This document shows positions 1 through 64,000 of a stretch of 64,000 nucleotides of DNA, in pieces. The position numbers and the translations under genes are program-made. The notes under the pieces were generated by a model that ran no database searches, was not told the DNA's origin, and saw nothing but the letters and a program-made list of their open reading frames with translations. The stretch is from positions 267,655 to 331,654 of the IMG/VR virus record IMGVR_UViG_3300023174_000039; one strand, 5' to 3'. How positions within the stretch are numbered: the stretch's first letter is position 1; the number at the start of each line of letters is the position of its first letter.

Positions 1-606
1 CAGTGTGGGCCACCATTCCCAAAATGCATCTACGTAAGGGTTAGCAGTCCGATTAGGAATAGGTCTGCGATCACCACTGAAATGTTCAGGTGCATTATGA
101 GGGCGACTGGTGGGGTAAGCCCCAAGTCTTTCCATTTCATCTTGCCAGCTTGAACTAAACTGGGGTGAGCAATAACTACATTTAAGATTACAAGCGTGAT
201 TAAAATTAACTTCCACATAACTGGGGATAATATCATCTTCGTTTCCCGTGCTGTTACGAATTTTTTCTAGATCCACAGCGGCCCAAGGTTCACCTGAACG
301 ATAGTGCCGATCACTCAGCTTGCCTAGATTTTCCATGTTCCAACAGTACTGACATTCACTGGGTTTTTCACCAGACAACATCATTTTTCTTTGTGCTTTT
401 TTATGATCAGTATTGTGCAAGCCACCTGGACGTTTTATATCTTCTGGGCTGATGCGATGCAGTGGAGGATGGTAGCAAGAATTGTTTAGTCCTGTTGGCA
501 AGTGAAAACTAACTTGTTTCCACTTGGCCAGACACAGCGCCGGGCCAAGTTCTTGTTGCATCTGCTCGGCAGAGCTCATAAACCCGCTTTGATCACCTTT
601 GCTCAT
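1..606 (-). CDS. Radical SAM protein with N-terminal Cys-rich (Twitch/SPASM-like) region; runs off the window edge, absent from the ORF track
   Basis: Manual translation from ATG at 606: MSKGDQSGF...LCLAKW...SCYH...ECQYCW...EVNFNHACNLKCSYCSPQFSS...AFWEWWPTL, open to position 1. CxxxCxxC at 169-192. ATG overlaps the upstream stop (TAATG). Confidence 0.85.
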   Translation of the reverse strand, partial: MSKGDQSGFMSSAEQMQQELGPALCLAKWKQVSFHLPTGLNNSCYHPPLHRISPEDIKRPGGLHNTDHKKAQRKMMLSGEKPSECQYCWNMENLGKLSDRHYRSGEPWAAVDLEKIRNSTGNEDDIIPSYVEVNFNHACNLKCSYCSPQFSSSWQDEMERLGAYPTSRPHNAPEHFSGDRRPIPNRTANPYVDAFWEWWPTL

Positions 607-1538
607 TACCAACCTTCTTGCTTGCGTATGACATCAATCTCACGTGTCATAGCACCTTGGTTGTGCCAATTGCTACGATAATGGCGTTTGAAAAATGCGC
701 TTTGCTCTTGTTCCAAAATAGCCATGGGCAAATCTAACTGAGTTCCTAAATCAACACCCAGTTGGTTGCTGAGTAATCGCGGTTGGCTGTCTTTAACTGT
801 GAGCCATAATTCAGATAATGCATCAAACCATTGCACCTGTTTGTGATCCCAATTGGTAAGCATGGTCATGTATGTGCCTTGTCGTGCGCCAGCAATGGCC
901 CATTCACCGTGGTCAACATCTGTACCCACATTATGCCAGATGGTCAAGTTCTCTAGGTTTTTCTTGTGTGCTTGTTCTTTGAAGTCTTCCACTGTGGGCT
1001 TGGCGCCTTTGTTCAGACACATCTTTACACCCTCACGGAAGCCGGCACGCCAAGCATGAAATGCATCACCGTTGGGATAAGTTGTTGAGTAGCAGTCGTA
1101 CATGGGCCAGTACAAGGGATCAAAACAAAACTCTACTTCAGTTTCTGTACGGCCGTCTGTGGCTTCGTGTGTGCGCATGTTCATTACAAATTCTTGTGTC
1201 CACGAACTTAGACCTCCGTTGCCATACATGAGTCCATTGACGTGATTACGGGCTCTCCAGCGGAACACTGCTTTTTCATACTCTGCAGTGGGAAATGACA
1301 GTGTTTGATTAAAGAACTCTGGGTCAGGCATGTTGTCGCCATCAATGAGAATAAAGCGTTCAGTATCAGACGCTTCGGCAGCTGCCTTGTGTGCGGCATC
1401 ACTTCCTTTGACCCCATCCACACGCTTGGCCCAAGGTACCATGTTGCGTATCTTGACCCAAAATTCTTCTTTCTGTGGTTCGTCGTAGGTTAGATAAATG
1501 CAGTCTAGATCTGCTACATCAATTTGATTCAAAGCCAT
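606..1538 (-). CDS. Putative glycosyltransferase (GT-A fold-like)
   Basis: 310 aa; N-terminal CIYLTYDEP strand, G-x-x-x-AH helix, DxD-like motif FILIDGDN; GNGG loop. Confidence 0.55.
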   Translation of the reverse strand: MALNQIDVADLDCIYLTYDEPQKEEFWVKIRNMVPWAKRVDGVKGSDAAHKAAAEASDTERFILIDGDNMPDPEFFNQTLSFPTAEYEKAVFRWRARNHVNGLMYGNGGLSSWTQEFVMNMRTHEATDGRTETEVEFCFDPLYWPMYDCYSTTYPNGDAFHAWRAGFREGVKMCLNKGAKPTVEDFKEQAHKKNLENLTIWHNVGTDVDHGEWAIAGARQGTYMTMLTNWDHKQVQWFDALSELWLTVKDSQPRLLSNQLGVDLGTQLDLPMAILEQEQSAFFKRHYRSNWHNQGAMTREIDVIRKQEGW

Positions 1539-1860
1539 GTGTTTGTTTACTCCATCGTTGGTGCGTATCAGATTCGGAAACTACAATGCTAACATCACGG
1601 GGATGACATGGTGTTCCTGTTTCTGTAGGTTTTAATTTACTAATAATATTTTCTGTAAGTTCATACAGTTTTCCTTTGTGTACTCTCACATTTGCAGGGT
1701 TTCGACTGTATGTTTCGTGGTCAATTTCTATGTATGTACCTGGCAAATCTTCCATGCTATAGAATAACGGAATTCCTTGTTGGTCGTAGTACAATCTATA
1801 AAAAATGTCATAGACTTTGGGAGTATCTGTTAGAATTTTCCAGAACTCTTCATCTGTCAT
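1519..1860 (-). CDS. Hypothetical protein in the GT cluster
   Basis: 113 aa; overlaps both neighbours in operon-like fashion. Confidence 0.7.
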   Translation of the reverse strand: MTDEEFWKILTDTPKVYDIFYRLYYDQQGIPLFYSMEDLPGTYIEIDHETYSRNPANVRVHKGKLYELTENIISKLKPTETGTPCHPRDVSIVVSESDTHQRWSKQTHGFESN

Positions 1861-2638
1861 TGGTCCACTCCTTGACTCTGTAATGCAAGGCTCCCCATTG
1901 TACTATGGTGTTGATCTTGGCTATGTAGTTGTGGTATTCAAACACAAACTCATCAAGCCAGGCCTCTGTACGACTGCCGGCATGTTGTTGCTTCATGTGG
2001 GTAATCTGTGGGTAACTGGCAAATGGCATGGTACATCGTTCTGCGCCAATGATATTGGCAGCCATAGCATACACTAGATCCGTGCTTGGAATGTCTTCGG
2101 GGAACTTCAATAACTTCCGATATTCTTCCCAGTTTTCAAATATCTTGCGTACTGTATCAAAAAATTCCTTGGCTGTTTCACTGAGTCTCCAGTATGTGAT
2201 AGCATTGTACACATCTGGAAGGTCGTTGGCATCAAATACTTTGCGATAGTATCTGCTGGCGGCCTGTTGGTTTTTCCAATCTCTGCAACCAGTTGATACC
2301 ACTAGATCACGATTGCGTAACAGAGTCCACCAGTGATCAATAGGGCTAGTAATCATCATGTCTGCTTCCAGCTTGATTGTTTCTCTAAACGGTGTTGCAC
2401 GAAACACTTGCCAGTCGTTGGCCCAGGGGTTTTCTAAATCCAACGGATAAGGAAACTCACGCACATAGTCAAACAGCGGCGGATTTGATGCATCTGTAGC
2501 ATTGGTCAGCAAACAGATTTGCGCATCAGGATGCCAGTATTTGATGGTCTTGGCCAGTGTTTCGGCACAACTCACATAGTTTGTGCCGGGTATGTTAATT
2601 GCTACTATTAGGTAGCCTTGTTCGGCGATCGGTTTCAA
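1850..2638 (-). CDS. GT8-like glycosyltransferase paralogue (EAD in place of DxD)
   Basis: 262 aa; TPFRETIKLEADM; colinear with 2595..3434. Confidence 0.55.
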   Translation of the reverse strand: MKPIAEQGYLIVAINIPGTNYVSCAETLAKTIKYWHPDAQICLLTNATDASNPPLFDYVREFPYPLDLENPWANDWQVFRATPFRETIKLEADMMITSPIDHWWTLLRNRDLVVSTGCRDWKNQQAASRYYRKVFDANDLPDVYNAITYWRLSETAKEFFDTVRKIFENWEEYRKLLKFPEDIPSTDLVYAMAANIIGAERCTMPFASYPQITHMKQQHAGSRTEAWLDEFVFEYHNYIAKINTIVQWGALHYRVKEWTNDR

Positions 2639-3434
2639 CGATGTCTCCTAGATGTTTTTTGCCCATGGCATGGAAATCCAAGCCTTCGAAGCTCATGTGT
2701 TTGAGCTTCTGGTCACTGTCTGTGTATTCTATTGCGTATGAATCACTGTTGAGATGTTTCAAGTGTCTGCTTAATCGTGTGTTGGGCATGACGCTGGGCA
2801 AGGCCCAGGGTATTTCGTCTACCTTCATTGTATGTCCACTCACAATGCCCAGTGCAATACTTAATGCAAAGTCGTTGCGATAGGTAGCACGATCAATGTT
2901 GTACAAGTCTCTATAATGCTGCCAGTTGTCTCGCACCATTTGCATGCAATCAAATATATATTGTGCAGTATTGCTCTTACGGAACATCATCACTGTGGCC
3001 CACCACATGGGTATGTTGTATTGTCCAAACATGTTTAGTCCACGCATGTCTGTTTGTCCAGCAAGGTCAAATGCTTGTCTATGGCACATGAAGTCTTGCT
3101 GTGCGTTTAGTAATTGTTTTAGATTGTTACTGGCCACAACATAGTCAGCATCCAGCACAATAGTTTGATCATACGGGGTCAAACTGTATGCGTCAACACG
3201 CCCGGCATTGTGCCAAGTCACTGTTTTGTCATAATCTTCAAAGTAGCGAGTACCGCCTGATTCAGCATCAGCGCGGATCACACGGTCAAATGCTGTGCCA
3301 GTGTATTCAATATTGGTCACTACACTAACAGGTAGATTCAAATGTCGACGTACATTGCCAGCACTCCATTCAGCCATGGCCAAGTAGTCTGTTTCTTCGT
3401 TGTTGAAGGCAAAGATTAGCACACCTGCGGTCAT
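2595..3434 (-). CDS. GT8-like glycosyltransferase
   Basis: 279 aa; TPYDQTIVLDADY with DxD motif; RNDFALSIA. Confidence 0.6.
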   Translation of the reverse strand: MTAGVLIFAFNNEETDYLAMAEWSAGNVRRHLNLPVSVVTNIEYTGTAFDRVIRADAESGGTRYFEDYDKTVTWHNAGRVDAYSLTPYDQTIVLDADYVVASNNLKQLLNAQQDFMCHRQAFDLAGQTDMRGLNMFGQYNIPMWWATVMMFRKSNTAQYIFDCMQMVRDNWQHYRDLYNIDRATYRNDFALSIALGIVSGHTMKVDEIPWALPSVMPNTRLSRHLKHLNSDSYAIEYTDSDQKLKHMSFEGLDFHAMGKKHLGDIVETDRRTRLPNSSN

Positions 3435-3736
3435 CGTTGCTTTCTTAATTCTTCATGCTCTGCAAGCCATCCGTTCATTTGCTCTTGCCATCGTTGCTGT
3501 GCTGCCAGTTCAAGTTCTCTAACATCAACCTTTACTGGAGTTTCGTACAAGTCTAGCAACACTGCTGTGTCATCAGGGCACACAGCTAGCACGGCCAATA
3601 GTTCAGCACCTGCTCTCCACATACCACCTGCATAAGCAAACAACATGCGAGCTTCGTATTTTTCTTTTAGTACACGTTTTGCGGCAACGTGATCAAACCT
3701 TGCTCGTGCGTGAGCAACTAATTCATTGGTATCCAT
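3431..3736 (-). CDS. Hypothetical protein
   Basis: 101 aa helical ORF; ATGA overlap with the next gene. Confidence 0.7.
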   Translation of the reverse strand: MDTNELVAHARARFDHVAAKRVLKEKYEARMLFAYAGGMWRAGAELLAVLAVCPDDTAVLLDLYETPVKVDVRELELAAQQRWQEQMNGWLAEHEELRKQR

Positions 3737-3768
3737 AGTGATAGTATACGCTGGTTTTAGATAAAAGT

Positions 3769-3789
3769 AAAGGGCCCAACGGCCCTTTT
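3769..3789 (-). terminator. Rho-independent terminator-like hairpin
   Basis: aaagggcc-caac-ggcccttt inverted repeat just after the stop of 3807..4781, T-rich tail on minus strand. Confidence 0.7.
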
Positions 3790-3806
3790 GGTAAACAAGT
3801 TTGCTA

Positions 3807-4781
3807 TTAAGCGAACGTTGCTGCCACAGTTGGAGTTCCCCAGGCGGCTGTGGTTAGATATGTTGAACTTGGTGGGTAATATGTAACAATAGTACATGGT
3901 GCTGTTCCTGGTGTTGCACTAGTTGGGGCTGAGCCACCAGAAATTGGGTCACCTTCAGGATTTACCCAGGTTGTTGAGATTACCAATGTATCAGAACTTG
4001 CACCTTTGGCCAATGTGTGTTGGATATAGTTAGCAGTGTATGGTGCAGTGGCTGAGAACTGTTTGTAAACAATGGTTGCGGCAGCACCAGCAGTTAATGA
4101 ATACCAGCCAGTGGTAGTGGCCAGTGTATTAGGCGTACCTGTTCCACCAATTTTGGTTGTTCCTGTGTAGCTGGTAGAGGCAATGGTTTGTGCCGCACCG
4201 TTTACACGTCCAGAAATCCAAATTGCACCACACAGTGTGTTGGCCAAGTTATTCCATTCAGGATCACCTGTTTGTCCAGTAGAACTCTTTGCCACTTGAA
4301 TTTTAACAAGTCCGCCAGCATTAAAGAAATATCTTGCGGCAGCAGCACTGGCAAATGTCACAGTGTTTGTAAATGTCATTGTCCAAGCACCGGCAGTTTT
4401 ACCACCTGTGTTAGAGTTAGTACCAGTCCAGCCAGTGAACTGCGAACCACTCGCGGCTGCGTTTCCACGATTGGTAGTCAATGTAGTCAAGTCAGTGTTT
4501 AGTGCTGCCAAAATATTAATGATGTTACCAGCAGTTGGTGCGGTTCTAGCAGTGATTGCTGTGCCTTGATGGCTTCCCATTGAACTAATGGTGTTGACCA
4601 AACTAGCCCACTGTGTAGCAGTAACAGTGTTTGTAGCGGCCACAGTACCCAATGCTGATTGTCCGTACCCTGCATCAGTTGACCCAGTTGCCCATATGCT
4701 ATTGACGTTGGCACCGGCCGTGTCATTAGCAAACCCATTGTAGTCCGTTGCTACAATTAAACTACCGCTTGAATATGTCAT
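3807..4781 (-). CDS. Virion structural protein (fibre/collar-like), T/A/G/S-rich
   Basis: 324 aa; MTYSSGSLIVATDYNGF start, beta-rich composition, within the tail module. Confidence 0.6.
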   Translation of the reverse strand: MTYSSGSLIVATDYNGFANDTAGANVNSIWATGSTDAGYGQSALGTVAATNTVTATQWASLVNTISSMGSHQGTAITARTAPTAGNIINILAALNTDLTTLTTNRGNAAASGSQFTGWTGTNSNTGGKTAGAWTMTFTNTVTFASAAAARYFFNAGGLVKIQVAKSSTGQTGDPEWNNLANTLCGAIWISGRVNGAAQTIASTSYTGTTKIGGTGTPNTLATTTGWYSLTAGAAATIVYKQFSATAPYTANYIQHTLAKGASSDTLVISTTWVNPEGDPISGGSAPTSATPGTAPCTIVTYYPPSSTYLTTAAWGTPTVAATFA

Positions 4782-4794
4782 GCTATTATCCTAA

Positions 4795-6537
4795 TTAATT
4801 TATACTTACAATGGCTTCCACTGTGCCTAGATCAACTGTTGATTTATCTACTAATGATCTACCAATTACGTTAAATGGGGTTGGTTCTCCGGGTAGTGCG
4901 GCACGGGCTACACCATTTCCGGCACTGACCAAGCGGTCACCTTTAGTAATTTGTCCTACAACCTTAACTGGTACACGCCCAGTCATTGCAACTGGCGGGT
5001 GTGTATCGTTCTGACCGGCACCACCATTCATAGTAAAAGCTGGTCTTGTACTTATCACTCCGAACACATTTTCGCTTAAATCTGTACGAGATCTAGTAAT
5101 TTCTTTGGCTCCACCAAGTTCAACCACGGTTCCTGGGTCCATAACTTCGTCTGCTTCAAATCGTTCTGCAACGTCAGCGTATAGTGCAGTGGTCGCAGTA
5201 GCAAACACTTGGTTAAAGTAGTTGGAACTTGATCCAATGTTACCCACAGCGTTTGATCCTGATTTGGCAATGCTTTGAGTGGTCAATGTTGAAACAGTAA
5301 TACCTGTACCAGAAACTACCATGACATTTGATGTGCCACCAATATTAAAGTTGATGTTACCGCCACTTGCACCAACGTTGGCTTCTGAAGTACCATTTGA
5401 AATCTTTGTTACTGAAACGGCTGCACTAATACCAGTCAATTGAGATCCGTTACCAACAAAATATATGGCATCAATGTTACCTGAACTTGTGATATTACCG
5501 GTTGAACTAATCAATCCAGATGTACGTAAATTCCCGCCTTGAACGTTGGCAGTAGCACTGATATTTGTGCCTTGAACCAATGCACCTGAAATAACATTGC
5601 CGCCTGTGACGTTGCCTGTAGCAGTGACCAAGCCTACTGTACGCAAGTTTCCGCCATCAATGTTACCTGTTGAGCTAACACTAGCTGTTTGGAAAGAGCC
5701 TGCAGTAATAATATTTCCGCCGGTGATGTTGCCAGTGGCTGTTATAGTACCACCAGTACCTAAATTACCACCAATGATTGATCCAGTAACAATTGCAGTA
5801 CCACCTGATAACAAGTTACCACCGGTGATGTTACCTGAACTAGTTAGATATCCGTTGACATTCGCACCAGTTGATGTTACTGTAACAGAGGTAGCACCGC
5901 CTGCAGTGAGCGTGATATTTCCGCCATTGGTAACATTACCAGCTAGTGTACTAGAAGCACTCTTGGTAACTGTGATACCTGGATAGATTGTTGGAAAATT
6001 TGTGTTTGTAGGAGCAGCTGGAGTAAATGCACTATCAACACTGACAATGGCAATTTGCTGATTGTTTACATACAGGCTGGTAATAAAGTGTGGCGAACCG
6101 CCTGAGTCGTTGACTGTGCCTGGAATAGCACCTGCAGTACCCTCACTGCTGGTATATGCAGGACCAACTACAATAAAACTAGAACCAGTGTATACTTTTA
6201 ATTGTTGGTTTGTTGTATCGTACCATAAGTCGCCAGTGACATTTGATGTAGGTTGTGTGCTACTGGCAGTGGCAGCACTAATAGTTTTAAAGATAGAACC
6301 GTTGTAGACTTTTAACAAGTTATTGGTTTTATCCCACCACAGTTGTCCAGTTAACGGTGCGCCAGGGGCTGTGGTATTGGATCCATTTTCCAGCAAGTGG
6401 ATAAAGTTTTCGTCTAAAAATTCACCATAGCCAGCGTAGTTCTTACCTACCAGCGTCATGCTACTAGATGAATTGATTGTGCCGTCTGGTATTGTTGCAA
6501 AAACTGCACCATCAGTAAGATTAATTGTATATGCCAT
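4795..6537 (-). CDS. Tail fibre-like protein with GN[IV]TGGN repeats and C-terminal intramolecular-chaperone-like domain
   Basis: 580 aa; repeats such as TGNITGGNI and TGNVTGGNV; C-terminal ALYADVAERF...PGTVVELGG...GRVPVKV...GDRLVS. Confidence 0.7.
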   Translation of the reverse strand: MAYTINLTDGAVFATIPDGTINSSSSMTLVGKNYAGYGEFLDENFIHLLENGSNTTAPGAPLTGQLWWDKTNNLLKVYNGSIFKTISAATASSTQPTSNVTGDLWYDTTNQQLKVYTGSSFIVVGPAYTSSEGTAGAIPGTVNDSGGSPHFITSLYVNNQQIAIVSVDSAFTPAAPTNTNFPTIYPGITVTKSASSTLAGNVTNGGNITLTAGGATSVTVTSTGANVNGYLTSSGNITGGNLLSGGTAIVTGSIIGGNLGTGGTITATGNITGGNIITAGSFQTASVSSTGNIDGGNLRTVGLVTATGNVTGGNVISGALVQGTNISATANVQGGNLRTSGLISSTGNITSSGNIDAIYFVGNGSQLTGISAAVSVTKISNGTSEANVGASGGNINFNIGGTSNVMVVSGTGITVSTLTTQSIAKSGSNAVGNIGSSSNYFNQVFATATTALYADVAERFEADEVMDPGTVVELGGAKEITRSRTDLSENVFGVISTRPAFTMNGGAGQNDTHPPVAMTGRVPVKVVGQITKGDRLVSAGNGVARAALPGEPTPFNVIGRSLVDKSTVDLGTVEAIVSIN

Positions 6538-6562
6538 GTCAGTTACCTGTTCCTGTTTTCAA

Positions 6563-6570
6563 TATTTATA
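6563..6570 (-). promoter_or_regulatory. T4-type late promoter TATAAATA
   Basis: Exact consensus on minus strand 26 nt before ATG 6537; gp55 is encoded in the window. Confidence 0.75.
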
Positions 6571-7171
6571 CAGCATTAATATTGCTTAATGTCTGTATAC
6601 GTAATGTATAATCAATTTGAATCTGTCGATTCAAACTTTTTTGCACTGGATGGAAGATCACATGCGTGATCAAACGTAGGTTATCTGCGCTTCCGTTCCA
6701 GGCTTTTAGTCCCAATTCGTCAAATACATATTCGCCATTGTAATTTGTTGAATTATCAAATGCTTGTTGTTCTGGCGGCTCGCCGTAGTCTAGCAAACAA
6801 CTTACCAAAATGTCTGTATAAACATTTCCAGATGTATGTAACACTGTCATTTTGTTGTTTTCTGGATCAGTATCTGCTGCCGAATTGTCGTTTATTACCT
6901 TGGCATAGGTTTGATTGTACAAGTCAGCATTTTGACCTGTTGTGTTTGGGGGCAAATATGTAATAACGCCCGTAGGGTCTACACTAGATCCACCGTTGCC
7001 AAACGCCATTTGATAGATATACCCGGTGTTACGATCAGCCAGAGTCTGGGCCATTGCAATTGAAATATTTTCGTAATGAATAGCATTATGATCATCATAA
7101 AAGATCTCACCACTTTTTGGGTCGTGTATCTTGACATGTCCTGTAATCTTGGCAAGTCCTGAAGTTATCAT
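6566..7171 (-). CDS. Baseplate/tail-associated structural protein
   Basis: 201 aa; GHVKIHD, MAFGNGG, FDELGL, HPVQKSLNRQIQIDY; located between baseplate and fibre genes. Confidence 0.6.
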   Translation of the reverse strand: MITSGLAKITGHVKIHDPKSGEIFYDDHNAIHYENISIAMAQTLADRNTGYIYQMAFGNGGSSVDPTGVITYLPPNTTGQNADLYNQTYAKVINDNSAADTDPENNKMTVLHTSGNVYTDILVSCLLDYGEPPEQQAFDNSTNYNGEYVFDELGLKAWNGSADNLRLITHVIFHPVQKSLNRQIQIDYTLRIQTLSNINAV

Positions 7172-7320
7172 CCTCGTCCCTCCACAATGGTTTTTTGTGT
7201 AGTTGGGTCGCTGATTCTAAAATGGGCTTGTACGCTGATTGTGCCCATTTCGTTTGGGCGGCGGGGCCGGGCCGGCTGTGGAGCGGGTGTTGCGGGCTTG
7301 TTGTGCGTTGTATTTGACAT
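7168..7320 (-). CDS. Small 50-aa protein missed by the ORF track
   Basis: MSNTTHNKPATPAPQPARPRRPNEMGTISVQAHFRISDPTTQKTIVEGRG*; GATAAATA late-promoter variant at 7328-7335; ATGA overlap with the next gene. Confidence 0.65.
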   Translation of the reverse strand: MSNTTHNKPATPAPQPARPRRPNEMGTISVQAHFRISDPTTQKTIVEGRG

Positions 7321-7339
7321 GGTCTTTTATTTATCCGTG

Positions 7340-10300
7340 TTATAATCCGCGTAAGAACCTTGCGGCTTGTGTGTTGGTTTGTTGCAGAGCAATACCATTG
7401 GAAACTGTGCTTATTGTACCTGTTCCTGTGCCAGGTCCTGTTGCAGTAAACAGTATTCCCACTGTGTTTTCTGCGGCGCCAATCCGGGTAAAATCAGTGT
7501 TGCCAACAGCATTAATAAAGTAACTTTCTCCGGCAATTGCCGTGGTTGCCTTTTGAACTATGCCATTACCATACCAGAAGTATCCACGACGTTGAGCAAT
7601 AGTAACTGATACTCCAGCTGCTGGCGCCAGCAACGGATGATATGGATCGTTATCGGTGATAAATTCTACGCCAATTGTGTAAGGGTCTCCTGGCACCACT
7701 GGATCCACAGTAAACACAGTATAGCGATATTGACTGGGTGTGTTGACTTCTGTAATTGGGTATTGGCGAGTTCCTCCCACATACACTTCAATGCTGTGAT
7801 CAATGTACACTGTACTGGAATCTTTGGGGTCTACAATAGGCAAGTAAATGCTTGGGGCATAGAATATAGTAGTTGATCCATCTGCCAATGTGTCATCTTT
7901 GATGATGTGATCTTGGTACTGTTCGCCCAGCAAATTGCCACGGCCCATGTCGTAGATTGGGGTGCCAATGATGTGCTCTGCGGCAGCAGTACCAGCAGTA
8001 CCTCGCATGAGTCCTGAAATTGTATTCAATGCAGTATTGCGGTAACGATACATAATGCGCTCGCCACCAATGGTACACACACCAAATACTCCATTTGTTA
8101 AGTCTGGCTCAGACAAGTTTGATGCATTTAACACATACATTATGTCAGCTATAGAACTTAATGGTTGAACTAGTTCTGTGGTGGAGTTTGTTGTAATTCT
8201 GTAGGTAGCTTGTACTCCTCGCATGTCCTGAAACACCCGGAAAGCCATGGCTTCTGGTACAATGCTATTGGTAAATTCTTGTATTACTGCAATATCGCTA
8301 GAAGCAATTGCACCGCTGGCAAAAATCACATACTGTCCTTGCACAGTGTAATCTTGTCCGTCAAACAATCTATAACCATTGAGTGTTACCCATAGACGAC
8401 TTGCATCAACTCCCAGTCTACCAAGGTCAAATTGATTTGACAGCAACGGAATACCTTCAGAATAAGCATATGATCCGGGATCATTGTTGACTACTCCTGT
8501 ATCAAATGCAGTTGAATCATATGGTTCATCAATAACCACTCCGCCTACTACGGGTCCTTGATACACTTGAGTTAAAATGTTCTGTTGTGAAGTATCATTA
8601 AACGTAGTCACAGCAATAATTGATCCAACCGATGGCGGGCTAATCAGTTGCAATTGAGATCCTGCTACATAGTATGCGGCTGCAACACTTACAGAGATTA
8701 AAATTCTAGCACCGTAATCAGGCGCTGTAACAAACTGTACTTGACGACCCGGAGTGTTAGATCCATTCCAGTTGGTCACACTGTAGTCTCCTGTGATTGA
8801 ACCAAAACTCTGCACTTGTAGAACGTTATCTACAAACACAGTAATGTCTGTCACAGGATTGATAATTGATTGCTGATATCCACCACGTTGTGGCAATCCA
8901 AAGCTGGTAGTACTGTTGTCACCAATCCACTCAATGCCTTCATAAGGACGCAATCTAACACCATTGATTTCTACAATCATGTTAGGAATATTTGTACCTG
9001 CTACCGAATTGGCCAAGTTAACAGTTTTGCTGGCATTAATAGCCGAAGTAACTGTGAAATATTCTGTTTGCGGTGTGCTCCAGGAATACTGTTTTGGTGT
9101 AGTAAATCCAAGAATAGTTATATTCAACGCATCGGTACTGGTGTATACTCGGTTCAGCGCGATCTTGCTAAGAGTTGTTGGCACAAACTGTTGCCAGTAG
9201 GCTGTGTTATGGATATCAATACCGGCAATGACATTTTGTAATGCTCTATAATATGTTGTAGGCCCTGTTGTGTATACTACATCAAGTGTGCTGTAAGTAT
9301 TCAACTGGTTCCATATACTTGCTGGATAGTAAGGTTCCCAGGAGTTAACTGCGGTATACACGCCATTAACAAACAAAACTGCTTGATATATTTCAGTTGA
9401 ATTAACAGGCACAATCAATTTGTTGCCCACTTTGTCACCAACATAATTTTGTCTGTACAACTGACTTCCGCCGCCCAATTCGTAAGCTGTGATGTTTATA
9501 ATGTCGCCACTGGTCACTCCAGAACGCATTGCAACAGTGCGAGCTACCCAATCAACCACATAGTCAATATTTGGCACAAGATCTATTCCTGAGCTAACAT
9601 TGCTAATTTCAAGATGCACTGGGTTTTCTACCAGTCCGTTCCAATTCAGCTCAGTGTTGCTCAAGCTGTATGTGTACCGACGGCTGGTAATTTGAAATCC
9701 ATGACCGTTGGATCCAGCAATGTTGTCATACAATGTCCAGTCTGACCCTGGACGAGTATATACTCTTATGTCTAGTGTGTCAAATTCAGAGCCATTTACT
9801 AGTTCTTCGGGTGCATAACCTTCATACATTCCAATAAATTTTCCACCATCAATGTTGATGTCAGAATATCTTGTGCCCAGGTATACATCACGGAAACTAC
9901 TGGAGTATGTGGCATCCAGCATTTGCAAACTGATTGCTTGCATAGATCCCGTGGCTGTTGTTAGCTCTATTGTAAACCCGCCAACTTTGGCGCAGATAGT
10001 AAAATGTGTTTGATCAACTATGTCTTTTACAAAATAGTTAACATCTTGTTCTATACCGCCAATGGTAGTGCCTAAGAATTTGATAGGTGCAGTTGCTTGC
10101 AGTCCCAAAGTATTGGTGCACGTAATTTGGTTGTTGTCTGCAGAAGTTGCAGTACACTCAAGTTGTGTACTGGTTGGGTCACTTCCCAAGAAATAGTCTC
10201 CCCAAACCTGCACACCTGGATAACTTGTACCATCAATCAACAATGGCAGGTCAAGACCTGGTTCGTTGACTCCTGGAATATAGTAACCCATTGTGCGATC

Positions 10301-13300
10301 AACCCCACTAAGTTCATTAGCAGGAACTAATTGCCAATCTTCTAAATTAAATGTTGCACTTGTTACTGATGTACCAGTAGGATTGGCAGCTCTCCAAACT
10401 TGATCATCGTATCTAACTAATGTACCGTTCTCGTAAGTGACATTGGCAGTCCATGTGAGTATGTTTGTATGGTACTGATACCGATCGTATTTGATAACAG
10501 TTTTAAAGCTACGAACAAGGTCGTTATTCATTAACGCATATGCTCGCGCTCCAGAGCCATTGCCACCACTGAATATCACATTGGGTGTCGCATAATATCC
10601 TGAACCTTCGTCAATGATTGCAACGTACAATACCGACGCTGTACCTGATGCATTAACTGGTCCCAAGAAAGCCTGTAGTGTAGCAGGCGTTGTTGCATCA
10701 CCATCAAGAGTTACTGTTGGCGGTTCTGTATAGCCGCTGCCGCCAGTGATCACTTTGATAAGTTGTAAATTCAACAAGTAATGATTGTACCACTGACTGT
10801 ACGGCCATGCTTGCCATACTAGACTTGATGGCGGAGTATCACTCAGTGTATTGTCTTGCTGGTGTGTGCTGTGCAAGTACGGCTCTTGATAACGTGGGTC
10901 AGTGGTGTCATCAATGTTTAAAATTGGACTTGTGTACTGGGGAACAACCAAACTGGTATTATAGTAAGCCGGTACATCAAAGTCAGTTACGTCACCGCCG
11001 TATTCGTCTTGACCGTTGTATCGCAAATTAAATTCACGAATTTGAACGTGATAGGGTTTGACTTCTTTGACGTAGTCAAGCACAAATTCTTGATTGTCAC
11101 GACGATAGTTCTGGAACGGTGCTAGGTTACGAATATTATGATCTACATCAATCAATGATGTTTTGACCAACCACTCAGGTGCTGAGAATTCACTCAACAC
11201 AAAGTTAAACATCAAAGTTAATGCTTTGTTGCGCTCAAGTGCAAGTTCGTCAATGAACAATTCTTCGTTGATTGCTTGTATAATCTTGCGAGTTTCAATC
11301 ACTGGCTCCTGGTCAAAGTATTGTGCGTCAAATACTTCAACGTCAAATCCAAAACGTCCCAGTGCATAGTTGTATATTTCTGCAGAGATTTCAATTGTTC
11401 CATCTTGTAACCCAACTCGTTCCCATCCAAGATCAGTTAACAAATAAATTTCAAACTTGCCTTGAGCATTGGCAGTGACCTTTACACTAGATCCAACAGG
11501 CACCGTGATTGTTGCCAGGGCACTGTAGTTAGGAACTTCAGCGATAACTTTGGTGCTTGAATTGTATCCTGGACGATACCAGTTGACATAACTCCAGTAT
11601 CTACGAGTATCATAATTTTGCACACGAGTCAACACAAGTTCTTTGGTACCAACCAAAGCGCCTTGTCCGTTTTGAACTGTGTAAATTGTCCACAAGCCGT
11701 TGTTTCGACTATCACTGTCAACTAGATACTTGTATCCAAATGGTACTAGACTGATATCTTGAAAACTAAGAATTTCTAAATTAGCAACTCTTAGATTCCA
11801 ATTGACAATTCCACCGGTAGTTGATGGCGGTTCAGGTTCTCTAGAGTTCAACAGCAAAAGGCTGCGATTTTCAACTATGGGATACAATGATAACACATTG
11901 TTTGTGCGCACAATGTAATTTTTCAGTGCGGCAAATCGGTCCACAAACATTGACTGTCGTGGACGGAACTGTACGCCGTATCGTTCTGCATCGTTTAGTG
12001 TGGGGTCAGGAACTAAATTACCAGCAGTATCAACACCGCAAAAGCTGTCTTGCAATTTGCGATACAAGTTGGTGCTTAAGAATGCGTCTGACTTTCCTTG
12101 TGCAATTAGTTCATATTCAACGTGAACATTGTTATCAGTGTATTCTCGATCAAATTCAACACTGATCACTGTGTCTTCTGCTTCAATGATCGTTGTGGCA
12201 TTGTAAATTGCAACAGTACTTGCATTAACCGGAGCAATATATGCTATTCCGCTGGCTTTGGGATTTTCAATATAATTGGCCACTGTTTGTGGTGCCAGAG
12301 TTTTACCTTGTTGTGTTGCAACAGTTGTGAGTCCCTTGACCCAGAAATAGTAATAGGTATTGAATGTACCATCAACACTTAATTTGGTACTCACAGTATA
12401 TGAATACACATTCAATGGTTTTCCTTCACCTGTGTATGTTGCAGGTGGTACACTAGATTGTATCCATTGATACATATCAACGGTACTTCCTGGAAATACT
12501 TGTCCCCAACGACGGCTTGCATACACAATGTCATCCTGGTTTGGATCAATAAATCTCACTGTGCTAACATCCCACCAGACTTGTCCCACATGATCAGCTA
12601 ACCAGGTGTTTCCTGAATTGTTAGTTGGGCCAACATTATAACCTGCGGGGTCAATTGCGCTGATGTAATTGATATTTTGTTTGGCAGCGCCAAGTATCTT
12701 ACCTTGCAATGGATCAAAGAAATCAAACTGCTGTGTTCTTGCACTGGTAAGTCGATCGTATGTAAACACCGAATTCAACAGTCGAATATCCACCACTGGT
12801 TGTTGTACTCGTATTGGAGTCCAAGCTGGCATGCGAGTTGCATTTTCGAACACAAATACACGACCATAGTTAGATCCTGAACTGTCAGCGGCAGTAGCAT
12901 CACTGCCCGACGCTCCAACCATTAACACACCGTCAACATAGCTTACAGATGCACCATATACATCATAAGGATAAACGTTGCTGTCAGTTATTTGTAAACC
13001 AAATGCAAATTTACCTGGGTTGGCTGCGGTTTCATCTGCGCTGGCCAAATAATCATATGTGTACACCGCACCACTTTGAACCACTTCTGAGAAGAAGATT
13101 GTGCTGTTTTCATCAAAGTCTGTGGTACCATCATCAAATATAGTGATCAAATACAATGTGCCACGAGGAGAGCCAACTACTAAGTTAGCAGCCGAGTCAT
13201 CAATGCTAATACTTGTGCCAAATCCAGCAAAGTCTACAGGATAAGGGCTATAGATACTTTGGGTGTATGTAAAAGTATTGAAACCAATTGTGGTAAATGC

Positions 13301-16300
13301 ACTACCAACTGATCCTGGAGCCACCTGAAGTTTGTTGCCCGGTGCAGCCGAGGCAGGATTTTTAACAGCAATAGTCAGGTATCCTTTAGATACACTGGCC
13401 ACAACGTTTGGTACAGTTTCTGTAATAGACTGTGCTAGACGTTGCAGGCTTGTTTGTTCAGCGGTGGGAAATAAAATTACAACGTCTTGATTGTTGACTC
13501 GTAGAGTATGTCCGGGTGTCAACACCGGATCCTGGTTTAAAGACACTGTGCTACCGTACACACGGCTTTGATTTACATTGCGTTGTACACTTCCAGACTT
13601 CCAGCCATCTGTGCTGTCTTGTGGAGCACCAACATACAAACTGCAACTGTACACACAGATGTCTACAGATTGTCCAAAGTTAGTGTATTCAGTCACAGTA
13701 TTTTTGGTAATCTTTTGCATCTGTGTGAACTGGTTGGTTTCAATCTCAATTACATCGCCAGTTTGTAGATCAGAGTTAATGGTGATATCATTGCCGCTGA
13801 CAGTGAAACTATTTGAAGCTCCAATGATACTGTTGTTTTGGTTTACCAAGAATACATTATTAACAATAACACTTACAGGTGCAGTAACAGTTCCTAGTAC
13901 TGTGAACATGGTTGAGCTTGGATCAGTTCCGTAATCAAACCGCTGAACGTTGCGATCAAACACATACACACTACCAGCATCAACCTTGCCACTGATGTCT
14001 TCGTCTTTACATCCAATAATGACTTGTCGGCCATCAACTGTGGTAGTGACACTATAGCCAAACTGTGCATCGGCTGCTAGTCCGGCAACAGTCAATGTGT
14101 TAACATATTCAAAATAACTCTGAGCTTGTACTGAAATTAAGGTACCTGCGGCAGGATTGTTAACAAATGTCATGTCCTGTGTGCTGGTATTAAATGTGTA
14201 ATCGATACCTGGACGTTGTAACACAGTATCAACATATACAGAGAATGAATAGATGTTATCAACTGTGAAGAAATATTCATTTAGAGAAAATGTTGATGTT
14301 AGTGTAACAGGAGTGTATGCAATATTAAATGTTTCAACTTTTCCACCTGCGCCCACAGATACCACTGTTAGCACTAAATTTGCTTGGCCGCCAAACTTGC
14401 TGGCTGCAAAAGTTATTGTATTTCCTACTGCATACCCAGTACCACCAGCAGTTACACCTACACCTCCTGAGATACTGCCTGGTTGTCCAACTTCATTACG
14501 AACTCGTCTGATAGTAAACTTAGCGCCTGTGCCTGAACCAGAAGTTGATGTTTGAGCAACGTTATAGTAATTGCCGCCATCAATAATTTTATTGTTATAA
14601 CGGTGAATGTCAACCAACACACCAACTGCTGGCGCTGTTGCAAATGTCACTGTGGCCAATCCTGAGTCAACTGTGTAGTCTGTACCAAGTAATTGTTGTG
14701 TTCCGTCGAGTGTTACCAACAGCTGAGTAGCAGTGTTAATTTGTATAGTTTGAGCTATGCTAAAAGATTTGGTGACTCCATCTCCTCTAGATTTAACAAA
14801 TTGATCTTGCCAGTCTACTCGACCGTATGCATATACTTTGTTGGCAGCAGGTGCTCCTATGTATACCCAGCGTTCATCAGTGCTGATTGCTACGCTGTGT
14901 CCAAATAATCCTGATTCAGTGTTGTTGGGTGATACCAACAACTGCCACGATACATAGGGAATTACACCCGGTTTGCCAAGATTTGGATCACGATAAATTA
15001 TCGCGGCGTATCCAACATCTGCTTGGCTGGCAGGACCAAGACTCTTGCTTGCACCAGCAACTGCCCATGTTTGGTTGCCAAATTCCACGGCATTTCCAAA
15101 TCCGCGAGCGCCGGTAGTGTCAAGAGTTAAAACAGCATCTCCGTTGGCCACTGGACTTACAGGTGCATACTGATCGCTGTAGTTTTTAACATAAACATAC
15201 ACAGCACCTTTTTCTGCACCAGTTGGGAATCCGTAGCGTGGGCTACCTACCAAAGCGGCAAATCTATTACGGGCCTGTGACACGCTCTGTCCATACTGCT
15301 CTGTGGCATCTAGTAATTTAGGTGACAACTCAATCACTGTTGAAAACTGATTTTCTTTTTGTAAAACTTCCCAATGCCCTGTTCCGTCATTGTCTACCCA
15401 TAACTTAGCACCTGTTTGAATATCATTTGCATAAGGTAGATTTATAATGTCACTGGCCTGTCTCACACGTTGAGTTTTTAATGTAAATCCAATACCAACG
15501 CCGTTGATAACTGTTTGGCCACCAGGGGTGAATGTATATGCAATAGTAACACGGTTAATACCTTGAACAGTTAGTACTTTGTATACACCATCAATTCTTG
15601 TGTCAAATTGTTTGATGATCAGTCGATCGCCAACTGACAAACCGTGTGGCTTGGTAAAGTTTACAATTGATGTTCCATCTAGGTTGTCACACACGTGGTC
15701 AATAAAACCTGGAATGTTGACGCAACGATAAATGTCCCAGTCGTAGTTGTTGACCTTGGCCACCCATACGGTGGCACCAACACTCACCAATCCTAAATTG
15801 GCAGCAATAGTAGATCTTGTTCCGAGATCAAAAGTAGCAATGTCAGCATCTTCAAGATTGACATATCCTGCATTTGGCAATGCAGTATCAGTTACTTGTG
15901 TGATTGTGGTAGGCAAAAAGTCTGGAGAAGTCAATTTATAACTTTGTCTCCAGACATTGTCTAATAAAATAGTCTGGTCTGCTTGACTTTGTTCTTGTGG
16001 TTGAATAACTTGTACTAAACTTGGATTTGCACTTAGCAATGCACGATTTAGTTTTAGTTCAACAAAACTGCGGTTAGCATTGGCTCCGTATACTGCACGT
16101 TGTACCGCCCAGTTTTCATAGATCTGATAGTCTGCAGATTCTTTACCAAGATTAGCATTGCTCAACAACTCTGCTGAAAGAATTGTGCCTTTGGTGCCCA
16201 AAAACTGTGAATAAACATTTACCTGGCTGACATCATCCAAATTCAGTGCTGCCATGTACTGGCGCGGACGGAATCCAATCAAGCCATAACTCAGCAAATC

Positions 16301-19300
16301 GTTGTCATTCTCAAGATTGGCACTGTTGATACTGTATGAATTTTGTAATTGGTTGGCCTTGTTTGAGATATTGGGCAATAATCCCAATGCAATCTGATTG
16401 TAATCGCTCTTGACCCACTTGTTGAAATCAAAGTCAGTACTGGGATCAACAATGACCTGCGCACTCCAATACTGGTCTTTGTACTTGACAATTTGTCCTT
16501 TGCTGTACTTCTTGAGACCAGACCATTCTTCAACATTGTCTTGGTTTAGAATGAAACCTTGTGCATCCACAGTGCCATTCCACTCAGTGGTTGTTACACC
16601 AACAAAATTCAATCGGCTTTGTCTAGCACCTGTAATTGGTTGATATATTAAATCTCCAAACACTGATTGATTGTTCAACACAATCATGTGTTCAAAATTT
16701 GTGAATCTTAAATCAGCAAAACTTAAACTTTGATCAGTCAATGGCTGTAATGTCAATGTGTTATCAAGACGAACAATATTGATATTACGAGCAGGCAGCT
16801 CACGTTTGTTTTGATCTAGTATGACATTCTCGCTGGTCTGTGTGACAATGCTGTCAACCACTGCGCCTGGTTTGGTAATTGTCAACGCACTGGCCAGTGG
16901 GTTGAGATTGATCAGGCAATTGTTTTCCCATCCTTGCTGACTCCAATACAAGAACTCAACAACCATCTGGTCCCAGTCTAACTGATAGCCGTTGACTCTG
17001 TCATCAAACGTGAGTCCTTGATCTGTTAGTAGTTTGCCATAGCTCAACAAGAAATCACAAACACTGGTTTGGTTAGTAAACACATACCCATAAGGAACTT
17101 GTGCCACTGTATTTGTATAAGTGGTAGGGACTCTCACAGTAACATCGCCAACTGTATATGGCTTTAATCTACCAGCTGACTGGCTTACTAAAATATTAAA
17201 GTACGGCTGAGTGGTTGAATATCCATATACAGCATAACCGCCTTCAACAATTTGTATCACAACTGAGCTATAAATTAGTCGATCAAATGGCTGATTTTTG
17301 TACAGCAACAAATCATAACTTTCGTCAGGAATCAACAATGTTGCATTCAAGCTGTTGGGGCTAGATTTTTCTGTGTATAATTTGATATACTGTTTGTCGG
17401 AATAACTAGCCAGTCTATAGCACAAGCGAACATCAATGCTGGCAAGATCTGCTTCAAGGGCAGAGGTGCTGTTTATACCAGTGATACGATTATAGTCCAC
17501 AATCCAGTTAATAAAACTAGCTTTGCTTGTGCCGTCACCGTACACTTGTATGCCATTGGCATCAAGTCGATACCGGTCATTGTAAAGAAATTGATCAAAC
17601 TCTGCCTGATAACGATATAAATCTCTATCAGCGTACAGTGCGTAAAACTTAGCTGGAATTGTCAATGCATACAATCTCATGACAGCAAATGGATAAGCAC
17701 TAGAGTTCCGCCATGATGATTCAACAGGACTACCGTCGCCGGCACTCCAACTCTTTTGAAATGTTGTTTCGTTGTAGTTGCCAACTACACATTCAAACGG
17801 GCTTACTAAATTGCCTTCAGTATCAACTGGTATCACTTGAGTGAGTCCTGGACGCACATAGGCTGGTAGTACATATGTTCCTGCTGGATCTGCTACAATA
17901 CCTGCTTCTAAATCATCCCATAGCACCATGTTTTCAGATGTGTAAGGTCCTACACCATATACAGTTTCCCACCAGGTTGGTTTGATACTGAATCCCAGCA
18001 TCTCCCAAGGAGTTTTGGCAGGATCTTGTGTGTCATAAAAGTATCTATAGATGCCACGCCAGGAGCCAATTAAGTTTTGACCAGTAGATAGTTTGTTTTG
18101 TGATCCACTATAGTTCCAGGAGAATTCGTTGTTTACAATATAATTTTGTGTGTTGTAATCAAGTTTGTTCCAGCCCACATAACTTAAAAAATCAACATTC
18201 AATATGGAATTAATTTCTTGTGATGAGTAACCGGTGTTGCGGAATTGTCCAGGAATAACATCACTGGCATTGATAGGCACTGGGTTGCCATCAAGTTTCA
18301 AGTTGTTGTAGATTCGAGTTTCAAACTCAAGTAACACTTGGTCTCGTACGTCACCAAATACTGGGGTTTGACTACCATCATGCCCAATGATAACTTCGCT
18401 GGAGCCGGATGTGGTGTCAATTGCAGTTATTACTGGACGGAATGTTGGGTACAGACCCATCTTGGTAGGAGTGTTTGGAACAAAACTTCCGTAAGTCGCT
18501 GAGTATTCTTGAACAGAGATAACATCGCCAATGGCCAATGGCACAAGTACTGTAATGCGTGGGCCATCTGTAGCAACAGTATAATCAATGCCACGAGTTA
18601 GTAATGCTTTGTTTTTGTAAACTAACAGTCCCAGATAGTTAGATGATGTATAATTGTAAACTTGTACTGTATCAAATACATTGGTTGTGATCAAACTTAC
18701 TGTGTAATTGTTTTCAATGTACACTGACCCTGATGGCAACATGTCTGACCAATAGAACGGATTAGATTCTAATCGTCCCAGAGTAATGTTGGCCATGGCC
18801 TCTACCAATATCTCTGCAGGAGTTTCTGTGTACAAAGTTAAATTGGTAACTTCGTTCATCAATAAGTCTTTGAACTTTTGGTATTCTCGCGAATTGTACT
18901 GCAAGGCAGCAAAAATATTATATTCTTTACTACGATTAAAATATCCAGCCAGTGTCAACGGACTACTTTGTTGTAGGATAATCAATCCATAAGGGCCAAT
19001 GTTTCCAAGGTCTCGAGTGTTGTTGGCACCATTGATTTTACCAGACAGTGTAATTAAGTTTTCACATATGGATTCGTAATGCGTACGAATGGTACCCAAA
19101 GTGAATACATCGCTGTTGCCATTGAGCGGGTTGTTCTCCAAATTGATAGGCACTTGATAAAATGCCACTTGACTTGTTTGGTCGCTTAACACCAATACTT
19201 CCACAATATCGCCAATGGCATAGGTATTATCCAACGTGATAGTAGATGAGTTAGACGTGGTTTCTAAAGTGTATGTTCCTGGATCTTTAAATTTACTACC

Positions 19301-22150
19301 AACGTAGATTTTTACAGCTGGAACAATGCCGTCGCTTTGTGCTTGAATATCCAGCAACAAAGGTCTACCAGTGTAGGTAAATTTAAACTGTTGTCTAACC
19401 TGAGTTGGTGTAATTGCTGTGTTCCATCCTAGCAGTCGATCATACAATAATCTTGTGGCATACTCTCTAGGAAATCCAGAGCTGATGGACGAAGTTGTAC
19501 TAACGTTATCACGCACATATAAAAATGTATCTTTGTATAGATTATTTTCAAATACAATGTCACCAACGTTGTTCAAATTCAAATACTGTAACGGAAATTG
19601 TAAAATTGGATCTAATATACCTGTAGATCCTTCGGCATAACTGAATAATTTTGATCCAGCAAATGTTGTTGATGGGTATACTGCTTTGTTTCCAAAGCTC
19701 ACCCCATTGGCGTCGTACACATTGAACAATGGTGCTTGTTGAACTTTGGTTTTCAGTTGCGCTTTGGTCCAAACAACTCCATCATACCAAAATGTAATGC
19801 CTCTAAGAGTTGAGCCATCTAGACACACAGTACTCTCGTCGACTAATACATCACCGTCATTGGCCAGCGTCAAATTAATAACAGGCTGAGAAATTATTGG
19901 AGATATTGAATCGGGAGACACAAAATTAACAACCCAAATCTTATTTCGAACATTGGCATCTGCATCCTTGGCAAAGATAACTCGGCTGCCTTGAACAAAA
20001 TTGTATCCGTCTACGGTATAACCAGTTGACCCTTCTACATTACTAAACGCATCAGTTTCTGCAAAGTCAATGACATTGACCGGCTGTTTGCCTTCTGTAC
20101 CCATGTTGTACAACCGTAGTCCAGGGCGAAATTGAATAATTGGACGTTTGGCTCGGTACTGATTGTCAATGGTAACATCTGTATTATTGTATTTTGCAGT
20201 GGCGTTGATAACATCTATATGAAACCAGCGATTGCCTCTGGTCCAGGCATTGAGATCCAAGCTGGCACGGCTGATGGTTAGATAATCCAAATCTGACGGC
20301 TCTGATGCAAATGTACTGGTATCAGCATCTACCACATATGTTTCTGGGCAGATAAAATCTGTCACTGGCAACAACTTTATGGCCGTACCAACCCCACTGA
20401 TATAATATTCGTTGCCAATGTAACTTGCTGGCACCACATCTCCACGGAATACAATTTTCAACCCATTGGTAAACTCTACACCATTTGGGCTGGTATATGT
20501 TTTTTTGCCAATGATTTCATCAATGTACAAAGTAGAACTTTGTGATTGTTCAATCAGTCTGATTCGACCAAATATTCCTGGATCTGTCCCATCTTGATAG
20601 TACAACGTATCCTGCGACGCAGTCAGCAACGGTATTTGTTTAAACACCCCAGCATCGTTCTTAAACCATCCGGTACTGGCATAAGTGTTACCATACAAGA
20701 TAGTGAACTTTTCTAGATCATTGATAGTACCTACATTGGTTAGGCTAATGTAAATAAAACCATTATTATTAATATAGTTAATCTGCCAGATATCTCGACG
20801 CTGGGACAATGGTACTTCAGTTTGTTGTGTATATAACAAACTATCATATCCTCCCACTTGACTTGTACTGCCTTGTGACAACGGATCAAAGTATGTGGTT
20901 TTGGTCCAACCGCCTACATCAGTATCCAGTGATGTGCCTTCAAAAATCAGTGTTCTACCATCAAGTGCAGTGATGCCATCGATACCGCCGTGAGTGGCAA
21001 TAAAATCAGCCACAGTGATATTGTTGATTTGATCAAATCTCAAATCAGTCAATAAATCAACTGTGCCAATGCTGGGTAGATTATAGTAAAACTGTTGCGC
21101 AATTTTGGTAGGAGCGTTAAATGTTATGGTGCCAAGATCTTCTCCATTATTGGTTACACCATACACATCTCTAGAACTGATATTTGGGGTAGAGGGCATT
21201 TTTCCATTGAACCCTGGCGCGGCTTGAATCCAAAAGCCTGGACCAGTTCCTGGGGTACCATCAACAATGTTCAGTTGTCCACGCATGTTTGATTGCGTGG
21301 AGCTAGAATAGTACAAGGTATCTGGGGCGTCTTGGGGCACAACAAATGTTACCAATCCAGTAACAGCACCATTATTGGTTACACCTATACTGTAAACATT
21401 GTTTAGTCCTGTGGTTGCGGCTGTTTTAATATAGAACGGATACACACCATTTAAATTTAAATTAAACACATAGGTGTTGCCACGAACCAAAGTCAATGTA
21501 GGATTGTTAACATAGTCAATGACATATGCACTGGTTCCAGAATTAGTCACACGATAGTTTACAGTTTCTTTATCGTTTTGTGCCACTTGAAAAGTGTAAC
21601 TGCCGCCACGCACCAGATCAACTGTGGGATTATCTCCGTTAAGACCAGAGAATGTGTACACACCATTGGCTCTTGTGACTACAAAATTGTCCGATGCCGG
21701 AACTCCAGTCGCTGCCACATCTACTGCTCCTGGCCCGCCAGGTAGCCAAAAATACTGACTGAAGTTGATGAACGTATCCCAGTCAATGAATGGGTCCCAG
21801 GTATAGTATTCGCTTTCAAATAGTCTGTCAGGTCGTGCAGAATTGCCGCCTTGATATGCAATTGAATCCAGCAGGCCCGGGTAAGTGATAGCATCTTCAA
21901 TGGTATTGGTATCTGGCTTGAGACTGATAATACCTGGCTCAAGTTGATAATCAGCACGAGCTTTGGTTGGCTCTACGACATATTTTTCGTTGGGGTTAAC
22001 ACCTGGACCCACTGTGCGGCCAATGAATCCTTGAGTCTTTTTAAATTTGGGCTCTTGTATCAACTGATCCAGCGTGGCCGCTAGGAACTGTTTGTTTACA
22101 TCAGTCTGAAAAATTTCAGGTAAAAAATCTACGCTTCGTACTTTTGCCAT
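7340..22150 (-). CDS. Giant virion/baseplate protein, 4936 aa, multi-domain
   Basis: Uninterrupted 14.8-kb ORF directly after gp6 (TAATG overlap); propeller-like [FY]G-x-S-V repeats, many V..G....G.DYT modules, two cupredoxin-like modules. Confidence 0.85.
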   Translation of the reverse strand: MAKVRSVDFLPEIFQTDVNKQFLAATLDQLIQEPKFKKTQGFIGRTVGPGVNPNEKYVVEPTKARADYQLEPGIISLKPDTNTIEDAITYPGLLDSIAYQGGNSARPDRLFESEYYTWDPFIDWDTFINFSQYFWLPGGPGAVDVAATGVPASDNFVVTRANGVYTFSGLNGDNPTVDLVRGGSYTFQVAQNDKETVNYRVTNSGTSAYVIDYVNNPTLTLVRGNTYVFNLNLNGVYPFYIKTAATTGLNNVYSIGVTNNGAVTGLVTFVVPQDAPDTLYYSSSTQSNMRGQLNIVDGTPGTGPGFWIQAAPGFNGKMPSTPNISSRDVYGVTNNGEDLGTITFNAPTKIAQQFYYNLPSIGTVDLLTDLRFDQINNITVADFIATHGGIDGITALDGRTLIFEGTSLDTDVGGWTKTTYFDPLSQGSTSQVGGYDSLLYTQQTEVPLSQRRDIWQINYINNNGFIYISLTNVGTINDLEKFTILYGNTYASTGWFKNDAGVFKQIPLLTASQDTLYYQDGTDPGIFGRIRLIEQSQSSTLYIDEIIGKKTYTSPNGVEFTNGLKIVFRGDVVPASYIGNEYYISGVGTAIKLLPVTDFICPETYVVDADTSTFASEPSDLDYLTISRASLDLNAWTRGNRWFHIDVINATAKYNNTDVTIDNQYRAKRPIIQFRPGLRLYNMGTEGKQPVNVIDFAETDAFSNVEGSTGYTVDGYNFVQGSRVIFAKDADANVRNKIWVVNFVSPDSISPIISQPVINLTLANDGDVLVDESTVCLDGSTLRGITFWYDGVVWTKAQLKTKVQQAPLFNVYDANGVSFGNKAVYPSTTFAGSKLFSYAEGSTGILDPILQFPLQYLNLNNVGDIVFENNLYKDTFLYVRDNVSTTSSISSGFPREYATRLLYDRLLGWNTAITPTQVRQQFKFTYTGRPLLLDIQAQSDGIVPAVKIYVGSKFKDPGTYTLETTSNSSTITLDNTYAIGDIVEVLVLSDQTSQVAFYQVPINLENNPLNGNSDVFTLGTIRTHYESICENLITLSGKINGANNTRDLGNIGPYGLIILQQSSPLTLAGYFNRSKEYNIFAALQYNSREYQKFKDLLMNEVTNLTLYTETPAEILVEAMANITLGRLESNPFYWSDMLPSGSVYIENNYTVSLITTNVFDTVQVYNYTSSNYLGLLVYKNKALLTRGIDYTVATDGPRITVLVPLAIGDVISVQEYSATYGSFVPNTPTKMGLYPTFRPVITAIDTTSGSSEVIIGHDGSQTPVFGDVRDQVLLEFETRIYNNLKLDGNPVPINASDVIPGQFRNTGYSSQEINSILNVDFLSYVGWNKLDYNTQNYIVNNEFSWNYSGSQNKLSTGQNLIGSWRGIYRYFYDTQDPAKTPWEMLGFSIKPTWWETVYGVGPYTSENMVLWDDLEAGIVADPAGTYVLPAYVRPGLTQVIPVDTEGNLVSPFECVVGNYNETTFQKSWSAGDGSPVESSWRNSSAYPFAVMRLYALTIPAKFYALYADRDLYRYQAEFDQFLYNDRYRLDANGIQVYGDGTSKASFINWIVDYNRITGINSTSALEADLASIDVRLCYRLASYSDKQYIKLYTEKSSPNSLNATLLIPDESYDLLLYKNQPFDRLIYSSVVIQIVEGGYAVYGYSTTQPYFNILVSQSAGRLKPYTVGDVTVRVPTTYTNTVAQVPYGYVFTNQTSVCDFLLSYGKLLTDQGLTFDDRVNGYQLDWDQMVVEFLYWSQQGWENNCLINLNPLASALTITKPGAVVDSIVTQTSENVILDQNKRELPARNINIVRLDNTLTLQPLTDQSLSFADLRFTNFEHMIVLNNQSVFGDLIYQPITGARQSRLNFVGVTTTEWNGTVDAQGFILNQDNVEEWSGLKKYSKGQIVKYKDQYWSAQVIVDPSTDFDFNKWVKSDYNQIALGLLPNISNKANQLQNSYSINSANLENDNDLLSYGLIGFRPRQYMAALNLDDVSQVNVYSQFLGTKGTILSAELLSNANLGKESADYQIYENWAVQRAVYGANANRSFVELKLNRALLSANPSLVQVIQPQEQSQADQTILLDNVWRQSYKLTSPDFLPTTITQVTDTALPNAGYVNLEDADIATFDLGTRSTIAANLGLVSVGATVWVAKVNNYDWDIYRCVNIPGFIDHVCDNLDGTSIVNFTKPHGLSVGDRLIIKQFDTRIDGVYKVLTVQGINRVTIAYTFTPGGQTVINGVGIGFTLKTQRVRQASDIINLPYANDIQTGAKLWVDNDGTGHWEVLQKENQFSTVIELSPKLLDATEQYGQSVSQARNRFAALVGSPRYGFPTGAEKGAVYVYVKNYSDQYAPVSPVANGDAVLTLDTTGARGFGNAVEFGNQTWAVAGASKSLGPASQADVGYAAIIYRDPNLGKPGVIPYVSWQLLVSPNNTESGLFGHSVAISTDERWVYIGAPAANKVYAYGRVDWQDQFVKSRGDGVTKSFSIAQTIQINTATQLLVTLDGTQQLLGTDYTVDSGLATVTFATAPAVGVLVDIHRYNNKIIDGGNYYNVAQTSTSGSGTGAKFTIRRVRNEVGQPGSISGGVGVTAGGTGYAVGNTITFAASKFGGQANLVLTVVSVGAGGKVETFNIAYTPVTLTSTFSLNEYFFTVDNIYSFSVYVDTVLQRPGIDYTFNTSTQDMTFVNNPAAGTLISVQAQSYFEYVNTLTVAGLAADAQFGYSVTTTVDGRQVIIGCKDEDISGKVDAGSVYVFDRNVQRFDYGTDPSSTMFTVLGTVTAPVSVIVNNVFLVNQNNSIIGASNSFTVSGNDITINSDLQTGDVIEIETNQFTQMQKITKNTVTEYTNFGQSVDICVYSCSLYVGAPQDSTDGWKSGSVQRNVNQSRVYGSTVSLNQDPVLTPGHTLRVNNQDVVILFPTAEQTSLQRLAQSITETVPNVVASVSKGYLTIAVKNPASAAPGNKLQVAPGSVGSAFTTIGFNTFTYTQSIYSPYPVDFAGFGTSISIDDSAANLVVGSPRGTLYLITIFDDGTTDFDENSTIFFSEVVQSGAVYTYDYLASADETAANPGKFAFGLQITDSNVYPYDVYGASVSYVDGVLMVGASGSDATAADSSGSNYGRVFVFENATRMPAWTPIRVQQPVVDIRLLNSVFTYDRLTSARTQQFDFFDPLQGKILGAAKQNINYISAIDPAGYNVGPTNNSGNTWLADHVGQVWWDVSTVRFIDPNQDDIVYASRRWGQVFPGSTVDMYQWIQSSVPPATYTGEGKPLNVYSYTVSTKLSVDGTFNTYYYFWVKGLTTVATQQGKTLAPQTVANYIENPKASGIAYIAPVNASTVAIYNATTIIEAEDTVISVEFDREYTDNNVHVEYELIAQGKSDAFLSTNLYRKLQDSFCGVDTAGNLVPDPTLNDAERYGVQFRPRQSMFVDRFAALKNYIVRTNNVLSLYPIVENRSLLLLNSREPEPPSTTGGIVNWNLRVANLEILSFQDISLVPFGYKYLVDSDSRNNGLWTIYTVQNGQGALVGTKELVLTRVQNYDTRRYWSYVNWYRPGYNSSTKVIAEVPNYSALATITVPVGSSVKVTANAQGKFEIYLLTDLGWERVGLQDGTIEISAEIYNYALGRFGFDVEVFDAQYFDQEPVIETRKIIQAINEELFIDELALERNKALTLMFNFVLSEFSAPEWLVKTSLIDVDHNIRNLAPFQNYRRDNQEFVLDYVKEVKPYHVQIREFNLRYNGQDEYGGDVTDFDVPAYYNTSLVVPQYTSPILNIDDTTDPRYQEPYLHSTHQQDNTLSDTPPSSLVWQAWPYSQWYNHYLLNLQLIKVITGGSGYTEPPTVTLDGDATTPATLQAFLGPVNASGTASVLYVAIIDEGSGYYATPNVIFSGGNGSGARAYALMNNDLVRSFKTVIKYDRYQYHTNILTWTANVTYENGTLVRYDDQVWRAANPTGTSVTSATFNLEDWQLVPANELSGVDRTMGYYIPGVNEPGLDLPLLIDGTSYPGVQVWGDYFLGSDPTSTQLECTATSADNNQITCTNTLGLQATAPIKFLGTTIGGIEQDVNYFVKDIVDQTHFTICAKVGGFTIELTTATGSMQAISLQMLDATYSSSFRDVYLGTRYSDINIDGGKFIGMYEGYAPEELVNGSEFDTLDIRVYTRPGSDWTLYDNIAGSNGHGFQITSRRYTYSLSNTELNWNGLVENPVHLEISNVSSGIDLVPNIDYVVDWVARTVAMRSGVTSGDIINITAYELGGGSQLYRQNYVGDKVGNKLIVPVNSTEIYQAVLFVNGVYTAVNSWEPYYPASIWNQLNTYSTLDVVYTTGPTTYYRALQNVIAGIDIHNTAYWQQFVPTTLSKIALNRVYTSTDALNITILGFTTPKQYSWSTPQTEYFTVTSAINASKTVNLANSVAGTNIPNMIVEINGVRLRPYEGIEWIGDNSTTSFGLPQRGGYQQSIINPVTDITVFVDNVLQVQSFGSITGDYSVTNWNGSNTPGRQVQFVTAPDYGARILISVSVAAAYYVAGSQLQLISPPSVGSIIAVTTFNDTSQQNILTQVYQGPVVGGVVIDEPYDSTAFDTGVVNNDPGSYAYSEGIPLLSNQFDLGRLGVDASRLWVTLNGYRLFDGQDYTVQGQYVIFASGAIASSDIAVIQEFTNSIVPEAMAFRVFQDMRGVQATYRITTNSTTELVQPLSSIADIMYVLNASNLSEPDLTNGVFGVCTIGGERIMYRYRNTALNTISGLMRGTAGTAAAEHIIGTPIYDMGRGNLLGEQYQDHIIKDDTLADGSTTIFYAPSIYLPIVDPKDSSTVYIDHSIEVYVGGTRQYPITEVNTPSQYRYTVFTVDPVVPGDPYTIGVEFITDNDPYHPLLAPAAGVSVTIAQRRGYFWYGNGIVQKATTAIAGESYFINAVGNTDFTRIGAAENTVGILFTATGPGTGTGTISTVSNGIALQQTNTQAARFLRGL

Positions 22151-25100
22151 TAAATGACTCCACTGCCTGGTGCTGTTCTTAGATTGGTGCTGGTCAGGGC
22201 TTCAATCACTTCTATATTAGTTATGTCTGCTGCATTCACAAAAATTTCGTTGGGCTCAGATCTAATCTCATACAAGTCACCAAAACTTTTCTGTGTGTCA
22301 AGTGGTACTAGCACTATTGAACTAATGATAGTGCCAAGTGTTCTGTGTAAGTATCCTGCTAGTTCAGAGAAATAAAATGTATCGCCAAAGTTCCATTTGT
22401 CAATGCTGAAATAGCTGTTCATTGCTGCCACCACACTGCTCTTGATTTCACTGGTACTGGCTGTTGAGTTCTGTGCTTTGATCACTTTGATTGTGGCTCT
22501 CAGTTGTTGTGCGGCTTTGGCACCAAACAATGGTTTAAAGTTCACTGAGTTCAACACAATGTTGTCTGAAATCATTTTGTAATCTTGTAAGCCTTGGTAT
22601 GCTGTTGACAATTCATCAATGGTAGGAACGTCAGGTTCTGTCACTGTACCTGTGGTGTCTTTGATCCAGTTCTGATATGCGGTATAATATGCCTGTGTAA
22701 CCACGTACAGGTCAATGATGTTTGTGGTGCCAGGATCAATGCGATTGGTCAATGGCGAGTTGTGACGATACTGGAAATACAAGTTTTGTCTTCCTGCTCT
22801 TGCAATCCATCCTGACTGTTGAACCAATGTTCGTGTGCCAGCAACATTGATACTGAGTAGATAAAACAAGTTTTGAGAATAAGCATAGAACACTTGTCCT
22901 GGACTCCACTCTGATTTTACCAATTCAATGTCGTCTAATGTAGCGTAGTCTGAGTTGACTACCCCTTCTTCAACCAACAAGTAACGTTGTAAGTTGTCAA
23001 AGTCCACTGTTTGCTGGAGGAACACCCAAGGTCCTGTGCTGGGAGTAGTTGGAACTGGTCCTACAATCTCACTAAAGAAATCTGGATTATCAGGTACACC
23101 ATCATTGTCTGAATCGCGGAAACTTACCAAGACCTGGAAGTCATCAACATATCCGTCACTCTCTACAGGCTGTCCAATGATATTCATGTAGATATCACTT
23201 TGCAACGGCTTGCTGTCAGTTGGTTGTGTATTCATTGCCAACACATTGATAAAGTCTTTGATAATTGTGCCAGTTCGACTGTCGTAGACCAATTGGTCAT
23301 CATAGAAGAAGAAACGTGTTTGTAACACACTGCCAAAGTTATATGCAAGTCCGCGGAAAGTCACTGTGTAGTTTTGATTTTCAACCACAAACTGTGCTAG
23401 CCAACTGGCATCCTTGTTTGTGCCTGATGTATCCCCGGCATATGTTTGACTCCACGTAGCATTGGCGTTGAGATTTGTACTGGTGATCAAATACCATGTA
23501 CCTGGAGGAATAGTTACACCTTGTGCTGTGACGAGTTCTGTACTGGCGTAACCAATACCAAAATTGCGGAACAATTCAATTTGATCGCCCATTTGTTGCT
23601 CTAGTGACAATGGCAAGTCTGTGATAAACACAGGAATGATGCTGTCAACCACTGCTCCTGTTGGCACAAAGTTATTGAGAGTTACTGGGCCAGTGCCTGA
23701 TGGTAAGTTGCCAATACCGCCATTGTACCCGTCTCCCACGATGGCTTGTGGAGCTGCCCATATCTCAGAACTTTCTTCTGGTTTAGTAGGTGGCCCTGGT
23801 TGCAATCTGTTGTTACGATCAAAATGGTATTCTATCCCGTTGATTGTTGGGGCAGTGAATTTAATAATGCTGCCGACTTGTACGTATTTAAAAACCGTCG
23901 TGGTGCTATTACCAACCGGAATAGCATTTCCGTTGGCATTTTCAAAGTACCCAGTGGTTTCGTTGGCCAGTGTGGTACTCTGTTGCCAGGTACTTAATGC
24001 TGTGGCTGAATCTACAACGTTGACTGTGGGTCTAGGAAAGTTGGCATAATAAAATTGTTTCATTGTGGCTTTGCCCACTTGTGGTTGAGCAGAGTTAGTA
24101 ACAAAGTCAGCAATTTCGTTGCGGTTGATCCACGAGAACAATACTGTGGGGAGAATATTTTGTTCCCACAACGCACCGTCACTGGAGAAAGAGTTAGTTG
24201 ATGAATACTTGCCAGTATTGTCCACTAGATCCAGGTACCGGCTGGTACCAATTGAACTACGGTTTAGAGCCTTGGATTTAATAATACTATTGTAGGCAGT
24301 GTAAGGAAACAGATTGTAGTCTTCACCATTGACCATACGGTTTTGTGTGTAGTATCTGGCAGGAGCACGTTGCTTGATTGCGTCAATTGTTTCACGTGCT
24401 TGTGCATTGCTCACTGGTTGAGTGATGCCACAAGTGAATGTGATTGTTTGAATGTTACCATTGCGGTCAGTGTAACTGATTGGCAATGTAACGTTTTGCA
24501 TTTCTTCAGGATTGATAATGTACTGCAATCCGTTTGATGCACGAGTATAGCAACGGAAGATACCAACTGGAATCTCTGAGAACACTCCGTCGCCAAAAAC
24601 TAGAGTAATTTGGTCATTGCTACGACTGGTGGTAGAATAAATAGGACGCAATGCCACAGTTTGTTCTGCGGCTGCTGTGTATACACTTTCTACATACTGC
24701 CATTCGCGGTTGATATTGCCTAGATTGGTAAGTTCAAACAACCAACGGTCGGTGTTGTTGACGCCTTCTACATTGATGTTTACAGTGCGGTTGCTTGTGC
24801 GTTCCGCCAAGTTAAAATCTGTGTTCTGCAATGTGCCTTGCTTGAACATAAAGAAGTAGCCGGTGTTGGCAGAACTAAATCCCAATTGATCATTACGGAA
24901 CAACACGTTGAAACTTGTGTTTGGAACTGGTGGTGGCTCATATAGATAGTCTCGGCCTACACTGGTGGATGTGGTGGCTTCAAATGGCATATTAACACCA
25001 TCAACTGTGGCAGTATAAGGGATCACTGGCAAAAAGCCTGGCACTAGATTCACTGCATACTCAGCAGTATCCACACCTAGTATTGTTTGTTTGTTGCCTG

Positions 25101-25617
25101 GACGACCAACACGTTGAGTATCAACCAATGAAGCATTGATAATTGCTGTGAACTGTTCTTGCCAGTCTGGATTTGTAGGATCTGCCCAGTCAACTGTGAC
25201 GTTAGATAAGTTCACTCCGTTATAGTCAACAACATTTTCTGTTGTGGTAACATTGAATACTTTTAACAGGCCTTGAGCGGCTGTGTTGCGCTTGGGACTG
25301 TAGCTTACTAGGTTAGCAAGACGCACAACAGAATCACGACGTTCTGCTGTGTCCAAATAATTCTCACGAGTATTAAGGTCAGTACGGAAAGCAAGCGATT
25401 GCCCCATAAACGCAATAATGTCTAACAGCGCAATAAATTCACTTGACTCAATGTAGTCATTGAATGTTTCTGGATAGTACAAACGTAGATAATCTACAAA
25501 ACTCTTGCGTAGAGTTTCAAAATCGTAGCTTTGGAAGTCTGCTTCTCTATACGTCTGATAGATTTGCTTCCAATCTTCTACTCCAAATATTGCCGTTTGT
25601 CTAGTGGTTGTTGCCAT
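22150..25617 (-). CDS. gp6: Baseplate wedge subunit gp6-like
   Basis: DFQSYDFETLRKSFVDYL, EFIALLDIIAFMGQSLAFRTDL, TAERRDSVVRLA, ETIDAIKQRAP...QNRMVNGEDY. Confidence 0.85.
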   Translation of the reverse strand: MATTTRQTAIFGVEDWKQIYQTYREADFQSYDFETLRKSFVDYLRLYYPETFNDYIESSEFIALLDIIAFMGQSLAFRTDLNTRENYLDTAERRDSVVRLANLVSYSPKRNTAAQGLLKVFNVTTTENVVDYNGVNLSNVTVDWADPTNPDWQEQFTAIINASLVDTQRVGRPGNKQTILGVDTAEYAVNLVPGFLPVIPYTATVDGVNMPFEATTSTSVGRDYLYEPPPVPNTSFNVLFRNDQLGFSSANTGYFFMFKQGTLQNTDFNLAERTSNRTVNINVEGVNNTDRWLFELTNLGNINREWQYVESVYTAAAEQTVALRPIYSTTSRSNDQITLVFGDGVFSEIPVGIFRCYTRASNGLQYIINPEEMQNVTLPISYTDRNGNIQTITFTCGITQPVSNAQARETIDAIKQRAPARYYTQNRMVNGEDYNLFPYTAYNSIIKSKALNRSSIGTSRYLDLVDNTGKYSSTNSFSSDGALWEQNILPTVLFSWINRNEIADFVTNSAQPQVGKATMKQFYYANFPRPTVNVVDSATALSTWQQSTTLANETTGYFENANGNAIPVGNSTTTVFKYVQVGSIIKFTAPTINGIEYHFDRNNRLQPGPPTKPEESSEIWAAPQAIVGDGYNGGIGNLPSGTGPVTLNNFVPTGAVVDSIIPVFITDLPLSLEQQMGDQIELFRNFGIGYASTELVTAQGVTIPPGTWYLITSTNLNANATWSQTYAGDTSGTNKDASWLAQFVVENQNYTVTFRGLAYNFGSVLQTRFFFYDDQLVYDSRTGTIIKDFINVLAMNTQPTDSKPLQSDIYMNIIGQPVESDGYVDDFQVLVSFRDSDNDGVPDNPDFFSEIVGPVPTTPSTGPWVFLQQTVDFDNLQRYLLVEEGVVNSDYATLDDIELVKSEWSPGQVFYAYSQNLFYLLSINVAGTRTLVQQSGWIARAGRQNLYFQYRHNSPLTNRIDPGTTNIIDLYVVTQAYYTAYQNWIKDTTGTVTEPDVPTIDELSTAYQGLQDYKMISDNIVLNSVNFKPLFGAKAAQQLRATIKVIKAQNSTASTSEIKSSVVAAMNSYFSIDKWNFGDTFYFSELAGYLHRTLGTIISSIVLVPLDTQKSFGDLYEIRSEPNEIFVNAADITNIEVIEALTSTNLRTAPGSGVI

Positions 25618-25644
25618 TGTTCTGTAACCTTTGTGTCACTGAAG

Positions 25645-25652
25645 TATTTATG
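25645..25652 (-). promoter_or_regulatory. Late promoter variant CATAAATA
   Basis: 27 nt upstream of the gp6 ATG. Confidence 0.6.
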
Positions 25653-25671
25653 GTTACTAAAAACGGCGTAG

Positions 25672-26046
25672 TTATACGTAGGAGGCCACTCGTTGTTGTT
25701 GATCAAAGAATATGCTGAGAATTTCGGCGTTTTGCGTGGGCACTGCTGTGAGTTGTATCTCGATCAAGATACCATTTTCCTGTGGATAAGTTTGTATATC
25801 ACTGATGTAGATGCGCGGATCACCGCCTGCTACACGTTGTATTTCTGCTTCTATTCCGTTTTGTGTTTGTGTTGTTTGTGGTTCAAACAAAAAATCCCAA
25901 ATCACTGTGCCATATGCTGGGCGACCAGGCAGTTGTCCTTGACGGATATTAAATGCATTCAACAGGTCACGTTTGATCAGATCAAAGTCAGTTAATGTAA
26001 ACTTTTTGTATTGTCTAATGGTGTTGAACCCAATGAATGTAGTCAT
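25672..26046 (-). CDS. gp25: Baseplate wedge subunit gp25-like
   Basis: 124 aa; IKRDLLNAFNIRQGQLPGRPAYGTVIWDFLFEP...DPRI. Confidence 0.85.
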   Translation of the reverse strand: MTTFIGFNTIRQYKKFTLTDFDLIKRDLLNAFNIRQGQLPGRPAYGTVIWDFLFEPQTTQTQNGIEAEIQRVAGGDPRIYISDIQTYPQENGILIEIQLTAVPTQNAEILSIFFDQQQRVASYV

Positions 26047-26051
26047 GATAA

Positions 26052-26059
26052 TATTTATA
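26052..26059 (-). promoter_or_regulatory. T4-type late promoter TATAAATA
   Basis: Exact consensus immediately upstream of gp25. Confidence 0.65.
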
Positions 26060-27395
26060 TGCTTTGTAACGAGGCATTAAATCGGCGAATGTTTTCAATT
26101 TCGTTATCTAATAATTCAATCAATGCTTGAGCGTTTGCGATTGCCAATTCAGCTCGGGTACTAAGTGTTTTAGAAGTAGTTGCTACTGAAATTGCTACTG
26201 CGGCCAAACTGTCAACGACTGGAGTAATTTCGGACTTTAATGCTGTTATTCGTGCTTCTCTAGCGTCAACTGTGTCTGACAACATGGGTTCAGCAATGAT
26301 AGCATTGGCCTTGGACTCAACATCACTGAGTTGCATATACAATGTTTTTAGTTCTTGTTCAGCAGCTGGGTCAGGTGTACCTTTGTTATAGTTTAAACTG
26401 GGGATCTTATCGTTTCCAACTACTCTACCAACGGCAGCATTAAGAGTTGTTCTGTTAACAGTCCCCACTGATCCAGTGATCTGTTTGATGTTCAATGTCT
26501 CGTTAGCCAGTTTCTCATCAACTAGATTTACTGCAAACGATGCATCTTTAGCTGTTTGGTTGAACTTTGACAGTAGACCCGAACTTAACGTTGATGTTTG
26601 TCCTGTTGCCCAGGCCAGAGTTGCAGTAACATCTTTGGCTGCGTTTAATGCAACTCCTCCGAGCACTGTTGCAGATAATTTATCTATAGGCAACCCCAAT
26701 GATTTAACTTGATCTAATCCTGTGGTCATGAGACTCTGTTGTACTTTGCTTTGCGCTGCCGGGTTGTTTAACATATTCTGAACTTGGTTAATTCCATCTT
26801 TACCAGTCCATACCGAAGGGCTGTTCAACACACTGGTTATAGAATTTTGTCCCGTGGAAACATATTTGGCTGTCATGCCTGGCTTGATGTATCCTGCTTT
26901 TTCTAACTGCCCAACATCAAGTCCAAAATTGCCGGCACCCCCAAGATTACTCACAATTGATGATGGTTGAGCCAATAACTTACTTGCCTGAGCAAGGGTA
27001 CCAGTGACCTGTGAAGGATTTAGATTTCCAATGCTAGCAAGTGCTGGTAATTCTTTAACAAAGTTTCCTGGATTTATACCAGCAGTAATTCCTGTTTTAC
27101 TGAGTGCAGATGTTATTCCATTGGTTGCTTTGGAAACTGATGCTCCTATACTGCTTATACCTGAAGTCAACTGAGATTGTGCTGATTTCAACCCATCAGC
27201 CACTTGACTTGCCGCATTTAGTACGTCACCTGATTTAAATCCTGTTAGGCCGCCTGTTTTGACTTGTTTTTCAAATATAGCCTGCGCTTGTGCCTGTGTC
27301 AAAGTGCTGGGTCCAGAAATTTTAAATGTTTTTGCACTGTCGGCATCTGCTGGTGCGCCCGGCACCTGATCAATATTGAATGTAAATGTTCCCAT
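26055..27395 (-). CDS. Tail-associated protein with possible lysozyme-like domain and C-terminal coiled coil
   Basis: 446 aa; GNFGLDVGQLEKAGYIKPG...VWTGKDGI segment; directly follows gp5. Confidence 0.45.
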   Translation of the reverse strand: MGTFTFNIDQVPGAPADADSAKTFKISGPSTLTQAQAQAIFEKQVKTGGLTGFKSGDVLNAASQVADGLKSAQSQLTSGISSIGASVSKATNGITSALSKTGITAGINPGNFVKELPALASIGNLNPSQVTGTLAQASKLLAQPSSIVSNLGGAGNFGLDVGQLEKAGYIKPGMTAKYVSTGQNSITSVLNSPSVWTGKDGINQVQNMLNNPAAQSKVQQSLMTTGLDQVKSLGLPIDKLSATVLGGVALNAAKDVTATLAWATGQTSTLSSGLLSKFNQTAKDASFAVNLVDEKLANETLNIKQITGSVGTVNRTTLNAAVGRVVGNDKIPSLNYNKGTPDPAAEQELKTLYMQLSDVESKANAIIAEPMLSDTVDAREARITALKSEITPVVDSLAAVAISVATTSKTLSTRAELAIANAQALIELLDNEIENIRRFNASLQSI

Positions 27396-27396
27396 G

Positions 27397-28896
27397 TTAT
27401 TCTGCCTGTATTTCTACGCCTTCAGGAACAGGTTCTGCTCCTGGTGGAGGTGGTGGTTTACCTTCTTCAAGACTCAGCTTGACATCAACCCCTTCGTTGT
27501 GATAACTGTAGGGTTCGTGTGTGGGTGCTCTGCTCACAATACTTTCAAGTCCGTCTGCTAGAGTTTGCCAACCTTTACTGGTGTCAAACTCTGTGTCGTC
27601 CATGGTGGTTTTAACCACGGGCTTGGGTGCTGTTACTGAGGCTGCTGATGGCCCGTTCAAATCAATACCACCAGCTGAGAATATCAGCGTACTACCACCT
27701 TTCCAGGAACCGTTTGAACTATCTAACGCAAGTGATCCATCTGCTTTGACTCCAATGTAACTCTTGCTGTACAAGGTTAAATTTTCCTGTGCTGTAGCAG
27801 TCAAATTCATTTCTGCTTCTAATGTGATATTTTCTTTGGATTTGGCAGTGATGTTACGACCTGCATACATGTTGATATCTCGGTCGGCATGAAGATTGAT
27901 ATCTCCACGGGTGCGAACATTTACAGAGTTTGTGGCAAACACATCCACAGTGCCTTCAGATCCAAACTCCAACCATGTGAGTCCATTGGCATGTGTGATA
28001 TAAAAGAAATCGCCCGAATCACTCATGGTAATTTGATGACCCTTGGCAGTTCGCAAACGGAACAATGCATTATCGCCGTCTTGATTACCGTCGTCCATGA
28101 CCAATGTATGGCCGCCCATGCGTCCAATAACTTTGACATCTTGTGGTTTTAGTGTGCCCGCATCAATGCGATCTCTAATCTCACCTGGTTTGATACCGCC
28201 TTGGTAAATGGCAACACCTGGAGTACTGACACCAAATACTGCACTAGGCGATTCTCGTTGACAGCTACTGGCAATTGGGCCGCGCTCGGGGTCATTTATT
28301 AGACCTTGTTGGAATAGCGCGGCGGCCACAACACTGTGGACTGGCTTGGACTGTTCAAAGAAACGTGGATTGTTGATTACCCCAAGATTAGTGTCGTTGA
28401 TTTCAGTTACAGGTGCTTGACTAGCATCTGCTAGATACACTTTTTGGTTTTCGTTTTGTGCCACAAAATTTGTTGCAGAGCCAATTGCAGGGATCATGTG
28501 GTTGATACCTTGTTCAGGTACTACACCAATGTAATAACCTTGATCTCGATCACCGTTGATAAAGATACAAACTACGGTGACTCCCAGATCTGGCGGTGTG
28601 AACCACATACCATAACTGTTTCTGTTGCCAGGATATGTGCCTGGACCTGTGCTGGTTCCTGACTTAGGTGTGGCGCCATAAAAACTAGGCAAATAATCCA
28701 CTGTGGTCCACTTGGTTTCGTCAGTCATGTTGCCATCGTTGAAGTTGGTAATGAATACTTGTAGTCTCCCTGCTCGTGTGGGGTCAATGTTGTTCATTAC
28801 TATGCCCAAAAACGGACCGTTCTCTGATGGGTATCCGCCACGGTCTAATTTATAATTCCCGGGACGTCCACGACTGCGTTGTGTATTTTCTGCCAT
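27397..28896 (-). CDS. gp5: Baseplate hub/central spike gp5-like (OB fold plus beta-helix, no recognisable lysozyme domain)
   Basis: DPTRAGRLQV, YGMWFTPPDLG, GGHTLVMDDG, LRTAKGHQITMSD, then beta-helix repeats. Confidence 0.8.
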   Translation of the reverse strand: MAENTQRSRGRPGNYKLDRGGYPSENGPFLGIVMNNIDPTRAGRLQVFITNFNDGNMTDETKWTTVDYLPSFYGATPKSGTSTGPGTYPGNRNSYGMWFTPPDLGVTVVCIFINGDRDQGYYIGVVPEQGINHMIPAIGSATNFVAQNENQKVYLADASQAPVTEINDTNLGVINNPRFFEQSKPVHSVVAAALFQQGLINDPERGPIASSCQRESPSAVFGVSTPGVAIYQGGIKPGEIRDRIDAGTLKPQDVKVIGRMGGHTLVMDDGNQDGDNALFRLRTAKGHQITMSDSGDFFYITHANGLTWLEFGSEGTVDVFATNSVNVRTRGDINLHADRDINMYAGRNITAKSKENITLEAEMNLTATAQENLTLYSKSYIGVKADGSLALDSSNGSWKGGSTLIFSAGGIDLNGPSAASVTAPKPVVKTTMDDTEFDTSKGWQTLADGLESIVSRAPTHEPYSYHNEGVDVKLSLEEGKPPPPPGAEPVPEGVEIQAE

Positions 28897-28905
28897 TATA
28901 GGTCC

Positions 28906-31900
28906 TTAGAAGTCTTTCTCTATAGTTTGTGGATTTGAATCAGTTTGTAGTTCAGCATTGGCATCAATCATGTTTTGATCTACGCCCATTTTAGGTGGTG
29001 CTAAAAACGCATTCAAACCAATGTCTTGGCCGTCACTGCTGGTTGTAGAATTTTGTTGCGGTCCTGGTGCTGAATCATCATTGGGTGTGGTGCTGGTAAT
29101 AGATGCACTGGCAGTATTAGAATTATTAACTTCTGCTTCTATCTCTGCCTTTGTCTTGCCACCAGTTTTATTTGTTGATGTGCTGTCTTCAGATCTACTG
29201 CTAGCACCATCATTGCCAACACTGTTGCTTGGTTGCGTTACTGCATTCTTCAAATTTTCAGTTGGATACAGATACAATGATCCATCAATGGTTTGTTCAA
29301 ATCTACCTTGACGAAATTCTGAAGTACACTTGATTGCCTGGTACACATAGCTGTTTATAGGTTTACGTGGGCCGCCTTCTTTTCCATACGGGTTAGCAAG
29401 TCCTGTGTTTAAATTGTAGTCTTGTGGCTTTTGCCATTCAATGGAAAACATCACCTGCTGCGAATCAAAATTTATAGTGCCGTCAGGTAAAAACCCACCG
29501 TAATAAAAATTGCCAATGCCAACTCCGCTAGATACACTGCCTTGTTGTATCCATCCTGGATCACCAACAATTTTTATTTTGCCTTTGGCCAAGTCACTGG
29601 GGCTGTACAAAGACTCTGCCGCATTGGCACTGACTTCATTGGCATCTAACTCGGCACCTGATCGTGTTTGATCACTTGCAGCCTGGTAAGAATATTTTGT
29701 TAGTTCTCTCATACTACTGGTATATTTTTGTCGTAGTTTCTTAAGGTTGTTGTTGCCAGGTTCTTTACCACTTACTGTCATGTTATACAAGTGATTGAAT
29801 GTGGCTTGGTAGTCAATCACATCTGTGTTTTCTCCAGTGAACCAGTAAAGATATTGTTTGTGTACTCCCAAGAACTTGGGAATAGGATAGAACTTGCTGT
29901 TGAAGTTTTGTATGATGTACGGACTGATAATGTATCTAATGGTATAAGAATAATCGTTGCGCTTGTAATCATATTTGCCAGGAATTGCTTCCATGGTAAT
30001 TTCAAACCAATTTAAATTTGCAGTTGCCGGAACTTTGTTTTCAGACGAGTTGTCATCTTCTCCGTCTTTGTTTATTTTTTCTACGTTGGGAGTCTCTGAG
30101 TTTTGTATTGCTGCCTGCTTGTAGATATAACTGCTGTTGCGAATGGTCAAATCAATAGCTTGCAGTATTTGTTGACCTGCAGTTACATTGAAATTTCTTA
30201 CATTGTTGTCAGTGCGTTGTCTAGCAGTGTCTTTGCTCTTGGGATCCTTGGCTGCGGCTGGAGACATAGGAGTTGCACTTTGGTTTTTTACTTTACCAGG
30301 CAAAGTAATCAATGCATCTCTAATGGCTTCAGCTCCATTGGTAAACACAATTTCGTATGTGTCTGGTACTTGATAAATTCCTTTGGCTACTAGTTCGGCC
30401 TGAAGTTCATTCATGGCACCCATAAGTCCGGCAGTGATGGTTTTCTTAGGAGTTGGCGCCGCACTGGCTTTGGCTGGGCTGGGCAGTGCTACTCCAGTTA
30501 CCGAGTTTAGACCGCCAGTTGCGCTGTCTGTACGTCTTGGATCGTTTGCATTACGCCCGCCGGCTGCCGCTGCATTTTGTCTTGTTAGCCGAGCAGTTTC
30601 AGCATTGCTTTGATTGCTGTTTGTAGGAGTAGTTGTGGTACTTGCTCCGGGGTTTGACGTAGTAGTTGCACCAGTTCCGTATTTGGCCGACCCGCCAAGC
30701 AATCCGCTTACAGTTGAATCTGACAGTTCTATATCATAAGGAACAGTGCCACGTGCGGTTGTACCGGCAATCAACTGTCCCACTGGTCCACATTCAAAAT
30801 CATAGCTTACCAACTTGTTGCTCACACCCCAGTTGATTTTTTTAATAATAAAAGGAATAAACTTTTCACAAATGGCATTGGGGTCACTCAGTCCGTCTTT
30901 GCCTTTGGCACCTGGTCGTATCAAGTTACCTGCTTCGTCATATCCATACCAACGTATGACCATGAGATATTGTGCGGCTGTGTAGTTAACTGCACCTGTA
31001 GAATCTCTGGGTGCTTGATCTTGTACAGCTTGGTATAATCTGTCAATTAGTGTGATGCCACCAGGTTCAATTACAGTGAACTTCATGTTGGTAACCATGT
31101 GCGCTGCATTGGTTTGCTTGCCTGGAAACTGATTTTCAACGGTGATACTTTCAATATAAAAGTCATCCGCAAAAAATGGATTACGTCCAGCATCTGGATC
31201 TTTGGCTCCAGGGGTAGCAATTGCTGACGATGTGTCTACACCCGGAGTAGGGTCTCCAGCATTCAAATTACTTGTACTGGCACTTGATAGCGCACCTTTA
31301 GCTCCCCCAACATTGGTAGGTGCTCCGCCAGATTGGAACAGCAAATTGTAGCCGTTGACTTTCTTTTGTTTGCTTTGTATTAGTGCTTGGTACTGTGCCG
31401 GTGTCATCAAATACACCGAAGCATTATATGTTGAACTAGCAAACTTGGCTAGAATATTAGGCTGAGGAACAATAGGTTGTGGATCGTTAAACCCATTGTT
31501 AGTTTTTACAGATTGTGTTTCGGGTGTTGGGGGAATATTATCGTCAACTTGCCCGTTGCCAGCAGTGGTTGGTGTGATTGGAGCACCGGTAGAACTTCCA
31601 TTGGCTTCGCTGCCAATATTGGTATTAGTATCAGAATTAAGATTAAATGTTGTTGTATTTGCACCTGTGTTTGTGTTTGTGTTTGTGTTTGTATTTGCAC
31701 CTGTGTTTGTGTTTGTGTTTGTGTTTGTATTTGCACCTGTGGTCACAAAACCATCACCAGTGTTTACCGGAGGAACTGGCATTGCTTGTCCAGACACTCC
31801 CTCATAGGTAGCTTGTGTGGTATTAAACGTTTTAGTAGCTTGATCAGTTCCTGCACTTGCAACTCCCACATCAGGCTGAGTGGCATTTGTAGGAGTGGTT

Positions 31901-32208
31901 GTTGCTGGAGGCGTTGTTACACGCCCGTCAGGACCTGCTTGCAATGGCGGCGGCTTGTTGGAATTGTTTGTTGCATCATCGTTGACTGTTTTACCAGCAG
32001 ATTCTCCTGGGGTTGTTTGAATAGAATTTAGTTGTGCTTCCAGTGCTCTAATTTGCCCAGGAATAGTGGCAACTTCGGTAGTGTATCTTGCTATGATAGC
32101 CTGATTGCTTTGTAAACTTTTGTTTAATGTAGAAAGGCCATTTTGAGCAACACGATAGCGATCCTGAAGGGCGGCAATCTGTTGTTGAATTTGTGCCGAG
32201 GTAGCCAT
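28906..32208 (-). CDS. Baseplate hub protein (gp27/gp44-like position) with long low-complexity insertions
   Basis: 1100 aa between gp53 and gp5; NILAKFASSTYN, IKIVGDPGWI, YQAIKCTSEFRQGRFEQTIDG. Confidence 0.55.
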   Translation of the reverse strand: MATSAQIQQQIAALQDRYRVAQNGLSTLNKSLQSNQAIIARYTTEVATIPGQIRALEAQLNSIQTTPGESAGKTVNDDATNNSNKPPPLQAGPDGRVTTPPATTTPTNATQPDVGVASAGTDQATKTFNTTQATYEGVSGQAMPVPPVNTGDGFVTTGANTNTNTNTNTGANTNTNTNTNTGANTTTFNLNSDTNTNIGSEANGSSTGAPITPTTAGNGQVDDNIPPTPETQSVKTNNGFNDPQPIVPQPNILAKFASSTYNASVYLMTPAQYQALIQSKQKKVNGYNLLFQSGGAPTNVGGAKGALSSASTSNLNAGDPTPGVDTSSAIATPGAKDPDAGRNPFFADDFYIESITVENQFPGKQTNAAHMVTNMKFTVIEPGGITLIDRLYQAVQDQAPRDSTGAVNYTAAQYLMVIRWYGYDEAGNLIRPGAKGKDGLSDPNAICEKFIPFIIKKINWGVSNKLVSYDFECGPVGQLIAGTTARGTVPYDIELSDSTVSGLLGGSAKYGTGATTTSNPGASTTTTPTNSNQSNAETARLTRQNAAAAGGRNANDPRRTDSATGGLNSVTGVALPSPAKASAAPTPKKTITAGLMGAMNELQAELVAKGIYQVPDTYEIVFTNGAEAIRDALITLPGKVKNQSATPMSPAAAKDPKSKDTARQRTDNNVRNFNVTAGQQILQAIDLTIRNSSYIYKQAAIQNSETPNVEKINKDGEDDNSSENKVPATANLNWFEITMEAIPGKYDYKRNDYSYTIRYIISPYIIQNFNSKFYPIPKFLGVHKQYLYWFTGENTDVIDYQATFNHLYNMTVSGKEPGNNNLKKLRQKYTSSMRELTKYSYQAASDQTRSGAELDANEVSANAAESLYSPSDLAKGKIKIVGDPGWIQQGSVSSGVGIGNFYYGGFLPDGTINFDSQQVMFSIEWQKPQDYNLNTGLANPYGKEGGPRKPINSYVYQAIKCTSEFRQGRFEQTIDGSLYLYPTENLKNAVTQPSNSVGNDGASSRSEDSTSTNKTGGKTKAEIEAEVNNSNTASASITSTTPNDDSAPGPQQNSTTSSDGQDIGLNAFLAPPKMGVDQNMIDANAELQTDSNPQTIEKDF
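31655..31740. repeat. 36-bp tandem unit x2.4, each containing (GTGTTT)4
   Basis: gtattt gcacct (gtgttt)4, twice plus a partial copy; encodes GANTNTNTNTNT. Confidence 0.95.
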
Positions 32209-32211
32209 TGA

Positions 32212-32511
32212 TTAAAACCCCAGTGATGTTTTGAGAGTGTTGAGTTTAGGCAAGTAAATTTTTACACCTGACTTAAAATCCAACGGTGGTGCTGTGAGTG
32301 TGTTAGGGTTGCGTTGATAAAATACCCACCACAAGGCAGCATCTTGGTACAAGTCAAATGCCAACAGGTCTGGTCGATACTGGTATGTTTGATTGATGAT
32401 AAATTCCAGGTCATCAGTTTCTTTGGGAATAGATCGGTTGACCATGACATCCAAGAAAAACTGACTATATCCAGTTTGATAGTACGGGCTTGTTGACACA
32501 TAGTTAGACAT
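32212..32511 (-). CDS. gp53: Baseplate wedge protein gp53-like
   Basis: 99 aa; YQYRPDLLAFDLY...LWWVFYQRNP. Confidence 0.8.
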   Translation of the reverse strand: MSNYVSTSPYYQTGYSQFFLDVMVNRSIPKETDDLEFIINQTYQYRPDLLAFDLYQDAALWWVFYQRNPNTLTAPPLDFKSGVKIYLPKLNTLKTSLGF

Positions 32512-35264
32512 TACCAGAATCCTCCTTTGATCAACGCACCCGATGCAAATTCTTTCATGTTGAACTGTGTGCTCACTTGACTGCGTGTGTTGATTGGCAG
32601 CAGAGTAATACTGAGTTCAATCTTGGTTGGCACATAGGTTGCCTGCGAAGTGTTATTGACGTTTTGATTTATCATACCTGGAGTTGGCGGAGTTGCTGTA
32701 GCACCCACTGGGGGTTTGGTTGGTGTTCCTAACAATCGTGTTAGGCTAGCAGATCCAGCATTGGCCGCAATAGCACCTGTTCGGGCACGTTGTGTTAACA
32801 AATTTGTACCATAGTTGTTGGGTGCATTTGCTCTTATATAGTCAACATCAGGCGGTAGGCTGTAGTTAAACTGCGATACCACACACGGATGCTGATTAAA
32901 CTGGTACGCACCCAGGCCACTTAGATAAGTCAGCGGGGGCGGTGCACCGCGATATGCATCTTTGGCACCGTAGAACATTTTGGTTACACTGCGGAAGAAG
33001 TGAATTACTGCTAACAAGTAGGCGGCTTCTTGTGTGTCTTGTGCGGTAAATGTAGCACGAATATTGATGTCATTCACGCGGCTGTTCTTGTAGAAGTATC
33101 CACGGAAGTTTGAGTGTGTGAGATCATACATTTCATAGTTGGCATTGTATGATGTTTCAATTGACGGAGTGTAAGGGAATATCACACCATCGGTGTCGTA
33201 TAAGGGTTTTAATATGCCTGCTTCGGCACCATCTTTGCCGGCTTTGTACAGGTAGTTTGCCCCAGGTGCCAGTTGCAATCGCACACGCCAATCTGAACTG
33301 GCAGGCTGTTTGTAACGTGCTTGTAGTGTGGCTTGGTTCAGTGCATTATTTTTAGCGGCTGCAGTTTCGGCAGCATCTCGATCAGCATTGATTTGATCTT
33401 GTATAGGGCCTGTGGTTCCATCATCAGCGGCGGCACCCAGTGCTGGATCAGTTTTAGAGTCAACATTGGTGGCTTCATATTGTTCGGCACCTTCAGCAGC
33501 GGCAGCTGCCAATTCAGCATCAACTTCTTCCGGCGATAACAGCGGCGGTTCTTCTAGTGCGTTTTCATTGGCACGAACTTGTTCATCAACTCCGGCAAAT
33601 TCATCTACAGCTTCTGGATCAAAGTGCTGAGGTTCTGCATTGGCGTCAATAAGATTTTGATCAACTATAGAGTTTTGAGGGTCTGCATTAGCGTCAACAA
33701 AATTCTGGTCAACTGCTTGCGGATCAAAACTTTGAGGTGCTGCATTAGCGTCAAGAAGATTCTGATCAACTGCTTGTGGATCAAAGTTTTCCGGCGCCGT
33801 GTTAGCGTCAATAAAGTTTTGATCAACTGCTGCTGGGTCTCTCGATTCAAACAGTGCCGCAGTTTCAGCTTCGGTCAATTCTGTTACGGTAACATCAGCT
33901 TCAACAAACGAATCAACTAAGTTTGGATCAGCACCATCAAACAATGCATTGGTTTCTTCTTCGCTGAGAATTGTTAATGTAGTTTCTGCCTGAACTTCTG
34001 CATTGGCGTCAAGAAAGTTCTGATCCACAGCAGTTTCTGGATCATTGTCGGCGACTACTAATGCATTGAGATTTTGGTTGTTAGCGGTGAATGCATCAGA
34101 GTTTTCTACAATTACTGCTTGATTTATTTCAACAGATGTCAGCTGGCGGTTATTGTTATCTGTTGCATTGTCAATGTTGGTCTGTGCTCGATCGATTACA
34201 GATGCATTTTCTGCAATTGTGGCCAGTTGTGCGGCATTGTTTGCTTCAAGTAATGCTCGTCGATCAGCAGGCAAGTTGTCATCTGCGAGTTCACGATTGT
34301 TCTGATCAATGATTGCTTGTGCTTGCCGTTGCTGTTCTTGTGCCTCTGCCAATGATTCTTGATTGGCCAAGATTGATCGATTGTTGGCTTGAATATTTTC
34401 TTCTGCTCGGGCAATTTCGGTTTGTGCACCAACAACATTTTGTAAATTTTGATCCTCGTCATCTGTTAATACAGTGTTTCCGGCCAAAAGTTTTGCGGCA
34501 TCCTGAGCAACAGCGGATGTGTCAGGTGTTGGTACTGGATTGCCCGTGGTAGTACCACTCTGTGTCACTGATGAGTTGGTGGTTTTACCTAGTCCAGAAT
34601 AATATGTACCGCCAGTTTCTTCATTGATAGCAAAGCCAGGCATCAAGTTACCATCGTCGTCATATGCAGGAAACTGACTGGGATCTGAAGAGGGCTTAAC
34701 CAGTGTTTTACTTGTTGCTGGTCCGGGATCAAAAACTGATTCGCCAATGTTGGCTACAGCCGACGGTGCAGTTGTAGAAGAAGTAGTGCCTCCTACACCT
34801 AAAATATCTTTGGCTGAACTGAATAACGATCCAACCAGTTTGGCAGTTCCTGCAGGATTGGCCACTGCCATTGCCAAGGCAGTTGCACCTGCAATATCTA
34901 ACAGTCCATTACTACTACTCATAGTTGGACCAGTTCCAGTGTTAGTTTGTACGTTGTATGGTTTTGCTTGTTTAACCCCAGAATCAACTGCTGGTGATAC
35001 TGCTTTTCCTGTGGTTCCTGCGGCCACTGCTACCTTATTGTTGGCAGCATTTAGTGCCATTTGTGCGCTTTTGACTGTGGTGCTACTGGTAGTCACAGCA
35101 TTTTGTGCCGCCGTTAATGCCGCAGTTTGTGCGGCTGTAGGAGTTCCGCCCTTGGCTGTTATAGTTGCAATTGCTTGCTGAGACGCGGCCAATGAAGCAA
35201 CTGCATTGTTATATGCTCGTTGAGCTAGCACAGCGGCATTGTTTAGTTTTGGATCGACGGCCAT
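32511..35264 (-). CDS. Baseplate/tail-tube initiator-like protein (gp48/gp54-type C-terminal domain) with ~600-aa N-terminal extension
   Basis: C-terminal DWRVRLQL, GVIFPYTPSI, YDLTHSN, HFFRSVTKMFYG, GAPPP. Confidence 0.6.
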   Translation of the reverse strand: MAVDPKLNNAAVLAQRAYNNAVASLAASQQAIATITAKGGTPTAAQTAALTAAQNAVTTSSTTVKSAQMALNAANNKVAVAAGTTGKAVSPAVDSGVKQAKPYNVQTNTGTGPTMSSSNGLLDIAGATALAMAVANPAGTAKLVGSLFSSAKDILGVGGTTSSTTAPSAVANIGESVFDPGPATSKTLVKPSSDPSQFPAYDDDGNLMPGFAINEETGGTYYSGLGKTTNSSVTQSGTTTGNPVPTPDTSAVAQDAAKLLAGNTVLTDDEDQNLQNVVGAQTEIARAEENIQANNRSILANQESLAEAQEQQRQAQAIIDQNNRELADDNLPADRRALLEANNAAQLATIAENASVIDRAQTNIDNATDNNNRQLTSVEINQAVIVENSDAFTANNQNLNALVVADNDPETAVDQNFLDANAEVQAETTLTILSEEETNALFDGADPNLVDSFVEADVTVTELTEAETAALFESRDPAAVDQNFIDANTAPENFDPQAVDQNLLDANAAPQSFDPQAVDQNFVDANADPQNSIVDQNLIDANAEPQHFDPEAVDEFAGVDEQVRANENALEEPPLLSPEEVDAELAAAAAEGAEQYEATNVDSKTDPALGAAADDGTTGPIQDQINADRDAAETAAAKNNALNQATLQARYKQPASSDWRVRLQLAPGANYLYKAGKDGAEAGILKPLYDTDGVIFPYTPSIETSYNANYEMYDLTHSNFRGYFYKNSRVNDINIRATFTAQDTQEAAYLLAVIHFFRSVTKMFYGAKDAYRGAPPPLTYLSGLGAYQFNQHPCVVSQFNYSLPPDVDYIRANAPNNYGTNLLTQRARTGAIAANAGSASLTRLLGTPTKPPVGATATPPTPGMINQNVNNTSQATYVPTKIELSITLLPINTRSQVSTQFNMKEFASGALIKGGFW
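33590..34050 (-). repeat. Imperfect acidic repeats of ~16-20 aa (DPxAVDQNFxDANA)
   Basis: At least six copies of VDQN[FL]xDAN in the translation. Confidence 0.85.
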
Positions 35265-35282
35265 TATTAGTTTCCTATATGT

Positions 35283-35288
35283 TATTTA
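35283..35288 (-). promoter_or_regulatory. Late promoter core TAAATA for the baseplate operon
   Basis: 18 nt upstream of ATG 35264. Confidence 0.55.
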
Positions 35289-35333
35289 CCGGGTTTAAAA
35301 TGTGGGCCGTTTATCCGTAATCGCACAAACAGG

Positions 35334-35361
35334 TTGACAAATGTTGTAAATATGCTACACT
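35334..35361 (+). promoter_or_regulatory. Sigma70-type promoter for the gp55-gp47-gp46 operon
   Basis: TTGACA (35334-39), 16-bp spacer, extended -10 TGc-TACACT (35353-61); AGGAG at 35374-78. Confidence 0.7.
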
Positions 35362-35390
35362 ACATTATATTTTAGGAGTTCATACACAGT

Positions 35391-36290
35391 ATGTCTTTAT
35401 TGCCCAAGCCGGCCGCCAAGGTCAACTATCTCAACAACAGAGATATTTTAAAAGAGATTCACCACAGCAAAAACACTTACTGCTGGTACAGAGACAGAGA
35501 TCTAGATCATCAGTTTGATTTAATCTTACCTAGCGTGGACAAAATAAATCAACGCACTGTGGTTGAAGCACGTAAAAACCGTGCGGACCGTATCAAACGA
35601 GAAACAGGCGAAATTATTGATCAAAAGAAGATACCCAATACAGATCTAGTGTTTCGTATCACGTGTTGGGATCATATTCCCAAGGCACCTAAGAAAATTA
35701 CCAAAGCTGAAGCAAAAAAGAAAAAGCTAGAAGAAATACTGGATCTAGATGATGCGGTTGAAGATGACCCGCTAGCAGACCTAGTAGATGTGCCGGTACT
35801 GAACATGAACTATGTGCGTTTGAACTTCCCACCGTTTGAACACTATCGACTAGATGAAAATAAAAATACTTTTTTGGTTGGGCGAAGTCACTGGCAGGGC
35901 GACTTGGAAACAGGAGAGTTTTCTAGAGATCATGGCAACATGACTCGTAAACTTGCAATGATGTTTATGAAGCTGTGTGAGCGTTATGCCACACGGTCAA
36001 ACTGGCGTGGCTACACCTACAACGAAGAGATGCGTGGACAGGCTCTACTACAACTCAGCCAAATTGGTCTGCAGTTTGACGAGTCAAAATCGCAGAACCC
36101 TTTTGCTTATTACACTGCGGCCATTACCAACAGCTTTACTCGTATCCTAAATATTGAGAAGAAGAATCAAAACATACGCGATGACATTTTGGAAATGAAC
36201 GGATTGAATCCATCATGGACTAGACAGAATTCCGGCAAGGCAGGTATGGCAGCCATGTCCGGACCGGTTGTGTCTAGCTTGGATGAGTAG
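35391..36290 (+). CDS. gp55: Late-transcription sigma factor gp55-like
   Basis: YLNNRDILKEIH, NWRGYTYNEEM, FDESKSQNPFAYYT. Confidence 0.85.
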   Translation: MSLLPKPAAKVNYLNNRDILKEIHHSKNTYCWYRDRDLDHQFDLILPSVDKINQRTVVEARKNRADRIKRETGEIIDQKKIPNTDLVFRITCWDHIPKAPKKITKAEAKKKKLEEILDLDDAVEDDPLADLVDVPVLNMNYVRLNFPPFEHYRLDENKNTFLVGRSHWQGDLETGEFSRDHGNMTRKLAMMFMKLCERYATRSNWRGYTYNEEMRGQALLQLSQIGLQFDESKSQNPFAYYTAAITNSFTRILNIEKKNQNIRDDILEMNGLNPSWTRQNSGKAGMAAMSGPVVSSLDE

Positions 36291-36302
36291 TATAATCAAT
36301 AG

Positions 36303-37319
36303 ATGAGTAATCTATTTAAAAAAGCCGCAATCTTCACAGACATCCACTTTGGTCTCAAGTCAAACAGCACATTGCACAACGAAGACTGTTTGGCTTTTGT
36401 CAAATGGGCCACTGCCAAGGCCAAGGCAGAAGGCTGTGACACTTGTCTGTTTCTAGGTGATTGGCACAACAATCGATCAAGCCTAAACATTGTCACACTA
36501 AGCTACAGTCTGCGAGCATTAGAACACATGAATGCCAACTTTGATCGTGTGTTTTTCATTCCTGGCAATCATGACTTGTATTATCGTGACAAGCGTGATA
36601 TACAAAGTGTAGAATGGGCCAAACACTTGCCAAACATTGAAATATGCAACGACTGGTTCAGTGATGGCAATGTTATCATTGCTCCTTGGTTGTGTGGCGA
36701 CGATCATAAACGTATTCCCAAACTAAAAGGTCAGTACATGTTTGGGCATTTTGAACTGCCTGGATACATGATGAATGCCATGGTAGAGATGCCAGATCAC
36801 GGAGAGATCCGCAGGGAAGACTTCAACAACTTTGATCATGTGTTCACTGGTCACTTTCACAAACGTCAGACCAAAAAGAACATTACCTACATTGGTAACT
36901 GCTTTCCGCACAACTATGCTGATGCCGGTGACGATGATCGTGGATTGACTATTTTAGAGTGGGGGCAAGATCCGGTGTATCATGCGTGGCCCGCACAACC
37001 CAAATATCGGGTGTTAGGGTTAAGCTCGGTAATTGACAATGCTGCCACACTGCTTGCTCCTGACATGCATGTTCGTGTACAATTAGACATTGAGATCTCA
37101 TACGAAGAAGCCAACTTCATTAAAGAAACATTTATCAAGCAGTATCAACTGCGAGAAATGGCATTGATTCCTAACAAGAACTCCGGGGTTGACACAGACA
37201 TGGCACCCGGAGAAGTAAAGTTTGAATCTGTTGATCAAATTGTTACAGACCAACTCACCAACATTGAATCTGAATTTTACGATCCAAAACTGTTGCTAAA
37301 GATTTATCAAAACTTATGA
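36303..37319 (+). CDS. gp47: Recombination endonuclease subunit gp47 (Mre11/SbcD)
   Basis: TDIHFG, LGDWH, GNHD, GHFE, GHFH metallophosphoesterase motifs. Confidence 0.92.
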   Translation: MSNLFKKAAIFTDIHFGLKSNSTLHNEDCLAFVKWATAKAKAEGCDTCLFLGDWHNNRSSLNIVTLSYSLRALEHMNANFDRVFFIPGNHDLYYRDKRDIQSVEWAKHLPNIEICNDWFSDGNVIIAPWLCGDDHKRIPKLKGQYMFGHFELPGYMMNAMVEMPDHGEIRREDFNNFDHVFTGHFHKRQTKKNITYIGNCFPHNYADAGDDDRGLTILEWGQDPVYHAWPAQPKYRVLGLSSVIDNAATLLAPDMHVRVQLDIEISYEEANFIKETFIKQYQLREMALIPNKNSGVDTDMAPGEVKFESVDQIVTDQLTNIESEFYDPKLLLKIYQNL

Positions 37320-38026
37320 GATTTCAAGACACACGTTTCTGGAAAAATTACAGTGAGTACACTCGTATTACACTGAACTCGTCTATGCGATCAACCGTTG
37401 ATGCTGTAATTTACTGGCGGTTGTTAAATTATTTTAAGTTTAATAAGTTTTTAGAAATTGGGGTATATCAAGGATTAACTACTGGATTGATATTTGACAC
37501 AACACCTACTGCTCATGTGACTGCAATTGATCCAACAGATCGGTTGGCATTATTTTATAAAAATTATCCAGAATACCAATCACAGTTTACTTTTATTAAC
37601 CAACCAAGTCAAAAAGTTGAGTTAGGTGACACCATGTATGATTTTATTCTAGTCGATGGCGACCATTCCTACGAGATAGTGGTAGATGATATTTTAAAAT
37701 GTTTACCAAGGCTGGACACTAGTGGGGTGTTAGCAATTGACGATTACAAACTGCCGGGGGTTGCAAAAGCAATAGAATACCTGTATAATTTAAAAACTGA
37801 CTGGGTTCCATTTTTACGATCTGAACAAACTGAATTTTGGCATCATTGCAGGTGTGATCGTGGTGACTTTTTAGATTCCTTGTTCACTGATTCAATTAGT
37901 AAATTTATTTTTATTAGAAACACAGTTGACCAATATAACAATACCATATGCTCTGCAACCACACTAGGCATATTTACTGATCAAACTGAATACTTTGATA
38001 TGGCCTTACAGCACTATAACATATGA
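37316..38026 (+). CDS. Class I SAM-dependent methyltransferase (Methyltransf_24-like)
   Basis: FLEIGVYQG motif I, VTAID, DFILVDGDHSY, LAIDDY. Confidence 0.85.
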   Translation: MRFQDTRFWKNYSEYTRITLNSSMRSTVDAVIYWRLLNYFKFNKFLEIGVYQGLTTGLIFDTTPTAHVTAIDPTDRLALFYKNYPEYQSQFTFINQPSQKVELGDTMYDFILVDGDHSYEIVVDDILKCLPRLDTSGVLAIDDYKLPGVAKAIEYLYNLKTDWVPFLRSEQTEFWHHCRCDRGDFLDSLFTDSISKFIFIRNTVDQYNNTICSATTLGIFTDQTEYFDMALQHYNI

Positions 38027-40104
38027 TCCAAATTAAAAACTTGACTGTTAAAAACTTCATGAGTGTGGGCAATGCCACACAAGGTATTGACTTTGACCGT
38101 AACGACCTTACACTTGTGCTGGGCGAAAACTTGGATCTAGGCGGTGACGGATCACGCAATGGCACAGGCAAGACCACTATCATTAATGCGTTGAGTTATG
38201 CTTTGTATGGACAAGCACTATCAAACATTCGCAAAGATAATCTTGTGAACAAAACCAACGGCAAGAATATGTTGGTTAGTCTAGACTTTGTTGTGAACGG
38301 GCAAGAATACAAGATCGAACGTGGGCGCAAACCCAATGTGTTGCGGTTTTATGTCAACAATCAAGCGCAGGTATCTACAGACGAAGCGCAAGGCGATAGT
38401 CGAGAAACACAAGATGCAATTGAACGGATTATGAATATGAGTCATGACATGTTCAAACATGTGCTGGCGCTAAACACTTACACCGAACCGTTCTTGAGTT
38501 TAAAAGCCAATGACCAGCGCAACATAATCGAGCAGTTGTTGGGTATCACTTTGCTGAGTGAACGTGCAGATGCCATCAAAGAACTTAATCGACAGACCAA
38601 AGATGGCATCAGTCAAGAAGAATTTCGTATTCGTGCTGTGCAAGAAGCCAACAAACGCATCGAAGAACAGATTGAAAGTTTGAAACGCAGACAAGTACTC
38701 TGGCAGAAGAAGTACGATAGTGATGTAGCATATCTCGTGGCACAATATGATGATCTAGACAAGATTGATATTGAAGTAGAATTACTAGCTCACAAAGATC
38801 TGGCCTTGTGGACCACAAGAAAACAACAACAAGATGCGTATACTGCACTTGTTGGTCGCCAAACTGCTTGGAAGCAAAAACAACAAAAAGATATCAGTGA
38901 GTTGGAATCAGGTTACAACAATCTCAGTCACATTGACATTACTGCAGAACTACAAGCACATGCGGACTTGGCTGCTCACACACAACAAGCCAAGGACATT
39001 GCTGACCTTGAAAAACTCATTGCTAGATGTGTTACCGACGAGGCAAAAGAACAGAAAACAATTGATAAGCTCAAAACCGAAATTGATGAATTAAAAAATC
39101 ACAAGTGTTATGCTTGTGGGCAAGACTTTCACGACGCCAATCATGAAACAGTGCTAGCAACAAAAGAAAAGGCTCTACAAGAAGCCGCACTGCAAGCATT
39201 GAGTACCAATGGTCAGTGGATAGAAAATACAGATGCATTGGCTGCATTAGGTGTGCTAGGTACCAAACCCACCACACACTACCGTACAGAAACAGAAGCA
39301 ATTCGACATTCAAGTGAACTAGAAAATATTCAACACAAGATTGATGCCAAACGTGCAGAAACAGATCCCTATGCTGAACAACTAGCAGAACATGCCCTTG
39401 TAGAAGTCGGCACACAACCTGTTACACATTACGACACAGAGGCTCAAGCTGTTGAGCACCGCAGTCGTATGAACACATTGCTGACACAGATTGCTACCAA
39501 AGGTGAAGAGAAGGATCCTTACACAGAACAGATTGTTGAAATGCAACAACAAGCATTGCAGACTGTGAGTTACGATACACTCAACGATCTTACCAGATTG
39601 CAAGATCATCAAGACTTCTTGCTCAAACTATTGACATCAAAAGATTCATTTGTGCGCAAGAAAATTATTGATCAGAACTTGAGTTACCTGAACGCACGAC
39701 TCACACACTATCTAGATCGCATTGGATTGCCACACACTGTGAAGTTCCAGAACGATCTAAGTGTAAGCATTGAAGAACTGGGTCGTGAACTAGATTTTGA
39801 TAACTTATCACGTGGTGAACGCAATCGATTAATCTTGAGTATGTCATGGGCCTTCCGTGACGTATGGGAAAGTCTGTACTCACCAATCAACTTGTTGTTT
39901 ATTGACGAGTTAATTGACAACGGTCTAGACACACAAGGCGTAGAAAATGCCCTGGCTTTGCTGAAGAAGATGAGTCGCGAACGCCACAAGAGTATCTGGC
40001 TTGTAAGCCATAGAGACGAGCTTGCAGGGCGTGTGGAAAACATTCTCAAAGTTGTAAAAGAGAATGGCTTTACCAGCTACAACACCGACATAGAACTGGC
40101 ATAA
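38023..40104 (+). CDS. gp46: Recombination ATPase gp46 (Rad50/SbcC)
   Basis: Walker A NGTGKTT, zinc hook CYAC, signature LSRGE, Walker B LFIDE, VSH. Confidence 0.95.
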   Translation: MIQIKNLTVKNFMSVGNATQGIDFDRNDLTLVLGENLDLGGDGSRNGTGKTTIINALSYALYGQALSNIRKDNLVNKTNGKNMLVSLDFVVNGQEYKIERGRKPNVLRFYVNNQAQVSTDEAQGDSRETQDAIERIMNMSHDMFKHVLALNTYTEPFLSLKANDQRNIIEQLLGITLLSERADAIKELNRQTKDGISQEEFRIRAVQEANKRIEEQIESLKRRQVLWQKKYDSDVAYLVAQYDDLDKIDIEVELLAHKDLALWTTRKQQQDAYTALVGRQTAWKQKQQKDISELESGYNNLSHIDITAELQAHADLAAHTQQAKDIADLEKLIARCVTDEAKEQKTIDKLKTEIDELKNHKCYACGQDFHDANHETVLATKEKALQEAALQALSTNGQWIENTDALAALGVLGTKPTTHYRTETEAIRHSSELENIQHKIDAKRAETDPYAEQLAEHALVEVGTQPVTHYDTEAQAVEHRSRMNTLLTQIATKGEEKDPYTEQIVEMQQQALQTVSYDTLNDLTRLQDHQDFLLKLLTSKDSFVRKKIIDQNLSYLNARLTHYLDRIGLPHTVKFQNDLSVSIEELGRELDFDNLSRGERNRLILSMSWAFRDVWESLYSPINLLFIDELIDNGLDTQGVENALALLKKMSRERHKSIWLVSHRDELAGRVENILKVVKENGFTSYNTDIELA

Positions 40105-41114
40105 TGTTAGCTACTTGGCACTTTCACATTGAGATCTCCAGCAAGTGTACCTTGCAGTGTCCTCGTTGTGCTCGTCAAGAAGTACCCAACAGTCTTGTGA
40201 ATACAGAACTAGACCTAGAATTTTTTAAACGTAATTTTACTCCAGAGTTTATCAAAAACAATGTAGAGAAGATTACGTTTTGTGGCGACGATGGTGATCC
40301 TATATATGCACATGATCTAATTCCTGTTATAGAATATATCAAAAGCGTCAAACCTGTTGAGTTTGTGATTGTCACCAATGGATCGCATAAAAAAACTGCA
40401 TGGTGGACAGAACTAGGCCAATCTCTAGATTCCAGCGACAGTGTGCATTTTAGTGTAGACGGATATGACAATGACAGCAATAACCTGTATCGTGTCAACA
40501 GTGATTATGATAGTGTTGTTGATGGCATAAAAACTTTGCGAGCATCAAGCGATTGCAAGATTGTGTGGGCCGCTATTGCTTTCAAATTCAACGAAGAACA
40601 ATTAGACTCCATGAAAGAGTTTGCACAATCTATAGGTGTTGACCGGTTCCAGTTAACCAAGAGTACCAAATTTGGCAGTGTGTATCCTTCATATGGCATA
40701 AACGATCCATTGCAACCCAGTGTAAAATACATTAGCAGTACTCACCGATTTGAACGTGAGGCAACGGTGTTTACAGATACAGGATCCCAAGACTCTGTAT
40801 CCCAGACAAACATACAATTATTCAAACAAACAACAAGTCGCAATGGTATTACTCCATTGTGCATGATAGGCAACAAAGGACTGTACATTGATGCCCGCGG
40901 CAGGTTATTTCCCTGCTGTTGGGTAGCTAACCGATACAATCACAATTCAGACTGGCAACAACAGGCAACAAACTTTGATTTACACAACAAAACATTAATC
41001 AATGTACTTGCAGATACATTTTGGTCTACAGAATTTCAAACATTCAAGTGGCAAGAATGCCAAAGCAAGTGCAAAACTTCAGTAGTAGACGAGAAATACG
41101 CAACTTCTTGGTAA
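40104..41114 (+). CDS. Radical SAM protein with C-terminal Twitch/SPASM-like cysteines
   Basis: CTLQCPRC, TFCGDDGDP, VTNG, C-terminal LC...FPCC...C...C. Confidence 0.88.
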   Translation: MLATWHFHIEISSKCTLQCPRCARQEVPNSLVNTELDLEFFKRNFTPEFIKNNVEKITFCGDDGDPIYAHDLIPVIEYIKSVKPVEFVIVTNGSHKKTAWWTELGQSLDSSDSVHFSVDGYDNDSNNLYRVNSDYDSVVDGIKTLRASSDCKIVWAAIAFKFNEEQLDSMKEFAQSIGVDRFQLTKSTKFGSVYPSYGINDPLQPSVKYISSTHRFEREATVFTDTGSQDSVSQTNIQLFKQTTSRNGITPLCMIGNKGLYIDARGRLFPCCWVANRYNHNSDWQQQATNFDLHNKTLINVLADTFWSTEFQTFKWQECQSKCKTSVVDEKYATSW

Positions 41115-41154
41115 CGGAGATAACTATACAGCAAGGATAAATCGCATACAACAC

Positions 41155-41583
41155 ATGACATGGCTATATCAAGATACCCCAATTGAGATGTTGCCCGATG
41201 AGTGTGTTGGATTTGTTTACTTGATTACAAATAATCTCACTGGACGCAAGTACATAGGCAAAAAATTAGCAAAATTTAGCAAAACAACATACAAGACAGT
41301 TAAGCAAAAGAATGGCATCAAGAAGAAGAAAAAGATACGATCAAAGGTCGACTCAGACTGGAGAGAGTACTATGGGTCAAGCCCAGAATTAACTTCAGAC
41401 GTAATCAAACTAGGCACCGAAAACTTTACCAGAGAAATACTTTTTTATTGCAACTCTAAATCGGAATGTAGTTACATTGAAGCAAGAGAACAATTTGCAA
41501 GAAGAGTATTAGAATCACAAGATTATTACAATGGCCACATACAAGTGCGTGTGCATGGCAGTCATATTATAGGCAAATTATGA
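41155..41583 (+). CDS. Compact GIY-YIG family nuclease
   Basis: GFVYLITNNLTGRKYIGKK, YYGSS, YIEAREQ, YYN; 142 aa with no appended DNA-binding domain. Confidence 0.85.
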   Translation: MTWLYQDTPIEMLPDECVGFVYLITNNLTGRKYIGKKLAKFSKTTYKTVKQKNGIKKKKKIRSKVDSDWREYYGSSPELTSDVIKLGTENFTREILFYCNSKSECSYIEAREQFARRVLESQDYYNGHIQVRVHGSHIIGKL

Positions 41584-41849
41584 CCAAACTTGATTGGAAC
41601 CGACAACCTTGGATCAGTACAATGAACTCAGAGTACTGGACAAATCCAAAGACCGGGTTTGACAAGGCTTGGCACGAGCAACAAAAACACAAAAAAGCAC
41701 AGACAGAGAAAGAAAAGCAGTTTTTAGGCATACATGCAACACACGAGTTAGATCGCATTCAGCTAGAGTACGGTCCTCATGCAGGCAAACTTATTTGTAA
41801 AACTTGTAAAAATAAATTTCTAAAGTGGCTTCCAAAGGAAGCATTTTAA
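41580..41849 (+). CDS. Small hypothetical protein with CxxC
   Basis: 89 aa; GPHAGKLICKTC; ATGA overlap with the GIY-YIG gene. Confidence 0.65.
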   Translation: MTKLDWNRQPWISTMNSEYWTNPKTGFDKAWHEQQKHKKAQTEKEKQFLGIHATHELDRIQLEYGPHAGKLICKTCKNKFLKWLPKEAF

Positions 41850-41850
41850 T

Positions 41851-42225
41851 CTAACACTGAAGGTTAGCGGGCCAGTTTGTAATACCGCTGTGGAAAAACC
41901 GGGGAATAACCGGACACGTAACATATTGAAGCACTCCCGTCAGTAGATCTGACTATCCTGAAAAATTGGAAGTGAGTCTGAGAGCAGAACCCTACGCTCA
42001 ACGCTTTGATATAGTATGAATGTTAGCATACGAGAACACCGGCTATAAAAACTTAAACACTAGGAACGAGGTTTAAGGTAGCAAGAGATTGCAATGTCGA
42101 CGTAGGTTGGGAAAGGTCAGAGCCCAGTAGCACACGGTGTATAAAAATACCTACTTCCAATGTCGTGGCTGTGACAACTCACATGAAGACAAAAACGGAA
42201 CCGCGCAAAACGGTTCCGTCTGACT
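41851..42225 (+). ncRNA. Candidate large structured non-coding RNA (unassigned)
   Basis: No ORF in the track; many stems read by eye (see findings), GAGA tetraloop hairpin, long-range attggaa/ttccaat complementarity. Strand inferred from upstream genes and the GNRA loop. Confidence 0.55.
42195..42219. terminator. 9-bp hairpin, possible terminator between convergent operons
   Basis: acggaaccg-cgcaaaa-cggttccgt. Confidence 0.4.
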
Positions 42226-42316
42226 AAAACAATCTACATGAATACTTAATCGCTTCGCTCTTGAATTAAAAAAACATTGACGAGCAAAGCGAGTCAATAG
42301 AACTTCGTAGAAGTTC

Positions 42317-42877
42317 TTAAACAGTTACTCCAAGTTCAAGTAGTTTAGCAATAAAGAACTTTTCTCCATTGGATACAGATTGTTTCCAAGAGTCATGAGC
42401 TTGATCATCTGCTTGATCAGTAATGTATTTGAAGCAACGGAATTTGACCTTGTACCGTAAACATGCCTTGGCAATTGCATATGCCTCCATATCAACTACG
42501 TCTGCAGGTATGTCAAGTTTGGGATTCATCACAAAGTTATCTCCGGTACTGCATGTGAGTCCATTGGTACCTGTGCTCAGTATGATATCATCTTCAAATG
42601 GAGTTTGTCCGTCTGCACATCCCATGGCCTGACACGTGATATCTCTTTGTACAAATTGAGTACATTCATGTAGACCGGGACCAGCAGTAATACCACCTGC
42701 TGTGCCTATATTGATAATGCGATCTGGTTGATAACGTTCGATCACTTGTGCGGCAGTTAATGCCGCATTGACCTTGCCAACCCCGGTATAGAACACATTC
42801 ATCATGTGTCGTAGGTTAGGAGCCTCGCTGGGCAAGGCTATCAAGATCACAGTTTTCATACAAAGGTATCTGGCCAA
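42317..42877 (-). CDS. mtnN: 5'-methylthioadenosine/S-adenosylhomocysteine nucleosidase (PNP/UDP family)
   Basis: ALPSE, TGVGKVNAA, IINIGTAGG, STGDNF, VDMEAYAIAKAC, KYITD. Confidence 0.8.
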   Translation of the reverse strand: MARYLCMKTVILIALPSEAPNLRHMMNVFYTGVGKVNAALTAAQVIERYQPDRIINIGTAGGITAGPGLHECTQFVQRDITCQAMGCADGQTPFEDDIILSTGTNGLTCSTGDNFVMNPKLDIPADVVDMEAYAIAKACLRYKVKFRCFKYITDQADDQAHDSWKQSVSNGEKFFIAKLLELGVTV

Positions 42878-43191
42878 TCACGGAACAATGCGTGTTGAAT
42901 TGTTCCTGACACAAATTGATTGAAACTTTTGTGTTTGACTTCTAGTTCACCTGCAAGAGGTGCAACACGTTTGAATGCCAAGTCCATTTGGCCCATGTCT
43001 TTGAACTCCATCAAGATCATCCATTCTGGCATGTTGGCAATACTTCTAAAGCCCATCTTGCATCTGGTAATGCGATAGTCTTCTAGTTTGCCTTCTGATT
43101 TCAAATGATCAAAGAAACTCTTCATGCCGTTAACCCAGTCCAAGTCTGAGATGTCGCCTTCTTTATCTGCCCAAATTGTGTAAATGTCCAT
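42856..43191 (-). CDS. DUF6614-like small protein
   Basis: MDIYTIW, ITRCKMG, MEFKDMGQMDLAF, HALFRDWPD pattern recalled from that family. Confidence 0.55.
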   Translation of the reverse strand: MDIYTIWADKEGDISDLDWVNGMKSFFDHLKSEGKLEDYRITRCKMGFRSIANMPEWMILMEFKDMGQMDLAFKRVAPLAGELEVKHKSFNQFVSGTIQHALFRDWPDTFV

Positions 43192-43622
43192 TATAGTGGT
43201 CCTAGTATTTCAAAACCTTCAAGGTCCTGTTTATACAGATGTGCCTGATCCAAGTACAGGTACTGGAATCCGCGCTCTCTGTAGATTGCACATTCTGTTT
43301 GTAAGCTCGTAATACCCAACCGTAGTCGGGGCTTGCGATAGTTCCAAGCAAATTGTGCGGCTAATAAATTTTTGTCGTCGTAACGTTTCATTATTGAAAA
43401 CGCTGCCAGTTCGCCGTTGTCTCGGTATCCTATTAGATCCACACCTGGTTCTGTAAATTGGCTGTCAAACAACGGCATCACACTGGCAAAGTGTTTGTAG
43501 GTACAATAGGTTCTGTATATGTCCTGTAGTTCTGCAATATTGGGCTGAGTGATATAAAACCAGTCAACTGTGGGTTTGTATGTTGTTTTTTCCAAATTGA
43601 TTCTAGCAAACTGATAGGTCAT
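43191..43622 (-). CDS. ATE_C-like aminoacyl-tRNA-protein transferase / GNAT-fold protein
   Basis: ELQDIYRTYCTYKH, YRDNGELAAFS, LRLGITSLQTE, RGFQYLYL, YK....FEIL parallel ATE/Bpt C-domain motifs. Confidence 0.6.
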   Translation of the reverse strand: MTYQFARINLEKTTYKPTVDWFYITQPNIAELQDIYRTYCTYKHFASVMPLFDSQFTEPGVDLIGYRDNGELAAFSIMKRYDDKNLLAAQFAWNYRKPRLRLGITSLQTECAIYRERGFQYLYLDQAHLYKQDLEGFEILGPL

Positions 43623-44122
43623 GTTCTTGGGTCTTTTCTATGTTGAAATAAGCCAGTGAGATACTCTTCGGGCCAGGTGTCATAAAATCCTCGCTTGGCC
43701 ATTAACTGTGCTTTTGAATCAAGATCGCTCAGACTTTGTACTAATGCAAGCGCATATGTACCTTGATTCATACAGATTCCGTTGACAATTTCAACATCGT
43801 TGGGATGATCTTCAAGTGTTAACAAATCTGCATTTAACAAAAAATCTCTGTTGGCCTGATCTAAGCTACTTGCAAACAGGTCGTGTGGCCATTCTTTAGG
43901 ATCATATGCATACACAATAACTTCTTTGTCGCCCATGCCATACCGGGCACGATTTTTAAGATCAAAGTAAGGATCAGCACCAATGAACACATCGTAGCTG
44001 TTTTTGAGTCTTGAGCTACGAGCATATGGGCAAGGAGGGAAGTTGCCCAGGGCAGGATGCGGAACTTCTACAAAGTTCACAATCCACTGCTCAATATCTC
44101 GTTTAACTTGATCTATATCCAT
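43619..44122 (-). CDS. DUF1415-like protein
   Basis: QWIVNFV...PPCPYA, EDHP, ALVQ pattern. Confidence 0.45.
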   Translation of the reverse strand: MDIDQVKRDIEQWIVNFVEVPHPALGNFPPCPYARSSRLKNSYDVFIGADPYFDLKNRARYGMGDKEVIVYAYDPKEWPHDLFASSLDQANRDFLLNADLLTLEDHPNDVEIVNGICMNQGTYALALVQSLSDLDSKAQLMAKRGFYDTWPEEYLTGLFQHRKDPRT

Positions 44123-44355
44123 TAGAAGAACGGTAGTTTGCTGTTTTTAGTTGTTTCAAGATTGTCTTTGATTAACTCACTGATCATCTGACGTTCATGA
44201 TGACTCATGTTCATAACATCATCATAACTGGCTCCGCCACGCATGTACCACGACATTTTTAAGCCTTGACGTCTTAGGTCACTGGCCTCCTGGTCCATCC
44301 TGTCTACCATAGCAGAAATCTGCTCAGCTGACGAAATCAGGAGGCGGTTTCGAAA
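44122..44355 (-). CDS. Tail assembly chaperone C-terminal (frameshift) extension
   Basis: Frame stays open well upstream of the track's ATG 44310 (FRNRLLISSAEQISAMVDRMD...SWYMRGG); reachable by a -1 shift at 44352-44358. Confidence 0.65.
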   Translation of the reverse strand, partial: FRNRLLISSAEQISAMVDRMDQEASDLRRQGLKMSWYMRGGASYDDVMNMSHHERQMISELIKDNLETTKNSKLPFF

Positions 44356-45179
44356 AAACTTGCTTGATCCAAATTCATTGATTGTTCATAGTTGTTATTA
44401 CAAGCCGAACAGGTTATTTTGATAGGTGCCAGTTCGCTAGCAGATCTAAGTTCAATCACACGATCTCGTATTTTGCTAAACAAGTTACGATCGCAGTTGT
44501 TTAGAAATTCATGAATAAATTCTGGTTCAGTTACCAGGGCTTGCGGAGTTCTAATACTGGCAATGTTAAATTTCATGGCATCAATAGTTAGCTCGGTGAT
44601 GTGTTTTAATGCCGCATTGAGCTTGGCAATTTTTTCATCATCGGACAAATCTGATCCAGGGATGGCACGAATCATGCGCTGTTCTTCAAACTGCATTTGA
44701 TTGGTATCGTTTTGATCTTTGTAGGTCACTGGATGAAATGCTATTTCTAAATCTCTGTGTTTGATAGTATTTGAGTAGTCCGGGGCTGAAATTTGGTCTA
44801 GTATGTTGCGCAAATCGATATCGTATTGATCTTCGTTTTGACATTTTGGGCAAGTGGTGCTGATGCCCATGTTGTGTCCGTAACTGGCAATACGAATAGC
44901 AACCAAAATAGCATTGATGTCAACATTGGGGGCTAGCCATGCATTTTTAATAGCAGGAATACAGCTCTGGATTACAGAAATCACAGCTTGACCGTTGAAC
45001 AAGGCATCTGGTGTGCGGTAAGTGATTTCGTCAATGGCAGTCATGGGAAGCACTGGCAATTCTTTGTTTTGCGGCATAGCAAGAGTGTCCGGTGCCCAGT
45101 ATTCGCCACCAGAAGGCAGTCTCAAGTAAATTGCAGGTTGTCTAAAAAATTGTCTTAAGGGGTTAGCAGTTTGGGTCAT
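44337..45179 (-). CDS. Tail assembly chaperone / gp26-like baseplate hub assembly protein
   Basis: NPLRQFFRQPAIYLRLPS, PMTAIDEI...TPDALFNG, IRIASYG, CPKC and CSAC pairs. Confidence 0.7.
   Translation of the reverse strand: MTQTANPLRQFFRQPAIYLRLPSGGEYWAPDTLAMPQNKELPVLPMTAIDEITYRTPDALFNGQAVISVIQSCIPAIKNAWLAPNVDINAILVAIRIASYGHNMGISTTCPKCQNEDQYDIDLRNILDQISAPDYSNTIKHRDLEIAFHPVTYKDQNDTNQMQFEEQRMIRAIPGSDLSDDEKIAKLNAALKHITELTIDAMKFNIASIRTPQALVTEPEFIHEFLNNCDRNLFSKIRDRVIELRSASELAPIKITCSACNNNYEQSMNLDQASFFETAS
44352..44358 (-). promoter_or_regulatory. -1 ribosomal slippery heptamer T TTT TTC
   Basis: Minus strand AGT TTT TTC GAA in the 44337..45179 frame; -1 frame TTT TTT CGA AAC is the downstream ORF frame. 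Confidence 0.7.
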
Positions 45180-45187
45180 TTTGCACC

Positions 45188-45209
45188 TATAAATATACTT
45201 CTACTTATA
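45188..45209. promoter_or_regulatory. Overlapping divergent late promoters
   Basis: TATAAATA on + (45188-95) and TATAAGTA on - (45202-09) within a 41-bp gap between divergent genes. Confidence 0.65.
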
Positions 45210-45220
45210 GGTAATACACC

Positions 45221-48200
45221 ATGGCCGACACAAATGCACAGATGGAAGAACTCGCTCGAATACTTGAAGAAGTAAATCGAGAAATGGCTTACTACGGCAA
45301 AATAACCAAAGAAACTGCTGACGCTAAGTTTGATGCTGAGGTCAAGGCCAAGACTGGTCTTAACAATGCCACCAAAGGTATGGCCGCATTGGGCGAAGGA
45401 CTTACTGCTGTAGCTGGTGCGGCATTCGGTGCTGGTAAAGCCATGGCTGATGGCAAAAAAGGTGCATCAGCATTCAATGAAAGTGTTGATGACATGGCCA
45501 AAGCAGCGGCTGCTGCCGGTGCTGTGTTGACCTTGATGATTCCTGGTGGACCACTGATCAAGTTGTTCTTTGCCGGTGTAACTGCGGCTGTTGGTGCTGT
45601 TGCTGCCTATACCAAAGCAACCAACACCATGGCAGATCAGCTGTACAAAACGTACTCGGGTCTCAGCAAATCTGGCGGTGCTGCCAGTGATGGAATGTCA
45701 GGGGTACTAAAAGCCAGTAATCAACTGGGCTTGAGCATGGAGGAAATGGACGGCTTTGTTGGGCAAATCACTGCCAACAGCAAAGACCTGGCATTGTTCT
45801 CTGGTTCAGTATTTGAAGGTCGACAAAAACTAGGCGACATGGGCGATGCCCTACGTGGCAGTAGACAAGACTTTTTAAAAATGGGCATGAGCATGACTGA
45901 CGTGTCTGATGGCATGTTGGGTTACTTGAAAATACAAACTCGTTTGGGACAGAGTCAAAACAAAACCACAGCGGAACTTGCTGATGGTGCCAAAAAATAT
46001 CTATTTGAACAAGATGCCCTAGCCAAGCTCACAGGACAAAATCGAAAGGAAATGGAAGATCAGCGTGAACGTGCCTTGCAAGGTGAGCAGTTTGCAGCCA
46101 AGATACGTGAACTTCAGATGAACAATCAAAAAGAAGCAGCCGAAGATCTGCTGAAAATGAATGCCCTCTACGAAAAAGCAGGACCCAAATTGGCTGCTGC
46201 CTTCCAAGCATCAGTGACAGGCAACCTAAGCAATGCAGATGCACAAGAAGCCAACTTGGCCAGTAACGGAGCCATGCTTGAGACCACACAAAAAGTCATT
46301 GCTCGTCAGATGAGTTACACTGATGCAGTTGATGCTACAGGTAAAGCCATGGGTCAGACTGCTGACAGCGTAGGCGTAGTACTAGGGCAGTTTGGTGCAT
46401 ACGGCGAAAGTTTTGGACCTTTGCACGAGCAATTGAAACTAGCGCAAATGGCTCAAAATGGCATTACTGAATCCATGGCCAGGATCAAAGAAGATCAGAA
46501 AAAGGTATTAGAAGGTGGTGCTGACAAGTTGCTGGAAAATCAAGCCAAGTTGATTGACACACAGATCAATGCCAACGAAGCATTTAAAACATTTATTAGC
46601 AACGGCATTGAACCAGCACAAAAAGCCATGATAGCATTGGCTGAAGCAACAGTAAAAGCTGGAGGTTTCCTTTCTGAAATGACAGGCAGCAAAGGACTTA
46701 TACAGCGCACAATAGACATGATCAATGCCAAGGACTCAAAAGAACTGGCCAAAGTAGGCGGCAACGAAACATTTGGTGAACTTGCAGGCGGTGCAGGCGG
46801 TGGTATAGCAGCCGGTATGGTTGCTGGTGGCTTGGTGGGATCTATTGTGCCTGTGGTAGGCACAGCAATTGGCGCAGCCATTGGCGGTGCACTGGGTGCC
46901 TGGGGCGGATCAAAAATTGGCGGAACCATTGGCAAGTATGTTGACGATACTACCAAGGAAGAAGCCGACAAATCAAAAGGTAAACCGATTGAAAAACGTG
47001 CCGGTGGCGGCCCAGTTGACGCAAAAACGCCATATCTAATTGGTGAAAACGGTCCAGAGCTGTTTGTGCCATCTGCTGGCGGAGATGTTATATCTAACTC
47101 GGCCATGAAAACATTGGGTAATGCAACTAGCGCAATGCCATCACCAATGGGCAAGATGCCCAACGCAATGCCAACACCACCAGACATGTTTAAAGATACT
47201 GAACATTCTTTTGATAAAATATTATCAACAGTCAATGTGGCATCAAAATCAATGACTGCAGGGTATCGAGAGTTAGATAGCTCGTTTGACGACATACTAT
47301 CAACAGTTAATGTAGTATCAAAATCAATGACCACCGGGTATCGAGAGTTAGATAGCTCGTTTGGTGAAATTGCCAAAGACTCGTTAAAAATTGAAAAACT
47401 CACTGACAGTGATACAAAACGTGCAGAAAAATACAGTATAGCCTACAAGAGTTATGTAGATTTAAAAACTCAATTGATGGATCTTGAGATCCCAGACCTT
47501 AAAACACAGATTGATCTATTACAACAAAAAGCACTGCAAACTAGCACTACTACCGCTGGTGCAACAGCTTCACAAAGTGCTTTGCCCGCAACTGGTTCAG
47601 GGTTAAAATTACCAGCTGCCGGAAACATGCCTAGCATGGGAGGTGGTCAAGGTATACAGGGCGGTGTAGCATCGCAAAATGATCTTACTAAACTGGGATT
47701 AAAACTCAAGACTGGTGATGTACAGGCCGAAGGTGCTAAAATTGATCCTAAACTCATTGAGATGGCACAGCAAGTGCAAGCCAACATGCCTAACTTTGGG
47801 TACTTCTCAGGGTTCAACGACAAGTTCCATCAGGAAAAATCTCCAAGCAGTAGTCACACCACAGGGCGTGCCATGGACTTTGCATTATCAAAAGAACCCA
47901 GCAAAGAAGAAGGGCAAGAAATTGTCAAGTGGCTCAAGAGCATGGGTGCCAGCGTGGCCATTGACGAATACAACAACCCCAGTTCAAAAGCCACTGCCGG
48001 ACACATTCATGCTCAGATAGCAGGATATGCAGATGGTGGTGTCGCTTCAACACCACAAATTGCCATGGTAGCAGAAAAAGGACCAGAAGCCATGATTCCC
48101 TTGGTAAACGGTGCCATTCCGATCAATCTAAAAATGGGTCCGCCGCCAGAAGATGATCACATGAGCAAGATATTTGAAGCAGGATTTGGAGAACTGTCGG

Positions 48201-48499
48201 CTCAGTTTGCCAAACTAACTGACATAGACTTGTTAAAATCCACTATATCTGATTTTAAAAATGGACAATTTGGCCTGGAAGATGCAAAGGAATTGCTGAA
48301 ATCAAACTCAACAGAAGCAAAGACAGCACTGGATGATGGTGCACAGAGATACGAAAGAATGCTGGCCGAAGCCCTGGAAAAACAGGCGGCCCAACAAGCA
48401 GACCAGTCAGCTAGAATGATTGATGCGCTGTCTGAAATGATACGAACACAAAAAGACAGCAACAGTATCCAAGAACGAATACTGCAAACTTCCATGTAA
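45221..48499 (+). CDS. Tape-measure-like protein with C-terminal M15-type peptidase domain
   Basis: 1092 aa, helical A/G-rich; RAGGGPV...YLIGENGPELF and YADGGV...MVAEKGPEAMIPL motifs; SHTTGRAMD...GHIH. Confidence 0.75.
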   Translation: MADTNAQMEELARILEEVNREMAYYGKITKETADAKFDAEVKAKTGLNNATKGMAALGEGLTAVAGAAFGAGKAMADGKKGASAFNESVDDMAKAAAAAGAVLTLMIPGGPLIKLFFAGVTAAVGAVAAYTKATNTMADQLYKTYSGLSKSGGAASDGMSGVLKASNQLGLSMEEMDGFVGQITANSKDLALFSGSVFEGRQKLGDMGDALRGSRQDFLKMGMSMTDVSDGMLGYLKIQTRLGQSQNKTTAELADGAKKYLFEQDALAKLTGQNRKEMEDQRERALQGEQFAAKIRELQMNNQKEAAEDLLKMNALYEKAGPKLAAAFQASVTGNLSNADAQEANLASNGAMLETTQKVIARQMSYTDAVDATGKAMGQTADSVGVVLGQFGAYGESFGPLHEQLKLAQMAQNGITESMARIKEDQKKVLEGGADKLLENQAKLIDTQINANEAFKTFISNGIEPAQKAMIALAEATVKAGGFLSEMTGSKGLIQRTIDMINAKDSKELAKVGGNETFGELAGGAGGGIAAGMVAGGLVGSIVPVVGTAIGAAIGGALGAWGGSKIGGTIGKYVDDTTKEEADKSKGKPIEKRAGGGPVDAKTPYLIGENGPELFVPSAGGDVISNSAMKTLGNATSAMPSPMGKMPNAMPTPPDMFKDTEHSFDKILSTVNVASKSMTAGYRELDSSFDDILSTVNVVSKSMTTGYRELDSSFGEIAKDSLKIEKLTDSDTKRAEKYSIAYKSYVDLKTQLMDLEIPDLKTQIDLLQQKALQTSTTTAGATASQSALPATGSGLKLPAAGNMPSMGGGQGIQGGVASQNDLTKLGLKLKTGDVQAEGAKIDPKLIEMAQQVQANMPNFGYFSGFNDKFHQEKSPSSSHTTGRAMDFALSKEPSKEEGQEIVKWLKSMGASVAIDEYNNPSSKATAGHIHAQIAGYADGGVASTPQIAMVAEKGPEAMIPLVNGAIPINLKMGPPPEDDHMSKIFEAGFGELSAQFAKLTDIDLLKSTISDFKNGQFGLEDAKELLKSNSTEAKTALDDGAQRYERMLAEALEKQAAQQADQSARMIDALSEMIRTQKDSNSIQERILQTSM
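47207..47363 (+). repeat. 75-bp tandem duplication
   Basis: gggtatcgagagttagatagctcgtttg at 47261 and 47336; 25-aa unit SFDxILSTVNVxSKSMTxGYRELDS. Confidence 0.9.
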
Positions 48500-48505
48500 A
48501 CACGG

Positions 48506-48511
48506 TAAATA
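48506..48511 (+). promoter_or_regulatory. Late promoter core TAAATA
   Basis: 7 nt upstream of the portal ATG. Confidence 0.55.
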
Positions 48512-48518
48512 ACTCACT

Positions 48519-50294
48519 ATGGCAGAAAAACAATCCCCCGGCTGGAAAAAATATTTCAAAGTGGCAGACACCACAGGTCAATTAGGACCCATCTCCGGCC
48601 GCTATGCTGATGGATATCCTCAGTATGGCAAGAACAACGGCACAGACAATTACCCTGCAGACATGGTTTATCGTAACTATGCCAGCCGATTGCCAGAAGT
48701 GTATTCAGGTCATCCCAATCGTATTGAGCGTTATAATCAGTACGAAAACATGGACATGGACTCAGAGATCAATGCCTGCTTGGACATTATTGCTGAGTTT
48801 TCTACTCAGCCAAACGAAACAAACGGCACACCATTTGAAGTAAAATATTCTGACACTCCTACTGATCATGAAATTGATATTATCCGCAAGCAGTTGCAAC
48901 AGTGGGTGAAACTGAACAAACTGGATCAACGTATCTTCAAGCTATTCCGTAACACTGTGAAGTACGGGGATCAAATCTTTGTGCGTGATCCAGAAACATT
49001 TGAAATGATGTGGGTAGACATGACCAAGGTGGCTCGTGTGATTGTGAATGAAAGTGAAGGAAAACGTCCTGAACAGTATGTAATTCGCGATATCAACCCC
49101 AATTTTCAAAACATGACTGTGGCAGCCAAGACTACCACAGACTACATGACTAACCCTGTTACAGGCTCAGTATCTGGTTCCAGTAACTACACCATGCCCA
49201 ATGGTGGCACAGGTGGTGGCGTGGGCAACAGCCGTTTCATGCAGGCCATGAACGAAGTTTGTTTGGATGCCAAGCACGTGGTGCACATGAGCTTGAACGA
49301 AGGACTTGATGTGTTTTGGCCATTTGGCAAAAGCATCTTGGAAAACATCTACAAAGTGTTCAAGCAGAAGGAATTGCTGGAAGACTCAATTCTTATCTAT
49401 CGTGTGAGTCGTGCTCCAGAGCGTAGAATCTTCAAGATTGACGTGGGCAACATGCCCAGTCACTTGGCCATGCAGTTTGTGGAACGCATCAAGAACGAAA
49501 TGCACCAGCGTAGAATTCCCACTGTAACAGGCGGCGGCCAAAACATGATGGATGCCAGTTACAACCCACTCAGTATCAATGAAGACTACTTCTTCCCACA
49601 AACAGCAGACGGTCGCGGATCAAGTGTAGACACCCTGCCAGGTGGACAGAACCTGGGCGAAATTGACGACTTGAAGTACTTTAACAACAAAATGGCCCGT
49701 GGCTTGCGTGTGCCTTCAAGCTATTTGCCCACAGGTCCTGACGATTCGGGCAAGACATTTGACGATGGCAAAGTAGGCACAGCACTCATACAAGAGTACA
49801 GATTCAACCAGTATTGCGAACGTTTGCAAGCATTGATCTGTCAAAAGCTAGACGACGAATTCAAAATGTTCATGAAATGGCGTGGGTTTAACATAGACTC
49901 TAGCCTGTTCAACATCAAGTTTAATGCACCTCAAAACTTTGCAAGTTACCGTCAAAGCGAACTGGACAACACACGTATTCAAGCATTTACCAGCTTAGAA
50001 CCCTTGCCATACATGTCAAAACGTTTTATGCTAGAACGCTTCCTGGGCTTGACCGAAGACGAAATCAAGAAGAACGAAGAGTTATGGCGTGAAGAACGTG
50101 ACGACCCAGAAATGAAAGCTGCCACAGGACAAGACCTGCGTTCAGTAGGCATCACTCCTGGTGCACTAGAAACTGACATCCAAACAGGTGAAGATATTGG
50201 ACAAATGACTCCAGCAGGCCCTGGCGGTATGCCTGGTGCGGCTGTTCCTCCTGCCCCAGGCGGCCCAGGCGGTGCCGCACCTCCACCAGTATAA
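48519..50294 (+). CDS. gp20: Portal protein gp20
   Basis: EDSILIYRVSRAPERRIFKIDVGNMP, EDYFFP, TLPGGQNLGEIDD, LRVPSS. Confidence 0.95.
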   Translation: MAEKQSPGWKKYFKVADTTGQLGPISGRYADGYPQYGKNNGTDNYPADMVYRNYASRLPEVYSGHPNRIERYNQYENMDMDSEINACLDIIAEFSTQPNETNGTPFEVKYSDTPTDHEIDIIRKQLQQWVKLNKLDQRIFKLFRNTVKYGDQIFVRDPETFEMMWVDMTKVARVIVNESEGKRPEQYVIRDINPNFQNMTVAAKTTTDYMTNPVTGSVSGSSNYTMPNGGTGGGVGNSRFMQAMNEVCLDAKHVVHMSLNEGLDVFWPFGKSILENIYKVFKQKELLEDSILIYRVSRAPERRIFKIDVGNMPSHLAMQFVERIKNEMHQRRIPTVTGGGQNMMDASYNPLSINEDYFFPQTADGRGSSVDTLPGGQNLGEIDDLKYFNNKMARGLRVPSSYLPTGPDDSGKTFDDGKVGTALIQEYRFNQYCERLQALICQKLDDEFKMFMKWRGFNIDSSLFNIKFNAPQNFASYRQSELDNTRIQAFTSLEPLPYMSKRFMLERFLGLTEDEIKKNEELWREERDDPEMKAATGQDLRSVGITPGALETDIQTGEDIGQMTPAGPGGMPGAAVPPAPGGPGGAAPPPV

Positions 50295-50297
50295 ATA
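50290..50297 (+). promoter_or_regulatory. T4-type late promoter TATAAATA
   Basis: Exact consensus overlapping the portal stop. Confidence 0.7.
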
Positions 50298-50302
50298 GTA
50301 TC

Positions 50303-50521
50303 ATGTTACTAACAGAATTTTGGCACAAAGAACCTGAAGCATATCAGGACACCGCACAAGACAACAGTCAACCGCAAACGGGCGACCTGCGCAAGAGTCG
50401 CCTAACCTTGCGTCAGTTAAACAAACTGCGCAAAATGAACGATGTACGAACCTACGAGTACAAAGAAAAAATCAAACTAGTGCGTCAACAATACGCACCG
50501 CCTCCAGCACCACCAATGTAA
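50303..50521 (+). CDS. Small basic head-module protein
   Basis: 72 aa; DLRKSRLTLRQLNKLRKM. Confidence 0.7.
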   Translation: MLLTEFWHKEPEAYQDTAQDNSQPQTGDLRKSRLTLRQLNKLRKMNDVRTYEYKEKIKLVRQQYAPPPAPPM

Positions 50522-50616
50522 TAAAAATTACATTTATGGCTGTTTTGACCCCATAAACCACCTATATTTCTTCCTGTGTGTAAATAACAGCACACTTTAC
50601 CTATAGGAGTTTCCAT

Positions 50617-51447
50617 ATGAACCGTTTTGAACAATTGATTGAATATGTGATCAATGATGACGAGCAAAAAGCTCGCGAACTATTCCACGACATTGTTGTG
50701 GAAAAAAGCCGCCAGATCTACGAAGACATCATGGCTGAAGAAGCCGAAGAAGAACTCGAAGAAGGCGCAGAAGAAGAACTTGAAGAATCTGAAGAAGATC
50801 TTGAAGAAATGGACATGGGCGGCGACGCCAGCAACGACCTGATCGACGATGTTGAGATGGAAGAAGAAAGCGACATGAACATGGAAGCCGAAGGCGACGA
50901 AGAAGATTTTGGCGATGAGCATGACGAGCCAGACATGGACAACATGGGTGGTGCAAGCGACATGGATGCTGACAATTCTGAACCAGCTACCAAAGACGAC
51001 ATCATGAATTTAGAAGACAAACTGGACCAGTTGATGGCCGAGTTTGAAGACCTAATGGGTGGCGACGACGAAGGCAATGGCGACATGATGGGTCCAGACG
51101 AAGGCGGCGACGCTCTTGAAATGGACGACACAGAAGAAATGGGCATGATGGAAGCTCTTGAACTGAAAGCAGCTCCAAAGCCAGTGACTTCCGAAGAAGG
51201 CAACACAAACAAAAAGTCTACAGTGGCAGCCAACTCAGGCGCACGTGGTGCAATGGCCAAGCCAGTACACACAGGTGCTGACGGCGGTGGACACCATGAC
51301 TCTAGTGCTTACAAAAACACAGTGAAAGAACTTGGCGTGACACCCACACAAGATGCAGGTAAGAAGGCATTTAAATCAGCAGCTCCTGCTCCTGTTAAAA
51401 CACAAGCTTCAGGTGTGAACATTAGAAGCCCACTGCCACGTAACTAA
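50617..51447 (+). CDS. Acidic prohead core-like protein
   Basis: D/E/M-rich; between portal and protease; TAAATA at 50581-86, AGGAG RBS. Confidence 0.7.
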   Translation: MNRFEQLIEYVINDDEQKARELFHDIVVEKSRQIYEDIMAEEAEEELEEGAEEELEESEEDLEEMDMGGDASNDLIDDVEMEEESDMNMEAEGDEEDFGDEHDEPDMDNMGGASDMDADNSEPATKDDIMNLEDKLDQLMAEFEDLMGGDDEGNGDMMGPDEGGDALEMDDTEEMGMMEALELKAAPKPVTSEEGNTNKKSTVAANSGARGAMAKPVHTGADGGGHHDSSAYKNTVKELGVTPTQDAGKKAFKSAAPAPVKTQASGVNIRSPLPRN

Positions 51448-51450
51448 GCA

Positions 51451-52083
51451 ATGAAAACACTAAGAGAACAGCTTACCTTTAATCAGGCCAACATCCAAGT
51501 GTTGGAGGAATCCGACATGACTGGGGGCAAGCATCTCTATCTTAAAGGCATTTGTATTGAAGGCAACAAGCGCAATGCAAATGAACGTGTCTATCCTTTA
51601 CACGAAATAACCAAGGCAGTTAACACAATTAATCAACAGATTAAAGAAGGTAACTCTGTTTTAGGTGAAGTGGATCACCCAGATGATTTGAAAATCAACC
51701 TGGATCGTGTGTGCCACAGCGTTGAAGGCATGTGGATGGATGGAGACGCCGGATGTGGTAAACTTAAAATTTTGCCAACTCCAATGGGAGAATTGATCAA
51801 GACGTTGCTACAATCTGGTGTTAGACTAGGTGTATCAAGCCGTGGAAGCGGCAACGTTGATGACAGAACAGGACATGTAAGTGACTTTGAAATTGTCACT
51901 ATAGATGTGGTTGCACAACCCAGTGCTCCGAATGCTTATCCCAAAGCAATTTACGAAGGACTCATGAACATGAAGTACGGACATAGATTGCTGGAAGTGG
52001 CTCGTGAATCTGGGCAAGACAACAAAGTGCAGAGATACCTCAAGGATGAAGTTAAAAAGCTCATCCGGGATCTCAAAATATAA
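51451..52083 (+). CDS. gp21: Prohead core protease gp21
   Basis: NANERVYP, LGEVDHP, PTPMG, LGVSSRGSG, DVVAQPSAPNAY. Confidence 0.95.
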   Translation: MKTLREQLTFNQANIQVLEESDMTGGKHLYLKGICIEGNKRNANERVYPLHEITKAVNTINQQIKEGNSVLGEVDHPDDLKINLDRVCHSVEGMWMDGDAGCGKLKILPTPMGELIKTLLQSGVRLGVSSRGSGNVDDRTGHVSDFEIVTIDVVAQPSAPNAYPKAIYEGLMNMKYGHRLLEVARESGQDNKVQRYLKDEVKKLIRDLKI

Positions 52084-52095
52084 GGAGAACCAGGC

Positions 52096-53190
52096 ATGTT
52101 AGATGCTATCAAACCATTGCTAGATAGTGACCTGATCACCGAGGAAACTCGCATGGAGATTAACGAAGCGTGGGAAACCAAGCTAAGTGAAGCTCGTGAA
52201 CAGGCTCGTGTAGAACTCAGAGAAGAGTTTGCACAACGCTACGAGCACGACAAGTCAGTAATGGTGGAAGCCCTTGACAAAATGGTAACAGAAGGTCTCG
52301 CCGCAGAGATTCAAGCCGTGGCTGCTGAAAAGCAAGCATTGGCCGAAGATCGAGTGCGTTTCCAACGCAAGATGAACGAATCAGCAACGAAGTTTAACGG
52401 CTTCTTGGTTAGTAAACTTGCAGAAGAAATTGGCGAATTGCGTCGAGATCGTAAAATGCACACAGAAGGTCTAGCCAAGCTAGAAAACTTCATGGTGCAT
52501 GCATTGGCTCGTGAGATCCAGGAGTTTGCCGCAGACAAACGTGACGTAGTGGAAACCAAAGTCCGCCTCGTTCGTGAAGCCCGTGCCAAACTTGAAGGAT
52601 TGAAAGCACGTTTCGTAAAAGAAAGTGCAGACAAAATGAGTCAAGCTGTTAGCCGTCACTTGAAGGCTGAACTTACACAATTGCAAGAAGACATCAAAGT
52701 TGCTCGTGAGAACAATTTTGGTCGTCGTATCTTTGAAGCGTATGCAAGCGAATTTGGTGCTACTCACCTGAATGAGAAAGCCGAAGTGCGCAAGTTATAC
52801 TCTGCATTGCAGAACAAAGACAAGCAATTGGCGGAAGCCATCAAACTCACACAAAAGGCGAAAGTCGTTGTGGAGTCAAAAGAACGCGAACTGCGTATGA
52901 TCAAAGAATCCAACGAGCGTGACAGCACGATGGAAATGTTGCTCTCTCCCTTGAACCGGGAAAAGCGAGATGTCATGCGTAATTTGCTCGAAAGCGTCCA
53001 GACAAATCGTCTGAAAAACGCATTCGAAAAGTATCTACCAGCAGTGTTGGAAGACCGATCAGTGAAAGCCTCAAAAGTGATCACAGAGACAGTTTCCTCA
53101 GTTACCGGTGATAAGACTGTTCCTACCCAAAACGTTGATCAAGAAGATCGCAGCAATGTGATTGACCTCAAGCGTCTGGCTGGACTGTAA
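52096..53190 (+). CDS. gp22: Prohead scaffolding protein gp22-like
   Basis: 364-aa coiled-coil, E/K/R-rich; between gp21 and gp23. Confidence 0.85.
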   Translation: MLDAIKPLLDSDLITEETRMEINEAWETKLSEAREQARVELREEFAQRYEHDKSVMVEALDKMVTEGLAAEIQAVAAEKQALAEDRVRFQRKMNESATKFNGFLVSKLAEEIGELRRDRKMHTEGLAKLENFMVHALAREIQEFAADKRDVVETKVRLVREARAKLEGLKARFVKESADKMSQAVSRHLKAELTQLQEDIKVARENNFGRRIFEAYASEFGATHLNEKAEVRKLYSALQNKDKQLAEAIKLTQKAKVVVESKERELRMIKESNERDSTMEMLLSPLNREKRDVMRNLLESVQTNRLKNAFEKYLPAVLEDRSVKASKVITETVSSVTGDKTVPTQNVDQEDRSNVIDLKRLAGL

Positions 53191-53212
53191 TTTAAATTTT
53201 TAGGAGACTTAA

Positions 53213-54409
53213 ATGTCAGAACCATTGTTAGAAAGTCGCTGGGGCGAAACCAAAGAAGCATTGCTCGAAGGTTTGAACGGTACCCGTCGCAATTCCATGA
53301 GTGTGATCCTTGAGAACACACGCAAGTACTTGAAAGAAAATGCATCCGCAGGTTCCACAAGTTCCGGCAACATTGCCACATTGAACCGCGTGATTCTTCC
53401 CGTGATTCGACGTGTTATGCCAACCGTTATTGCTAACGAGTTGGTTGGTGTTCAGCCAATGACTGGTCCAGTTGGTCAGATCCATACTCTGCGTGTACGT
53501 TATGCACAGAGCTTGACTGATACATCAGCAGCCGCAACCAGCGTCACAGCTGGCCAAGAAGCCCTGAGCCCATTCACTATTGCTACTGCATACTCTACAG
53601 TACCAAGAGACACAGCTACAGCTACATCATATACTGGTAACAACACAGCAGTGATGGAAGGCAACGGCGGTAAGCAAATTTCCGTCCAAATCTTGAAGCA
53701 AGCTGTTGAAGCCAAGACTCGCAAATTGCAAGCTCGTTGGACATTTGAATCTGCACAAGACGCACAAGCCATGCACGGTATTGACGTTGAAGCAGAAATC
53801 ATGGCTGCTTTGGCTCAAGAGATCACAGCTGAGATTGACCAAGAGATCTTGTTATCTCTACGTAGTCTGGCTGCTACTGAGTTCACATACAACCAAGCTA
53901 CTGTATCAGGTACAGCCACATTTGTTGGTGACGAACATGCCGCATTGGCTGTTTTGATCAACCGTGTTGCTAACTTGATCGCCCAACGTACACGTCGTGG
54001 CGCTGGTAACTACGCTGTTGTATCTAGTGCCGCATTGACAGTGTTGCAATCTGCAACTACTAGCGCATTTGCACGTACTACAGAAGGTACTTTTGAAGCT
54101 CCTACAAACACCAAGTTTGTGGGTACATTGAACGGCGCTATGCGTGTGTTCGTTGACTCTTATGCCAGTGACACAACACCTGTGTTGGTTGGTTATAAGG
54201 GCTCTTCAGAAGCTGACGCTCCTGCATTCTACTGCCCATACATTCCATTGATGAGCAGTGGTGTTGTGTTGGATCCATCAACATTCGAACCAGTCGTGAG
54301 CTTCATGACGAGATATGGTTACATAGAATTGACAAACACCGCATCGAGTTTTGGTAATGCGGGCGATTATGTTGGCGAGATCGCCGTGAGTAATTTGTCT
54401 TTCAGTTAA
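53213..54409 (+). CDS. gp23: Major capsid protein gp23
   Basis: LVGVQPMTGPVGQI, VEAKTRKLQARWTFESAQD, EITAEIDQEI, FYCPYIPL, FMTRYG. Confidence 0.97.
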   Translation: MSEPLLESRWGETKEALLEGLNGTRRNSMSVILENTRKYLKENASAGSTSSGNIATLNRVILPVIRRVMPTVIANELVGVQPMTGPVGQIHTLRVRYAQSLTDTSAAATSVTAGQEALSPFTIATAYSTVPRDTATATSYTGNNTAVMEGNGGKQISVQILKQAVEAKTRKLQARWTFESAQDAQAMHGIDVEAEIMAALAQEITAEIDQEILLSLRSLAATEFTYNQATVSGTATFVGDEHAALAVLINRVANLIAQRTRRGAGNYAVVSSAALTVLQSATTSAFARTTEGTFEAPTNTKFVGTLNGAMRVFVDSYASDTTPVLVGYKGSSEADAPAFYCPYIPLMSSGVVLDPSTFEPVVSFMTRYGYIELTNTASSFGNAGDYVGEIAVSNLSFS

Positions 54410-54435
54410 TCACTGCAAGGCTTCCTCAAAGCACC

Positions 54436-54460
54436 AAAAAGCACCTTCGGGTGCTTTTTT
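54436..54460 (+). terminator. Rho-independent terminator with cUUCGg loop
   Basis: aaaaagcacc-ttcg-ggtgctttttt. Confidence 0.9.
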
Positions 54461-54461
54461 G

Positions 54462-54522
54462 TTGACAAAAATATCTAAAAATGTTATTGTTATTAGCAGA
54501 AATAGCACTCTCAAACTAAATA
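54462..54522 (+). promoter_or_regulatory. Sigma70-like promoter plus late promoter core for the homing endonuclease
   Basis: TTGACA 54462-67, 17 bp, TATTGT 54485-90; TAAATA 54517-22. Confidence 0.55.
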
Positions 54523-54527
54523 ACAAT

Positions 54528-55283
54528 ATGAAACCTTATACCTATCTAATTAAACATCGACCAACAGGCAAAATCTATTATGGCTATCGTTCTGCTAACA
54601 AAGTAGACCCACAAGAGGATTTATGGAAACATTACTTTACAAGTAGTCCGGGAGTACAAAAGCTGATTGAAGAAACCGGGACCGATAGCTTTGATGTAGA
54701 AATACGCAGGACATTTGAAACCAAAGAACAGGCAAGTAATTGGGAAACAAGAGTTCTCAAACGCTGTCGAGTATTAGAAGATGACCGCTGGATAAATCAA
54801 AATGTAGCTGGATACATTGTACCAACAGAAGAAAGCAGAAAGAAGATTAGCGAGTATCACAAAGATAAACCTAAGAGTGAAGAACATAAACTGAATTTAA
54901 GCAAATCTCAAAAAGGAAAACCCAAGATAAACAGCAAAAATCAGACGCCTGAATATAGAGCACTGATGTCTAAACTTAAATCTGGACCAAACAACCCAAT
55001 GTATGGCAAAGGGTGTACCGAAGAAAGAGCTAGAAAAATAAGTGAAGCCAATAAAGGACGCAACGCACCTAACAAAGGTGTGCCCATGAGCGAAGAACAA
55101 AAACAAAAACTCAGTCAAAGAATGAAAGGGCGTAAAGTTGATCCTGAAGTGCTAGCCCGCAGAGTAGCATCTCAAACTGGTCAAACCCGACCCAAGCTGT
55201 ACTGTGCTCACTGCAAGCGAAACATAGCTCAAGGTTGGTTCCACCGACACGGTGATAACTGTAGCAGTCAACCCACAGCCTGA
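54528..55283 (+). mobile_element. Free-standing GIY-YIG/NUMOD3 (Seg-like) homing endonuclease; likely start 54528
   Basis: PYTYLIKHRPTGKIYYGYR, WETRVL, WINQN; NUMOD3-like SEEHKLNLSKSQKGK and MSEEQKQKLSQRMKGRK; C-terminal CAHC...HGDNC. Confidence 0.85.
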
Positions 55284-55336
55284 CCACTTGACTCCGGCTT
55301 TTTCCAGGCCCTACGCCCAGTCACACAGTGGCCAGC

Positions 55337-55344
55337 GATAAATA
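55337..55344 (+). promoter_or_regulatory. Late promoter variant GATAAATA
   Basis: 29 nt upstream of ATG 55374. Confidence 0.55.
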
Positions 55345-55373
55345 AAAAAGCTGTAAAAAACAAGGAAACACAT

Positions 55374-57413
55374 ATGCCATTATCAATCGGACCTGGCTGG
55401 AGCATTGGCCCTGGATGGAGCATTGGGGGAGGCGGAGCCGCCCCTGCTGTCGCAACTGATCCGTACTTCATGTACAACTCGCTGTTGCTCACAGGAGATG
55501 GTACTAATCTCTCACAAAACAACACGTTCTTGGATTCAAGTACCAACAACTTTGCCATCACACGAGCAGGCAATACCACACAAGGCACGTTCTCTCCTTA
55601 TGGCACCAACTGGTCAAATTACTTTGATGGGTCTGGGGATTTTTTGACTGCGCCAAGCAATGCCGCATTTAATGTTAGCAACACATGGACAGTTGAGTGC
55701 TGGTATTACCCAGTAAGCAGATCAAATACATATCCATGTATTATCTCACTCTCAGATGGCAACTATGCAAATTCAATAGTTCTATTTGATAGACATGCTA
55801 GTTCTTCTACTAAGTTTTCTTTTGCCGTTGGATCCGCTGCTCTTAATTCAGGCACAACCAACGTTGTTGATGGCACATGGTATCATATAGCTTTAGTTAG
55901 CAATAGTGGTGTTGTTACTATGTATGTCAATGGCACTGCAGAGGTCACAGCAAATGTAACTGCTGGTGCTGTAAGTAAATCTGTTTATATTGGTGCAAAT
56001 TTTGATTATGCGTCTTATGCAACATACATCAATGGTTATATCAGCAATGCCAGAGTTGTTAAAGGTACCGCAGTTTATACAGGTAATTTTACCCCAAGTA
56101 CCACACCACTAACAGCAATCACCAACACAAGTTTATTAACCTGTGCTGCCAGTCGTTTTATTGATAACAGTACTAATAACTTTACTATTACCAAGAACGG
56201 TGATACCGCAGTTCAAAGATTTTCACCATTTGAGCCCACAGCCGCCTACTCAACCAGCACAATCGGTGGGTCAGGATACTTTGATGGCTCAGGTGATTAT
56301 TTGAGCGTTGCAAACAATGCAGCATTTGCCTTGGGATCTGGTGACTTCACTGTTGAATGTTGGTTTTATATGAACAACACATCAACTGCAATGTGTATGT
56401 TTGAGAATCGTCCAAGTAATACAGGTAGTGGAATTAATATGTTTGTCAATTATTCTGCGGCTGGACAAGTTCAATATAGAGACGTTACCGGCGCACCAAT
56501 TTCATCATCTATTACAGTATCAGCAAATACATGGAATCATTATGCATTAGTGCGTAGTGGTTCAACAATTACACTTTGGATTAACGGTCAAAGTGGCGGC
56601 ACTGTTACAAAAACAACAAACTTTACTGATACTACTTGTGTATTGGCGCAAGACCAGGGAGGCGGATTTAACTTTGCCGGTTATCTAAGTAATTTTAGGA
56701 TTGTTAAAGGCACTGCTGTTTATACAAGTGCATTTACACCAAGTACTACACCACTAACAGCCATTGCAAATACAAGTTTATTAACTGGCTTTACCAACGC
56801 AGGTGTCATTGACAATGCCATGATGAACGACTTGGAAACAGTTGGTGATGCAAAAATATCTACCACACAATCAAAGTTTGGCGGTTCAAGTATGGCGTTT
56901 GATGGTACTGGTGATTACTTAACACAACCAAGCTCACAAAACTTCAATTTTGGATCAGGCGATTTCACAATGGAGGGATGGTTTTACCAAACAGGTTTGT
57001 CATCGTCCTACCCTGGTATAGTTTCAAATCCATTAGCTTGGGGCAATGCAGGTGCGTGGGCAGTTTTATCTAGCCATGCCGCATCCGGAGTAAGAAAATT
57101 ACAATTTTATTGCTACAACGCTGACCAATCTAATCCTTTACTGTTAGGAACAACATCATTATCTGATAATACTTGGTATTATTTTGCACTAACTAGATCA
57201 GGCACAACCTTTAGATTGTTTTTGAATGGGACACAAGAGGCGACAGCTACATTTAGCGGATCCGTTACTAGTGTAAGCAGTGGTCTTGTTGTAGGTATTA
57301 ATCAAACGGCTTATGCGTTTCAAGGTTACATAGACGACCTCCGCATCACCAAGGGATACGCCAGATACACCACCACATTCACGCCACCCACAGCGGCACT
57401 ACCAACTTATTAA
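55374..57413 (+). CDS. LamG/concanavalin A-like lectin-fold virion protein A1 (three modules)
   Basis: Repeated FTVECW.Y, W.H.A.VR, FxGYI..LRI.KG motifs. Confidence 0.8.
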   Translation: MPLSIGPGWSIGPGWSIGGGGAAPAVATDPYFMYNSLLLTGDGTNLSQNNTFLDSSTNNFAITRAGNTTQGTFSPYGTNWSNYFDGSGDFLTAPSNAAFNVSNTWTVECWYYPVSRSNTYPCIISLSDGNYANSIVLFDRHASSSTKFSFAVGSAALNSGTTNVVDGTWYHIALVSNSGVVTMYVNGTAEVTANVTAGAVSKSVYIGANFDYASYATYINGYISNARVVKGTAVYTGNFTPSTTPLTAITNTSLLTCAASRFIDNSTNNFTITKNGDTAVQRFSPFEPTAAYSTSTIGGSGYFDGSGDYLSVANNAAFALGSGDFTVECWFYMNNTSTAMCMFENRPSNTGSGINMFVNYSAAGQVQYRDVTGAPISSSITVSANTWNHYALVRSGSTITLWINGQSGGTVTKTTNFTDTTCVLAQDQGGGFNFAGYLSNFRIVKGTAVYTSAFTPSTTPLTAIANTSLLTGFTNAGVIDNAMMNDLETVGDAKISTTQSKFGGSSMAFDGTGDYLTQPSSQNFNFGSGDFTMEGWFYQTGLSSSYPGIVSNPLAWGNAGAWAVLSSHAASGVRKLQFYCYNADQSNPLLLGTTSLSDNTWYYFALTRSGTTFRLFLNGTQEATATFSGSVTSVSSGLVVGINQTAYAFQGYIDDLRITKGYARYTTTFTPPTAALPTY

Positions 57414-57422
57414 GGAACACAC

Positions 57423-58346
57423 ATGGGATTCACAATCGGCCCTGGATGGGCAATTACAGGGGCATGGGCCATTGGCGACACTGGGGGCGGAGCCTCAGTC
57501 ACACCCACAGTGGAATACTTGGTGGTTGCCGGCGGAGGTGGCGGAGGTGGTAAAAATACCGGTGGTGGTGGAGGTGCAGGTGGTTTTAGAACAGCCACCG
57601 GATTTGCAGTCACATCCGGTACACCTATCACAGTCACAGTTGGCGCAGGTGGCGTTTCAGCTGCAACCACCACTCAAGCATATGGTGGCAACGGTGGCGA
57701 TTCAGTGTTTGGCACTATTACCGCCACTGGTGGTGGCGGAGGTGGCTACGGTGTAGGCGCAGGTCAACGTGCAGTTGCTGGTAAAGCCGGTGGTTCAGGC
57801 GGCGGTGGTGGTGGCGATGACACAGGCGGACCATATTCAGGAGGTGCAGGTAACACACCATCTACTTCGCCAGTGCAAGGTTATGCTGGCGGCCAAGGAA
57901 ATTCACCCGGAGCCAATGGCGGTGGTGGCGGTGGATCATCAGCCGCGGGCGAAAACGGCATTGTGAATACTCGTGGTGGAAATGGCGGAGCAGGAACAGC
58001 AAGTTCAATATCTGGAACAAGTGTGACTTACGCCGGTGGCGGTGGTGGTGGTGGTAATGCAACTGCTGGCGCAGGCGGTTCTGGTGGTGGTGGCGCAGGA
58101 GGCGCAGGCAATCCAGGAGGCGCAGGAACTGCAGGAACCCCTAATACTGGAGGCGGTGGAGGTGGTTGCGGTGGTTACGAAACCAGTAACGCATCTGGTG
58201 CAGGTGGATCGGGTATCGTGATCATTCGTTATCCAGATAGTTATGCAGCCGCTACTGCCACAACAGGGTCACCCACTATCACAGTAGCCGGAGGCTACAG
58301 AGTGTACAAATGGACCACTGTGGGTTCAGGATCAATAACATTTTAA
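57423..58346 (+). CDS. Glycine-rich virion protein B1
   Basis: VEYLVVAGGGGGG, NTGGGGGG, GGSGIVIIRYP, GGYRVYKWT. Confidence 0.75.
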   Translation: MGFTIGPGWAITGAWAIGDTGGGASVTPTVEYLVVAGGGGGGGKNTGGGGGAGGFRTATGFAVTSGTPITVTVGAGGVSAATTTQAYGGNGGDSVFGTITATGGGGGGYGVGAGQRAVAGKAGGSGGGGGGDDTGGPYSGGAGNTPSTSPVQGYAGGQGNSPGANGGGGGGSSAAGENGIVNTRGGNGGAGTASSISGTSVTYAGGGGGGGNATAGAGGSGGGGAGGAGNPGGAGTAGTPNTGGGGGGCGGYETSNASGAGGSGIVIIRYPDSYAAATATTGSPTITVAGGYRVYKWTTVGSGSITF

Positions 58347-58360
58347 TCGAGGAAACACAT

Positions 58361-60373
58361 ATGCCATTATCAATTGGACCCGGCTGGAGCATTGGCCCTG
58401 GATGGAGCATTGGAGGAGGCGGAGCCGCCCCTGCTGTCGCAACTGACCCCTACTTCATGTACAACTCATTGCTGTTGACCGGAGACGGAACTAACAATGC
58501 CACAAACAACACATTTGTAGATGGTTCAACCAACAACTTTAGTATCACTCGCAACGGTAATACCACACAGGGCACCTTTTCACCATATGGTGCTAATTGG
58601 AGTAACTACTTTGATGGTAGTACCTCTTATCTAACAACAGCATCTAGTTCAGCCCCGTCTAGTGATTTTACACTGGAGGCATGGATTTATAGGACGGCTG
58701 CAACAACTGCTGTTATAATTGGTTATGGATCGGAAACAACCGGTCGTACATTTATGTATGTTACATCGGGCGGCAGTTTAGCTACAAGCATTTATAATAT
58801 AGGAGACACTACATTTGGTGGATCAATTCCTCTAAATCAATGGACTCATATTGCCATGGTTCGCTCAAGTAATGTAATTACGGGCTATATAAACGGCACT
58901 GCTCAAGCAACAACGACATCAACTGCTACAACTGTAGGGAATACAGGTGGGTTTGGGGTGGGAGCCGGAAAAGACGGTTCAAACAAATTTACAGGATATA
59001 TTTCTAATGCTAGGGTAGTCAATGGAGTTGCAGTTTACACATCAGCCTTTACGCCAAGTACAACGCCACTAACAGCCATAGCAGGTACAAGTTTGTTGAC
59101 CTGCCAAAGCAACAGATTCAAAGATAACTCATCAAATGCATTTGCATTAACTGTGTCAGGCACCCCAACCGTGCAAGTGTTCTCACCATTCAGTCCCACC
59201 GCAGCCTACTCAGCAAGTACAATCGGTGGGTCAGGATACTTCGATGGCGCAGGAGATTTTTTAACAGCTCCAGCAAACACTGCATTCAATTTGGGCACTG
59301 GCGACTTTACCATTGAATGTTGGGTTTACTTGACAAATTCGACGGCCACTACTCAAAGCATTATGGGTATTGGTGACACTGGAGCAACCAATGATATTCA
59401 ACTTTGGTATAATAATGTTGCCAACAAAATCACATTTAATGTGTATGGCAACCCCAGATTTGATTCTAGTTCCAATGTCACTACCGGCAATTGGATACAC
59501 CTAGCGTGTACCCGCGCATCGGGTGCATTCAAGCTGTTTATTAATGGTGTACAAGAGGCCGCTGGCTCTCTAGGCAACAATTTATCAAACAACGTGCTGG
59601 TCATTGGCAGACCTTACGCATCACTTCCAAATAATGAATATTTTTATGGTTACATCAGTAATCTTCGCATTGTTAAAGGCACCGCGGTCTACACCTCGGC
59701 CTTTACACCACCTACCTCACCGGTCACTTCAATCAGTGGTACCAGCATATTAACCAACTTTACCAACGGTGGTATTATTGACAATGCAATGATCAACAAC
59801 TTGGAAACAGTGGGTGATGCCAAAATATCCACTGCACAATCAAAGTTTGGCGGTTCAAGTATGGCGTTTGATGGTACTGGCGATTATCTAGCCGTATCTC
59901 CTAATGTAACTAATAACTTAGGCACCGGTGATTTCACAATTGAAGCATGGATATATCTAACATCGGCCTCTACATATCAATTTTTAATAGGTAGTAGCAA
60001 CAATGTTAGTGGCTACATGATGGTTGGACTAAACGTACCGCTTTCCCCAACATCAACTATTGCTTTAGGTACGTCTGGCCAGACTTGGCCACTACAATTT
60101 GGAACAGGCACAACATTTACATCAAATACGTGGACTCATATTGCTATCACTAGATCAGGCACAACAAATAGAGCATTCATCAATGGAGTCCAACTTGGTT
60201 CTAATGTAACCGATTCTACTAATTGGACATTCCCAAGTAATACAATGTGGATAGGTAACCAATCAGGCGGAAATTCCTTGAACGGTTACATAGACGACCT
60301 CCGAGTAACCAAAGGCTATGCACGTTATACAAGTAACTTCACGCCTCCCACTGCGGCACTACCAACTTATTAA
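58361..60373 (+). CDS. LamG-like protein A2 (start at 58361, not 58310)
   Basis: Same MPLSIGPGWS start as A1; GAGG RBS. Confidence 0.8.
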   Translation: MPLSIGPGWSIGPGWSIGGGGAAPAVATDPYFMYNSLLLTGDGTNNATNNTFVDGSTNNFSITRNGNTTQGTFSPYGANWSNYFDGSTSYLTTASSSAPSSDFTLEAWIYRTAATTAVIIGYGSETTGRTFMYVTSGGSLATSIYNIGDTTFGGSIPLNQWTHIAMVRSSNVITGYINGTAQATTTSTATTVGNTGGFGVGAGKDGSNKFTGYISNARVVNGVAVYTSAFTPSTTPLTAIAGTSLLTCQSNRFKDNSSNAFALTVSGTPTVQVFSPFSPTAAYSASTIGGSGYFDGAGDFLTAPANTAFNLGTGDFTIECWVYLTNSTATTQSIMGIGDTGATNDIQLWYNNVANKITFNVYGNPRFDSSSNVTTGNWIHLACTRASGAFKLFINGVQEAAGSLGNNLSNNVLVIGRPYASLPNNEYFYGYISNLRIVKGTAVYTSAFTPPTSPVTSISGTSILTNFTNGGIIDNAMINNLETVGDAKISTAQSKFGGSSMAFDGTGDYLAVSPNVTNNLGTGDFTIEAWIYLTSASTYQFLIGSSNNVSGYMMVGLNVPLSPTSTIALGTSGQTWPLQFGTGTTFTSNTWTHIAITRSGTTNRAFINGVQLGSNVTDSTNWTFPSNTMWIGNQSGGNSLNGYIDDLRVTKGYARYTSNFTPPTAALPTY

Positions 60374-60381
60374 GGACATAT

Positions 60382-61326
60382 ATGGGATTCACAATCGGGC
60401 CCGGATGGGCAATTACAGGTGCATGGGCCATAGGAGACACAGCAGGAGGCGGTGGTGGATCAACTGTTCCTGCTGAATTTTTAGTTGTTGCCGGGGGCGG
60501 TGGCGGTGCTTATGCCAGTGGTGGGGGTGGTGGCGGCGGAATAGTACATGCTGTCACAGCAAATTTCACAATGTCAACGGCGTATACTATCGCTGTTGGT
60601 GACGGCGGTGCCGGAACTAACTCGGCAAGTTTTGCAAGTTCAGGACAAAACAGTTCCATAGTAGGAACCAGTATCAACGCTGTTGCACTTGGAGGCGGAG
60701 GAGGTGCTGCCTATAATAATACAGGTGTAGCCGGCGGATCAGGTGGCGGCGGTGGATACAACTTTGGAGTTGTTGCACAAATTGGCGGAGCATCAACACA
60801 AACTTCTGGAAGTTATAACGGATATGGATCAGCTGGTGGAAGTTCAATTGATAGCCAATCACAGCCATTTTCAGCAGGTGGTGGCGGAGGTGCAGGCGGC
60901 CCAGGTGGGTCAGTTACTTCTGCCACCGGTATTGCAGGTGTAGGCGGGGTCGGACGTGCATTTAGCACATCTGGTACTTCAACATATTATGGTGGCGGTG
61001 GTGCAGGTGGTGCCGGGGGCAGCCTATATACAACACCTATAACAACAGCCGCATTAGGTGGTGGTGGAGTTTGTGGTGGCAACGGTGGTGGTACCGCTAT
61101 GAATGGTACACCAAATACAGGTGGTGGTGGTGCAGCCGACAACAGATCAACGGGCAATAATTACAATGGTACCTTTGGCAACGGTGGATCGGGTATCGTG
61201 ATCATTCGTTATCCAGACTCATATGCAGCCGCAACTGCCACTACTGGCAGCCCAACAATCACCGTCGCAGGTGGCTACAGAGTCTACAAATGGACCACTG
61301 TGGGCAGTGGCTCAATAACATTTTAA
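60382..61326 (+). CDS. Glycine-rich virion protein B2
   Basis: N-terminal 19 aa and C-terminal ~40 aa identical to B1. Confidence 0.75.
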   Translation: MGFTIGPGWAITGAWAIGDTAGGGGGSTVPAEFLVVAGGGGGAYASGGGGGGGIVHAVTANFTMSTAYTIAVGDGGAGTNSASFASSGQNSSIVGTSINAVALGGGGGAAYNNTGVAGGSGGGGGYNFGVVAQIGGASTQTSGSYNGYGSAGGSSIDSQSQPFSAGGGGGAGGPGGSVTSATGIAGVGGVGRAFSTSGTSTYYGGGGAGGAGGSLYTTPITTAALGGGGVCGGNGGGTAMNGTPNTGGGGAADNRSTGNNYNGTFGNGGSGIVIIRYPDSYAAATATTGSPTITVAGGYRVYKWTTVGSGSITF

Positions 61327-61342
61327 TCGAGGAAACATAAAC

Positions 61343-63433
61343 ATGCCATTATCAATTGGACCCGGCTGGAGCATCGGCCCTGGATGGAGCATTGGAGGAG
61401 GCGGAGCCGCCCCTGCGGTCACAACTGACCCGTACTTCATGTACAACTCACTGTTGCTCACAGGTGATGGTACAAATCTCTCACAGAACAATACCTTCCT
61501 AGACTCAAGTACAAATAATTTTACTATTACCCGCAATGGCAATACCACACAGGGTACATTCAGTCCTTATGGAAGCAATTGGTCTTTGAGTAATCCAAAC
61601 ACTTCGGATAATGGCATTGGAGTTGCATCGAATGCCGCATTAAATCTTGGAACTGCTAGTTTTACAGTTGAATGCTGGGTGAACCTGAATGCGTTACCAT
61701 CATCGAATGTCTGGACCACATCTGCTGGCGGCTACCAAGCGTTATTTGGTACTGGTCCTAGCAATAGCGCCACAGGATCACAACTGTATATTGGAACCAC
61801 AAACTTATTTTTTGACACAACGTCTGACGGAAGTGGACCAATCAGTGTTGCACACGGAATGACTGCTGGAGTTTGGTATCACATTGCTCTTACTCGTAGC
61901 GGCAATACTTTTGCCTTGTACAAAAATGGTGTGCTACTTCAATCAGCTTCTGATGCAAGCTCAATGACTTCTGGATATGGATGGGGCATTGCTAGACCAG
62001 AACCAGTTGGATCATACTCCGGCGGCTGGTTAAATGGATACATATCTAACTTTAGACTGGTAACTGGATCAGTTGTGTATGTCGGAACATTCACACCGCC
62101 CACAACACCACTTACTGCAATCTCTGGAACTCAATTGTTATTATGCCAGAGCAACAGATGGATTGACAACAGTTCAAATAGTTTTGCTGTCAGCGTTGGT
62201 AGCACTGCACCAACTGTACAACGATTCTCACCATTTGAACCCACAGTCGCCTACTCATCAAGTGTGATTGGTGGGTCAGGCTACTTTGATGGCACGGGGG
62301 ATTATTTGACTATCGCCAGATCAAATCTACTTATACCAGTTGCCAATGAAAATTTTACAATAGAATCGTGGGTTTATTTAACACAAGCCGCAGACCAACA
62401 GATTGTTGGATTTCATACACAGGGCGTAAGTTCAGACTGGCTTATATCTATAAGTAGTACAAATTATACTACATTTTATATTAGTGCTACTGCCACAAGT
62501 GTGACATCTAGTATTGCTGTACGATTAAACACTTGGAATCATATTGCGGTTGTGCGTACAAATACAAACACCATTACTTTATATGTAAATGGAGTTGCCG
62601 GGGCAACTACTACAACTACTTCAACGATGGTAGGAAATGGATCTAACCCATTGACAATTGGATCAGACTATAATGGTGTTAATTGGAGGTATACAGGTTA
62701 CATTTCTGATATTCGTATTGTCAAAGGTACAGGAGTCTATACCTCAAACTTTACTCCACCAACTGCACCATTAACAGCAGTTGCTAATACCCAACTCTTA
62801 TTAAGTTACACCAACGGTGGCATCATTGACAGCACAATGATCAACAACTTGGAAACAGTTGGTGATGCAAAAATATCTACCACACAAAGCAAGTTTGGCG
62901 GATCCAGCATGTACTTTGATGGCAATTTAGATTATTTAAACGGCGGAGTAAATTCTGGTTACAGTTTTGGATCAGGAGATTTCACTATAGAGTCTTGGGT
63001 ATATATTGTTGCTAGAGGAAGCAGCGGGTCATGTTTTGCTGGAACTTGGGCAGCTAGTGGTAGAGGATGGATCTGGCTTTCTAACCCCACTCAGTATGGG
63101 TTAGTGTATAGCACCAATGGTACTAATGAAACTGCTATATATTCAACCTACACAATACCTTTAAACACATGGACACATTTGGCTACCGTTAGAAATGGAA
63201 ATACTATTACAAACTATGCAAATGGTGTTAGTATTGGTACTGGCTCTGTTACTGGGGTTACGATTAGTACGCCTACTCAACCACTTTATGTAGGAGCCAA
63301 TAAGCAAGACGTTGATAGTAGTATAAACAATTATCAAATGAACGGTTATATGAACGATTTTAGAATAACAAAAGGTTATGCACGTTACACAGCCAACTTC
63401 ACACCCCCAACTGCAGCATTGCCTACACAATAA
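61343..63433 (+). CDS. LamG-like protein A3
   Basis: Same architecture as A1 and A2. Confidence 0.8.
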   Translation: MPLSIGPGWSIGPGWSIGGGGAAPAVTTDPYFMYNSLLLTGDGTNLSQNNTFLDSSTNNFTITRNGNTTQGTFSPYGSNWSLSNPNTSDNGIGVASNAALNLGTASFTVECWVNLNALPSSNVWTTSAGGYQALFGTGPSNSATGSQLYIGTTNLFFDTTSDGSGPISVAHGMTAGVWYHIALTRSGNTFALYKNGVLLQSASDASSMTSGYGWGIARPEPVGSYSGGWLNGYISNFRLVTGSVVYVGTFTPPTTPLTAISGTQLLLCQSNRWIDNSSNSFAVSVGSTAPTVQRFSPFEPTVAYSSSVIGGSGYFDGTGDYLTIARSNLLIPVANENFTIESWVYLTQAADQQIVGFHTQGVSSDWLISISSTNYTTFYISATATSVTSSIAVRLNTWNHIAVVRTNTNTITLYVNGVAGATTTTTSTMVGNGSNPLTIGSDYNGVNWRYTGYISDIRIVKGTGVYTSNFTPPTAPLTAVANTQLLLSYTNGGIIDSTMINNLETVGDAKISTTQSKFGGSSMYFDGNLDYLNGGVNSGYSFGSGDFTIESWVYIVARGSSGSCFAGTWAASGRGWIWLSNPTQYGLVYSTNGTNETAIYSTYTIPLNTWTHLATVRNGNTITNYANGVSIGTGSVTGVTISTPTQPLYVGANKQDVDSSINNYQMNGYMNDFRITKGYARYTANFTPPTAALPTQ

Positions 63434-63452
63434 ATTTAAATAATCAAGACAT

Positions 63453-64000
63453 ATGGTTATGGATACCAATAATTCTATAACTCAACAAAAAATATATCGC
63501 AGTATTTTTATTAGTGATGTGCACCTTGGCACAAAAGATAGTCAAGCTGGCAAATTAAATAACTTTTTAAAACATAATACTTGCGATACTCTTTATTTGA
63601 TAGGTGATATTATTGACGCATGGCGAATACAACAAAACAAATGGCGATGGAAACAAAGTCATACCAATGTTGTTCGCCGTGTTTTAGGTCATGCAAAACG
63701 TGGAACACGCGTTGTCTACATTGCAGGCAATCATGATGAATTTTTAAGACCAATGATACCATATGGATTCAGTTTTGGTCTAGTAGAAATTCATAATCAA
63801 ATAGAACACATCGGTGCTGACGGTAAGCACTATTTAGTAACGCACGGAGACTTGTTTGATGGTATAACAAGATTGGCACCGTGGATAGCATTTTTAGGAG
63901 ATAAAGCATATGACTTCGTTCTTTCACTCAATAGCAAGTTCAATTGGATACGCCATCGTATGGGTTTTGGGTACTTTAGCCTTAGCAAGTTCCTTAAACA
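63453..64000 (+). CDS. UDP-2,3-diacylglucosamine diphosphatase (LpxH-like) metallophosphoesterase, truncated by the window edge; absent from the ORF track
   Basis: Manual translation: IFISDVHLG, LIGDIID, IAGNHDE, VTHGDLFD; TAAATA at 63437-42; alternative start 63459. Confidence 0.8.
   Translation, partial: MVMDTNNSITQQKIYRSIFISDVHLGTKDSQAGKLNNFLKHNTCDTLYLIGDIIDAWRIQQNKWRWKQSHTNVVRRVLGHAKRGTRVVYIAGNHDEFLRPMIPYGFSFGLVEIHNQIEHIGADGKHYLVTHGDLFDGITRLAPWIAFLGDKAYDFVLSLNSKFNWIRHRMGFGYFSLSKFLK

What the first reader, a model, noticed from the sequence alone, without database searches (positions are those of the whole stretch)
43191..43622. Phage-encoded minimal aminoacyl-tRNA-protein transferase-like (ATE_C/Bpt-like) enzyme
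Seen: motif series E..DIY..Y...KH / YR.NG.LAAFS / LG..SL..E...RG..YLYL / YK....FE.L. Established: this parallels the C-terminal GNAT-like domain of Arg-tRNA-protein transferase and bacterial Bpt, which add a destabilising residue to N-terminal Asp/Glu for N-degron proteolysis. The N-terminal ATE domain is absent here. Inference: the phage may tag host or phage proteins for ClpS/ClpAP turnover, or aminoacylate another acceptor. gp21-type cleavage generates new N-termini during head maturation.
Basis: partly seen in the sequence, partly recalled or inferred. Interest (0 to 1): 0.7.

Follow-up and report, generated by a model that had tools for sequence, protein, structure and literature searches.

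The report
Phage arginyltransferase-like core with haem partner
A freshwater jumbo phage carries a stripped-down relative of the enzymes that move an amino acid from a charged tRNA onto another molecule, and this gene almost always sits next to a small protein resembling newly described cysteine-ligated haem hydroxylases, which points to an uncharacterised two-enzyme, probably arginine-based, modification module in phages.

Summary
Window 43191..43622 (minus strand) is a 143-aa ORF. Its family profile hits only yeast ATE1 in the PDB (E 1.5e-8). Its AlphaFold model (pLDDT 94.5) matches bacterial Bpt in all top 30 Swiss-Prot hits (TM about 0.8, Bpt residues about 65-227). The FemX/ATE1-type catalytic Lys (K131), Y130 and W93 are conserved. 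So is E110, the equivalent of ATE1 Glu277, which binds arginine and is Gln in Bpt. ATE_N is absent from the protein and from the whole 331-kb phage genome.

In 153 of 172 related loci the gene lies next to a 167-aa protein (43619..44122), here with a 4-nt overlap. That protein has an invariant Cys-Pro. It belongs to the DUF6875 ("cytochrome P422")/DUF1415 group, and its only clear solved match is AglA, a thiolate-haem hydroxylase of an arginyl compound. In argolaphos biosynthesis AglA follows AglC, an Arg-tRNA-dependent ligase.

Best reading: a stand-alone aminoacyl-tRNA transferase core, probably arginine-specific, working with a haem-thiolate enzyme on an unknown acceptor. A classical N-degron role is possible but unsupported. 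No biochemistry exists. This is a new variant of a known kind.

The parts
43191..43622 (-). 143-aa ATE_C/Bpt-like aminoacyl-tRNA transferase core (P0001), the 'short form' without ATE_N
   Evidence: ORF. Pfam ATE_C E 4e-4. Family profile hits ATE1 only, E 1.5e-8. AF2 pLDDT 94.5. All top 30 Swiss-Prot AFDB hits are Bpt, TM 0.72-0.82.
43230..43235 (-). Codons of Y130-K131, the equivalents of klAte1 Tyr303 and Lys304 (FemX Lys305, the catalytic lysine)
   Evidence: Mapped through the HMMER alignment (chain index minus 4 gives klAte1 numbering) and PMC9351520. K is present in 201/208 short and 84/85 long family members.
43293..43295 (-). Codon of E110, the equivalent of klAte1 Glu277 (binds the Arg side chain; Gln189 in Bpt)
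   Evidence: Alignment and paper text. Glu is present in 200/208 short and 82/85 long members.
43619..44122 (-). 167-aa partner protein (P0246) with invariant C31-P32 and D105-H106-P107. It is a putative thiolate-haem protein of the DUF6875 (P422)/DUF1415/AglA-like fold. Its stop overlaps the transferase start (ATGA).
   Evidence: Adjacent in 153/172 loci. Alignment A4. AF2 pLDDT 96.3. DUF6875 matched by 22/28 members, best 9.7e-7. AFDB cluster hits to DUF6875/DUF1415. AglA (9ub3) Z 7.5 with the next hit at 4.2.
42856..43191 (-). 111-aa DUF6614 protein. Its start overlaps the transferase stop by 1 nt. It is a likely third member of the module; function unknown.
   Evidence: Pfam DUF6614 E 8e-22. 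Directly downstream on the same strand in 82/87 short-form loci, and within 3 kb in 36/84 long-form loci.
42317..42877 (-). MTA/SAH (5'-deoxyadenosine-type) nucleosidase-like gene at the end of the same transcription unit. Membership of the module is doubtful.
   Evidence: PNP_UDP_1 E 9.7e-20. NCBIfam nucleosidase E 1.7e-30, under its cut-off. Within 3 kb in only 8/87 short and 4/84 long loci.

Best explanation
The ORF encodes a stand-alone catalytic GNAT core of the ATE1/Bpt family of aminoacyl-tRNA transferases. It keeps the donor side of the enzyme: the fold region that binds the tRNA acceptor arm and 3' end in ATE1, the conserved Trp and Tyr, the FemX/ATE1-type catalytic Lys, and an amino-acid pocket carrying the ATE1-type Glu. 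It has lost the N-terminal domain that in ATE1/Bpt holds the Cys/metal site and recognises N-terminal Asp/Glu. I infer that it takes a basic residue, most likely Arg from Arg-tRNA(Arg), and forms an amide bond with the amino group of an acceptor that is not defined by the classical ATE_N pocket. I further infer that it works as one step of a conserved phage module with the translationally coupled 167-aa protein upstream. That protein is predicted to be a cysteine-ligated haem monooxygenase of the P422/AglA type, which would oxidise (for example N-hydroxylate) the acceptor or the arginyl product. This is the same logic as the AglC (Arg-tRNA-dependent ligase) then AglA (thiolate-haem N-hydroxylase) steps of argolaphos biosynthesis. 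DUF6614, and in some relatives an arginine-type amidinotransferase, are frequent further members. Shown: homology, fold, residue conservation, absence of ATE_N, gene linkage. Inferred: tRNA dependence, arginine as donor, haem binding, functional coupling. The acceptor is unknown; it could be a small amine, a protein N-terminus or something else.
For: Homology and fold are shown. Catalytic and donor-side residues are conserved in 293 distinct sequences, mapped through and PMC9351520. PMC10115844 states that the GNAT subdomain is the main tRNA-binding site in ATE1 and that aminoacyl-tRNA transferases diverge in their acceptor-sensing domains. No ATE_N is found in the 95%-complete genome. The gene is linked to p167 in 153/172 loci: co-directional with a 4-nt overlap, convergent and overlapping, divergent, or downstream on the same strand, and in several different genomic contexts. 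p167 is the most constant neighbour of the long forms (67/84, against at most 44/84 for any other gene). For p167, the DUF6875/DUF1415 relationship is shown, and AglA is the single outstanding solved match. Its invariant Cys-Pro corresponds to the Cys-Pro of the P422 haem-binding motif RxGxVCP and to the axial Cys of AglA. The precedent for the pairing is that AMPn-Arg is made with ArgRS, tRNA and AglC, then hydroxylated by AglA, and the argolaphos cluster holds GNAT-superfamily aminoacyl-tRNA ligases. The arginine theme is supported by an AGAT/SxtG/StrB1-type amidinotransferase (E 5.6e-23) within 3 kb of the transferase in 14/87 short and 11/84 long loci, directly adjacent in several. The phage carries its own tRNA-Arg(TCT) and tRNA-Arg(TCG) among 24 tRNAs.
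Against: There is no biochemical datum for any family member. This protein alone is under the Pfam ATE_C cut-off (21.4 versus 25 bits). The amino-acid pocket is a hybrid (A88, S106, E110, L122, against ATE1 S/S/E/Y and Bpt A/A/Q/L), so arginine is not assured. Much of the linkage lies in one conserved slot (baseplate gene, 62-aa gene, p167, transferase, DUF6614) of related jumbo phages, so shared descent explains part of it. p167 reaches DUF6875 only weakly by sequence (17.3 bits versus 24.5), and its match to AglA is structural only (no YqcI_YcgG sequence match). I could not verify that C31 superposes on the axial Cys. No ferredoxin gene was found in the phage, so a host redox partner would be needed. 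Seventeen divergent long-form loci lack p167, and distant p167-like genes occur without the transferase. The amidinotransferase has four paralogues elsewhere in this genome, so its adjacency in relatives may be incidental.
Confidence: 0.55

Rival explanations
1. Classical N-degron enzyme. This would be a minimal Bpt/ATE1 that adds Leu or Arg to N-terminal Asp/Glu of host or phage proteins, possibly new N-termini made by the gp21-type protease, so that ClpS/ClpAP degrades them. p167 would replace ATE_N as the acceptor- or cofactor-binding part.
For: The closest relatives by sequence and fold are Bpt and ATE1. The long-form relatives keep an N-terminal extension whose nearest named Atlas clusters are ATE_N (score 0.86, a lead only). 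ATE1's N-terminal Cys cluster binds metal and the enzyme is inhibited by haemin (PMC9351520), so a separate haem/Cys protein could be a trans-acting analogue. A gp21-like protease lies 8 kb away.
Against: The residues that recognise acidic N-termini (klAte1 Arg80, Tyr25, Tyr87) lie in the domain that is absent. No ATE_N is found anywhere in the genome. The long forms lack the Cys ligands and the GFRRSG-type motif. No Pfam ATE_N hit was obtained for any of the long forms scanned. The partner family resembles small-molecule amino-acid hydroxylases, not protein-binding modules. No clpS or clpA context was seen.
Confidence: 0.2
2. An ordinary acyl-CoA-dependent GNAT (N-acetyltransferase or acyltransferase) that merely descends from the ATE_C branch, for example one modifying a metabolite, antibiotic or host protein.
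For: By geometry alone, CoA-using GNATs (VipF Z 14.2, N-myristoyltransferase Z 14.1) score nearly as high as MprF (14.9) and FemX (14.2). One family member also matches Acetyltransf_6.
Against: Sequence-aware searches give only ATE_C/ATE1/Bpt. The FemX/ATE1-type Lys-Tyr pair and the Trp implicated in tRNA binding are nearly invariant. The canonical CoA-pyrophosphate motif Q/R-x-x-G-x-G/A is not present at the equivalent loop; the sequence there reads R101-L-G103-I-T-S106 (read directly).
Confidence: 0.1
3. A counter-defence or regulatory module in which the transferase-like protein is a binding protein or pseudoenzyme rather than a catalyst.
For: The coupled downstream gene is DUF6614. A preprint reports that a phage ORF predicted as DUF6614 has anti-Druantia type I activity (10.1101/2024.04.14.589459). 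The locus sits in a variable slot next to a SegE-type homing endonuclease.
Against: The catalytic Lys, the pocket Glu and the Trp/Tyr are conserved across sequences down to about 25% identity, and dN/dS is about 0.04. That pattern is expected for an active enzyme. No PADLOC or defence evidence was gathered for this gene itself.
Confidence: 0.1

Closest known systems
Bacterial Bpt (aspartate/glutamate leucyltransferase; ATE_N + ATE_C, about 235-275 aa)
   Same: It is the best structural match: all top 30 Swiss-Prot AFDB hits, TM by query 0.72-0.82, with phage residues 1-141 on Bpt residues about 65-227. The two share the GNAT core, the LG loop and the C-terminal YK...F.E motif.
   Different: The phage protein lacks the first 65 or so residues (ATE_N, with the Cys motif and the acceptor pocket). 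At the position of Bpt Gln189 it has Glu, as in ATE1. It is virus-restricted in the collections searched.
Eukaryotic ATE1 arginyl-tRNA-protein transferase (7WFX/7WG1, 7TIF, 8E3S)
   Same: ATE1 gives the only significant PDB sequence hits for the family profile (E 1.5e-8). Conserved equivalents are W260/W93, G270/G103, S273/S106, E277/E110, Y303/Y130 and K304/K131.
   Different: [quoted passage not shown] Of the four ATE1 pocket residues, two (Ser273, Glu277) are kept and two (Ser255, Tyr289) are replaced by Ala and Leu, as in Bpt.
AglC/AglA of argolaphos biosynthesis (an Arg-tRNA-dependent ligase followed by a YqcI/YcgG thiolate-haem N-hydroxylase)
   Same: The pairing is the same: an aminoacyl-tRNA-dependent transferase with a small cysteine-ligated haem 'sandwich'-fold protein. 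AglA is the only solved structure clearly matching p167 (Z 7.5, 148 residues aligned). The chemistry centres on arginine.
   Different: This is an analogy of logic, not shown homology of the pathway. I could not obtain the AglC sequence or its family, and p167 has no YqcI_YcgG sequence match. The acceptor (aminomethylphosphonate) and the phosphonate genes are not present here.
Cytochrome P422 (DUF6875) tryptophan hydroxylases, and DUF1415
   Same: 22 of 28 p167 family members match DUF6875 (best 9.7e-7) and 4 match DUF1415. Foldseek TM is 0.51-0.58 to DUF6875/DUF1415 models. A Cys-Pro sits at the haem-ligand position.
   Different: p167 is shorter (about 167 aa against 180-300 aa). It does not carry the full RxGxVCP motif or the Trp-binding motifs SBR1-3 described for P422. 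Its own invariant set (D105-H106-P107, N119, Y147, W150, R162) is different.
Other aminoacyl-tRNA-dependent GNAT transferases (MprF/aaPGS, FemX, Sba18/Sbb17, L/F-transferase)
   Same: These are the top Foldseek and VIA-align PDB matches. The mechanism class is shared: a lysine-stabilised transfer from the tRNA 3' ester to an amine or hydroxyl.
   Different: Those enzymes have two GNAT-like lobes or extra domains, and show no sequence-level similarity to this family. The phage protein is a single 143-aa lobe.

Membership tests
ATE1/Bpt aminoacyl-tRNA-protein transferases | ATE_C domain recognisable by sequence profile | tested here: met
   This protein alone scores E 4e-4, 21.4 bits, under the 25-bit cut-off. 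At family level, 39/47 members match at E<=0.01, best 1e-12. The long forms pass the cut-off. The family profile hits only ATE1 in the PDB, E 1.5e-8.
ATE1/Bpt aminoacyl-tRNA-protein transferases | GNAT-type fold superposable on Bpt/ATE1 | tested here: met
   The AF2 model has pLDDT 94.5. All top 30 Swiss-Prot AFDB hits are Bpt, TM 0.72-0.82. ATE1 chains are among the Foldseek PDB hits at E 1.6e-5.
ATE1/Bpt aminoacyl-tRNA-protein transferases | Catalytic Lys (klAte1 K304 / FemX K305) with the preceding Tyr, and the Trp implicated in tRNA binding (W260) | tested here: met
   K131, Y130 and W93 were mapped via and PMC9351520. Each is conserved in more than 96% of 293 sequences.
ATE1/Bpt aminoacyl-tRNA-protein transferases | ATE_N domain (Cys/metal site; Arg80/Tyr25/Tyr87-type pocket for N-terminal Asp/Glu) | tested here: not met
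   The protein starts at the equivalent of Bpt residue 65 or so. No PF04376 match at E<=1 anywhere in the 331-kb genome.
ATE1/Bpt aminoacyl-tRNA-protein transferases | Amino-acid pocket diagnostic of the donor (ATE1 S255/S273/E277/Y289 for Arg; Bpt A168/A185/Q189/L201 for Leu) | tested here: inconclusive
   The phage has A88/S106/E110/L122. The charged Glu and one Ser are as in ATE1, and the other two are as in Bpt.
ATE1/Bpt aminoacyl-tRNA-protein transferases | Transfer of an aminoacyl group from aminoacyl-tRNA to a protein N-terminus | not testable with these tools
   This needs an in vitro assay with charged tRNA and acceptors.
Acyl-CoA-dependent GNAT acetyltransferases | CoA pyrophosphate-binding motif Q/R-x-x-G-x-G/A in the beta4-alpha3 loop | tested here: not met
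   The equivalent loop reads P98-R-L-R-L-G103-I-T-S106, with no R/Q-x-x-G-x-G/A. The fold alone does not discriminate.
Cytochrome P422 (DUF6875) / DUF1415 / AglA-like thiolate-haem proteins (for the partner, 43619..44122) | Family profile match | tested here: inconclusive
   P0246 scores 17.3 bits against a 24.5-bit cut-off. 22/28 members match DUF6875 at E<=1, best 9.7e-7, and 4 match DUF1415. There is no YqcI_YcgG match.
Cytochrome P422 (DUF6875) / DUF1415 / AglA-like thiolate-haem proteins (for the partner, 43619..44122) | Alpha/beta 'sandwich' fold with a four-stranded central sheet | tested here: met
   AF2 pLDDT 96.3. AFDB cluster hits to DUF6875/DUF1415, TM 0.51-0.58, and to unnamed relatives, TM 0.72-0.75. 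AglA 9ub3 scores Z 7.5 over 148 residues, with the next hit at 4.2.
Cytochrome P422 (DUF6875) / DUF1415 / AglA-like thiolate-haem proteins (for the partner, 43619..44122) | Conserved axial Cys (Cys-Pro in P422) near the N-terminus | tested here: inconclusive
   C31-P32 is invariant in 28 diverse members and lies inside the stretch that aligns to the start of the DUF6875 profile. Superposition on the axial Cys could not be checked because no coordinates are available to scripts.
Cytochrome P422 (DUF6875) / DUF1415 / AglA-like thiolate-haem proteins (for the partner, 43619..44122) | Binds b-type haem and shows a reduced-CO Soret shift | not testable with these tools
   This needs the purified protein and spectroscopy.

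The most novel reading that the evidence does not exclude
Jumbo phages of lakes and seas carry a self-contained tRNA-dependent modification pathway. A minimal ATE/Bpt catalytic core uses Arg-tRNA to arginylate a non-canonical acceptor (a small amine, a nucleic-acid or cell-envelope precursor, or a protein). A coupled thiolate-haem enzyme of the P422/AglA type then oxidises the guanidino or amino group. The product would be a hydroxy-arginyl, or with the amidinotransferase a further guanidino-modified, compound during infection. This would be the first tRNA-dependent, non-ribosomal aminoacyl-transfer chemistry assigned to a virus, and a new evolutionary use of the N-degron enzyme fold.
Probability: 0.3. 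Interest if true: 0.8.

Novelty: new variant of a known kind. Interest (0 to 1): 0.62.

Why it matters
ATE1/Bpt enzymes are known only as N-degron writers of cells. Here thousands of virus-borne relatives (2,532 in the protein collection; one ESM Atlas cluster alone has 3,698 members, 99% viral) have lost or degraded the acceptor-recognition domain. They have kept the donor and catalytic side, and they are tied to a haem-thiolate-like protein from families whose chemistry was described only in 2025. If the module is active, phages use host or their own charged tRNA for chemistry other than translation. The ATE fold would then have been re-used much as the FemX/MprF/AglC-type enzymes are in natural-product pathways. 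The finding also gives a small, well-folding pair (143 and 167 aa) for dissecting what the GNAT core alone contributes to aminoacyl-tRNA transfer.

Tried and rejected
1. Complex prediction of the transferase (A2) with p167 (A4) scored 0.00 with no verdict. This is evidence neither for nor against binding.
2. The INPHARED phage collection gave no DNA or protein match to the transferase. Only four distant p167-like hits were found, in HMO-2011 and roseophages, without a transferase.
3. I searched for a split ATE_N elsewhere in the genome and found none.
4. I searched for a phage ferredoxin (Fer2) and for a YqcI_YcgG sequence match and found none.
5. I tried to fetch bona fide DUF6875 and ATE_C genes from 81 and 41 cyanobacterial genomes for profile-profile comparison. 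None was found, so no hhalign against P422 or Bpt could be run.
6. The genome-contig scan with the long-form profile gave one locus only, in Oscillatoria sp. PCC 10802, with a decayed transferase remnant. The pattern-based scan has limited sensitivity, so 'virus-restricted' holds only for what was searched.
7. The search for related loci with the mixed alignment A1 failed for lack of a conserved stretch, so I split it into A2 and A3.
8. PDB phmmer with the single protein gave nothing significant.
9. The JACS 2022 argolaphos paper (PMC9284158) is not held, so the family of AglC could not be confirmed.
10. No RNA runs hold this DNA, so expression was not examined and read laying was not used.
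11. I considered that the 'three independent gene arrangements' prove functional coupling. I downgraded this after one search showed that many long-form loci are the same syntenic slot with the transferase gene inverted.
Full report
**1. The observation.** Window 43191..43622 is a single minus-strand ORF of 143 aa. The gene belongs to a tight run of minus-strand genes with overlapping stops and starts:
- a T4-type baseplate hub gene, 44337..45179 (Pfam T4_baseplate 1.1e-14; PHROG 'baseplate hub');
- a 62-aa ORF;
- a 167-aa ORF, 43619..44122, whose stop overlaps the start of the finding (ATGA);
- the finding itself;
- a DUF6614 gene, 42856..43191 (1-nt overlap, E 8e-22);
- an MTA/SAH-nucleosidase-like gene.

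The window is the last 64 kb of a 331,654-bp IMG/VR virus record estimated 95% complete. The phage is a jumbo myovirus. Its portal is 49-53% identical to those of Sinorhizobium phage Phosso and the Pseudomonas PA5oct group. It occurs in lake and other freshwater metagenomes.

**2. What the protein is.**
- Alone it matches Pfam ATE_C at E 4e-4, just under the curated cut-off. It matches nothing in PHROGs, NCBIfam or, as a single sequence, the PDB.
- It has 2,532 relatives in the 5.8-billion-protein collection, nearly all 143-144 aa and unnamed.
- Among 50%-identity representatives it has 124 relatives. These include 'long forms' of 225-268 aa that pass the ATE_C cut-off.
- A 47-sequence alignment (A1) used as a profile finds only yeast ATE1 structures in the PDB (E 1.5e-8; the next hit is at 0.34). 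39 of the 47 members match ATE_C individually (best 1e-12).
- The AlphaFold model is confident (pLDDT 94.5).
- Foldseek against Swiss-Prot models returns Bpt (aspartate/glutamate leucyltransferase) for all top 30 hits. TM by query is 0.72-0.82, aligning phage residues 1-141 with Bpt residues about 65-227.
- Against the PDB, the first Foldseek hits are aminoacyl-tRNA-dependent enzymes: MprF/aaPGS, Sba18/Sbb17 and ATE1.
- A geometry-only re-ranking (VIA-align) puts MprF (Z 14.9) and FemX (14.2) first. CoA-using GNATs (VipF 14.2, N-myristoyltransferase 14.1) are practically level. The assignment therefore rests on sequence-aware evidence, not on fold alone.
- ESM Atlas neighbours are viral clusters automatically named 'ATE_C domain-containing' (one with 3,698 members, 99% viral). 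Databases already label the family, but I found no paper that discusses it.

**3. Residues.** I used the HMMER alignment to K. lactis Ate1 (chain index minus 4 gives the published numbering) together with the mutational data of PMC9351520. The phage equivalents are:

| klAte1 residue | Role | Phage residue |
|---|---|---|
| W260 | tRNA binding | W93 |
| G270 | – | G103 |
| S273 | amino-acid pocket | S106 |
| E277 | essential negative charge for the Arg side chain; Gln189 in Bpt | E110 |
| Y303 | – | Y130 |
| K304 | K304A is dead; equals FemX K305 | K131 |

Pocket residues S255 and Y289 are replaced by A88 and L122, as in Bpt. In 293 distinct family sequences, K131, Y130, W93, G103 and E110 are each conserved in more than 96% of both short and long forms. 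dN/dS is about 0.04. The classic CoA-binding motif Q/R-x-x-G-x-G/A is not present in the equivalent loop (read).

**4. What is missing.** The protein begins where Bpt residue 65 or so lies, immediately after the position of the Cys motif of ATE_N. No ATE_N profile match exists anywhere in the genome at E<=1. In ATE1 the residues that recognise N-terminal Asp/Glu (Arg80, Tyr25, Tyr87) and the zinc/Cys site are in that domain. According to PMC10115844, the GNAT subdomain is the main tRNA-binding surface, and aminoacyl-tRNA transferases differ chiefly in their acceptor-sensing domains. A stand-alone core is therefore expected to keep donor binding and catalysis and to need another way of choosing its acceptor. 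The long forms carry an N-terminal extension (consensus A-L-x-x-G-W ... W-Y-Q-S-R-S-T-R) without the Cys ligands. Its nearest named Atlas clusters are ATE_N, but at a score that is only a lead. The long forms also carry a C-terminal G-F-E-W-W-T-G extension.

**5. The neighbour.**
- In contigs carrying relatives of 41-76% identity, a 165-168-aa gene precedes the transferase with a 4-nt overlap.
- In a long-form contig the homologous 177-aa gene lies convergent and overlapping.
- I fetched 160 IMG/VR loci and called ORFs. With the loci fetched earlier that makes 172, and 153 of them have this '167-aa family' gene next to the transferase: 85/87 short-form and 67/84 long-form loci.
- Part of this is shared descent. 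Many long-form loci are the same slot (baseplate gene, 62-aa gene, p167, transferase, DUF6614) with the transferase gene inverted.
- The pair also occurs in other contexts and orientations, for example L152, L160, L144, L147 and L157. p167 is the most constant neighbour of the long forms.
- The 17 long-form loci without p167 are the most divergent. Several of them have a different 164-aa neighbour.

**6. What the neighbour is.**
- An alignment of 28 diverse members (A4) has these invariant residues: C31-P32-x-A34, D105-H106-P107, N119, Y147, W150 and R162.
- The model is very confident (pLDDT 96.3).
- Foldseek finds nothing in the PDB.
- In AlphaFold clusters it finds unnamed proteins (TM 0.72-0.75) and DUF6875 and DUF1415 proteins (TM 0.51-0.58).
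- 22 of 28 members match Pfam DUF6875 (best 9.7e-7) and 4 match DUF1415. Atlas neighbours agree.
- A December 2025 preprint shows that DUF6875 proteins are 'cytochrome P422'. These are cysteine-ligated b-haem monooxygenases that N- or C-hydroxylate tryptophan, with the axial Cys in an RxGxVCP motif.
- An exhaustive structural search of 48,161 PDB chains gives one match that stands out: AglA of Streptomyces monomycini (9UB3), Z 7.5 over 148 residues, with the next hit at 4.2.
- AglA is a YqcI/YcgG-family thiolate-haem enzyme with a 'sandwich' fold. It N-hydroxylates the guanidine of aminomethylphosphonate-linked arginine.
- That substrate is made from AMPn, arginine, tRNA, ArgRS and AglC, that is, by an Arg-tRNA-dependent ligase. 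The argolaphos cluster contains GNAT-superfamily aminoacyl-tRNA ligases.

A pairing of a tRNA-dependent arginyl transferase with a small thiolate-haem hydroxylase therefore has a characterised precedent. I could not verify that C31 superposes on the axial Cys. There is no sequence-level match to YqcI_YcgG.

**7. Further arginine-related context.**
- In some relatives (L002, L054, L064, L078, L145, L160, L144, L169, L004) a 350-450-aa gene lies directly beside the transferase. Its profile matches L-arginine:glycine amidinotransferase, SxtG, HsvA and StrB1 at E 5.6e-23 to 4e-18.
- It is found within 3 kb in 14/87 short and 11/84 long loci.
- The phage under study has no copy in this locus but has four paralogues elsewhere, so the adjacency may be incidental.
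- The phage encodes 24 tRNAs, including two tRNA-Arg and two tRNA-Leu. It has no ferredoxin.

**8. Interpretation.** The identification as an ATE_C/Bpt-type aminoacyl-tRNA transferase core is well supported; I put it at about 0.85. Arginine as donor rests on one conserved Glu and on context (about 0.5). A functional partnership with a haem-thiolate enzyme rests on linkage, remote homology and the AglC/AglA analogy (about 0.6). The acceptor is unknown. The classical N-degron reading remains possible but lacks its defining acceptor pocket. A plain acyl-CoA GNAT or a non-catalytic role is less likely, given the pattern of conserved residues.

**9. Distribution and novelty.** Both families are overwhelmingly viral in what was searched. 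One scan of 185,579 species genomes found a single locus, in Oscillatoria sp. PCC 10802. There p167 is intact and the transferase is a truncated remnant interrupted by stops. No isolated phage in INPHARED carries the transferase. I rate this a new variant of a known kind: a known catalytic domain in a new minimal architecture with a new, conserved partner. Everything beyond homology and linkage is inference and needs the assays listed under the next steps.

Noticed in passing
G000:C1 91857-92774, 167919-168932, 227522-228511, 251461-252483 (outside the window); L002:2800-3924, L145:4790-6001: The phage genome holds four paralogues of an AGAT/SxtG/StrB1-type amidinotransferase (profile E down to 4e-85 against A5). 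In some relatives one copy sits directly beside the transferase-like gene. An expanded amidinotransferase family in a phage is unusual.
   Followed up: partly
L173:8001-8246 (+) and L173:8206-8715 (-), Oscillatoria sp. PCC 10802 chromosome: This was the only cellular locus found. It has an intact p167 homologue convergent with a truncated long-form transferase remnant interrupted by stops, probably phage-derived DNA in decay.
   Followed up: partly
window 42856..43191 (-): The translationally coupled downstream gene is DUF6614 (E 8e-22). A preprint (10.1101/2024.04.14.589459) reports anti-Druantia type I activity for a phage ORF predicted as DUF6614. No test was done here.
   Followed up: partly
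window 42317..42877 (-), 40104..41114 (+), 41155..41583 (+): An MTA/SAH-type nucleosidase-like gene lies near a radical-SAM gene. Such nucleosidases remove 5'-deoxyadenosine, a radical-SAM by-product (my own knowledge). A SegE-type GIY-YIG homing endonuclease is also here. Relatives carry up to three radical-SAM genes in this area (L002).
   Followed up: no
window 7340..22150 (-): A single ORF of 4,936 aa, followed by ORFs of 1,155 aa and 1,100 aa on the same strand. These are presumably giant structural or fibre proteins and were not examined.
   Followed up: no
G000:C1 216868-225113 (outside the window): A cluster of 24 tRNA genes covering most amino acids, including Arg-TCT, Arg-TCG, Leu-TAA, Leu-TAG and three Met-CAT.
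   Followed up: no
L148:5914-6408, L151:4049-4537, L162:6665-7159, L166:6647-7153, L168:6633-7157: The most divergent long-form transferases lack p167. Instead they have a conserved 162-174-aa downstream neighbour with H-E-x-x-E-K ... H-H-I-A ... E-H-E motifs (metal-binding or peptidase-like in appearance). It has no Pfam match.
   Followed up: partly
L174:3495-4022 (Puniceispirillum phage HMO-2011), L175:3471-4043 (Roseobacter phage CRP-810): Distant p167-like genes (about 28% identity) occur in small isolated marine phages without any transferase-like gene. In CRP-810 the gene lies directly after a 2OG-Fe(II) oxygenase gene.
   Followed up: partly
window 48519..50294, 51451..52083, 53213..54409 (+): A T4-type head module: portal (Portal_T4, 7e-105), gp21-like prohead protease (Peptidase_S77, 7.8e-23) and gp23-type major capsid protein (1.2e-96).
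   Followed up: yes

Follow-up and report, generated by a model that had tools for sequence, protein, structure and literature searches.

How does a phage that carries a free-standing homing endonuclease avoid cutting its own genome? Such enzymes have no intron or intein that would disrupt their own site, and how their carriers avoid self-cutting is only partly understood, a question that was posed in the paper on SegB of phage T4 (PMC2330249). Here we analysed a stretch of 64,000 nucleotides (hereafter, the window; positions 267,655 to 331,654 of IMG/VR record IMGVR_UViG_3300023174_000039), in which the 3′ end of a major capsid gene looks synonymously recoded next to a gene for a GIY-YIG homing endonuclease. 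The original prediction was that the target of the nuclease lies within the recoded end, and that the resistant allele travels with the nuclease. The locus is a natural experiment with dozens of replicates, in which the protein stays constant and the DNA is rewritten, with the onset at one codon, together with the nuclease.

The capsid gene and the downstream nuclease gene

The source phage is a 331.7-kb jumbo phage from lake water (freshwater). Its capsid gene (Table 1) matches the Gp23 profile and lies in a head-morphogenesis module, with genes for a prohead protease (Peptidase_S77) and scaffold-like proteins directly upstream. Although of the Gp23 family, the protein is short, and the jumbo phage is not T4-like. 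Blastn against GenBank phages returned only distant capsid genes, the nearest from PA5oct, RaK2, and similar jumbo phages (68–72% nucleotide identity), and no match for the nuclease gene. Elsewhere in this genome, HNH nucleases also adjoin a terminase ORF and a clamp-loader-like gene.

Table 1. Features of the capsid–nuclease locus. Positions are those of the window.
Feature	Position	Strand	Remarks
Major capsid protein gene, Gp23 family	53213..54409	+	398 aa; strongly codon-biased; Pfam PF07068, E 1.2e-96; phrog_138, E 2e-98
Recoded tail, codons 366–398	54308..54406	+	Synonymous, codon-deoptimised, nuclease-linked allele
Hot spot 1, codons 366–373 (T R Y G Y I E L)	54308..54331	+	Candidate recognition or cleavage sub-site
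Hot spot 2, codons 381–394 (G N A G D Y V G E I A V S N)	54353..54394	+	Candidate recognition sub-site
Intrinsic terminator of the capsid gene	54436..54460	+	GCACC-UUCG-GGUGC hairpin and U run; fold −15 kcal/mol, z −3.07
Promoter-like site ahead of the nuclease gene	54462..54490	+	TTGACA, 17 nt, TG-TATTGT; 10/12 consensus matches
Free-standing homing endonuclease gene	54528..55283	+	251 aa; GIY-YIG domain, NUMOD3 repeats, C-terminal Cys/His motif
GIY-YIG catalytic domain	54537..54806	+	aa 4–93
Two NUMOD3 DNA-binding repeats	54939..55115 (record 322593-322769)	+	NUMOD3, E 6.7e-16
C-terminal C-x2-C ... H-x-H ... C motif	55203..55262	+	aa 226–245; beta hairpin and helix in the model

The terminator of the capsid gene is conserved in relatives both with and without the nuclease; a consensus terminator scan missed its hairpin at 54441-54460, which folding confirmed. 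Right after it stands a TTGAC motif, also found in nuclease-minus relatives, and the nuclease cassette starts just past this motif. The nuclease gene itself begins at 54528, exactly 118 nt past the capsid stop codon, as originally noted. It is free-standing, lying behind the capsid terminator with no intron or intein, and its occurrence is sporadic: it is absent from the relatives L001–L003 and present in others.

The encoded protein matches Pfam SegE_GIY-YIG (PF19835; E 1.1e-8, 35.7 bits against a cut-off of 25) and phrog_314, homing endonuclease (E 1e-22). Among 19 homologues, the conserved GIY-YIG residues Y4, Y6, Y17, Y18, G19, R21, E73, and N90 show no variation. The top fold matches were the I-TevI catalytic domain structures 1mk0 and 1ln0 (probability 1.0, TM 0.62–0.67 on the target); the search found this domain alone, with weak E-values, because the model is multi-domain (pTM 0.34). 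A sequence search against PDB chains gave no match at E up to 1. A low-confidence linker (model residues 91–100) follows the catalytic domain, and the separate DNA-binding module consists of the NUMOD3 repeats and the Cys/His motif. Our claims on the DNA-binding part are limited to Pfam NUMOD3; the Cys/His motif, which sits in the C-terminal part that matches HNH nucleases at the same site, is likely a zinc-finger-type DNA-binding element.

Codon usage changes at codon 366 of the capsid gene

Position 54308 is the first base of codon 366, from which the gene reads ACG AGA TAT GGT TAC ATA ... AGT TAA, as originally quoted, with the protein motif FMTRYG intact. The codons ACG, ATA, TCG, and GCG, which had been called rare or absent in the rest of the gene, do not occur at all in codons 1–365, and each occurs once in codons 366–398. 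The chance of all four singletons falling in the tail, given the Thr, Ile, Ser, and Ala positions, is 6e-5, a post hoc figure. AGA accounts for 1 of 19 Arg codons and AAT for 2 of 16 Asn codons in the capsid body.

A sliding-window codon score along the capsid gene, proposed as a check on this observation by eye, identified the tail as statistically aberrant in two kinds of scan. In the leave-window-out scan based on the gene's own usage, the tail was the lowest 33-codon window (position-specific p<0.001), with a gene-wide p of 0.07. As this p, corrected for all windows, was only 0.07, we replaced the own-gene weights with family-pooled weights from 73 relatives, excluding the window. With these weights the tail had z −4.8 and the minimum was z −5.15 at codon 361 (gene-wide permutation p 0.0002). 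Defining a private codon as one with a frequency of at most 5% at that column among nuclease-minus relatives, we found 8 private codons among 33 in the window's tail versus 10 among 349 in the body.

An exact search of IMG/VR with the first 33 bases of the window's tail gave no match, and relatives were reached via proteins instead. The closest relatives without the nuclease, L001, L002, and L003 (98, 98, and 96% amino acid identity), all have optimal-codon tails; nuclease-minus relatives sharing the window's 3′ sequence would have spoken against the original prediction. The local spike in synonymous divergence that it called for is also present: the window and L001, its closest relative, are 95% identical in nucleotides up to codon 365 and 74% from codon 366. 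Nineteen of the 33 tail codons differ between them, 19 synonymously and none non-synonymously, compared with 38 synonymous differences over the 365 codons of the body (Fisher p 9e-10).

The same picture was obtained for natural twins, that is, near-identical genomes that are polymorphic for the presence of the nuclease. The pairs L023/L024, L046/L045, and window/L001 are near-identical to about codon 361–367, and then half of the tail codons differ. In L023/L024 the nuclease forms a clean insert of about 870 bp after the common terminator and TTGA motif, and identity returns right after the nuclease stop codon. The differences between the twins are confined to the span between about codon 366 and the end of the nuclease gene; these end states would fit co-conversion. 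The tail also goes with the nuclease and not with the rest of the capsid gene: the best match to the window's tail (89%) is that of L081, which has the closest nuclease (88% amino acid identity) and a capsid body only 85% identical, whereas L001 is 95% identical in the body and 74% in the tail. To tails of nuclease-minus relatives in general, the window's tail is 74–80% identical.

The recoded tail accompanies the nuclease throughout the family

We compared 81 distinct related capsid genes from viral metagenomes, of which 41 were nuclease-plus (a GIY-YIG or HNH homing endonuclease gene directly downstream of the capsid gene) and 40 nuclease-minus. All 41 nuclease-plus genes were deoptimised from codon 366, and the 40 nuclease-minus genes were essentially not. 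The tail-minus-body codon score ranged from −0.30 to −0.95 in the former and from −0.27 to +0.20 in the latter, a complete separation (U=0, p 5e-15). Among nuclease-minus loci, L045 has a partly recoded tail, and some have first downstream ORFs without a family match. The codon profiles of three locus classes were indistinguishable over codons 1–365 and diverged at codon 366. Private codons made up 24% of the tails in nuclease-plus loci versus 3% in nuclease-minus loci.

The link recurs independently: the presence of the nuclease requires at least 14 changes on the capsid-body tree, and 11 of 12 phylogenetically independent pairs went in the predicted direction, with none opposite (sign test p 0.001). 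The left boundary at codon 366 recurs among the independent pairs. All nuclease homologues at least 48% identical whose upstream flank is present (L081–L111 except L106) have a capsid gene immediately upstream, and this one site is occupied by GIY-YIG enzymes in some loci and by HNH enzymes in others. At least 44 distinct tails occur there, with two nuclease classes that have one common DNA-binding module and with whole cassettes swapped, a pattern that may reflect an arms race over immunity patches. Over all pairs of loci, tail identity correlated weakly with nuclease identity (rho 0.41) and with body identity (0.37); since synonymous sites are saturated and the first correlation is confounded by body identity, the close-range comparison with L081 is alone informative.

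The similarity among co-occurring strains also ends at the tail. In lake and river metagenomes, the summed contig depth drops from about 590 to about 25 across the tail, and the contigs of co-occurring strains cease matching at 54308/54309. These contigs are fragmented by strain diversity, too much so to reveal a nuclease-less joint in the same sample, and were used solely to place the end of similarity. The fragmentation also speaks for ordinary mosaic recombination, in which the tail was swapped in from a diverged relative for reasons unrelated to the nuclease. The capsid gene is indeed mosaic elsewhere, as identity between the window and L001 falls to 83–87% around codons 130–150. Nevertheless, we regard this explanation as extremely improbable: tails of this kind are absent from nuclease-minus relatives and the best match is in a nuclease-plus locus, the two groups of loci are fully separated with concordant independent pairs, and a diverged nuclease-minus donor would have brought optimal codons, not deoptimised ones.

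The changes within the tails have no single mutational direction, and nuclease-plus tails vary widely among themselves (mean pairwise identity 0.71), without convergence on a common motif. This diversity argues against a regulatory role, in which a signal in the tail would tune nuclease expression from a promoter within the upstream gene, or a cluster of rare codons would slow ribosomes at the end of the capsid mRNA. In T4, promoters of segA, segG, mobC, and mobD do lie within the 3′ end of the preceding gene (PMC2988022), and the codon changes here are clustered. However, a strong terminator and a separate promoter-like site stand between the tail and the nuclease gene, a scan of the tail itself found no promoter-like site, and no Rfam match was above threshold, making a regulatory role very unlikely. 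A match to Rfam STnc130 was rejected as a sub-threshold chance match (30.7 vs 55 bits).

Two hot spots within the tail

The deoptimisation falls in two patches (Table 1), and the codons between them are unchanged. In hot spot 1, the family codon profile falls in nuclease-plus loci only, with replacement of CGT by AGA, AGG, or CGC, of GGT by GGG or GGC, and of ATC by ATA; in L023/L024 it is the first cluster in which nearly all wobble bases differ. Within hot spot 2, GGG at codon 388 was found in 15 of 44 unique nuclease-plus tails versus 0 of 37 nuclease-minus tails, ATA at codon 390 in 24 of 44 versus 1 of 37, and GCC or GCG at codon 391 in 30 of 41 versus 2 of 35. The window itself has GGC ATC GCC at these three codons. 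A search by eye for an I-TevI-like CNNNG cleavage motif was not discriminating and was dropped.

These patches bear on another explanation, namely that the nuclease cuts elsewhere, further upstream in the capsid gene or in another place, and the tail merely rides along with a super-Mendelian element, accumulating weakly deleterious synonymous changes through relaxed codon selection. This model predicts the linkage of tail and nuclease equally well, free-standing enzymes can cut hundreds of base pairs from their own gene (PMC2988022), and the window's tail is better described by the codon usage of the genome average than by that of the capsid gene (log-likelihood −40.0 vs −48.5). On the other hand, GGG, ATA, and GCC/GCG in the hot spots exceed genome-average usage (GGG 32–34% vs 7%, ATA 41–55% vs 21%), with p values of 1e-6 to 5e-3 that take unique tails as independent despite their common ancestry. 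The window's three NCG codons are likewise rare genome-wide (4–7%). Relaxed selection would also not be expected to leave unchanged codons between two patches, and resection tracts would vary, whereas the left boundary is fixed at codon 366 in independent pairs. We therefore consider passive accumulation unlikely.

A predicted intronless homing cassette

We consider it about 75% probable that the window carries a cassette for T4-type intronless homing, that is, a free-standing nuclease with a co-inherited, probably cleavage-resistant target allele. The original interpretation was borne out in each prediction that sequence comparison could address. During co-infection with a nuclease-less relative, the enzyme would recognise and cut the conserved optimal-codon 3′ end of the capsid gene, within codons 366–398, although the cut could instead fall outside 54308-54409. 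The enzyme probably recognises a bipartite region, around codons 366–373 and 381–394. The break would be repaired from the nuclease-carrying genome, with copying of the whole span between the cut and the distal end of the nuclease gene, so that tail and nuclease would move as one unit. As the carrier's tail would have to escape cutting and the protein cannot change, many wobble positions would differ, with the tail taking codons seldom or never found there in the target population; the most highly expressed gene would thereby carry non-optimal codons.

Against resistance through recoding, homing endonucleases of introns and inteins usually cope with substitutions at wobble positions, even when all of these are changed together (PMC3159444). 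If the enzymes here tolerate common synonymous variants of their target, the carrier would escape self-cleavage only via carrier-private codons, and the recoded patches would be immunity patches. Synonymous recoding need not equal immunity, because in T4 MobA a diverged, element-borne copy of the target did not by itself stop nicking (bioRxiv 10.1101/2022.08.31.505936), and SegB cuts T4's own DNA, with strict regulation of segB expression proposed by its authors as a possible means by which T4 protects itself (PMC2330249).

If the patches do confer immunity, a selfish element forces non-optimal codons onto the phage's most highly expressed gene, in an arms race paid for in translation efficiency. 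The locus also yields a precise predicted recognition region of about 90 bp in two patches. Contrasting codons between nuclease-plus and nuclease-minus relatives could then map recognition sites of uncharacterised nucleases from metagenomes, and we suggest it as a cheap route to their targets. Whether rare-codon immunity patches are a general computational footprint of the targets of free-standing homing endonucleases is a more tentative proposal, to which we give slightly less than even odds. Capsid genes are often used as phylogenetic markers, and the 3′ end of this one is a probable hotspot of nuclease-driven allele exchange.

Comparison with known systems

The proposed mechanism is of an already known kind; as far as we found in the literature, a systematic rare-codon footprint at the capsid gene is undescribed. 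Free-standing Seg and Mob enzymes of T4 cleave a conserved gene next to their own, with co-conversion of the flanks (PMC2988022). SegF (gene 56) and SegG (gene 32) are free-standing GIY-YIG nucleases encoded between genes, adjoining a conserved essential gene; in intronless homing and localized marker exclusion, the neighbouring gene of a nuclease-less phage is cut, and repair co-converts the flank and the nuclease gene (PMC2988022). The window has the same layout and a co-inherited flank, and differs in that its target gene would be the major capsid gene of a jumbo phage and that cleavage is here a prediction. In the literature searched, we did not find dense rare-codon recoding with a fixed boundary described for SegF or SegG.

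T4 segD is likewise a GIY-YIG gene immediately downstream of a Gp23-family capsid gene, between genes 23 and 24; it runs antisense to the flanking genes, lacks a dedicated promoter, and appears in a table with its target given as unknown (PMC2988022). In contrast, the window's nuclease gene is co-oriented with the capsid gene, lies behind a terminator and a promoter-like site, and has a SegE-type best Pfam match. This comparison is one of layout, not of sequence.

The MobA/gene 60 cassette of T4-like phages carries a diverged target segment, 'homR' (67–81% DNA identity), and nuclease classes replace one another at one site (bioRxiv 10.1101/2022.08.31.505936), as GIY-YIG and HNH enzymes do here. 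Unlike that cassette, in which the polymorphisms alone are not protective, the window has a gene that is not split, no bypass element, and an unchanged amino acid sequence.

In the HEG islands described by Barth, Dunham and Seed (2023), nuclease genes likewise cluster beside capsid, terminase, and replication genes and mark the borders of exchanged segments (PMC10448857). In a term search of that text, 'synonymous' was absent and 'codon' occurred once, for start/stop codons, so that the paper appears to be without synonymous or codon-usage footprints. The nucleases of those islands belong to the T5orf172 family, in contrast to the GIY-YIG and HNH enzymes with NUMOD3 at the present site.

The window's nuclease resembles I-TevI and I-BmoI in its N-terminal GIY-YIG domain of the same fold, long linker, NUMOD3-type elements, and Cys/His motif. 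Those enzymes are intron-encoded and their intron disrupts the site, which confers immunity, whereas the window's nuclease has no intron. I-TevI recognises a bipartite site and cleaves at a distance from where it binds. The two recoded patches, separated by about 50 bp, would be compatible with an I-TevI-like bipartite site.

Synonymous recoding at the 3' end of the capsid gene

The original prediction was that the last 33 codons of the major capsid gene (codons 366-398, 54308-54406, termed the tail; codons 1-365 are termed the body) are synonymously recoded beside a homing endonuclease gene. Codon 366 starts at position 54308, and the codons quoted were verified. The body prefers ACA/ACT, ATC/ATT, GCT/GCA, and CGT; ACG, ATA, TCG, and GCG each occur once in the whole gene, every one inside the tail. 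A sliding-window codon score, weighted by 73 pooled related capsid genes with the gene under study left out, showed that the tail is aberrant (z = -4.8; gene-wide corrected permutation p = 0.0002); elsewhere in the gene, excluding its last 60 codons, the lowest score was only z = -3.2. When the gene's own usage was applied with each scanned segment left out, the tail was the lowest of all 33-codon segments (p < 0.001 at its position; p = 0.07 corrected for all segments). Private codons, defined by a frequency of ≤5% at that column among loci lacking a nuclease gene directly downstream of the capsid gene (nuclease-minus), occupied 8/33 tail versus 10/349 body positions.

A protein-guided scan of IMG/VR yielded 80 related loci (L001-L080) with capsid proteins 82-98% identical. 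The three nearest are nuclease-minus (L001 and L002, 98%; L003, 96% aa). Against L001, the expected local spike of synonymous divergence was evident: identity is 95.2% in the body, where 38 codons differ synonymously and 6 non-synonymously, and 73.7% in the tail, where all 19 differing codons are synonymous (Fisher p = 9e-10).

The same contrast was found in natural twins. L023, with a GIY-YIG nuclease, and L024, with none, differ at 10/365 body codons and 16/33 tail codons, the latter in two clusters within which almost all wobble bases are changed. The insert of L023 (~870 bp), absent in L024, lies immediately 3' of a TTGA motif, and identity returns a few bases past the nuclease stop codon. 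Both share the terminator, with one stem pair differing by a compensatory double change (GGCCC...GGGCC versus CGCCC...GGGCG); thus, the conversion or divergence tract crosses the terminator with pairing preserved. The twins L046/L045 and L029/L030 behaved likewise, with recoding in L029/L030 beginning only at codon 388. L045, which lacks the nuclease, has a partly recoded distal tail (codons 388-398; ATA GCC GTG CAA AAT CTT ...) resembling that of HNH-bearing L029; it may either have lost the nuclease and kept a resistant allele or have gained such an allele without the nuclease.

Public runs containing the stretch were freshwater metagenomes (lake, river, and other). Logan contigs, not reads, from four freshwater runs were mapped over 52900-56000. 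For most of the body, contig depths summed to hundreds (run X1: 104-1,935 per bin, 53316-54355), and at the tail end and nuclease gene to 14-49; the best-covered run may be the source sample. A single contig covers 54248-54465 with 0 mismatches. Contigs of other strains cease matching at 54308/54309, and one continues as the nuclease-minus type, ACA CGT TAT GGA. We used these data solely to conclude that similarity to co-occurring strains ends at the tail start.

Association with the downstream nuclease

A CAI-like score with weights from pooled capsid bodies was used to compare tail minus body across the family. It was -0.30 to -0.95 in 41/41 distinct nuclease-plus genes (28 GIY-YIG, 13 HNH) and -0.27 to +0.20 across 40 nuclease-minus genes. 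Recoding therefore goes with the nuclease, as had been proposed, and the classes do not overlap (U = 0, p = 5e-15; U = 1 in the first set). Column-wise codon profiles of the three classes were indistinguishable through codon 365 and split at codon 366, precisely the predicted start. Hot spots were codons 366-373 and 381-394, and the usual changes were CGT to AGA/AGG/CGC, GGT to GGG, ATC to ATA, GCT to GCC, and AAC to AAT. Nuclease presence changed at least 14 times on the capsid-body tree, and among 12 independent phylogenetic pairs the deoptimised tail was on the nuclease-plus side in 11, on the opposite side in 0, and tied in 1 (p = 0.001). Because of these changes and pairs, the association is not explained by shared ancestry. 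Unrelated mosaicism is an unlikely origin of such tails, and a regulatory role is likewise unlikely.

In the main rival explanation, the cut site lies elsewhere and the tail, as linked DNA, decays through relaxed selection. The tail of the window does fit genome-average codon usage better than capsid usage, but its three NCG codons are uncommon genome-wide too (4-7%), and private codons occupy 24% of nuclease-plus tail positions versus 3% in nuclease-minus tails and 3-6% in bodies. Moreover, in the hot spots of 44 unique nuclease-plus tails, counted as independent although their independence is incomplete, the frequencies of GGG (32-34%), ATA (41-55%), and GCC/GCG (73%) exceed the genome averages of 7%, 21%, and 36%. 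Substitutions run in several directions (T to G, C to A, T to C, C to T), which makes any one mutational bias an unlikely cause. We consider decay improbable.

The nuclease and its neighborhood

The source record is one 331,654-bp IMG/VR virus sequence, rated 95% complete, of which the window is the final 64 kb. Its capsid gene is only 68-72% identical (nt) to those of jumbo phages such as PA5oct, RaK2, and relatives.

Features around the capsid gene (window coordinates)
Feature	Position	Remarks
Scaffold-like gene, acidic	50617-51447	
Prohead protease	51451-52083	Peptidase_S77
Coiled-coil head gene	52096-53190	
Major capsid gene, 398 aa	53213-54409	Pfam Gp23, E 1.2e-96
GC-rich hairpin and U run, 3' of capsid stop	54436-54460	-15 kcal/mol, z -3.1
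Promoter-like site TTGACA-17-TATTGT	54462-54490	After hairpin
Nuclease ORF, 251 aa	starts 54528	SegE-type GIY-YIG domain and NUMOD3 repeats

The GIY-YIG gene indeed begins 118 nt past the capsid stop. Its catalytic Tyr, Tyr, Arg, Glu, and Asn are present and invariant across 19 homologues, the nearest fold to its predicted N-terminal structure is the I-TevI catalytic domain, and the C-terminal end carries a C-x2-C...H-x-H...C motif. Downstream ORFs of the relatives were clustered, and cluster representatives were scanned for families. Two nuclease types occupy this position: GIY-YIG with NUMOD3, as in the window (within L004-L062: L006, L011, L012, L016, L021-L023, L035, L046), and HNH with NUMOD3 (L004, L005, L017, L025, L029, L034, L049, L060-L062). 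They share a C-terminal part (28-32% identity, residues ~100-250 of the window protein). These unrelated catalytic domains on a homologous NUMOD3/Cys-His module suggest domain swapping and cassette replacement. A scan of IMG/VR with the nuclease gave 31 additional loci (L081-L111; homologues 48-89% identical); in each one with available upstream sequence (all except L106), the nuclease lies directly behind a capsid gene. Homologues below 40% identity are positioned elsewhere.

Across L001-L080, the slot just 3' of the capsid gene is hypervariable, including where no nuclease is present. In L001 it holds a radical-SAM gene and in L002, L003, and others a minus-strand TPR/glycosyltransferase-like gene; the L030 group has a fatty-acid desaturase there, L068 a GDSL lipase-like gene, and still other relatives a DUF6165 gene. 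Directly 3' of the window's nuclease gene is an array of five paralogous genes (55374-64000; starts at 55374, 57423, 58361, 60382, and 61343) alternating between LamG-type (670-696 aa, three Laminin_G_3 repeats) and glycine-rich (307-314 aa) proteins. All carry the N-terminal motif M-(P/G)-(L/F)-(S/T)-I-G-P-G-W, which may be a signal for virion attachment or export shared by variable surface proteins. Two extra copies lie at ~101.7 and ~104.1 kb of the source record, minus strand.

The source record contains two further nucleases, both HNH with NUMOD3. The second (~23.0-26.1 kb, L163; relatives L165-L244) follows a 251-aa ORF containing solely a terminase nuclease domain (Terminase_6C). In L163, L167, and L168, which carry it, the last 13 terminase codons diverge from 96-99% identical nuclease-less relatives (CCC to CCT, TTC to TTT, ATT to GTG, ATG ATG to CTT CTT, CGC to AGA), a comparison of about two independent lineages only. 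This patch is of the same kind as the capsid tail, yet some of its differences change the amino acid conservatively, and it may overlap the start of the nuclease ORF. The third (174 aa; ~152.2-155.3 kb, L162) is the second ORF 3' of an AAA clamp-loader-like gene; a 105-aa ORF separates the two.

Probable joint movement of tail and nuclease

An exact search of IMG/VR with the first 33 bases of the window's tail found no verbatim copy elsewhere. The prediction that the tail travels with the nuclease fits the best tail match, L081 (89% nt), whose nuclease is also the closest (88% aa) and whose capsid body is only 85% identical; the best body match, L001 (95%), has a tail only 74% identical. L061 and L062 have bodies identical to codon 324, nucleases 33% identical, and tails differing at 17/33 codons. 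The near-identical genomes L034 (HNH) and L035 (GIY-YIG) carry different cassettes. Therefore, entire cassettes of tail and nuclease appear to replace one another. Across all pairs, the tail-nuclease correlation was weak (rho 0.41) and similar to that of tail and body (rho 0.37), which we attribute to saturation of synonymous sites.

A proposed model of homing

T4-type intronless homing, which has precedent (PMC2988022), accounts best for these data; cleavage, resistance, and copying are inferred. In a co-infected cell, the enzyme would cut a nuclease-less relative at the optimal-codon 3' end of its capsid gene, and carrier-templated repair would then copy all DNA between the cut and the distal end of the nuclease gene. 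The carrier's own segment, a synonymous rare-codon version, would escape recognition. Codon 366, as the fixed left boundary, would mark either the cut itself or the edge of the recognition region. I-TevI uses a bipartite site, and the two recoded patches would fit a site of that type.

Intron and intein homing enzymes tolerate synonymous target variants and are often wobble-tolerant (PMC3159444). The enzyme here would similarly tolerate common synonymous variants, such that several uncommon codons together would be needed to protect the carrier; the private and rare hot-spot codons match this model. Three points call for caution. The first is this frequent wobble tolerance. The second is that, for MobA, an element-borne diverged target copy alone gave no protection (bioRxiv 10.1101/2022.08.31.505936). 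The third is that SegB cleaves T4's own DNA, for which its authors suggested tight control of segB expression as a possible protection (PMC2330249).

Comparison with known systems

A codon-deoptimisation footprint beside free-standing nucleases was not found in the literature searched, which extended to part of the relevant journals. The HEG-island paper (PMC10448857) has 'synonymous' 0 times and 'codon' once (start/stop codons), and appears not to treat synonymous sites. The kind of system, a free-standing nuclease beside an essential gene, is already known, and the window holds another case. Like the window's GIY-YIG nuclease gene, those of T4 SegF and SegG adjoin conserved essential genes, and T4 segD has the same relative position, behind gene 23 (PMC2988022). 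The MobA cassette likewise carries its own diverged copy of a neighboring gene segment, and its site, too, can be taken over by another class of nuclease.

What the first reader, a model, noticed from the sequence alone, without database searches (positions are those of the whole stretch)
55374..63433. Constant/variable mosaic array of LamG-like and Gly-rich proteins suited to recombinational shuffling
Seen: A-B-A-B-A with ~2.98-kb period. Each A has three lectin-fold modules whose interiors are highly divergent but are separated by conserved DNA blocks: the first ~200 bp; the TIGGSGYFDG linker; the NxLETVGDAKISTxQSKFGGSSMxFDG linker (~56810, 59780, 62830); and YIDDLR.TKGYARYT..FTPPTAALPT at the end. 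B1 and B2 share their ends (35 identical bp ggtggatcgggtatcgtgatcattcgttatccaga at 58203 and 61184) with divergent cores. Inference: a cassette system in which conserved blocks serve as crossover points to swap binding modules, giving adhesin or receptor diversity without a DGR. It lies behind the capsid gene, suggesting head decoration or glycan adhesion.
Basis: partly seen in the sequence, partly recalled or inferred. Interest (0 to 1): 0.68.

Follow-up and report, generated by a model that had tools for sequence, protein, structure and literature searches.

The report
Mosaic lectin and adhesin gene array
A freshwater jumbo phage carries five tandem genes for probable host-binding proteins, and their binding modules have been swapped with other phages by recombination inside short conserved linker sequences; the principle is known from T-even tail-fibre adhesins but appears here in different protein families.

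Summary
Five co-oriented genes form an A-B-A-B-A array with a 2987/2982-bp period. A is a short N-terminal tag plus three Laminin_G_3 modules. B is the same kind of tag plus a Gly_rich_2 domain.

The shuffling inference is largely right.
- Trees of the three module interiors are mutually incongruent (AU p <= 1e-3), and the paralogs never form a clade.
- A1 is a chimera. It resembles protein P0126 over 56253-56805 and protein P0130 from 56807 onward.
- Modules also appear to move between positions.

This looks like ordinary homologous recombination with a large pool of phage genes, plus patchy gene conversion. It is not a programmed cassette system. The record has no reverse transcriptase, invertase or integrase, and every copy is a complete gene with its own ribosome-binding site.

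Head decoration is the less likely role. The B model matches the receptor-binding tip of the Pam3 tail fibre and a Bxb1 tail-tip protein (Z about 14). B-type domains elsewhere are fused to T4 gp9/10 and Mtd anchor domains, and homologues sit among tail-fibre genes. Attachment through the shared N-terminal tag is inferred, not shown.

Verdict: a new variant of a known kind.

The parts
55374..57413 (+). A1: N-terminal tag, then three Laminin_G_3 modules (679 aa)
   Evidence: ORF. PF13385 x3, E 3e-51. AF2 model shows three LamG sandwiches with neurexin/laminin LG as top Foldseek matches.
57423..58346 (+). B1: N-terminal tag, then a TNF-like plus glycine-rich adhesin-type domain (307 aa)
   Evidence: PF21722, E 1e-17. 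AF2 pLDDT 88. VIA-align Z 14.4 to Bxb1 tail tip 9d93_Qa and Z 13.9 to Pam3 fibre 7ypx_A.
58361..60373 (+). A2: second tag plus triple-LamG gene (670 aa from the homologous ATG; the ORF list extends it to 58310)
   Evidence: The upstream extension overlaps the end of B1 and is not homologous to A1 or A3.
60382..61326 (+). B2: second tag plus Gly_rich_2 gene (314 aa)
   Evidence: PF21722, E 7e-13. Its ends are identical to B1 as protein; the core is divergent.
61343..63433 (+). A3: third tag plus triple-LamG gene (696 aa)
   Evidence: PF13385 x3, E 9e-51. Its module-1 interior groups with P0228 at bootstrap 100.
55374..55514 (+). N-terminal tag block of A (first 47 codons); copies at 58361-58501 and 61343-61483. 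The B genes carry a related tag at 57423-57482 and 60382-60441.
   Evidence: 96-100% amino-acid identity among A copies, with same-codon fraction 0.68-0.79 against 0.34 expected and 0.42 in the next conserved block. The tag recurs on unrelated C-terminal domains in other phages. pLDDT is low in monomer models.
56211..56304 (+). Linker-1 block (TIGGSGYFDG); copies at 59171-59264 and 62216-62309. It contains the left breakpoint of the P0126-like tract (about 56252/56253).
   Evidence: Repeat family D7; breakpoint mapping.
56679..56917 (+). Linker-2 block (LETVGDAKIST...FDG); copies at 59648-59886 and 62696-62934. It contains the switch from P0126-like to P0130-like sequence (56804-56807) and exact repeats of 46 and 41 bp.
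   Evidence: Repeat family D3; exact repeats; max chi-square 322.9, permutation p <= 5e-4. Logan unitigs break here.
56253..56805 (+). Module-2 tract of A1 shared with protein P0126 (locus L031)
   Evidence: 83% nt identity over 861 nt. 90-100% amino-acid identity, with same-codon fraction 0.68-0.84 in five of the six 30-codon windows from A1 residue 300 to 480. Informative sites 228 versus 22.
56807..57350 (+). Module-3 tract of A1 shared with protein P0130 (locus L028) and with P0142, P0146, P0149 and P0228
   Evidence: 85% nt identity over 686 nt. Same-codon fraction 0.74-0.89, falling to 0.26 in the last 19 codons although the protein is identical there. Bootstrap 100.
57313..57490 (+). 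Junction block: 3' end of A, spacer, 5' end of B. A copy lies at 60273-60449; only the A 3' end is present at 63333-63436.
   Evidence: Repeat families D6 and D12; junction sequences.
58203..58357 (+). Junction block: 3' end of B (47 identical residues) plus spacer. A copy lies at 61183-61337. Includes the 35-bp exact repeat.
   Evidence: Repeat family D8.
54459..55283 (+). GIY-YIG/NUMOD3 homing endonuclease between the capsid gene and the array (context; a possible promoter of local exchange)
   Evidence: PF19835 and PF07460, phrog_314. A gene at the same position in relatives L010 and L011 shares about 33-34% identity with the C-terminal part of this HEG.

Best explanation
The array encodes five late-expressed accessory host-binding proteins of an uncultured freshwater jumbo myophage. 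The phage has a T4-type head and baseplate core, and its capsid protein is about 65% identical to those of PA5oct, Vibrio phage 2.275.O and Phosso.

The A proteins are a roughly 20-residue N-terminal tag followed by three LamG lectin-fold modules. The B proteins are a related tag followed by a TNF-like plus glycine-rich domain. That is the fold used as the receptor-binding tip of the Pam3 tail fibre.

Inferred: the shared tag is a docking peptide that mounts all of these proteins, and at least three further tagged proteins elsewhere in the genome, on one virion site. That site is most likely a tail-fibre or baseplate scaffold. This would give the phage several binding specificities at once.

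Shown: the constant/variable mosaic has two causes.
- The constant blocks are the family-wide framework: the first and last strands of each LamG sandwich and the inter-module linkers.
- These blocks are also where homologous recombination has replaced whole module interiors with modules from a very large pool of related genes in other phages, including between module positions.

Patchy gene conversion among the paralogs keeps some blocks unusually alike at synonymous sites. No dedicated diversification enzyme is involved; the phage's own general recombination machinery would suffice.
For: Anatomy.

Recombination:
- Interiors of A1, A2 and A3 are no closer to each other (25-33% identity) than to an unrelated 61-kb phage.
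- The three module trees reject each other (AU p from 1e-3 to 1e-51), and the paralogs are never monophyletic.
- A1 switches from P0126-like to P0130-like at 56804-56807 and becomes P0126-like at about 56253. Both points lie inside conserved blocks.
- Exchanged tracts have same-codon fractions of 0.74-0.89. The capsid gene scores 0.59-0.64 against its closest relatives. Interiors between paralogs score 0.39-0.42, against 0.36 expected at saturation.
- The A1 module-1 interior is 71% identical to a second-position module of P0207. The last module of the fourth copy is 82% identical to a segment at residues 104-232 of the 917-aa P0240, inferred to be its first module.

Gene conversion: the tag block scores 0.68-0.79 and linker 2 scores 0.67-0.76, against 0.42 in the neighbouring conserved block. 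Fisher p is 1e-4 to 8e-8. The C-terminal block is pair-specific: A1-A2 0.62, A1-A3 0.17.

Function:
- B1 model pLDDT 88. Z 14.4 (171 residues aligned, rmsd 3.0) to the Bxb1 tail tip and Z 13.9 to Pam3 fibre gp24. [quoted passage not shown]
- Gly_rich_2 is fused to T4_gp9_10_N and to Mtd_N in other phages and to LamG modules in every order.
- B-next-to-A recurs in L008, L030 and L027, beside fibre-like genes.
- Tagged genes lie between giant fibre genes, and near the tail sheath gene in L016.
- The LamG protein of phage ACPWH lies between a 4-kb 'TolA protein' gene (read here as a tape measure, not tested) and the lysis genes.

Docking-peptide precedent: a 29-residue N-terminal conserved peptide is required to mount the second RBP in phage KP32 (PMC13352976).

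Recombination machinery: SbcCD-like gp46/47 genes are in the window.
Against: - No virion proteomics, structure or host is available. Tail versus head location rests on fold similarity, domain fusions and gene neighbourhoods in other phages.
- In this lineage the locus directly follows the capsid gene, also in relatives L010, L011 and L018. That is where decoration genes often sit.
- The partner of the tag is unknown. No T4 gp9/10-type domain was found in the record, though that search also rang nowhere in the controls.
- The tag and linkers are low-confidence in monomer models. The trimer prediction for B gave no verdict.
- Raised synonymous identity in linker 2 is also seen between unrelated phages (0.60). 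It therefore cannot be credited to intragenomic conversion alone, and selection on the nucleotide sequence is not excluded.
- Connectivity across the 31-46-bp exact repeats is not independently verified. Public unitigs break at every conserved block.
Confidence: 0.65

Rival explanations
1. Head decoration: A and B are capsid-displayed lectins or adhesins (Hoc-like in role), bound to the shell through the N-terminal tag. They would mediate weak adherence to glycans or particles rather than primary receptor recognition.
For: - The array directly follows the portal-protease-scaffold-capsid block.
- Tagged LamG genes occupy the same post-capsid position in three related phages.
- Beads-on-a-string lectin or Ig-type domains are typical of decoration proteins (general knowledge).
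- One neighbour of tagged genes in L012 hits a 'head decoration' PHROG at its N-terminus.
Against: - The B fold matches tail-fibre tip and tail-tip proteins at Z about 14.
- Gly_rich_2 is fused to gp9/10 and Mtd tail anchors.
- Elsewhere, A- and B-type genes sit among fibre, sheath and lysis genes.
- In relative L010 the post-capsid region continues with several large fibre-like proteins; PHROG support for 'tail fiber' there is a single weak hit.
- No Hoc or Soc homology appears in Pfam or PHROGs.
Confidence: 0.17
2. Plain tandem duplication and divergence: an A-B unit was duplicated in place. The interiors diverged under diversifying selection while the framework was held by purifying selection, with no recombination involved.
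For: - The period is regular and the gene junctions and spacers are homologous.
- The constant blocks are conserved as protein across the whole family, as a structural framework would be.
Against: - Synonymous sites of the interiors are saturated between paralogs.
- The paralogs never form a clade in any module.
- A1 modules 2 and 3 have relatives of 87-95% amino-acid identity in different proteins whose other modules are unrelated.
- Breakpoints are statistically sharp.
- The closest related phages (capsid 89-96% identical) lack the triple-module genes at this locus.

Duplication may explain the skeleton of the array but not its content.
Confidence: 0.08
3. Programmed intragenomic switching: the copies act as donor and acceptor cassettes that are rearranged at high frequency within a population, by inversion, gene conversion or retro-mutagenesis, to vary the displayed adhesin.
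For: - Direct exact repeats of 31-46 bp flank every variable segment.
- Synonymous identity is raised in the tag and linker blocks.
- A homing endonuclease sits next to the array.
Against: - The 331-kb record has no reverse transcriptase, serine invertase or tyrosine recombinase.
- There are no meaningful inverted repeats.
- All copies are complete genes with ribosome-binding sites.
- Two independent studies hold the same sequences at about 100% identity, and the only joints seen are short-sided ones in glycine-rich repeats. Contigs cannot reveal rare variants.
Confidence: 0.05
4. Assembly artefact: the order or combination of modules in the record is a mis-threading of a repeat-rich assembly graph built from several co-occurring strains.
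For: - The record starts exactly inside a linker-2 block.
- Public 31-mer unitigs break at every conserved block, so they do not confirm connectivity.
Against: - Exact repeats are at most 46 bp, shorter than normal reads.
- Every reading frame is intact with regular spacers.
- The same unique segments occur in a second, independent study.
- Module incongruence is seen across many contigs from different samples and sources.
Confidence: 0.05

Closest known systems
T-even distal tail-fibre adhesins (gp38 of T2/T6/S16 type, and gp37): glycine-rich motifs alternating with hypervariable segments
   Same: A conserved framework alternates with hyperplastic segments. [quoted passage not shown] 2011, PMC3157838, citing Tetart 1996 and 1998). 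The B proteins show the same alternation of glycine-rich motifs and variable loops (consensus).
   Different: There is no sequence homology to gp38 or gp37 and no gp37-binding N-terminal domain. The exchanged unit in A is a whole 130-150-residue LamG interior rather than a short loop. Modules also appear to move between positions. The genes form an alternating tandem array instead of a single locus.
Pam3 tail fibre gp24 (7ypx) and the polyglycine-rich tail-tip protein of mycobacteriophage Bxb1 (9d93 chain Q)
   Same: The predicted B1 fold covers residues 25-276 with Z 13.9-14.4, rmsd 2.7-3.0 A and 31-35% identity over 171-177 residues. In gp24 the TNF-like plus glycine-rich domain is the proposed receptor-binding tip, with a conserved stem and a variable distal end.
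   Different: B lacks the long N-terminal helical docking domain of gp24 and has only a short tag of about 20 residues. It has an extra C-terminal beta segment (residues 277-307). Its oligomeric state is unknown (one search gave no verdict).
Branched multi-RBP systems with a conserved N-terminal docking peptide (Klebsiella phages KP32/K11/KP34); hyperbranched fibres of RaK2/phiK64-1/phiKp24 jumbo phages
   Same: Several receptor-binding proteins are encoded side by side. They share a short conserved N-terminal peptide in front of unrelated C-terminal domains. In KP32 that 29-residue peptide is required for virion incorporation (PMC13352976). Multi-RBP fibre complexes are reported for the RaK2/phiK64-1 and phiKp24 jumbo phages (abstracts PMC9700779 and PMC10253068). 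Their kinship to this phage was not tested here.
   Different: The tag has no sequence similarity to those peptides. The distal domains are lectin-fold and glycine-rich modules, not depolymerase tailspikes. No branching-domain partner was identified. Binding was not tested.
Poly-LamG 'virion structural' or 'baseplate wedge' proteins of T4-like cyanophages, and the ConA-like protein of phage DSL-LC04
   Same: Same Laminin_G_3 repeat family (PHROG hits E 1e-44 to 1e-104; 393 phage records). The DSL-LC04 protein is two complete A-type units fused, with the same constant blocks.
   Different: Those proteins are single long polypeptides, often fused to baseplate domains. Here the unit is a stand-alone gene with a short tag, triplicated and interleaved with Gly_rich_2 genes.
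Diversity-generating retroelements and invertible tail-fibre segments (Mu Gin, P1 Cin, shufflons)
   Same: The outcome is the same: variation of the distal, ligand-binding part of a phage adhesin.
   Different: The defining enzymes are absent: no reverse transcriptase, serine invertase or tyrosine recombinase. There are no inverted repeats. Variation is between lineages, not shown within a clone.

Membership tests
Laminin_G_3 (PF13385) repeat proteins | Pfam domain match above the gathering score | tested here: met
   173.8, 216.2 and 172.4 bits against a cut-off of 27.6, three stretches each in A1, A2 and A3. Ten hits above the cut-off in the genome, all in A-type genes.
Laminin_G_3 (PF13385) repeat proteins | LamG/ConA-like beta-sandwich fold | tested here: met
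   The AF2 model has three beta-sandwich domains with pLDDT about 75-92. Foldseek top matches are neurexin LNS and laminin LG arrays, E 1e-13 to 1e-17.
Gly_rich_2 (PF21722) / TNF-like plus glycine-rich adhesin domain (Pam3 gp24 type) | Pfam domain match above the gathering score | tested here: met
   B1 65.4 bits and B2 49.5 bits against a cut-off of 24.3. The third copy scores 61.3 bits.
Gly_rich_2 (PF21722) / TNF-like plus glycine-rich adhesin domain (Pam3 gp24 type) | Fold: beta-sandwich whose strands extend into a lattice of glycine-rich extended segments | tested here: met
   Z 13.9 to 7ypx_A (174 aligned, rmsd 2.7) and Z 14.4 to 9d93_Qa. ALK/LTK glycine-rich domains score Z 4.7-5.6.
Gly_rich_2 (PF21722) / TNF-like plus glycine-rich adhesin domain (Pam3 gp24 type) | Trimeric fibre with an N-terminal helical domain docking to the baseplate | tested here: not met
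   No helix is predicted in B1. The N-terminus is a 24-residue low-confidence tag. Trimer prediction gave no verdict. B therefore shares the distal domain but not the gp24 architecture.
T-even gp38-type adhesin | Sequence homology and an N-terminal gp37-attachment domain | tested here: not met
   No gp38 family appears in the Pfam or PHROG hits for B. There is no sequence match to any PDB chain.
T-even gp38-type adhesin | Glycine-rich motifs separating hypervariable segments; recombination at conserved motifs | tested here: met
   The consensus of 31 homologues alternates G-runs with variable stretches of 6-10 residues. B1/B2/B3 share ends and some inner segments, with divergent stretches between. 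Recombination at conserved motifs was shown for the A genes and was not formally tested for B.
Branched RBP system with conserved docking peptide (KP32 type) | Short conserved N-terminal peptide shared by neighbouring RBP genes with unrelated distal domains | tested here: met
   The tag is shared by A1-A3, B1-B3 and a 102-aa ORF. In other phages, tag variants are shared by neighbouring genes with LamG, beta-propeller, Gly-rich or small domains.
Branched RBP system with conserved docking peptide (KP32 type) | Partner with a T4 gp10-like branching domain | tested here: inconclusive
   PF07880 was not found in the record, but the search rang in no control genome either. An 1155-aa baseplate wedge protein is present in the window.
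Branched RBP system with conserved docking peptide (KP32 type) | Peptide required for incorporation into the virion | not testable with these tools
   This needs genetics or biochemistry on a cultured phage.
Diversity-generating retroelement | Reverse transcriptase plus template/variable repeat pair | tested here: not met
   No PF00078 match in the 331-kb record; the controls rang.
Invertible or shufflon-type tail-fibre switch | Site-specific recombinase and inverted crossover sites | tested here: not met
   No PF00239 or PF00589 match. Only two weak inverted pairs of 18-25 nt.
Hoc/Soc-type head decoration | Homology to known decoration proteins, or shown capsid binding | tested here: inconclusive
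   A and B have no decoration family among their Pfam or PHROG hits. The position after the capsid gene is compatible. Capsid binding is not testable here.

The most novel reading that the evidence does not exclude
The short N-terminal tag and the inter-module blocks together form a plug-and-play platform. One docking peptide would let a jumbo phage mount seven or more different lectin and adhesin proteins on a single site. The linker blocks would be kept alike at the DNA level, including synonymous sites and across unrelated phages. That would let any LamG module from a community-wide pool be dropped into any position. The constant blocks would then be maintained partly for evolvability and not only for structure.
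Probability: 0.2. Interest if true: 0.7.

Novelty: new variant of a known kind. Interest (0 to 1): 0.5.

Why it matters
Host range in phages is set by receptor-binding proteins, and how these diversify is mostly known from a few cultured models.

This is a clean natural example in two very abundant but uncharacterised metagenomic families. Searches with A1 and with B1 each returned thousands of matches: 7998 and 6328 of the 8000 candidates scored. Whole lectin modules are exchanged at mapped breakpoints inside conserved linkers, apparently even between positions.

The data also point to a short N-terminal tag that may be a general docking peptide in uncultured freshwater phages. If confirmed, the tag and linker blocks would be practical handles. 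They could help predict which metagenomic genes are RBPs, help understand multi-specific jumbo phages, and support modular RBP engineering in laboratory phage-host systems.

Tried and rejected
- Megablast of the whole array against cultured phages found nothing. tblastn with B1 also found nothing, probably because of the low-complexity filter.
- Sequence search of A1 and B1 against PDB chains gave no hits.
- Homotrimer prediction for B1 gave no verdict. It is not evidence either way.
- Public contigs laid on 55374-61373 show the array in two independent studies. The listed joints all have sides under 30 nt and lie in glycine-rich repeats or conserved blocks, so I discount them. Contigs cannot show rare variants, so population invariance is neither shown nor refuted. 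Depth differences between A and B unitigs are not interpretable.
- The T4 late-promoter consensus TATAAATA does not occur in the array. Only a one-mismatch GATAAATA lies upstream of A1.
- A search for a gp9/10-type partner was uninformative.
- Literature searches for PF21722 and for the tag motif returned nothing relevant.
- A weak Pfam hit of A3 to the clostridial neurotoxin receptor-binding N-domain scores 21.0 bits, below the 23.8 cut-off. I read it as shared jelly-roll fold. Nothing suggests a toxin.
- I first read the raised synonymous identity of linker 2 as purely intragenomic gene conversion. I withdrew that reading because unrelated phages show it too.

Full report
**What the window is.** The window is the last 64 kb of a 331,654-bp IMG/VR virus record that CheckV rates 95% complete. 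It carries T4-type structural genes:
- baseplate wedge and hub proteins, and a 4936-aa virion protein;
- a gp55-like late sigma factor and gp46/47-like SbcCD;
- portal, prohead protease, scaffold and a Gp23-family major capsid protein.

The capsid protein is about 65% identical to those of the jumbo phages PA5oct, Vibrio 2.275.O and Sinorhizobium Phosso. Public runs that hold the sequence are lake and freshwater metagenomes.

**The observation.** Five co-oriented genes follow the capsid gene and a GIY-YIG/NUMOD3 homing endonuclease:

| Gene | Coordinates |
|---|---|
| A1 | 55374-57413 |
| B1 | 57423-58346 |
| A2 | 58361-60373 |
| B2 | 60382-61326 |
| A3 | 61343-63433 |

- Unit spacing is 2987 and 2982 bp.
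- Spacers are 8-16 nt, each with a Shine-Dalgarno-like GGA or GAGGAAAC, so all five genes look translatable.
- Each A has three Laminin_G_3 domains and each B has one Gly_rich_2 domain.
The 35-bp exact repeat is at 58203 and 61183. Exact repeats of 46 and 41 bp exist in linker 2 and in the tag block.
- Between the blocks, amino-acid identity among the A paralogs drops to 10-35%.

A fourth, partial A copy sits at the start of the record, which begins exactly inside a linker-2 block. A third B copy and a 102-aa tagged ORF sit near 101-104 kb of the record.

**Are the constant blocks only a structural framework?** Partly. An alignment with an A-type gene from another viral contig (L008) and with the ConA-like protein of phage DSL-LC04 shows the same blocks. 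The DSL-LC04 protein proves to be two complete A units fused head to tail. The blocks are conserved as protein across unrelated phages at 58-78% identity, while every interior sits at 20-36%. In the AF2 model the blocks correspond to the last strands of one LamG sandwich, the linker, and the first strands of the next. Purifying selection on a framework therefore explains much of the protein-level pattern.

**Is there recombination as well?** Yes. Five lines of evidence support it.
1. *Synonymous sites.* Identical residues in the interiors use the same codon no more often than codon usage predicts (0.39-0.42 observed, 0.36 expected), so the paralogs are old. The first 47 codons score 0.68-0.79 and linker 2 scores 0.67-0.76 (Fisher p 1e-4 to 8e-8). 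The C-terminal block is alike only between A1 and A2: 0.62, against 0.17 for A1-A3.
2. *Distances.* The interiors of A1, A2 and A3 are no closer to each other than to those of unrelated phages.
3. *Close relatives of single modules.* The protein search found many homologues. A1 module 3 is 85-97% identical to P0130 and 80-92% identical to P0142, P0146, P0149 and P0228. A1 module 2 is 85-100% identical to P0126. The other modules of those proteins are at background level.
4. *Trees.* Maximum-likelihood trees of the three interiors (13 sequences) place A3 with P0228 in module 1. They place A1 with P0126 in module 2, and A1 with the P0130 group in module 3, each at bootstrap 100. A1, A2 and A3 never form a clade. 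Each data set rejects the other two trees (AU p from 1e-3 to 1e-51).
5. *Breakpoints at the DNA level.* In the triplet A1/P0126/P0130:
   - A1 shows no preference through module 1.
   - It becomes P0126-like at about 56253 (228 versus 22 informative sites).
   - It switches to P0130-like between 56804 and 56807 (202 versus 19).
   - Max chi-square is 322.9, against a largest permuted value of 18.2.

These points lie in the TIGGSGYFDG block and the LETVGDAKIST block. The right-hand end of the P0130-like tract lies in the C-terminal block. There the protein stays identical but codon identity falls to 0.26.

Inside the tracts, codon identity is 0.74-0.89. That is higher than for the capsid gene against its nearest relatives (0.59-0.64). 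The exchanges therefore appear younger than the split of this phage from those relatives.

Modules also appear to change position. The A1 module-1 interior is 71% identical to a second-position module of P0207. The last module of the fourth copy is 82% identical to residues 104-232 of the 917-aa P0240, which I take to be its first module. This fits the similarity between the blocks that flank different positions (repeat families D4, D10 and D11).

**One caveat on gene conversion.** Raised codon identity in linker 2 also holds between unrelated phages (0.60-0.61). It may reflect frequent exchange through this block across the whole gene pool, or selection on the nucleotide sequence, and not only conversion within this genome. 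The tag block and the pair-specific C-terminal block remain the best signs of intragenomic conversion.

**Is it a programmed system?** Nothing indicates one.
- The record has no reverse transcriptase, serine invertase or tyrosine recombinase, and no meaningful inverted repeats.
- There are no truncated or silent copies.
- Contigs from two independent studies carry the unique segments at about 100% identity. Their unitigs break at every conserved block, as expected for shared 31-mers. The only joints have short sides in repetitive sequence.
- Contigs cannot show rare variants, so this test is open.
- The adjacent homing endonuclease and the phage's gp46/47-type nuclease could promote ordinary homologous exchange during co-infection. 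That is an inference from T4 biology, recalled from memory.

**What the proteins are.**

*The B fold.* B1 folds with high confidence (pLDDT 88, pTM 0.85), apart from its first 24 residues. Residues 25-276 match a chain of the mycobacteriophage Bxb1 tail tip (Z 14.4, 171 residues, rmsd 3.0 A, 35% identity). They also match the Pam3 tail fibre gp24 (Z 13.9). ALK/LTK glycine-rich domains follow at Z about 5. In Pam3 this TNF-like plus glycine-rich domain is the distal, proposed receptor-binding part. It has a conserved glycine-rich stem and variable tips, and it has been likened to the S16 gp38 adhesin (PMC9608196). In Bxb1, polyglycine-rich domains are associated with the central fibre (PMC13252515). 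This explains why B1, B2 and B3 share their ends (the sandwich strands) and differ in the core (the loops between glycine runs).

*Fusions and neighbours.* Elsewhere Gly_rich_2 is fused to the T4 gp9/10 N-terminal domain, to the Mtd N-terminal domain, and to fn3, TIG and He_PIG domains. It is also fused to LamG modules in every order, including a LamG inserted inside the glycine-rich domain. B-next-to-A recurs in three unrelated contigs beside fibre-like genes. A1 models as three LamG sandwiches on flexible linkers.

**The tag.** A and B begin with related motifs of about 20 residues. The A form is M-P-L-S-I-G-P-G-W-S-I-G-P-G-W-S-I. The B form is M-G-F-T-I-G-P-G-W-A-I-T-G-A-W-A-I.
- A pattern scan of viral contigs found the A motif at the start of proteins of 100-260 aa with single LamG or other small domains, often in adjacent pairs.
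- In three relatives of this phage (capsid 89-96% identical), tagged genes lie directly after the capsid gene, following a homing endonuclease in two of them. Where complete, they are single-LamG genes. So the locus is conserved in place and hypervariable in content.
- In other lineages, tagged genes lie between giant fibre genes, and in L016 near the tail sheath gene.
- Other phages have their own tag variant, shared by neighbouring genes with different domains. One contig pairs beta-propeller proteins with a triple-LamG protein.
- A-type units also occur behind other N-terminal regions: a YPGG...WTL motif, or a 320-aa TIG/He_PIG region.

This is the usual layout of receptor-binding proteins: a phage-specific anchor and an exchangeable distal part. 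A close functional precedent is the 29-residue conserved peptide that docks the second RBP of Klebsiella phage KP32 onto the branching domain of the first (PMC13352976). I therefore read the tag as a docking peptide. This is inference; no partner was identified.

**Tail or head?**

*For the tail.* The evidence is the B fold, the anchor-domain fusions and the neighbourhoods above. In addition, LamG proteins in phages DSL-LC04 and ACPWH lie beside other tail genes and the lysis genes.

*For the head.* The evidence is the conserved position right after the capsid gene in this lineage. However, in relative L010 that same region continues with several large fibre-like proteins, with only weak PHROG support for 'tail fiber'. 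In Vibrio phage 2.275.O, tail-collar and short-tail-fibre genes follow within a few kb.

I put tail or fibre association at roughly three to one over head decoration.

**Comparison with what is known.** The mechanism is the one described for T-even adhesins: conserved motifs double as crossover sites, and specificity segments are drawn from a shared pool (PMC3157838). Several things differ here:
- the protein families (poly-LamG and a stand-alone TNF-like/glycine-rich domain);
- the size of the exchanged unit (a whole domain interior);
- apparent exchange between positions;
- the alternating tandem array;
- the short tag shared by heterologous proteins.

I found no description of this tag or of PF21722 in the searchable literature.

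**Limits.** The phage is uncultured and its host is unknown. The placement, the partner of the tag, the ligands and the expression timing are all inferred. Module order across the exact repeats of up to 46 bp is not independently confirmed. The external homologues come from metagenome assemblies that could contain errors of their own. The consistency across many samples and sources argues against that as a general explanation.

Noticed in passing
Own genome record, C1:1-613 (outside the window): The record begins inside the linker-2 block of a fourth A-type gene, of which only the last LamG module is present. That module's interior is 82% identical to a segment at residues 104-232 of the 917-aa P0240. 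The assembly probably broke at the repeat, so more A/B units may lie in the missing part (about 5%).
   Followed up: partly
Own genome record, C1:about 101,370-105,560, minus strand (locus L025): A third B copy (302 aa, ends identical to B1 and B2) and a 102-aa ORF with the same tag lie about 220 kb from the array. They are interleaved with cellular-type genes: an Asp/Glu racemase, a PF10118 metal-dependent hydrolase and a sodium:dicarboxylate symporter fragment. These could be auxiliary metabolic genes or a chimeric join; this is unresolved.
   Followed up: partly
window 54459-55283 (+) and 41155-41583 (+): A SegE-like GIY-YIG/NUMOD3 homing endonuclease sits between the capsid gene and the array, and a second GIY-YIG-like ORF lies upstream. 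Relatives L010 and L011 carry a gene in the same slot that shares about 33-34% identity with the C-terminal part of this HEG. This suggests repeated invasion of the site.
   Followed up: partly
L010:10001-11495, L011:1710-2480, L018:8560-8757: Phages with capsid proteins 89-96% identical to this one carry tagged genes directly after the capsid gene (237-256-aa single-LamG genes in L010 and L011; cut short by the contig end in L018). The post-capsid locus is fixed in place but turns over quickly in content.
   Followed up: yes
window 58310-58360: The ORF list extends A2 upstream to an ATG at 58310 that overlaps the end of B1. The same out-of-frame peptide (MDHCG.RIN) appears after the third B copy. 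It is therefore a by-product of the conserved 3' end of B, not a real N-terminus.
   Followed up: yes
window 7340-22150 (-): A 4936-aa ORF matches a 'virion structural protein' PHROG (E 2e-292). It has no Laminin_G_3 domain.
   Followed up: no
window 55336-55343: GATAAATA, one mismatch from the T4 late-promoter consensus, lies about 30 nt upstream of the A1 start. The exact consensus is absent from the array. The window encodes a gp55-like late sigma factor (35391-36290).
   Followed up: partly
L028:603-5441, L027:674-13284: Other phage contigs have their own N-terminal tag variants, shared by adjacent genes with different distal domains. L028 has two beta-propeller proteins and a triple-LamG protein. 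L027 has six adjacent genes built from Gly_rich_2 and LamG modules in different orders.
   Followed up: partly
window 55374-61373, runs X1 and X2: Unitigs covering the B genes have about half the word depth of unitigs covering the A genes, in both runs. The tool warns that such depths cannot be compared, so nothing is concluded. GC-rich glycine codons or strain heterogeneity could both produce this.
   Followed up: no
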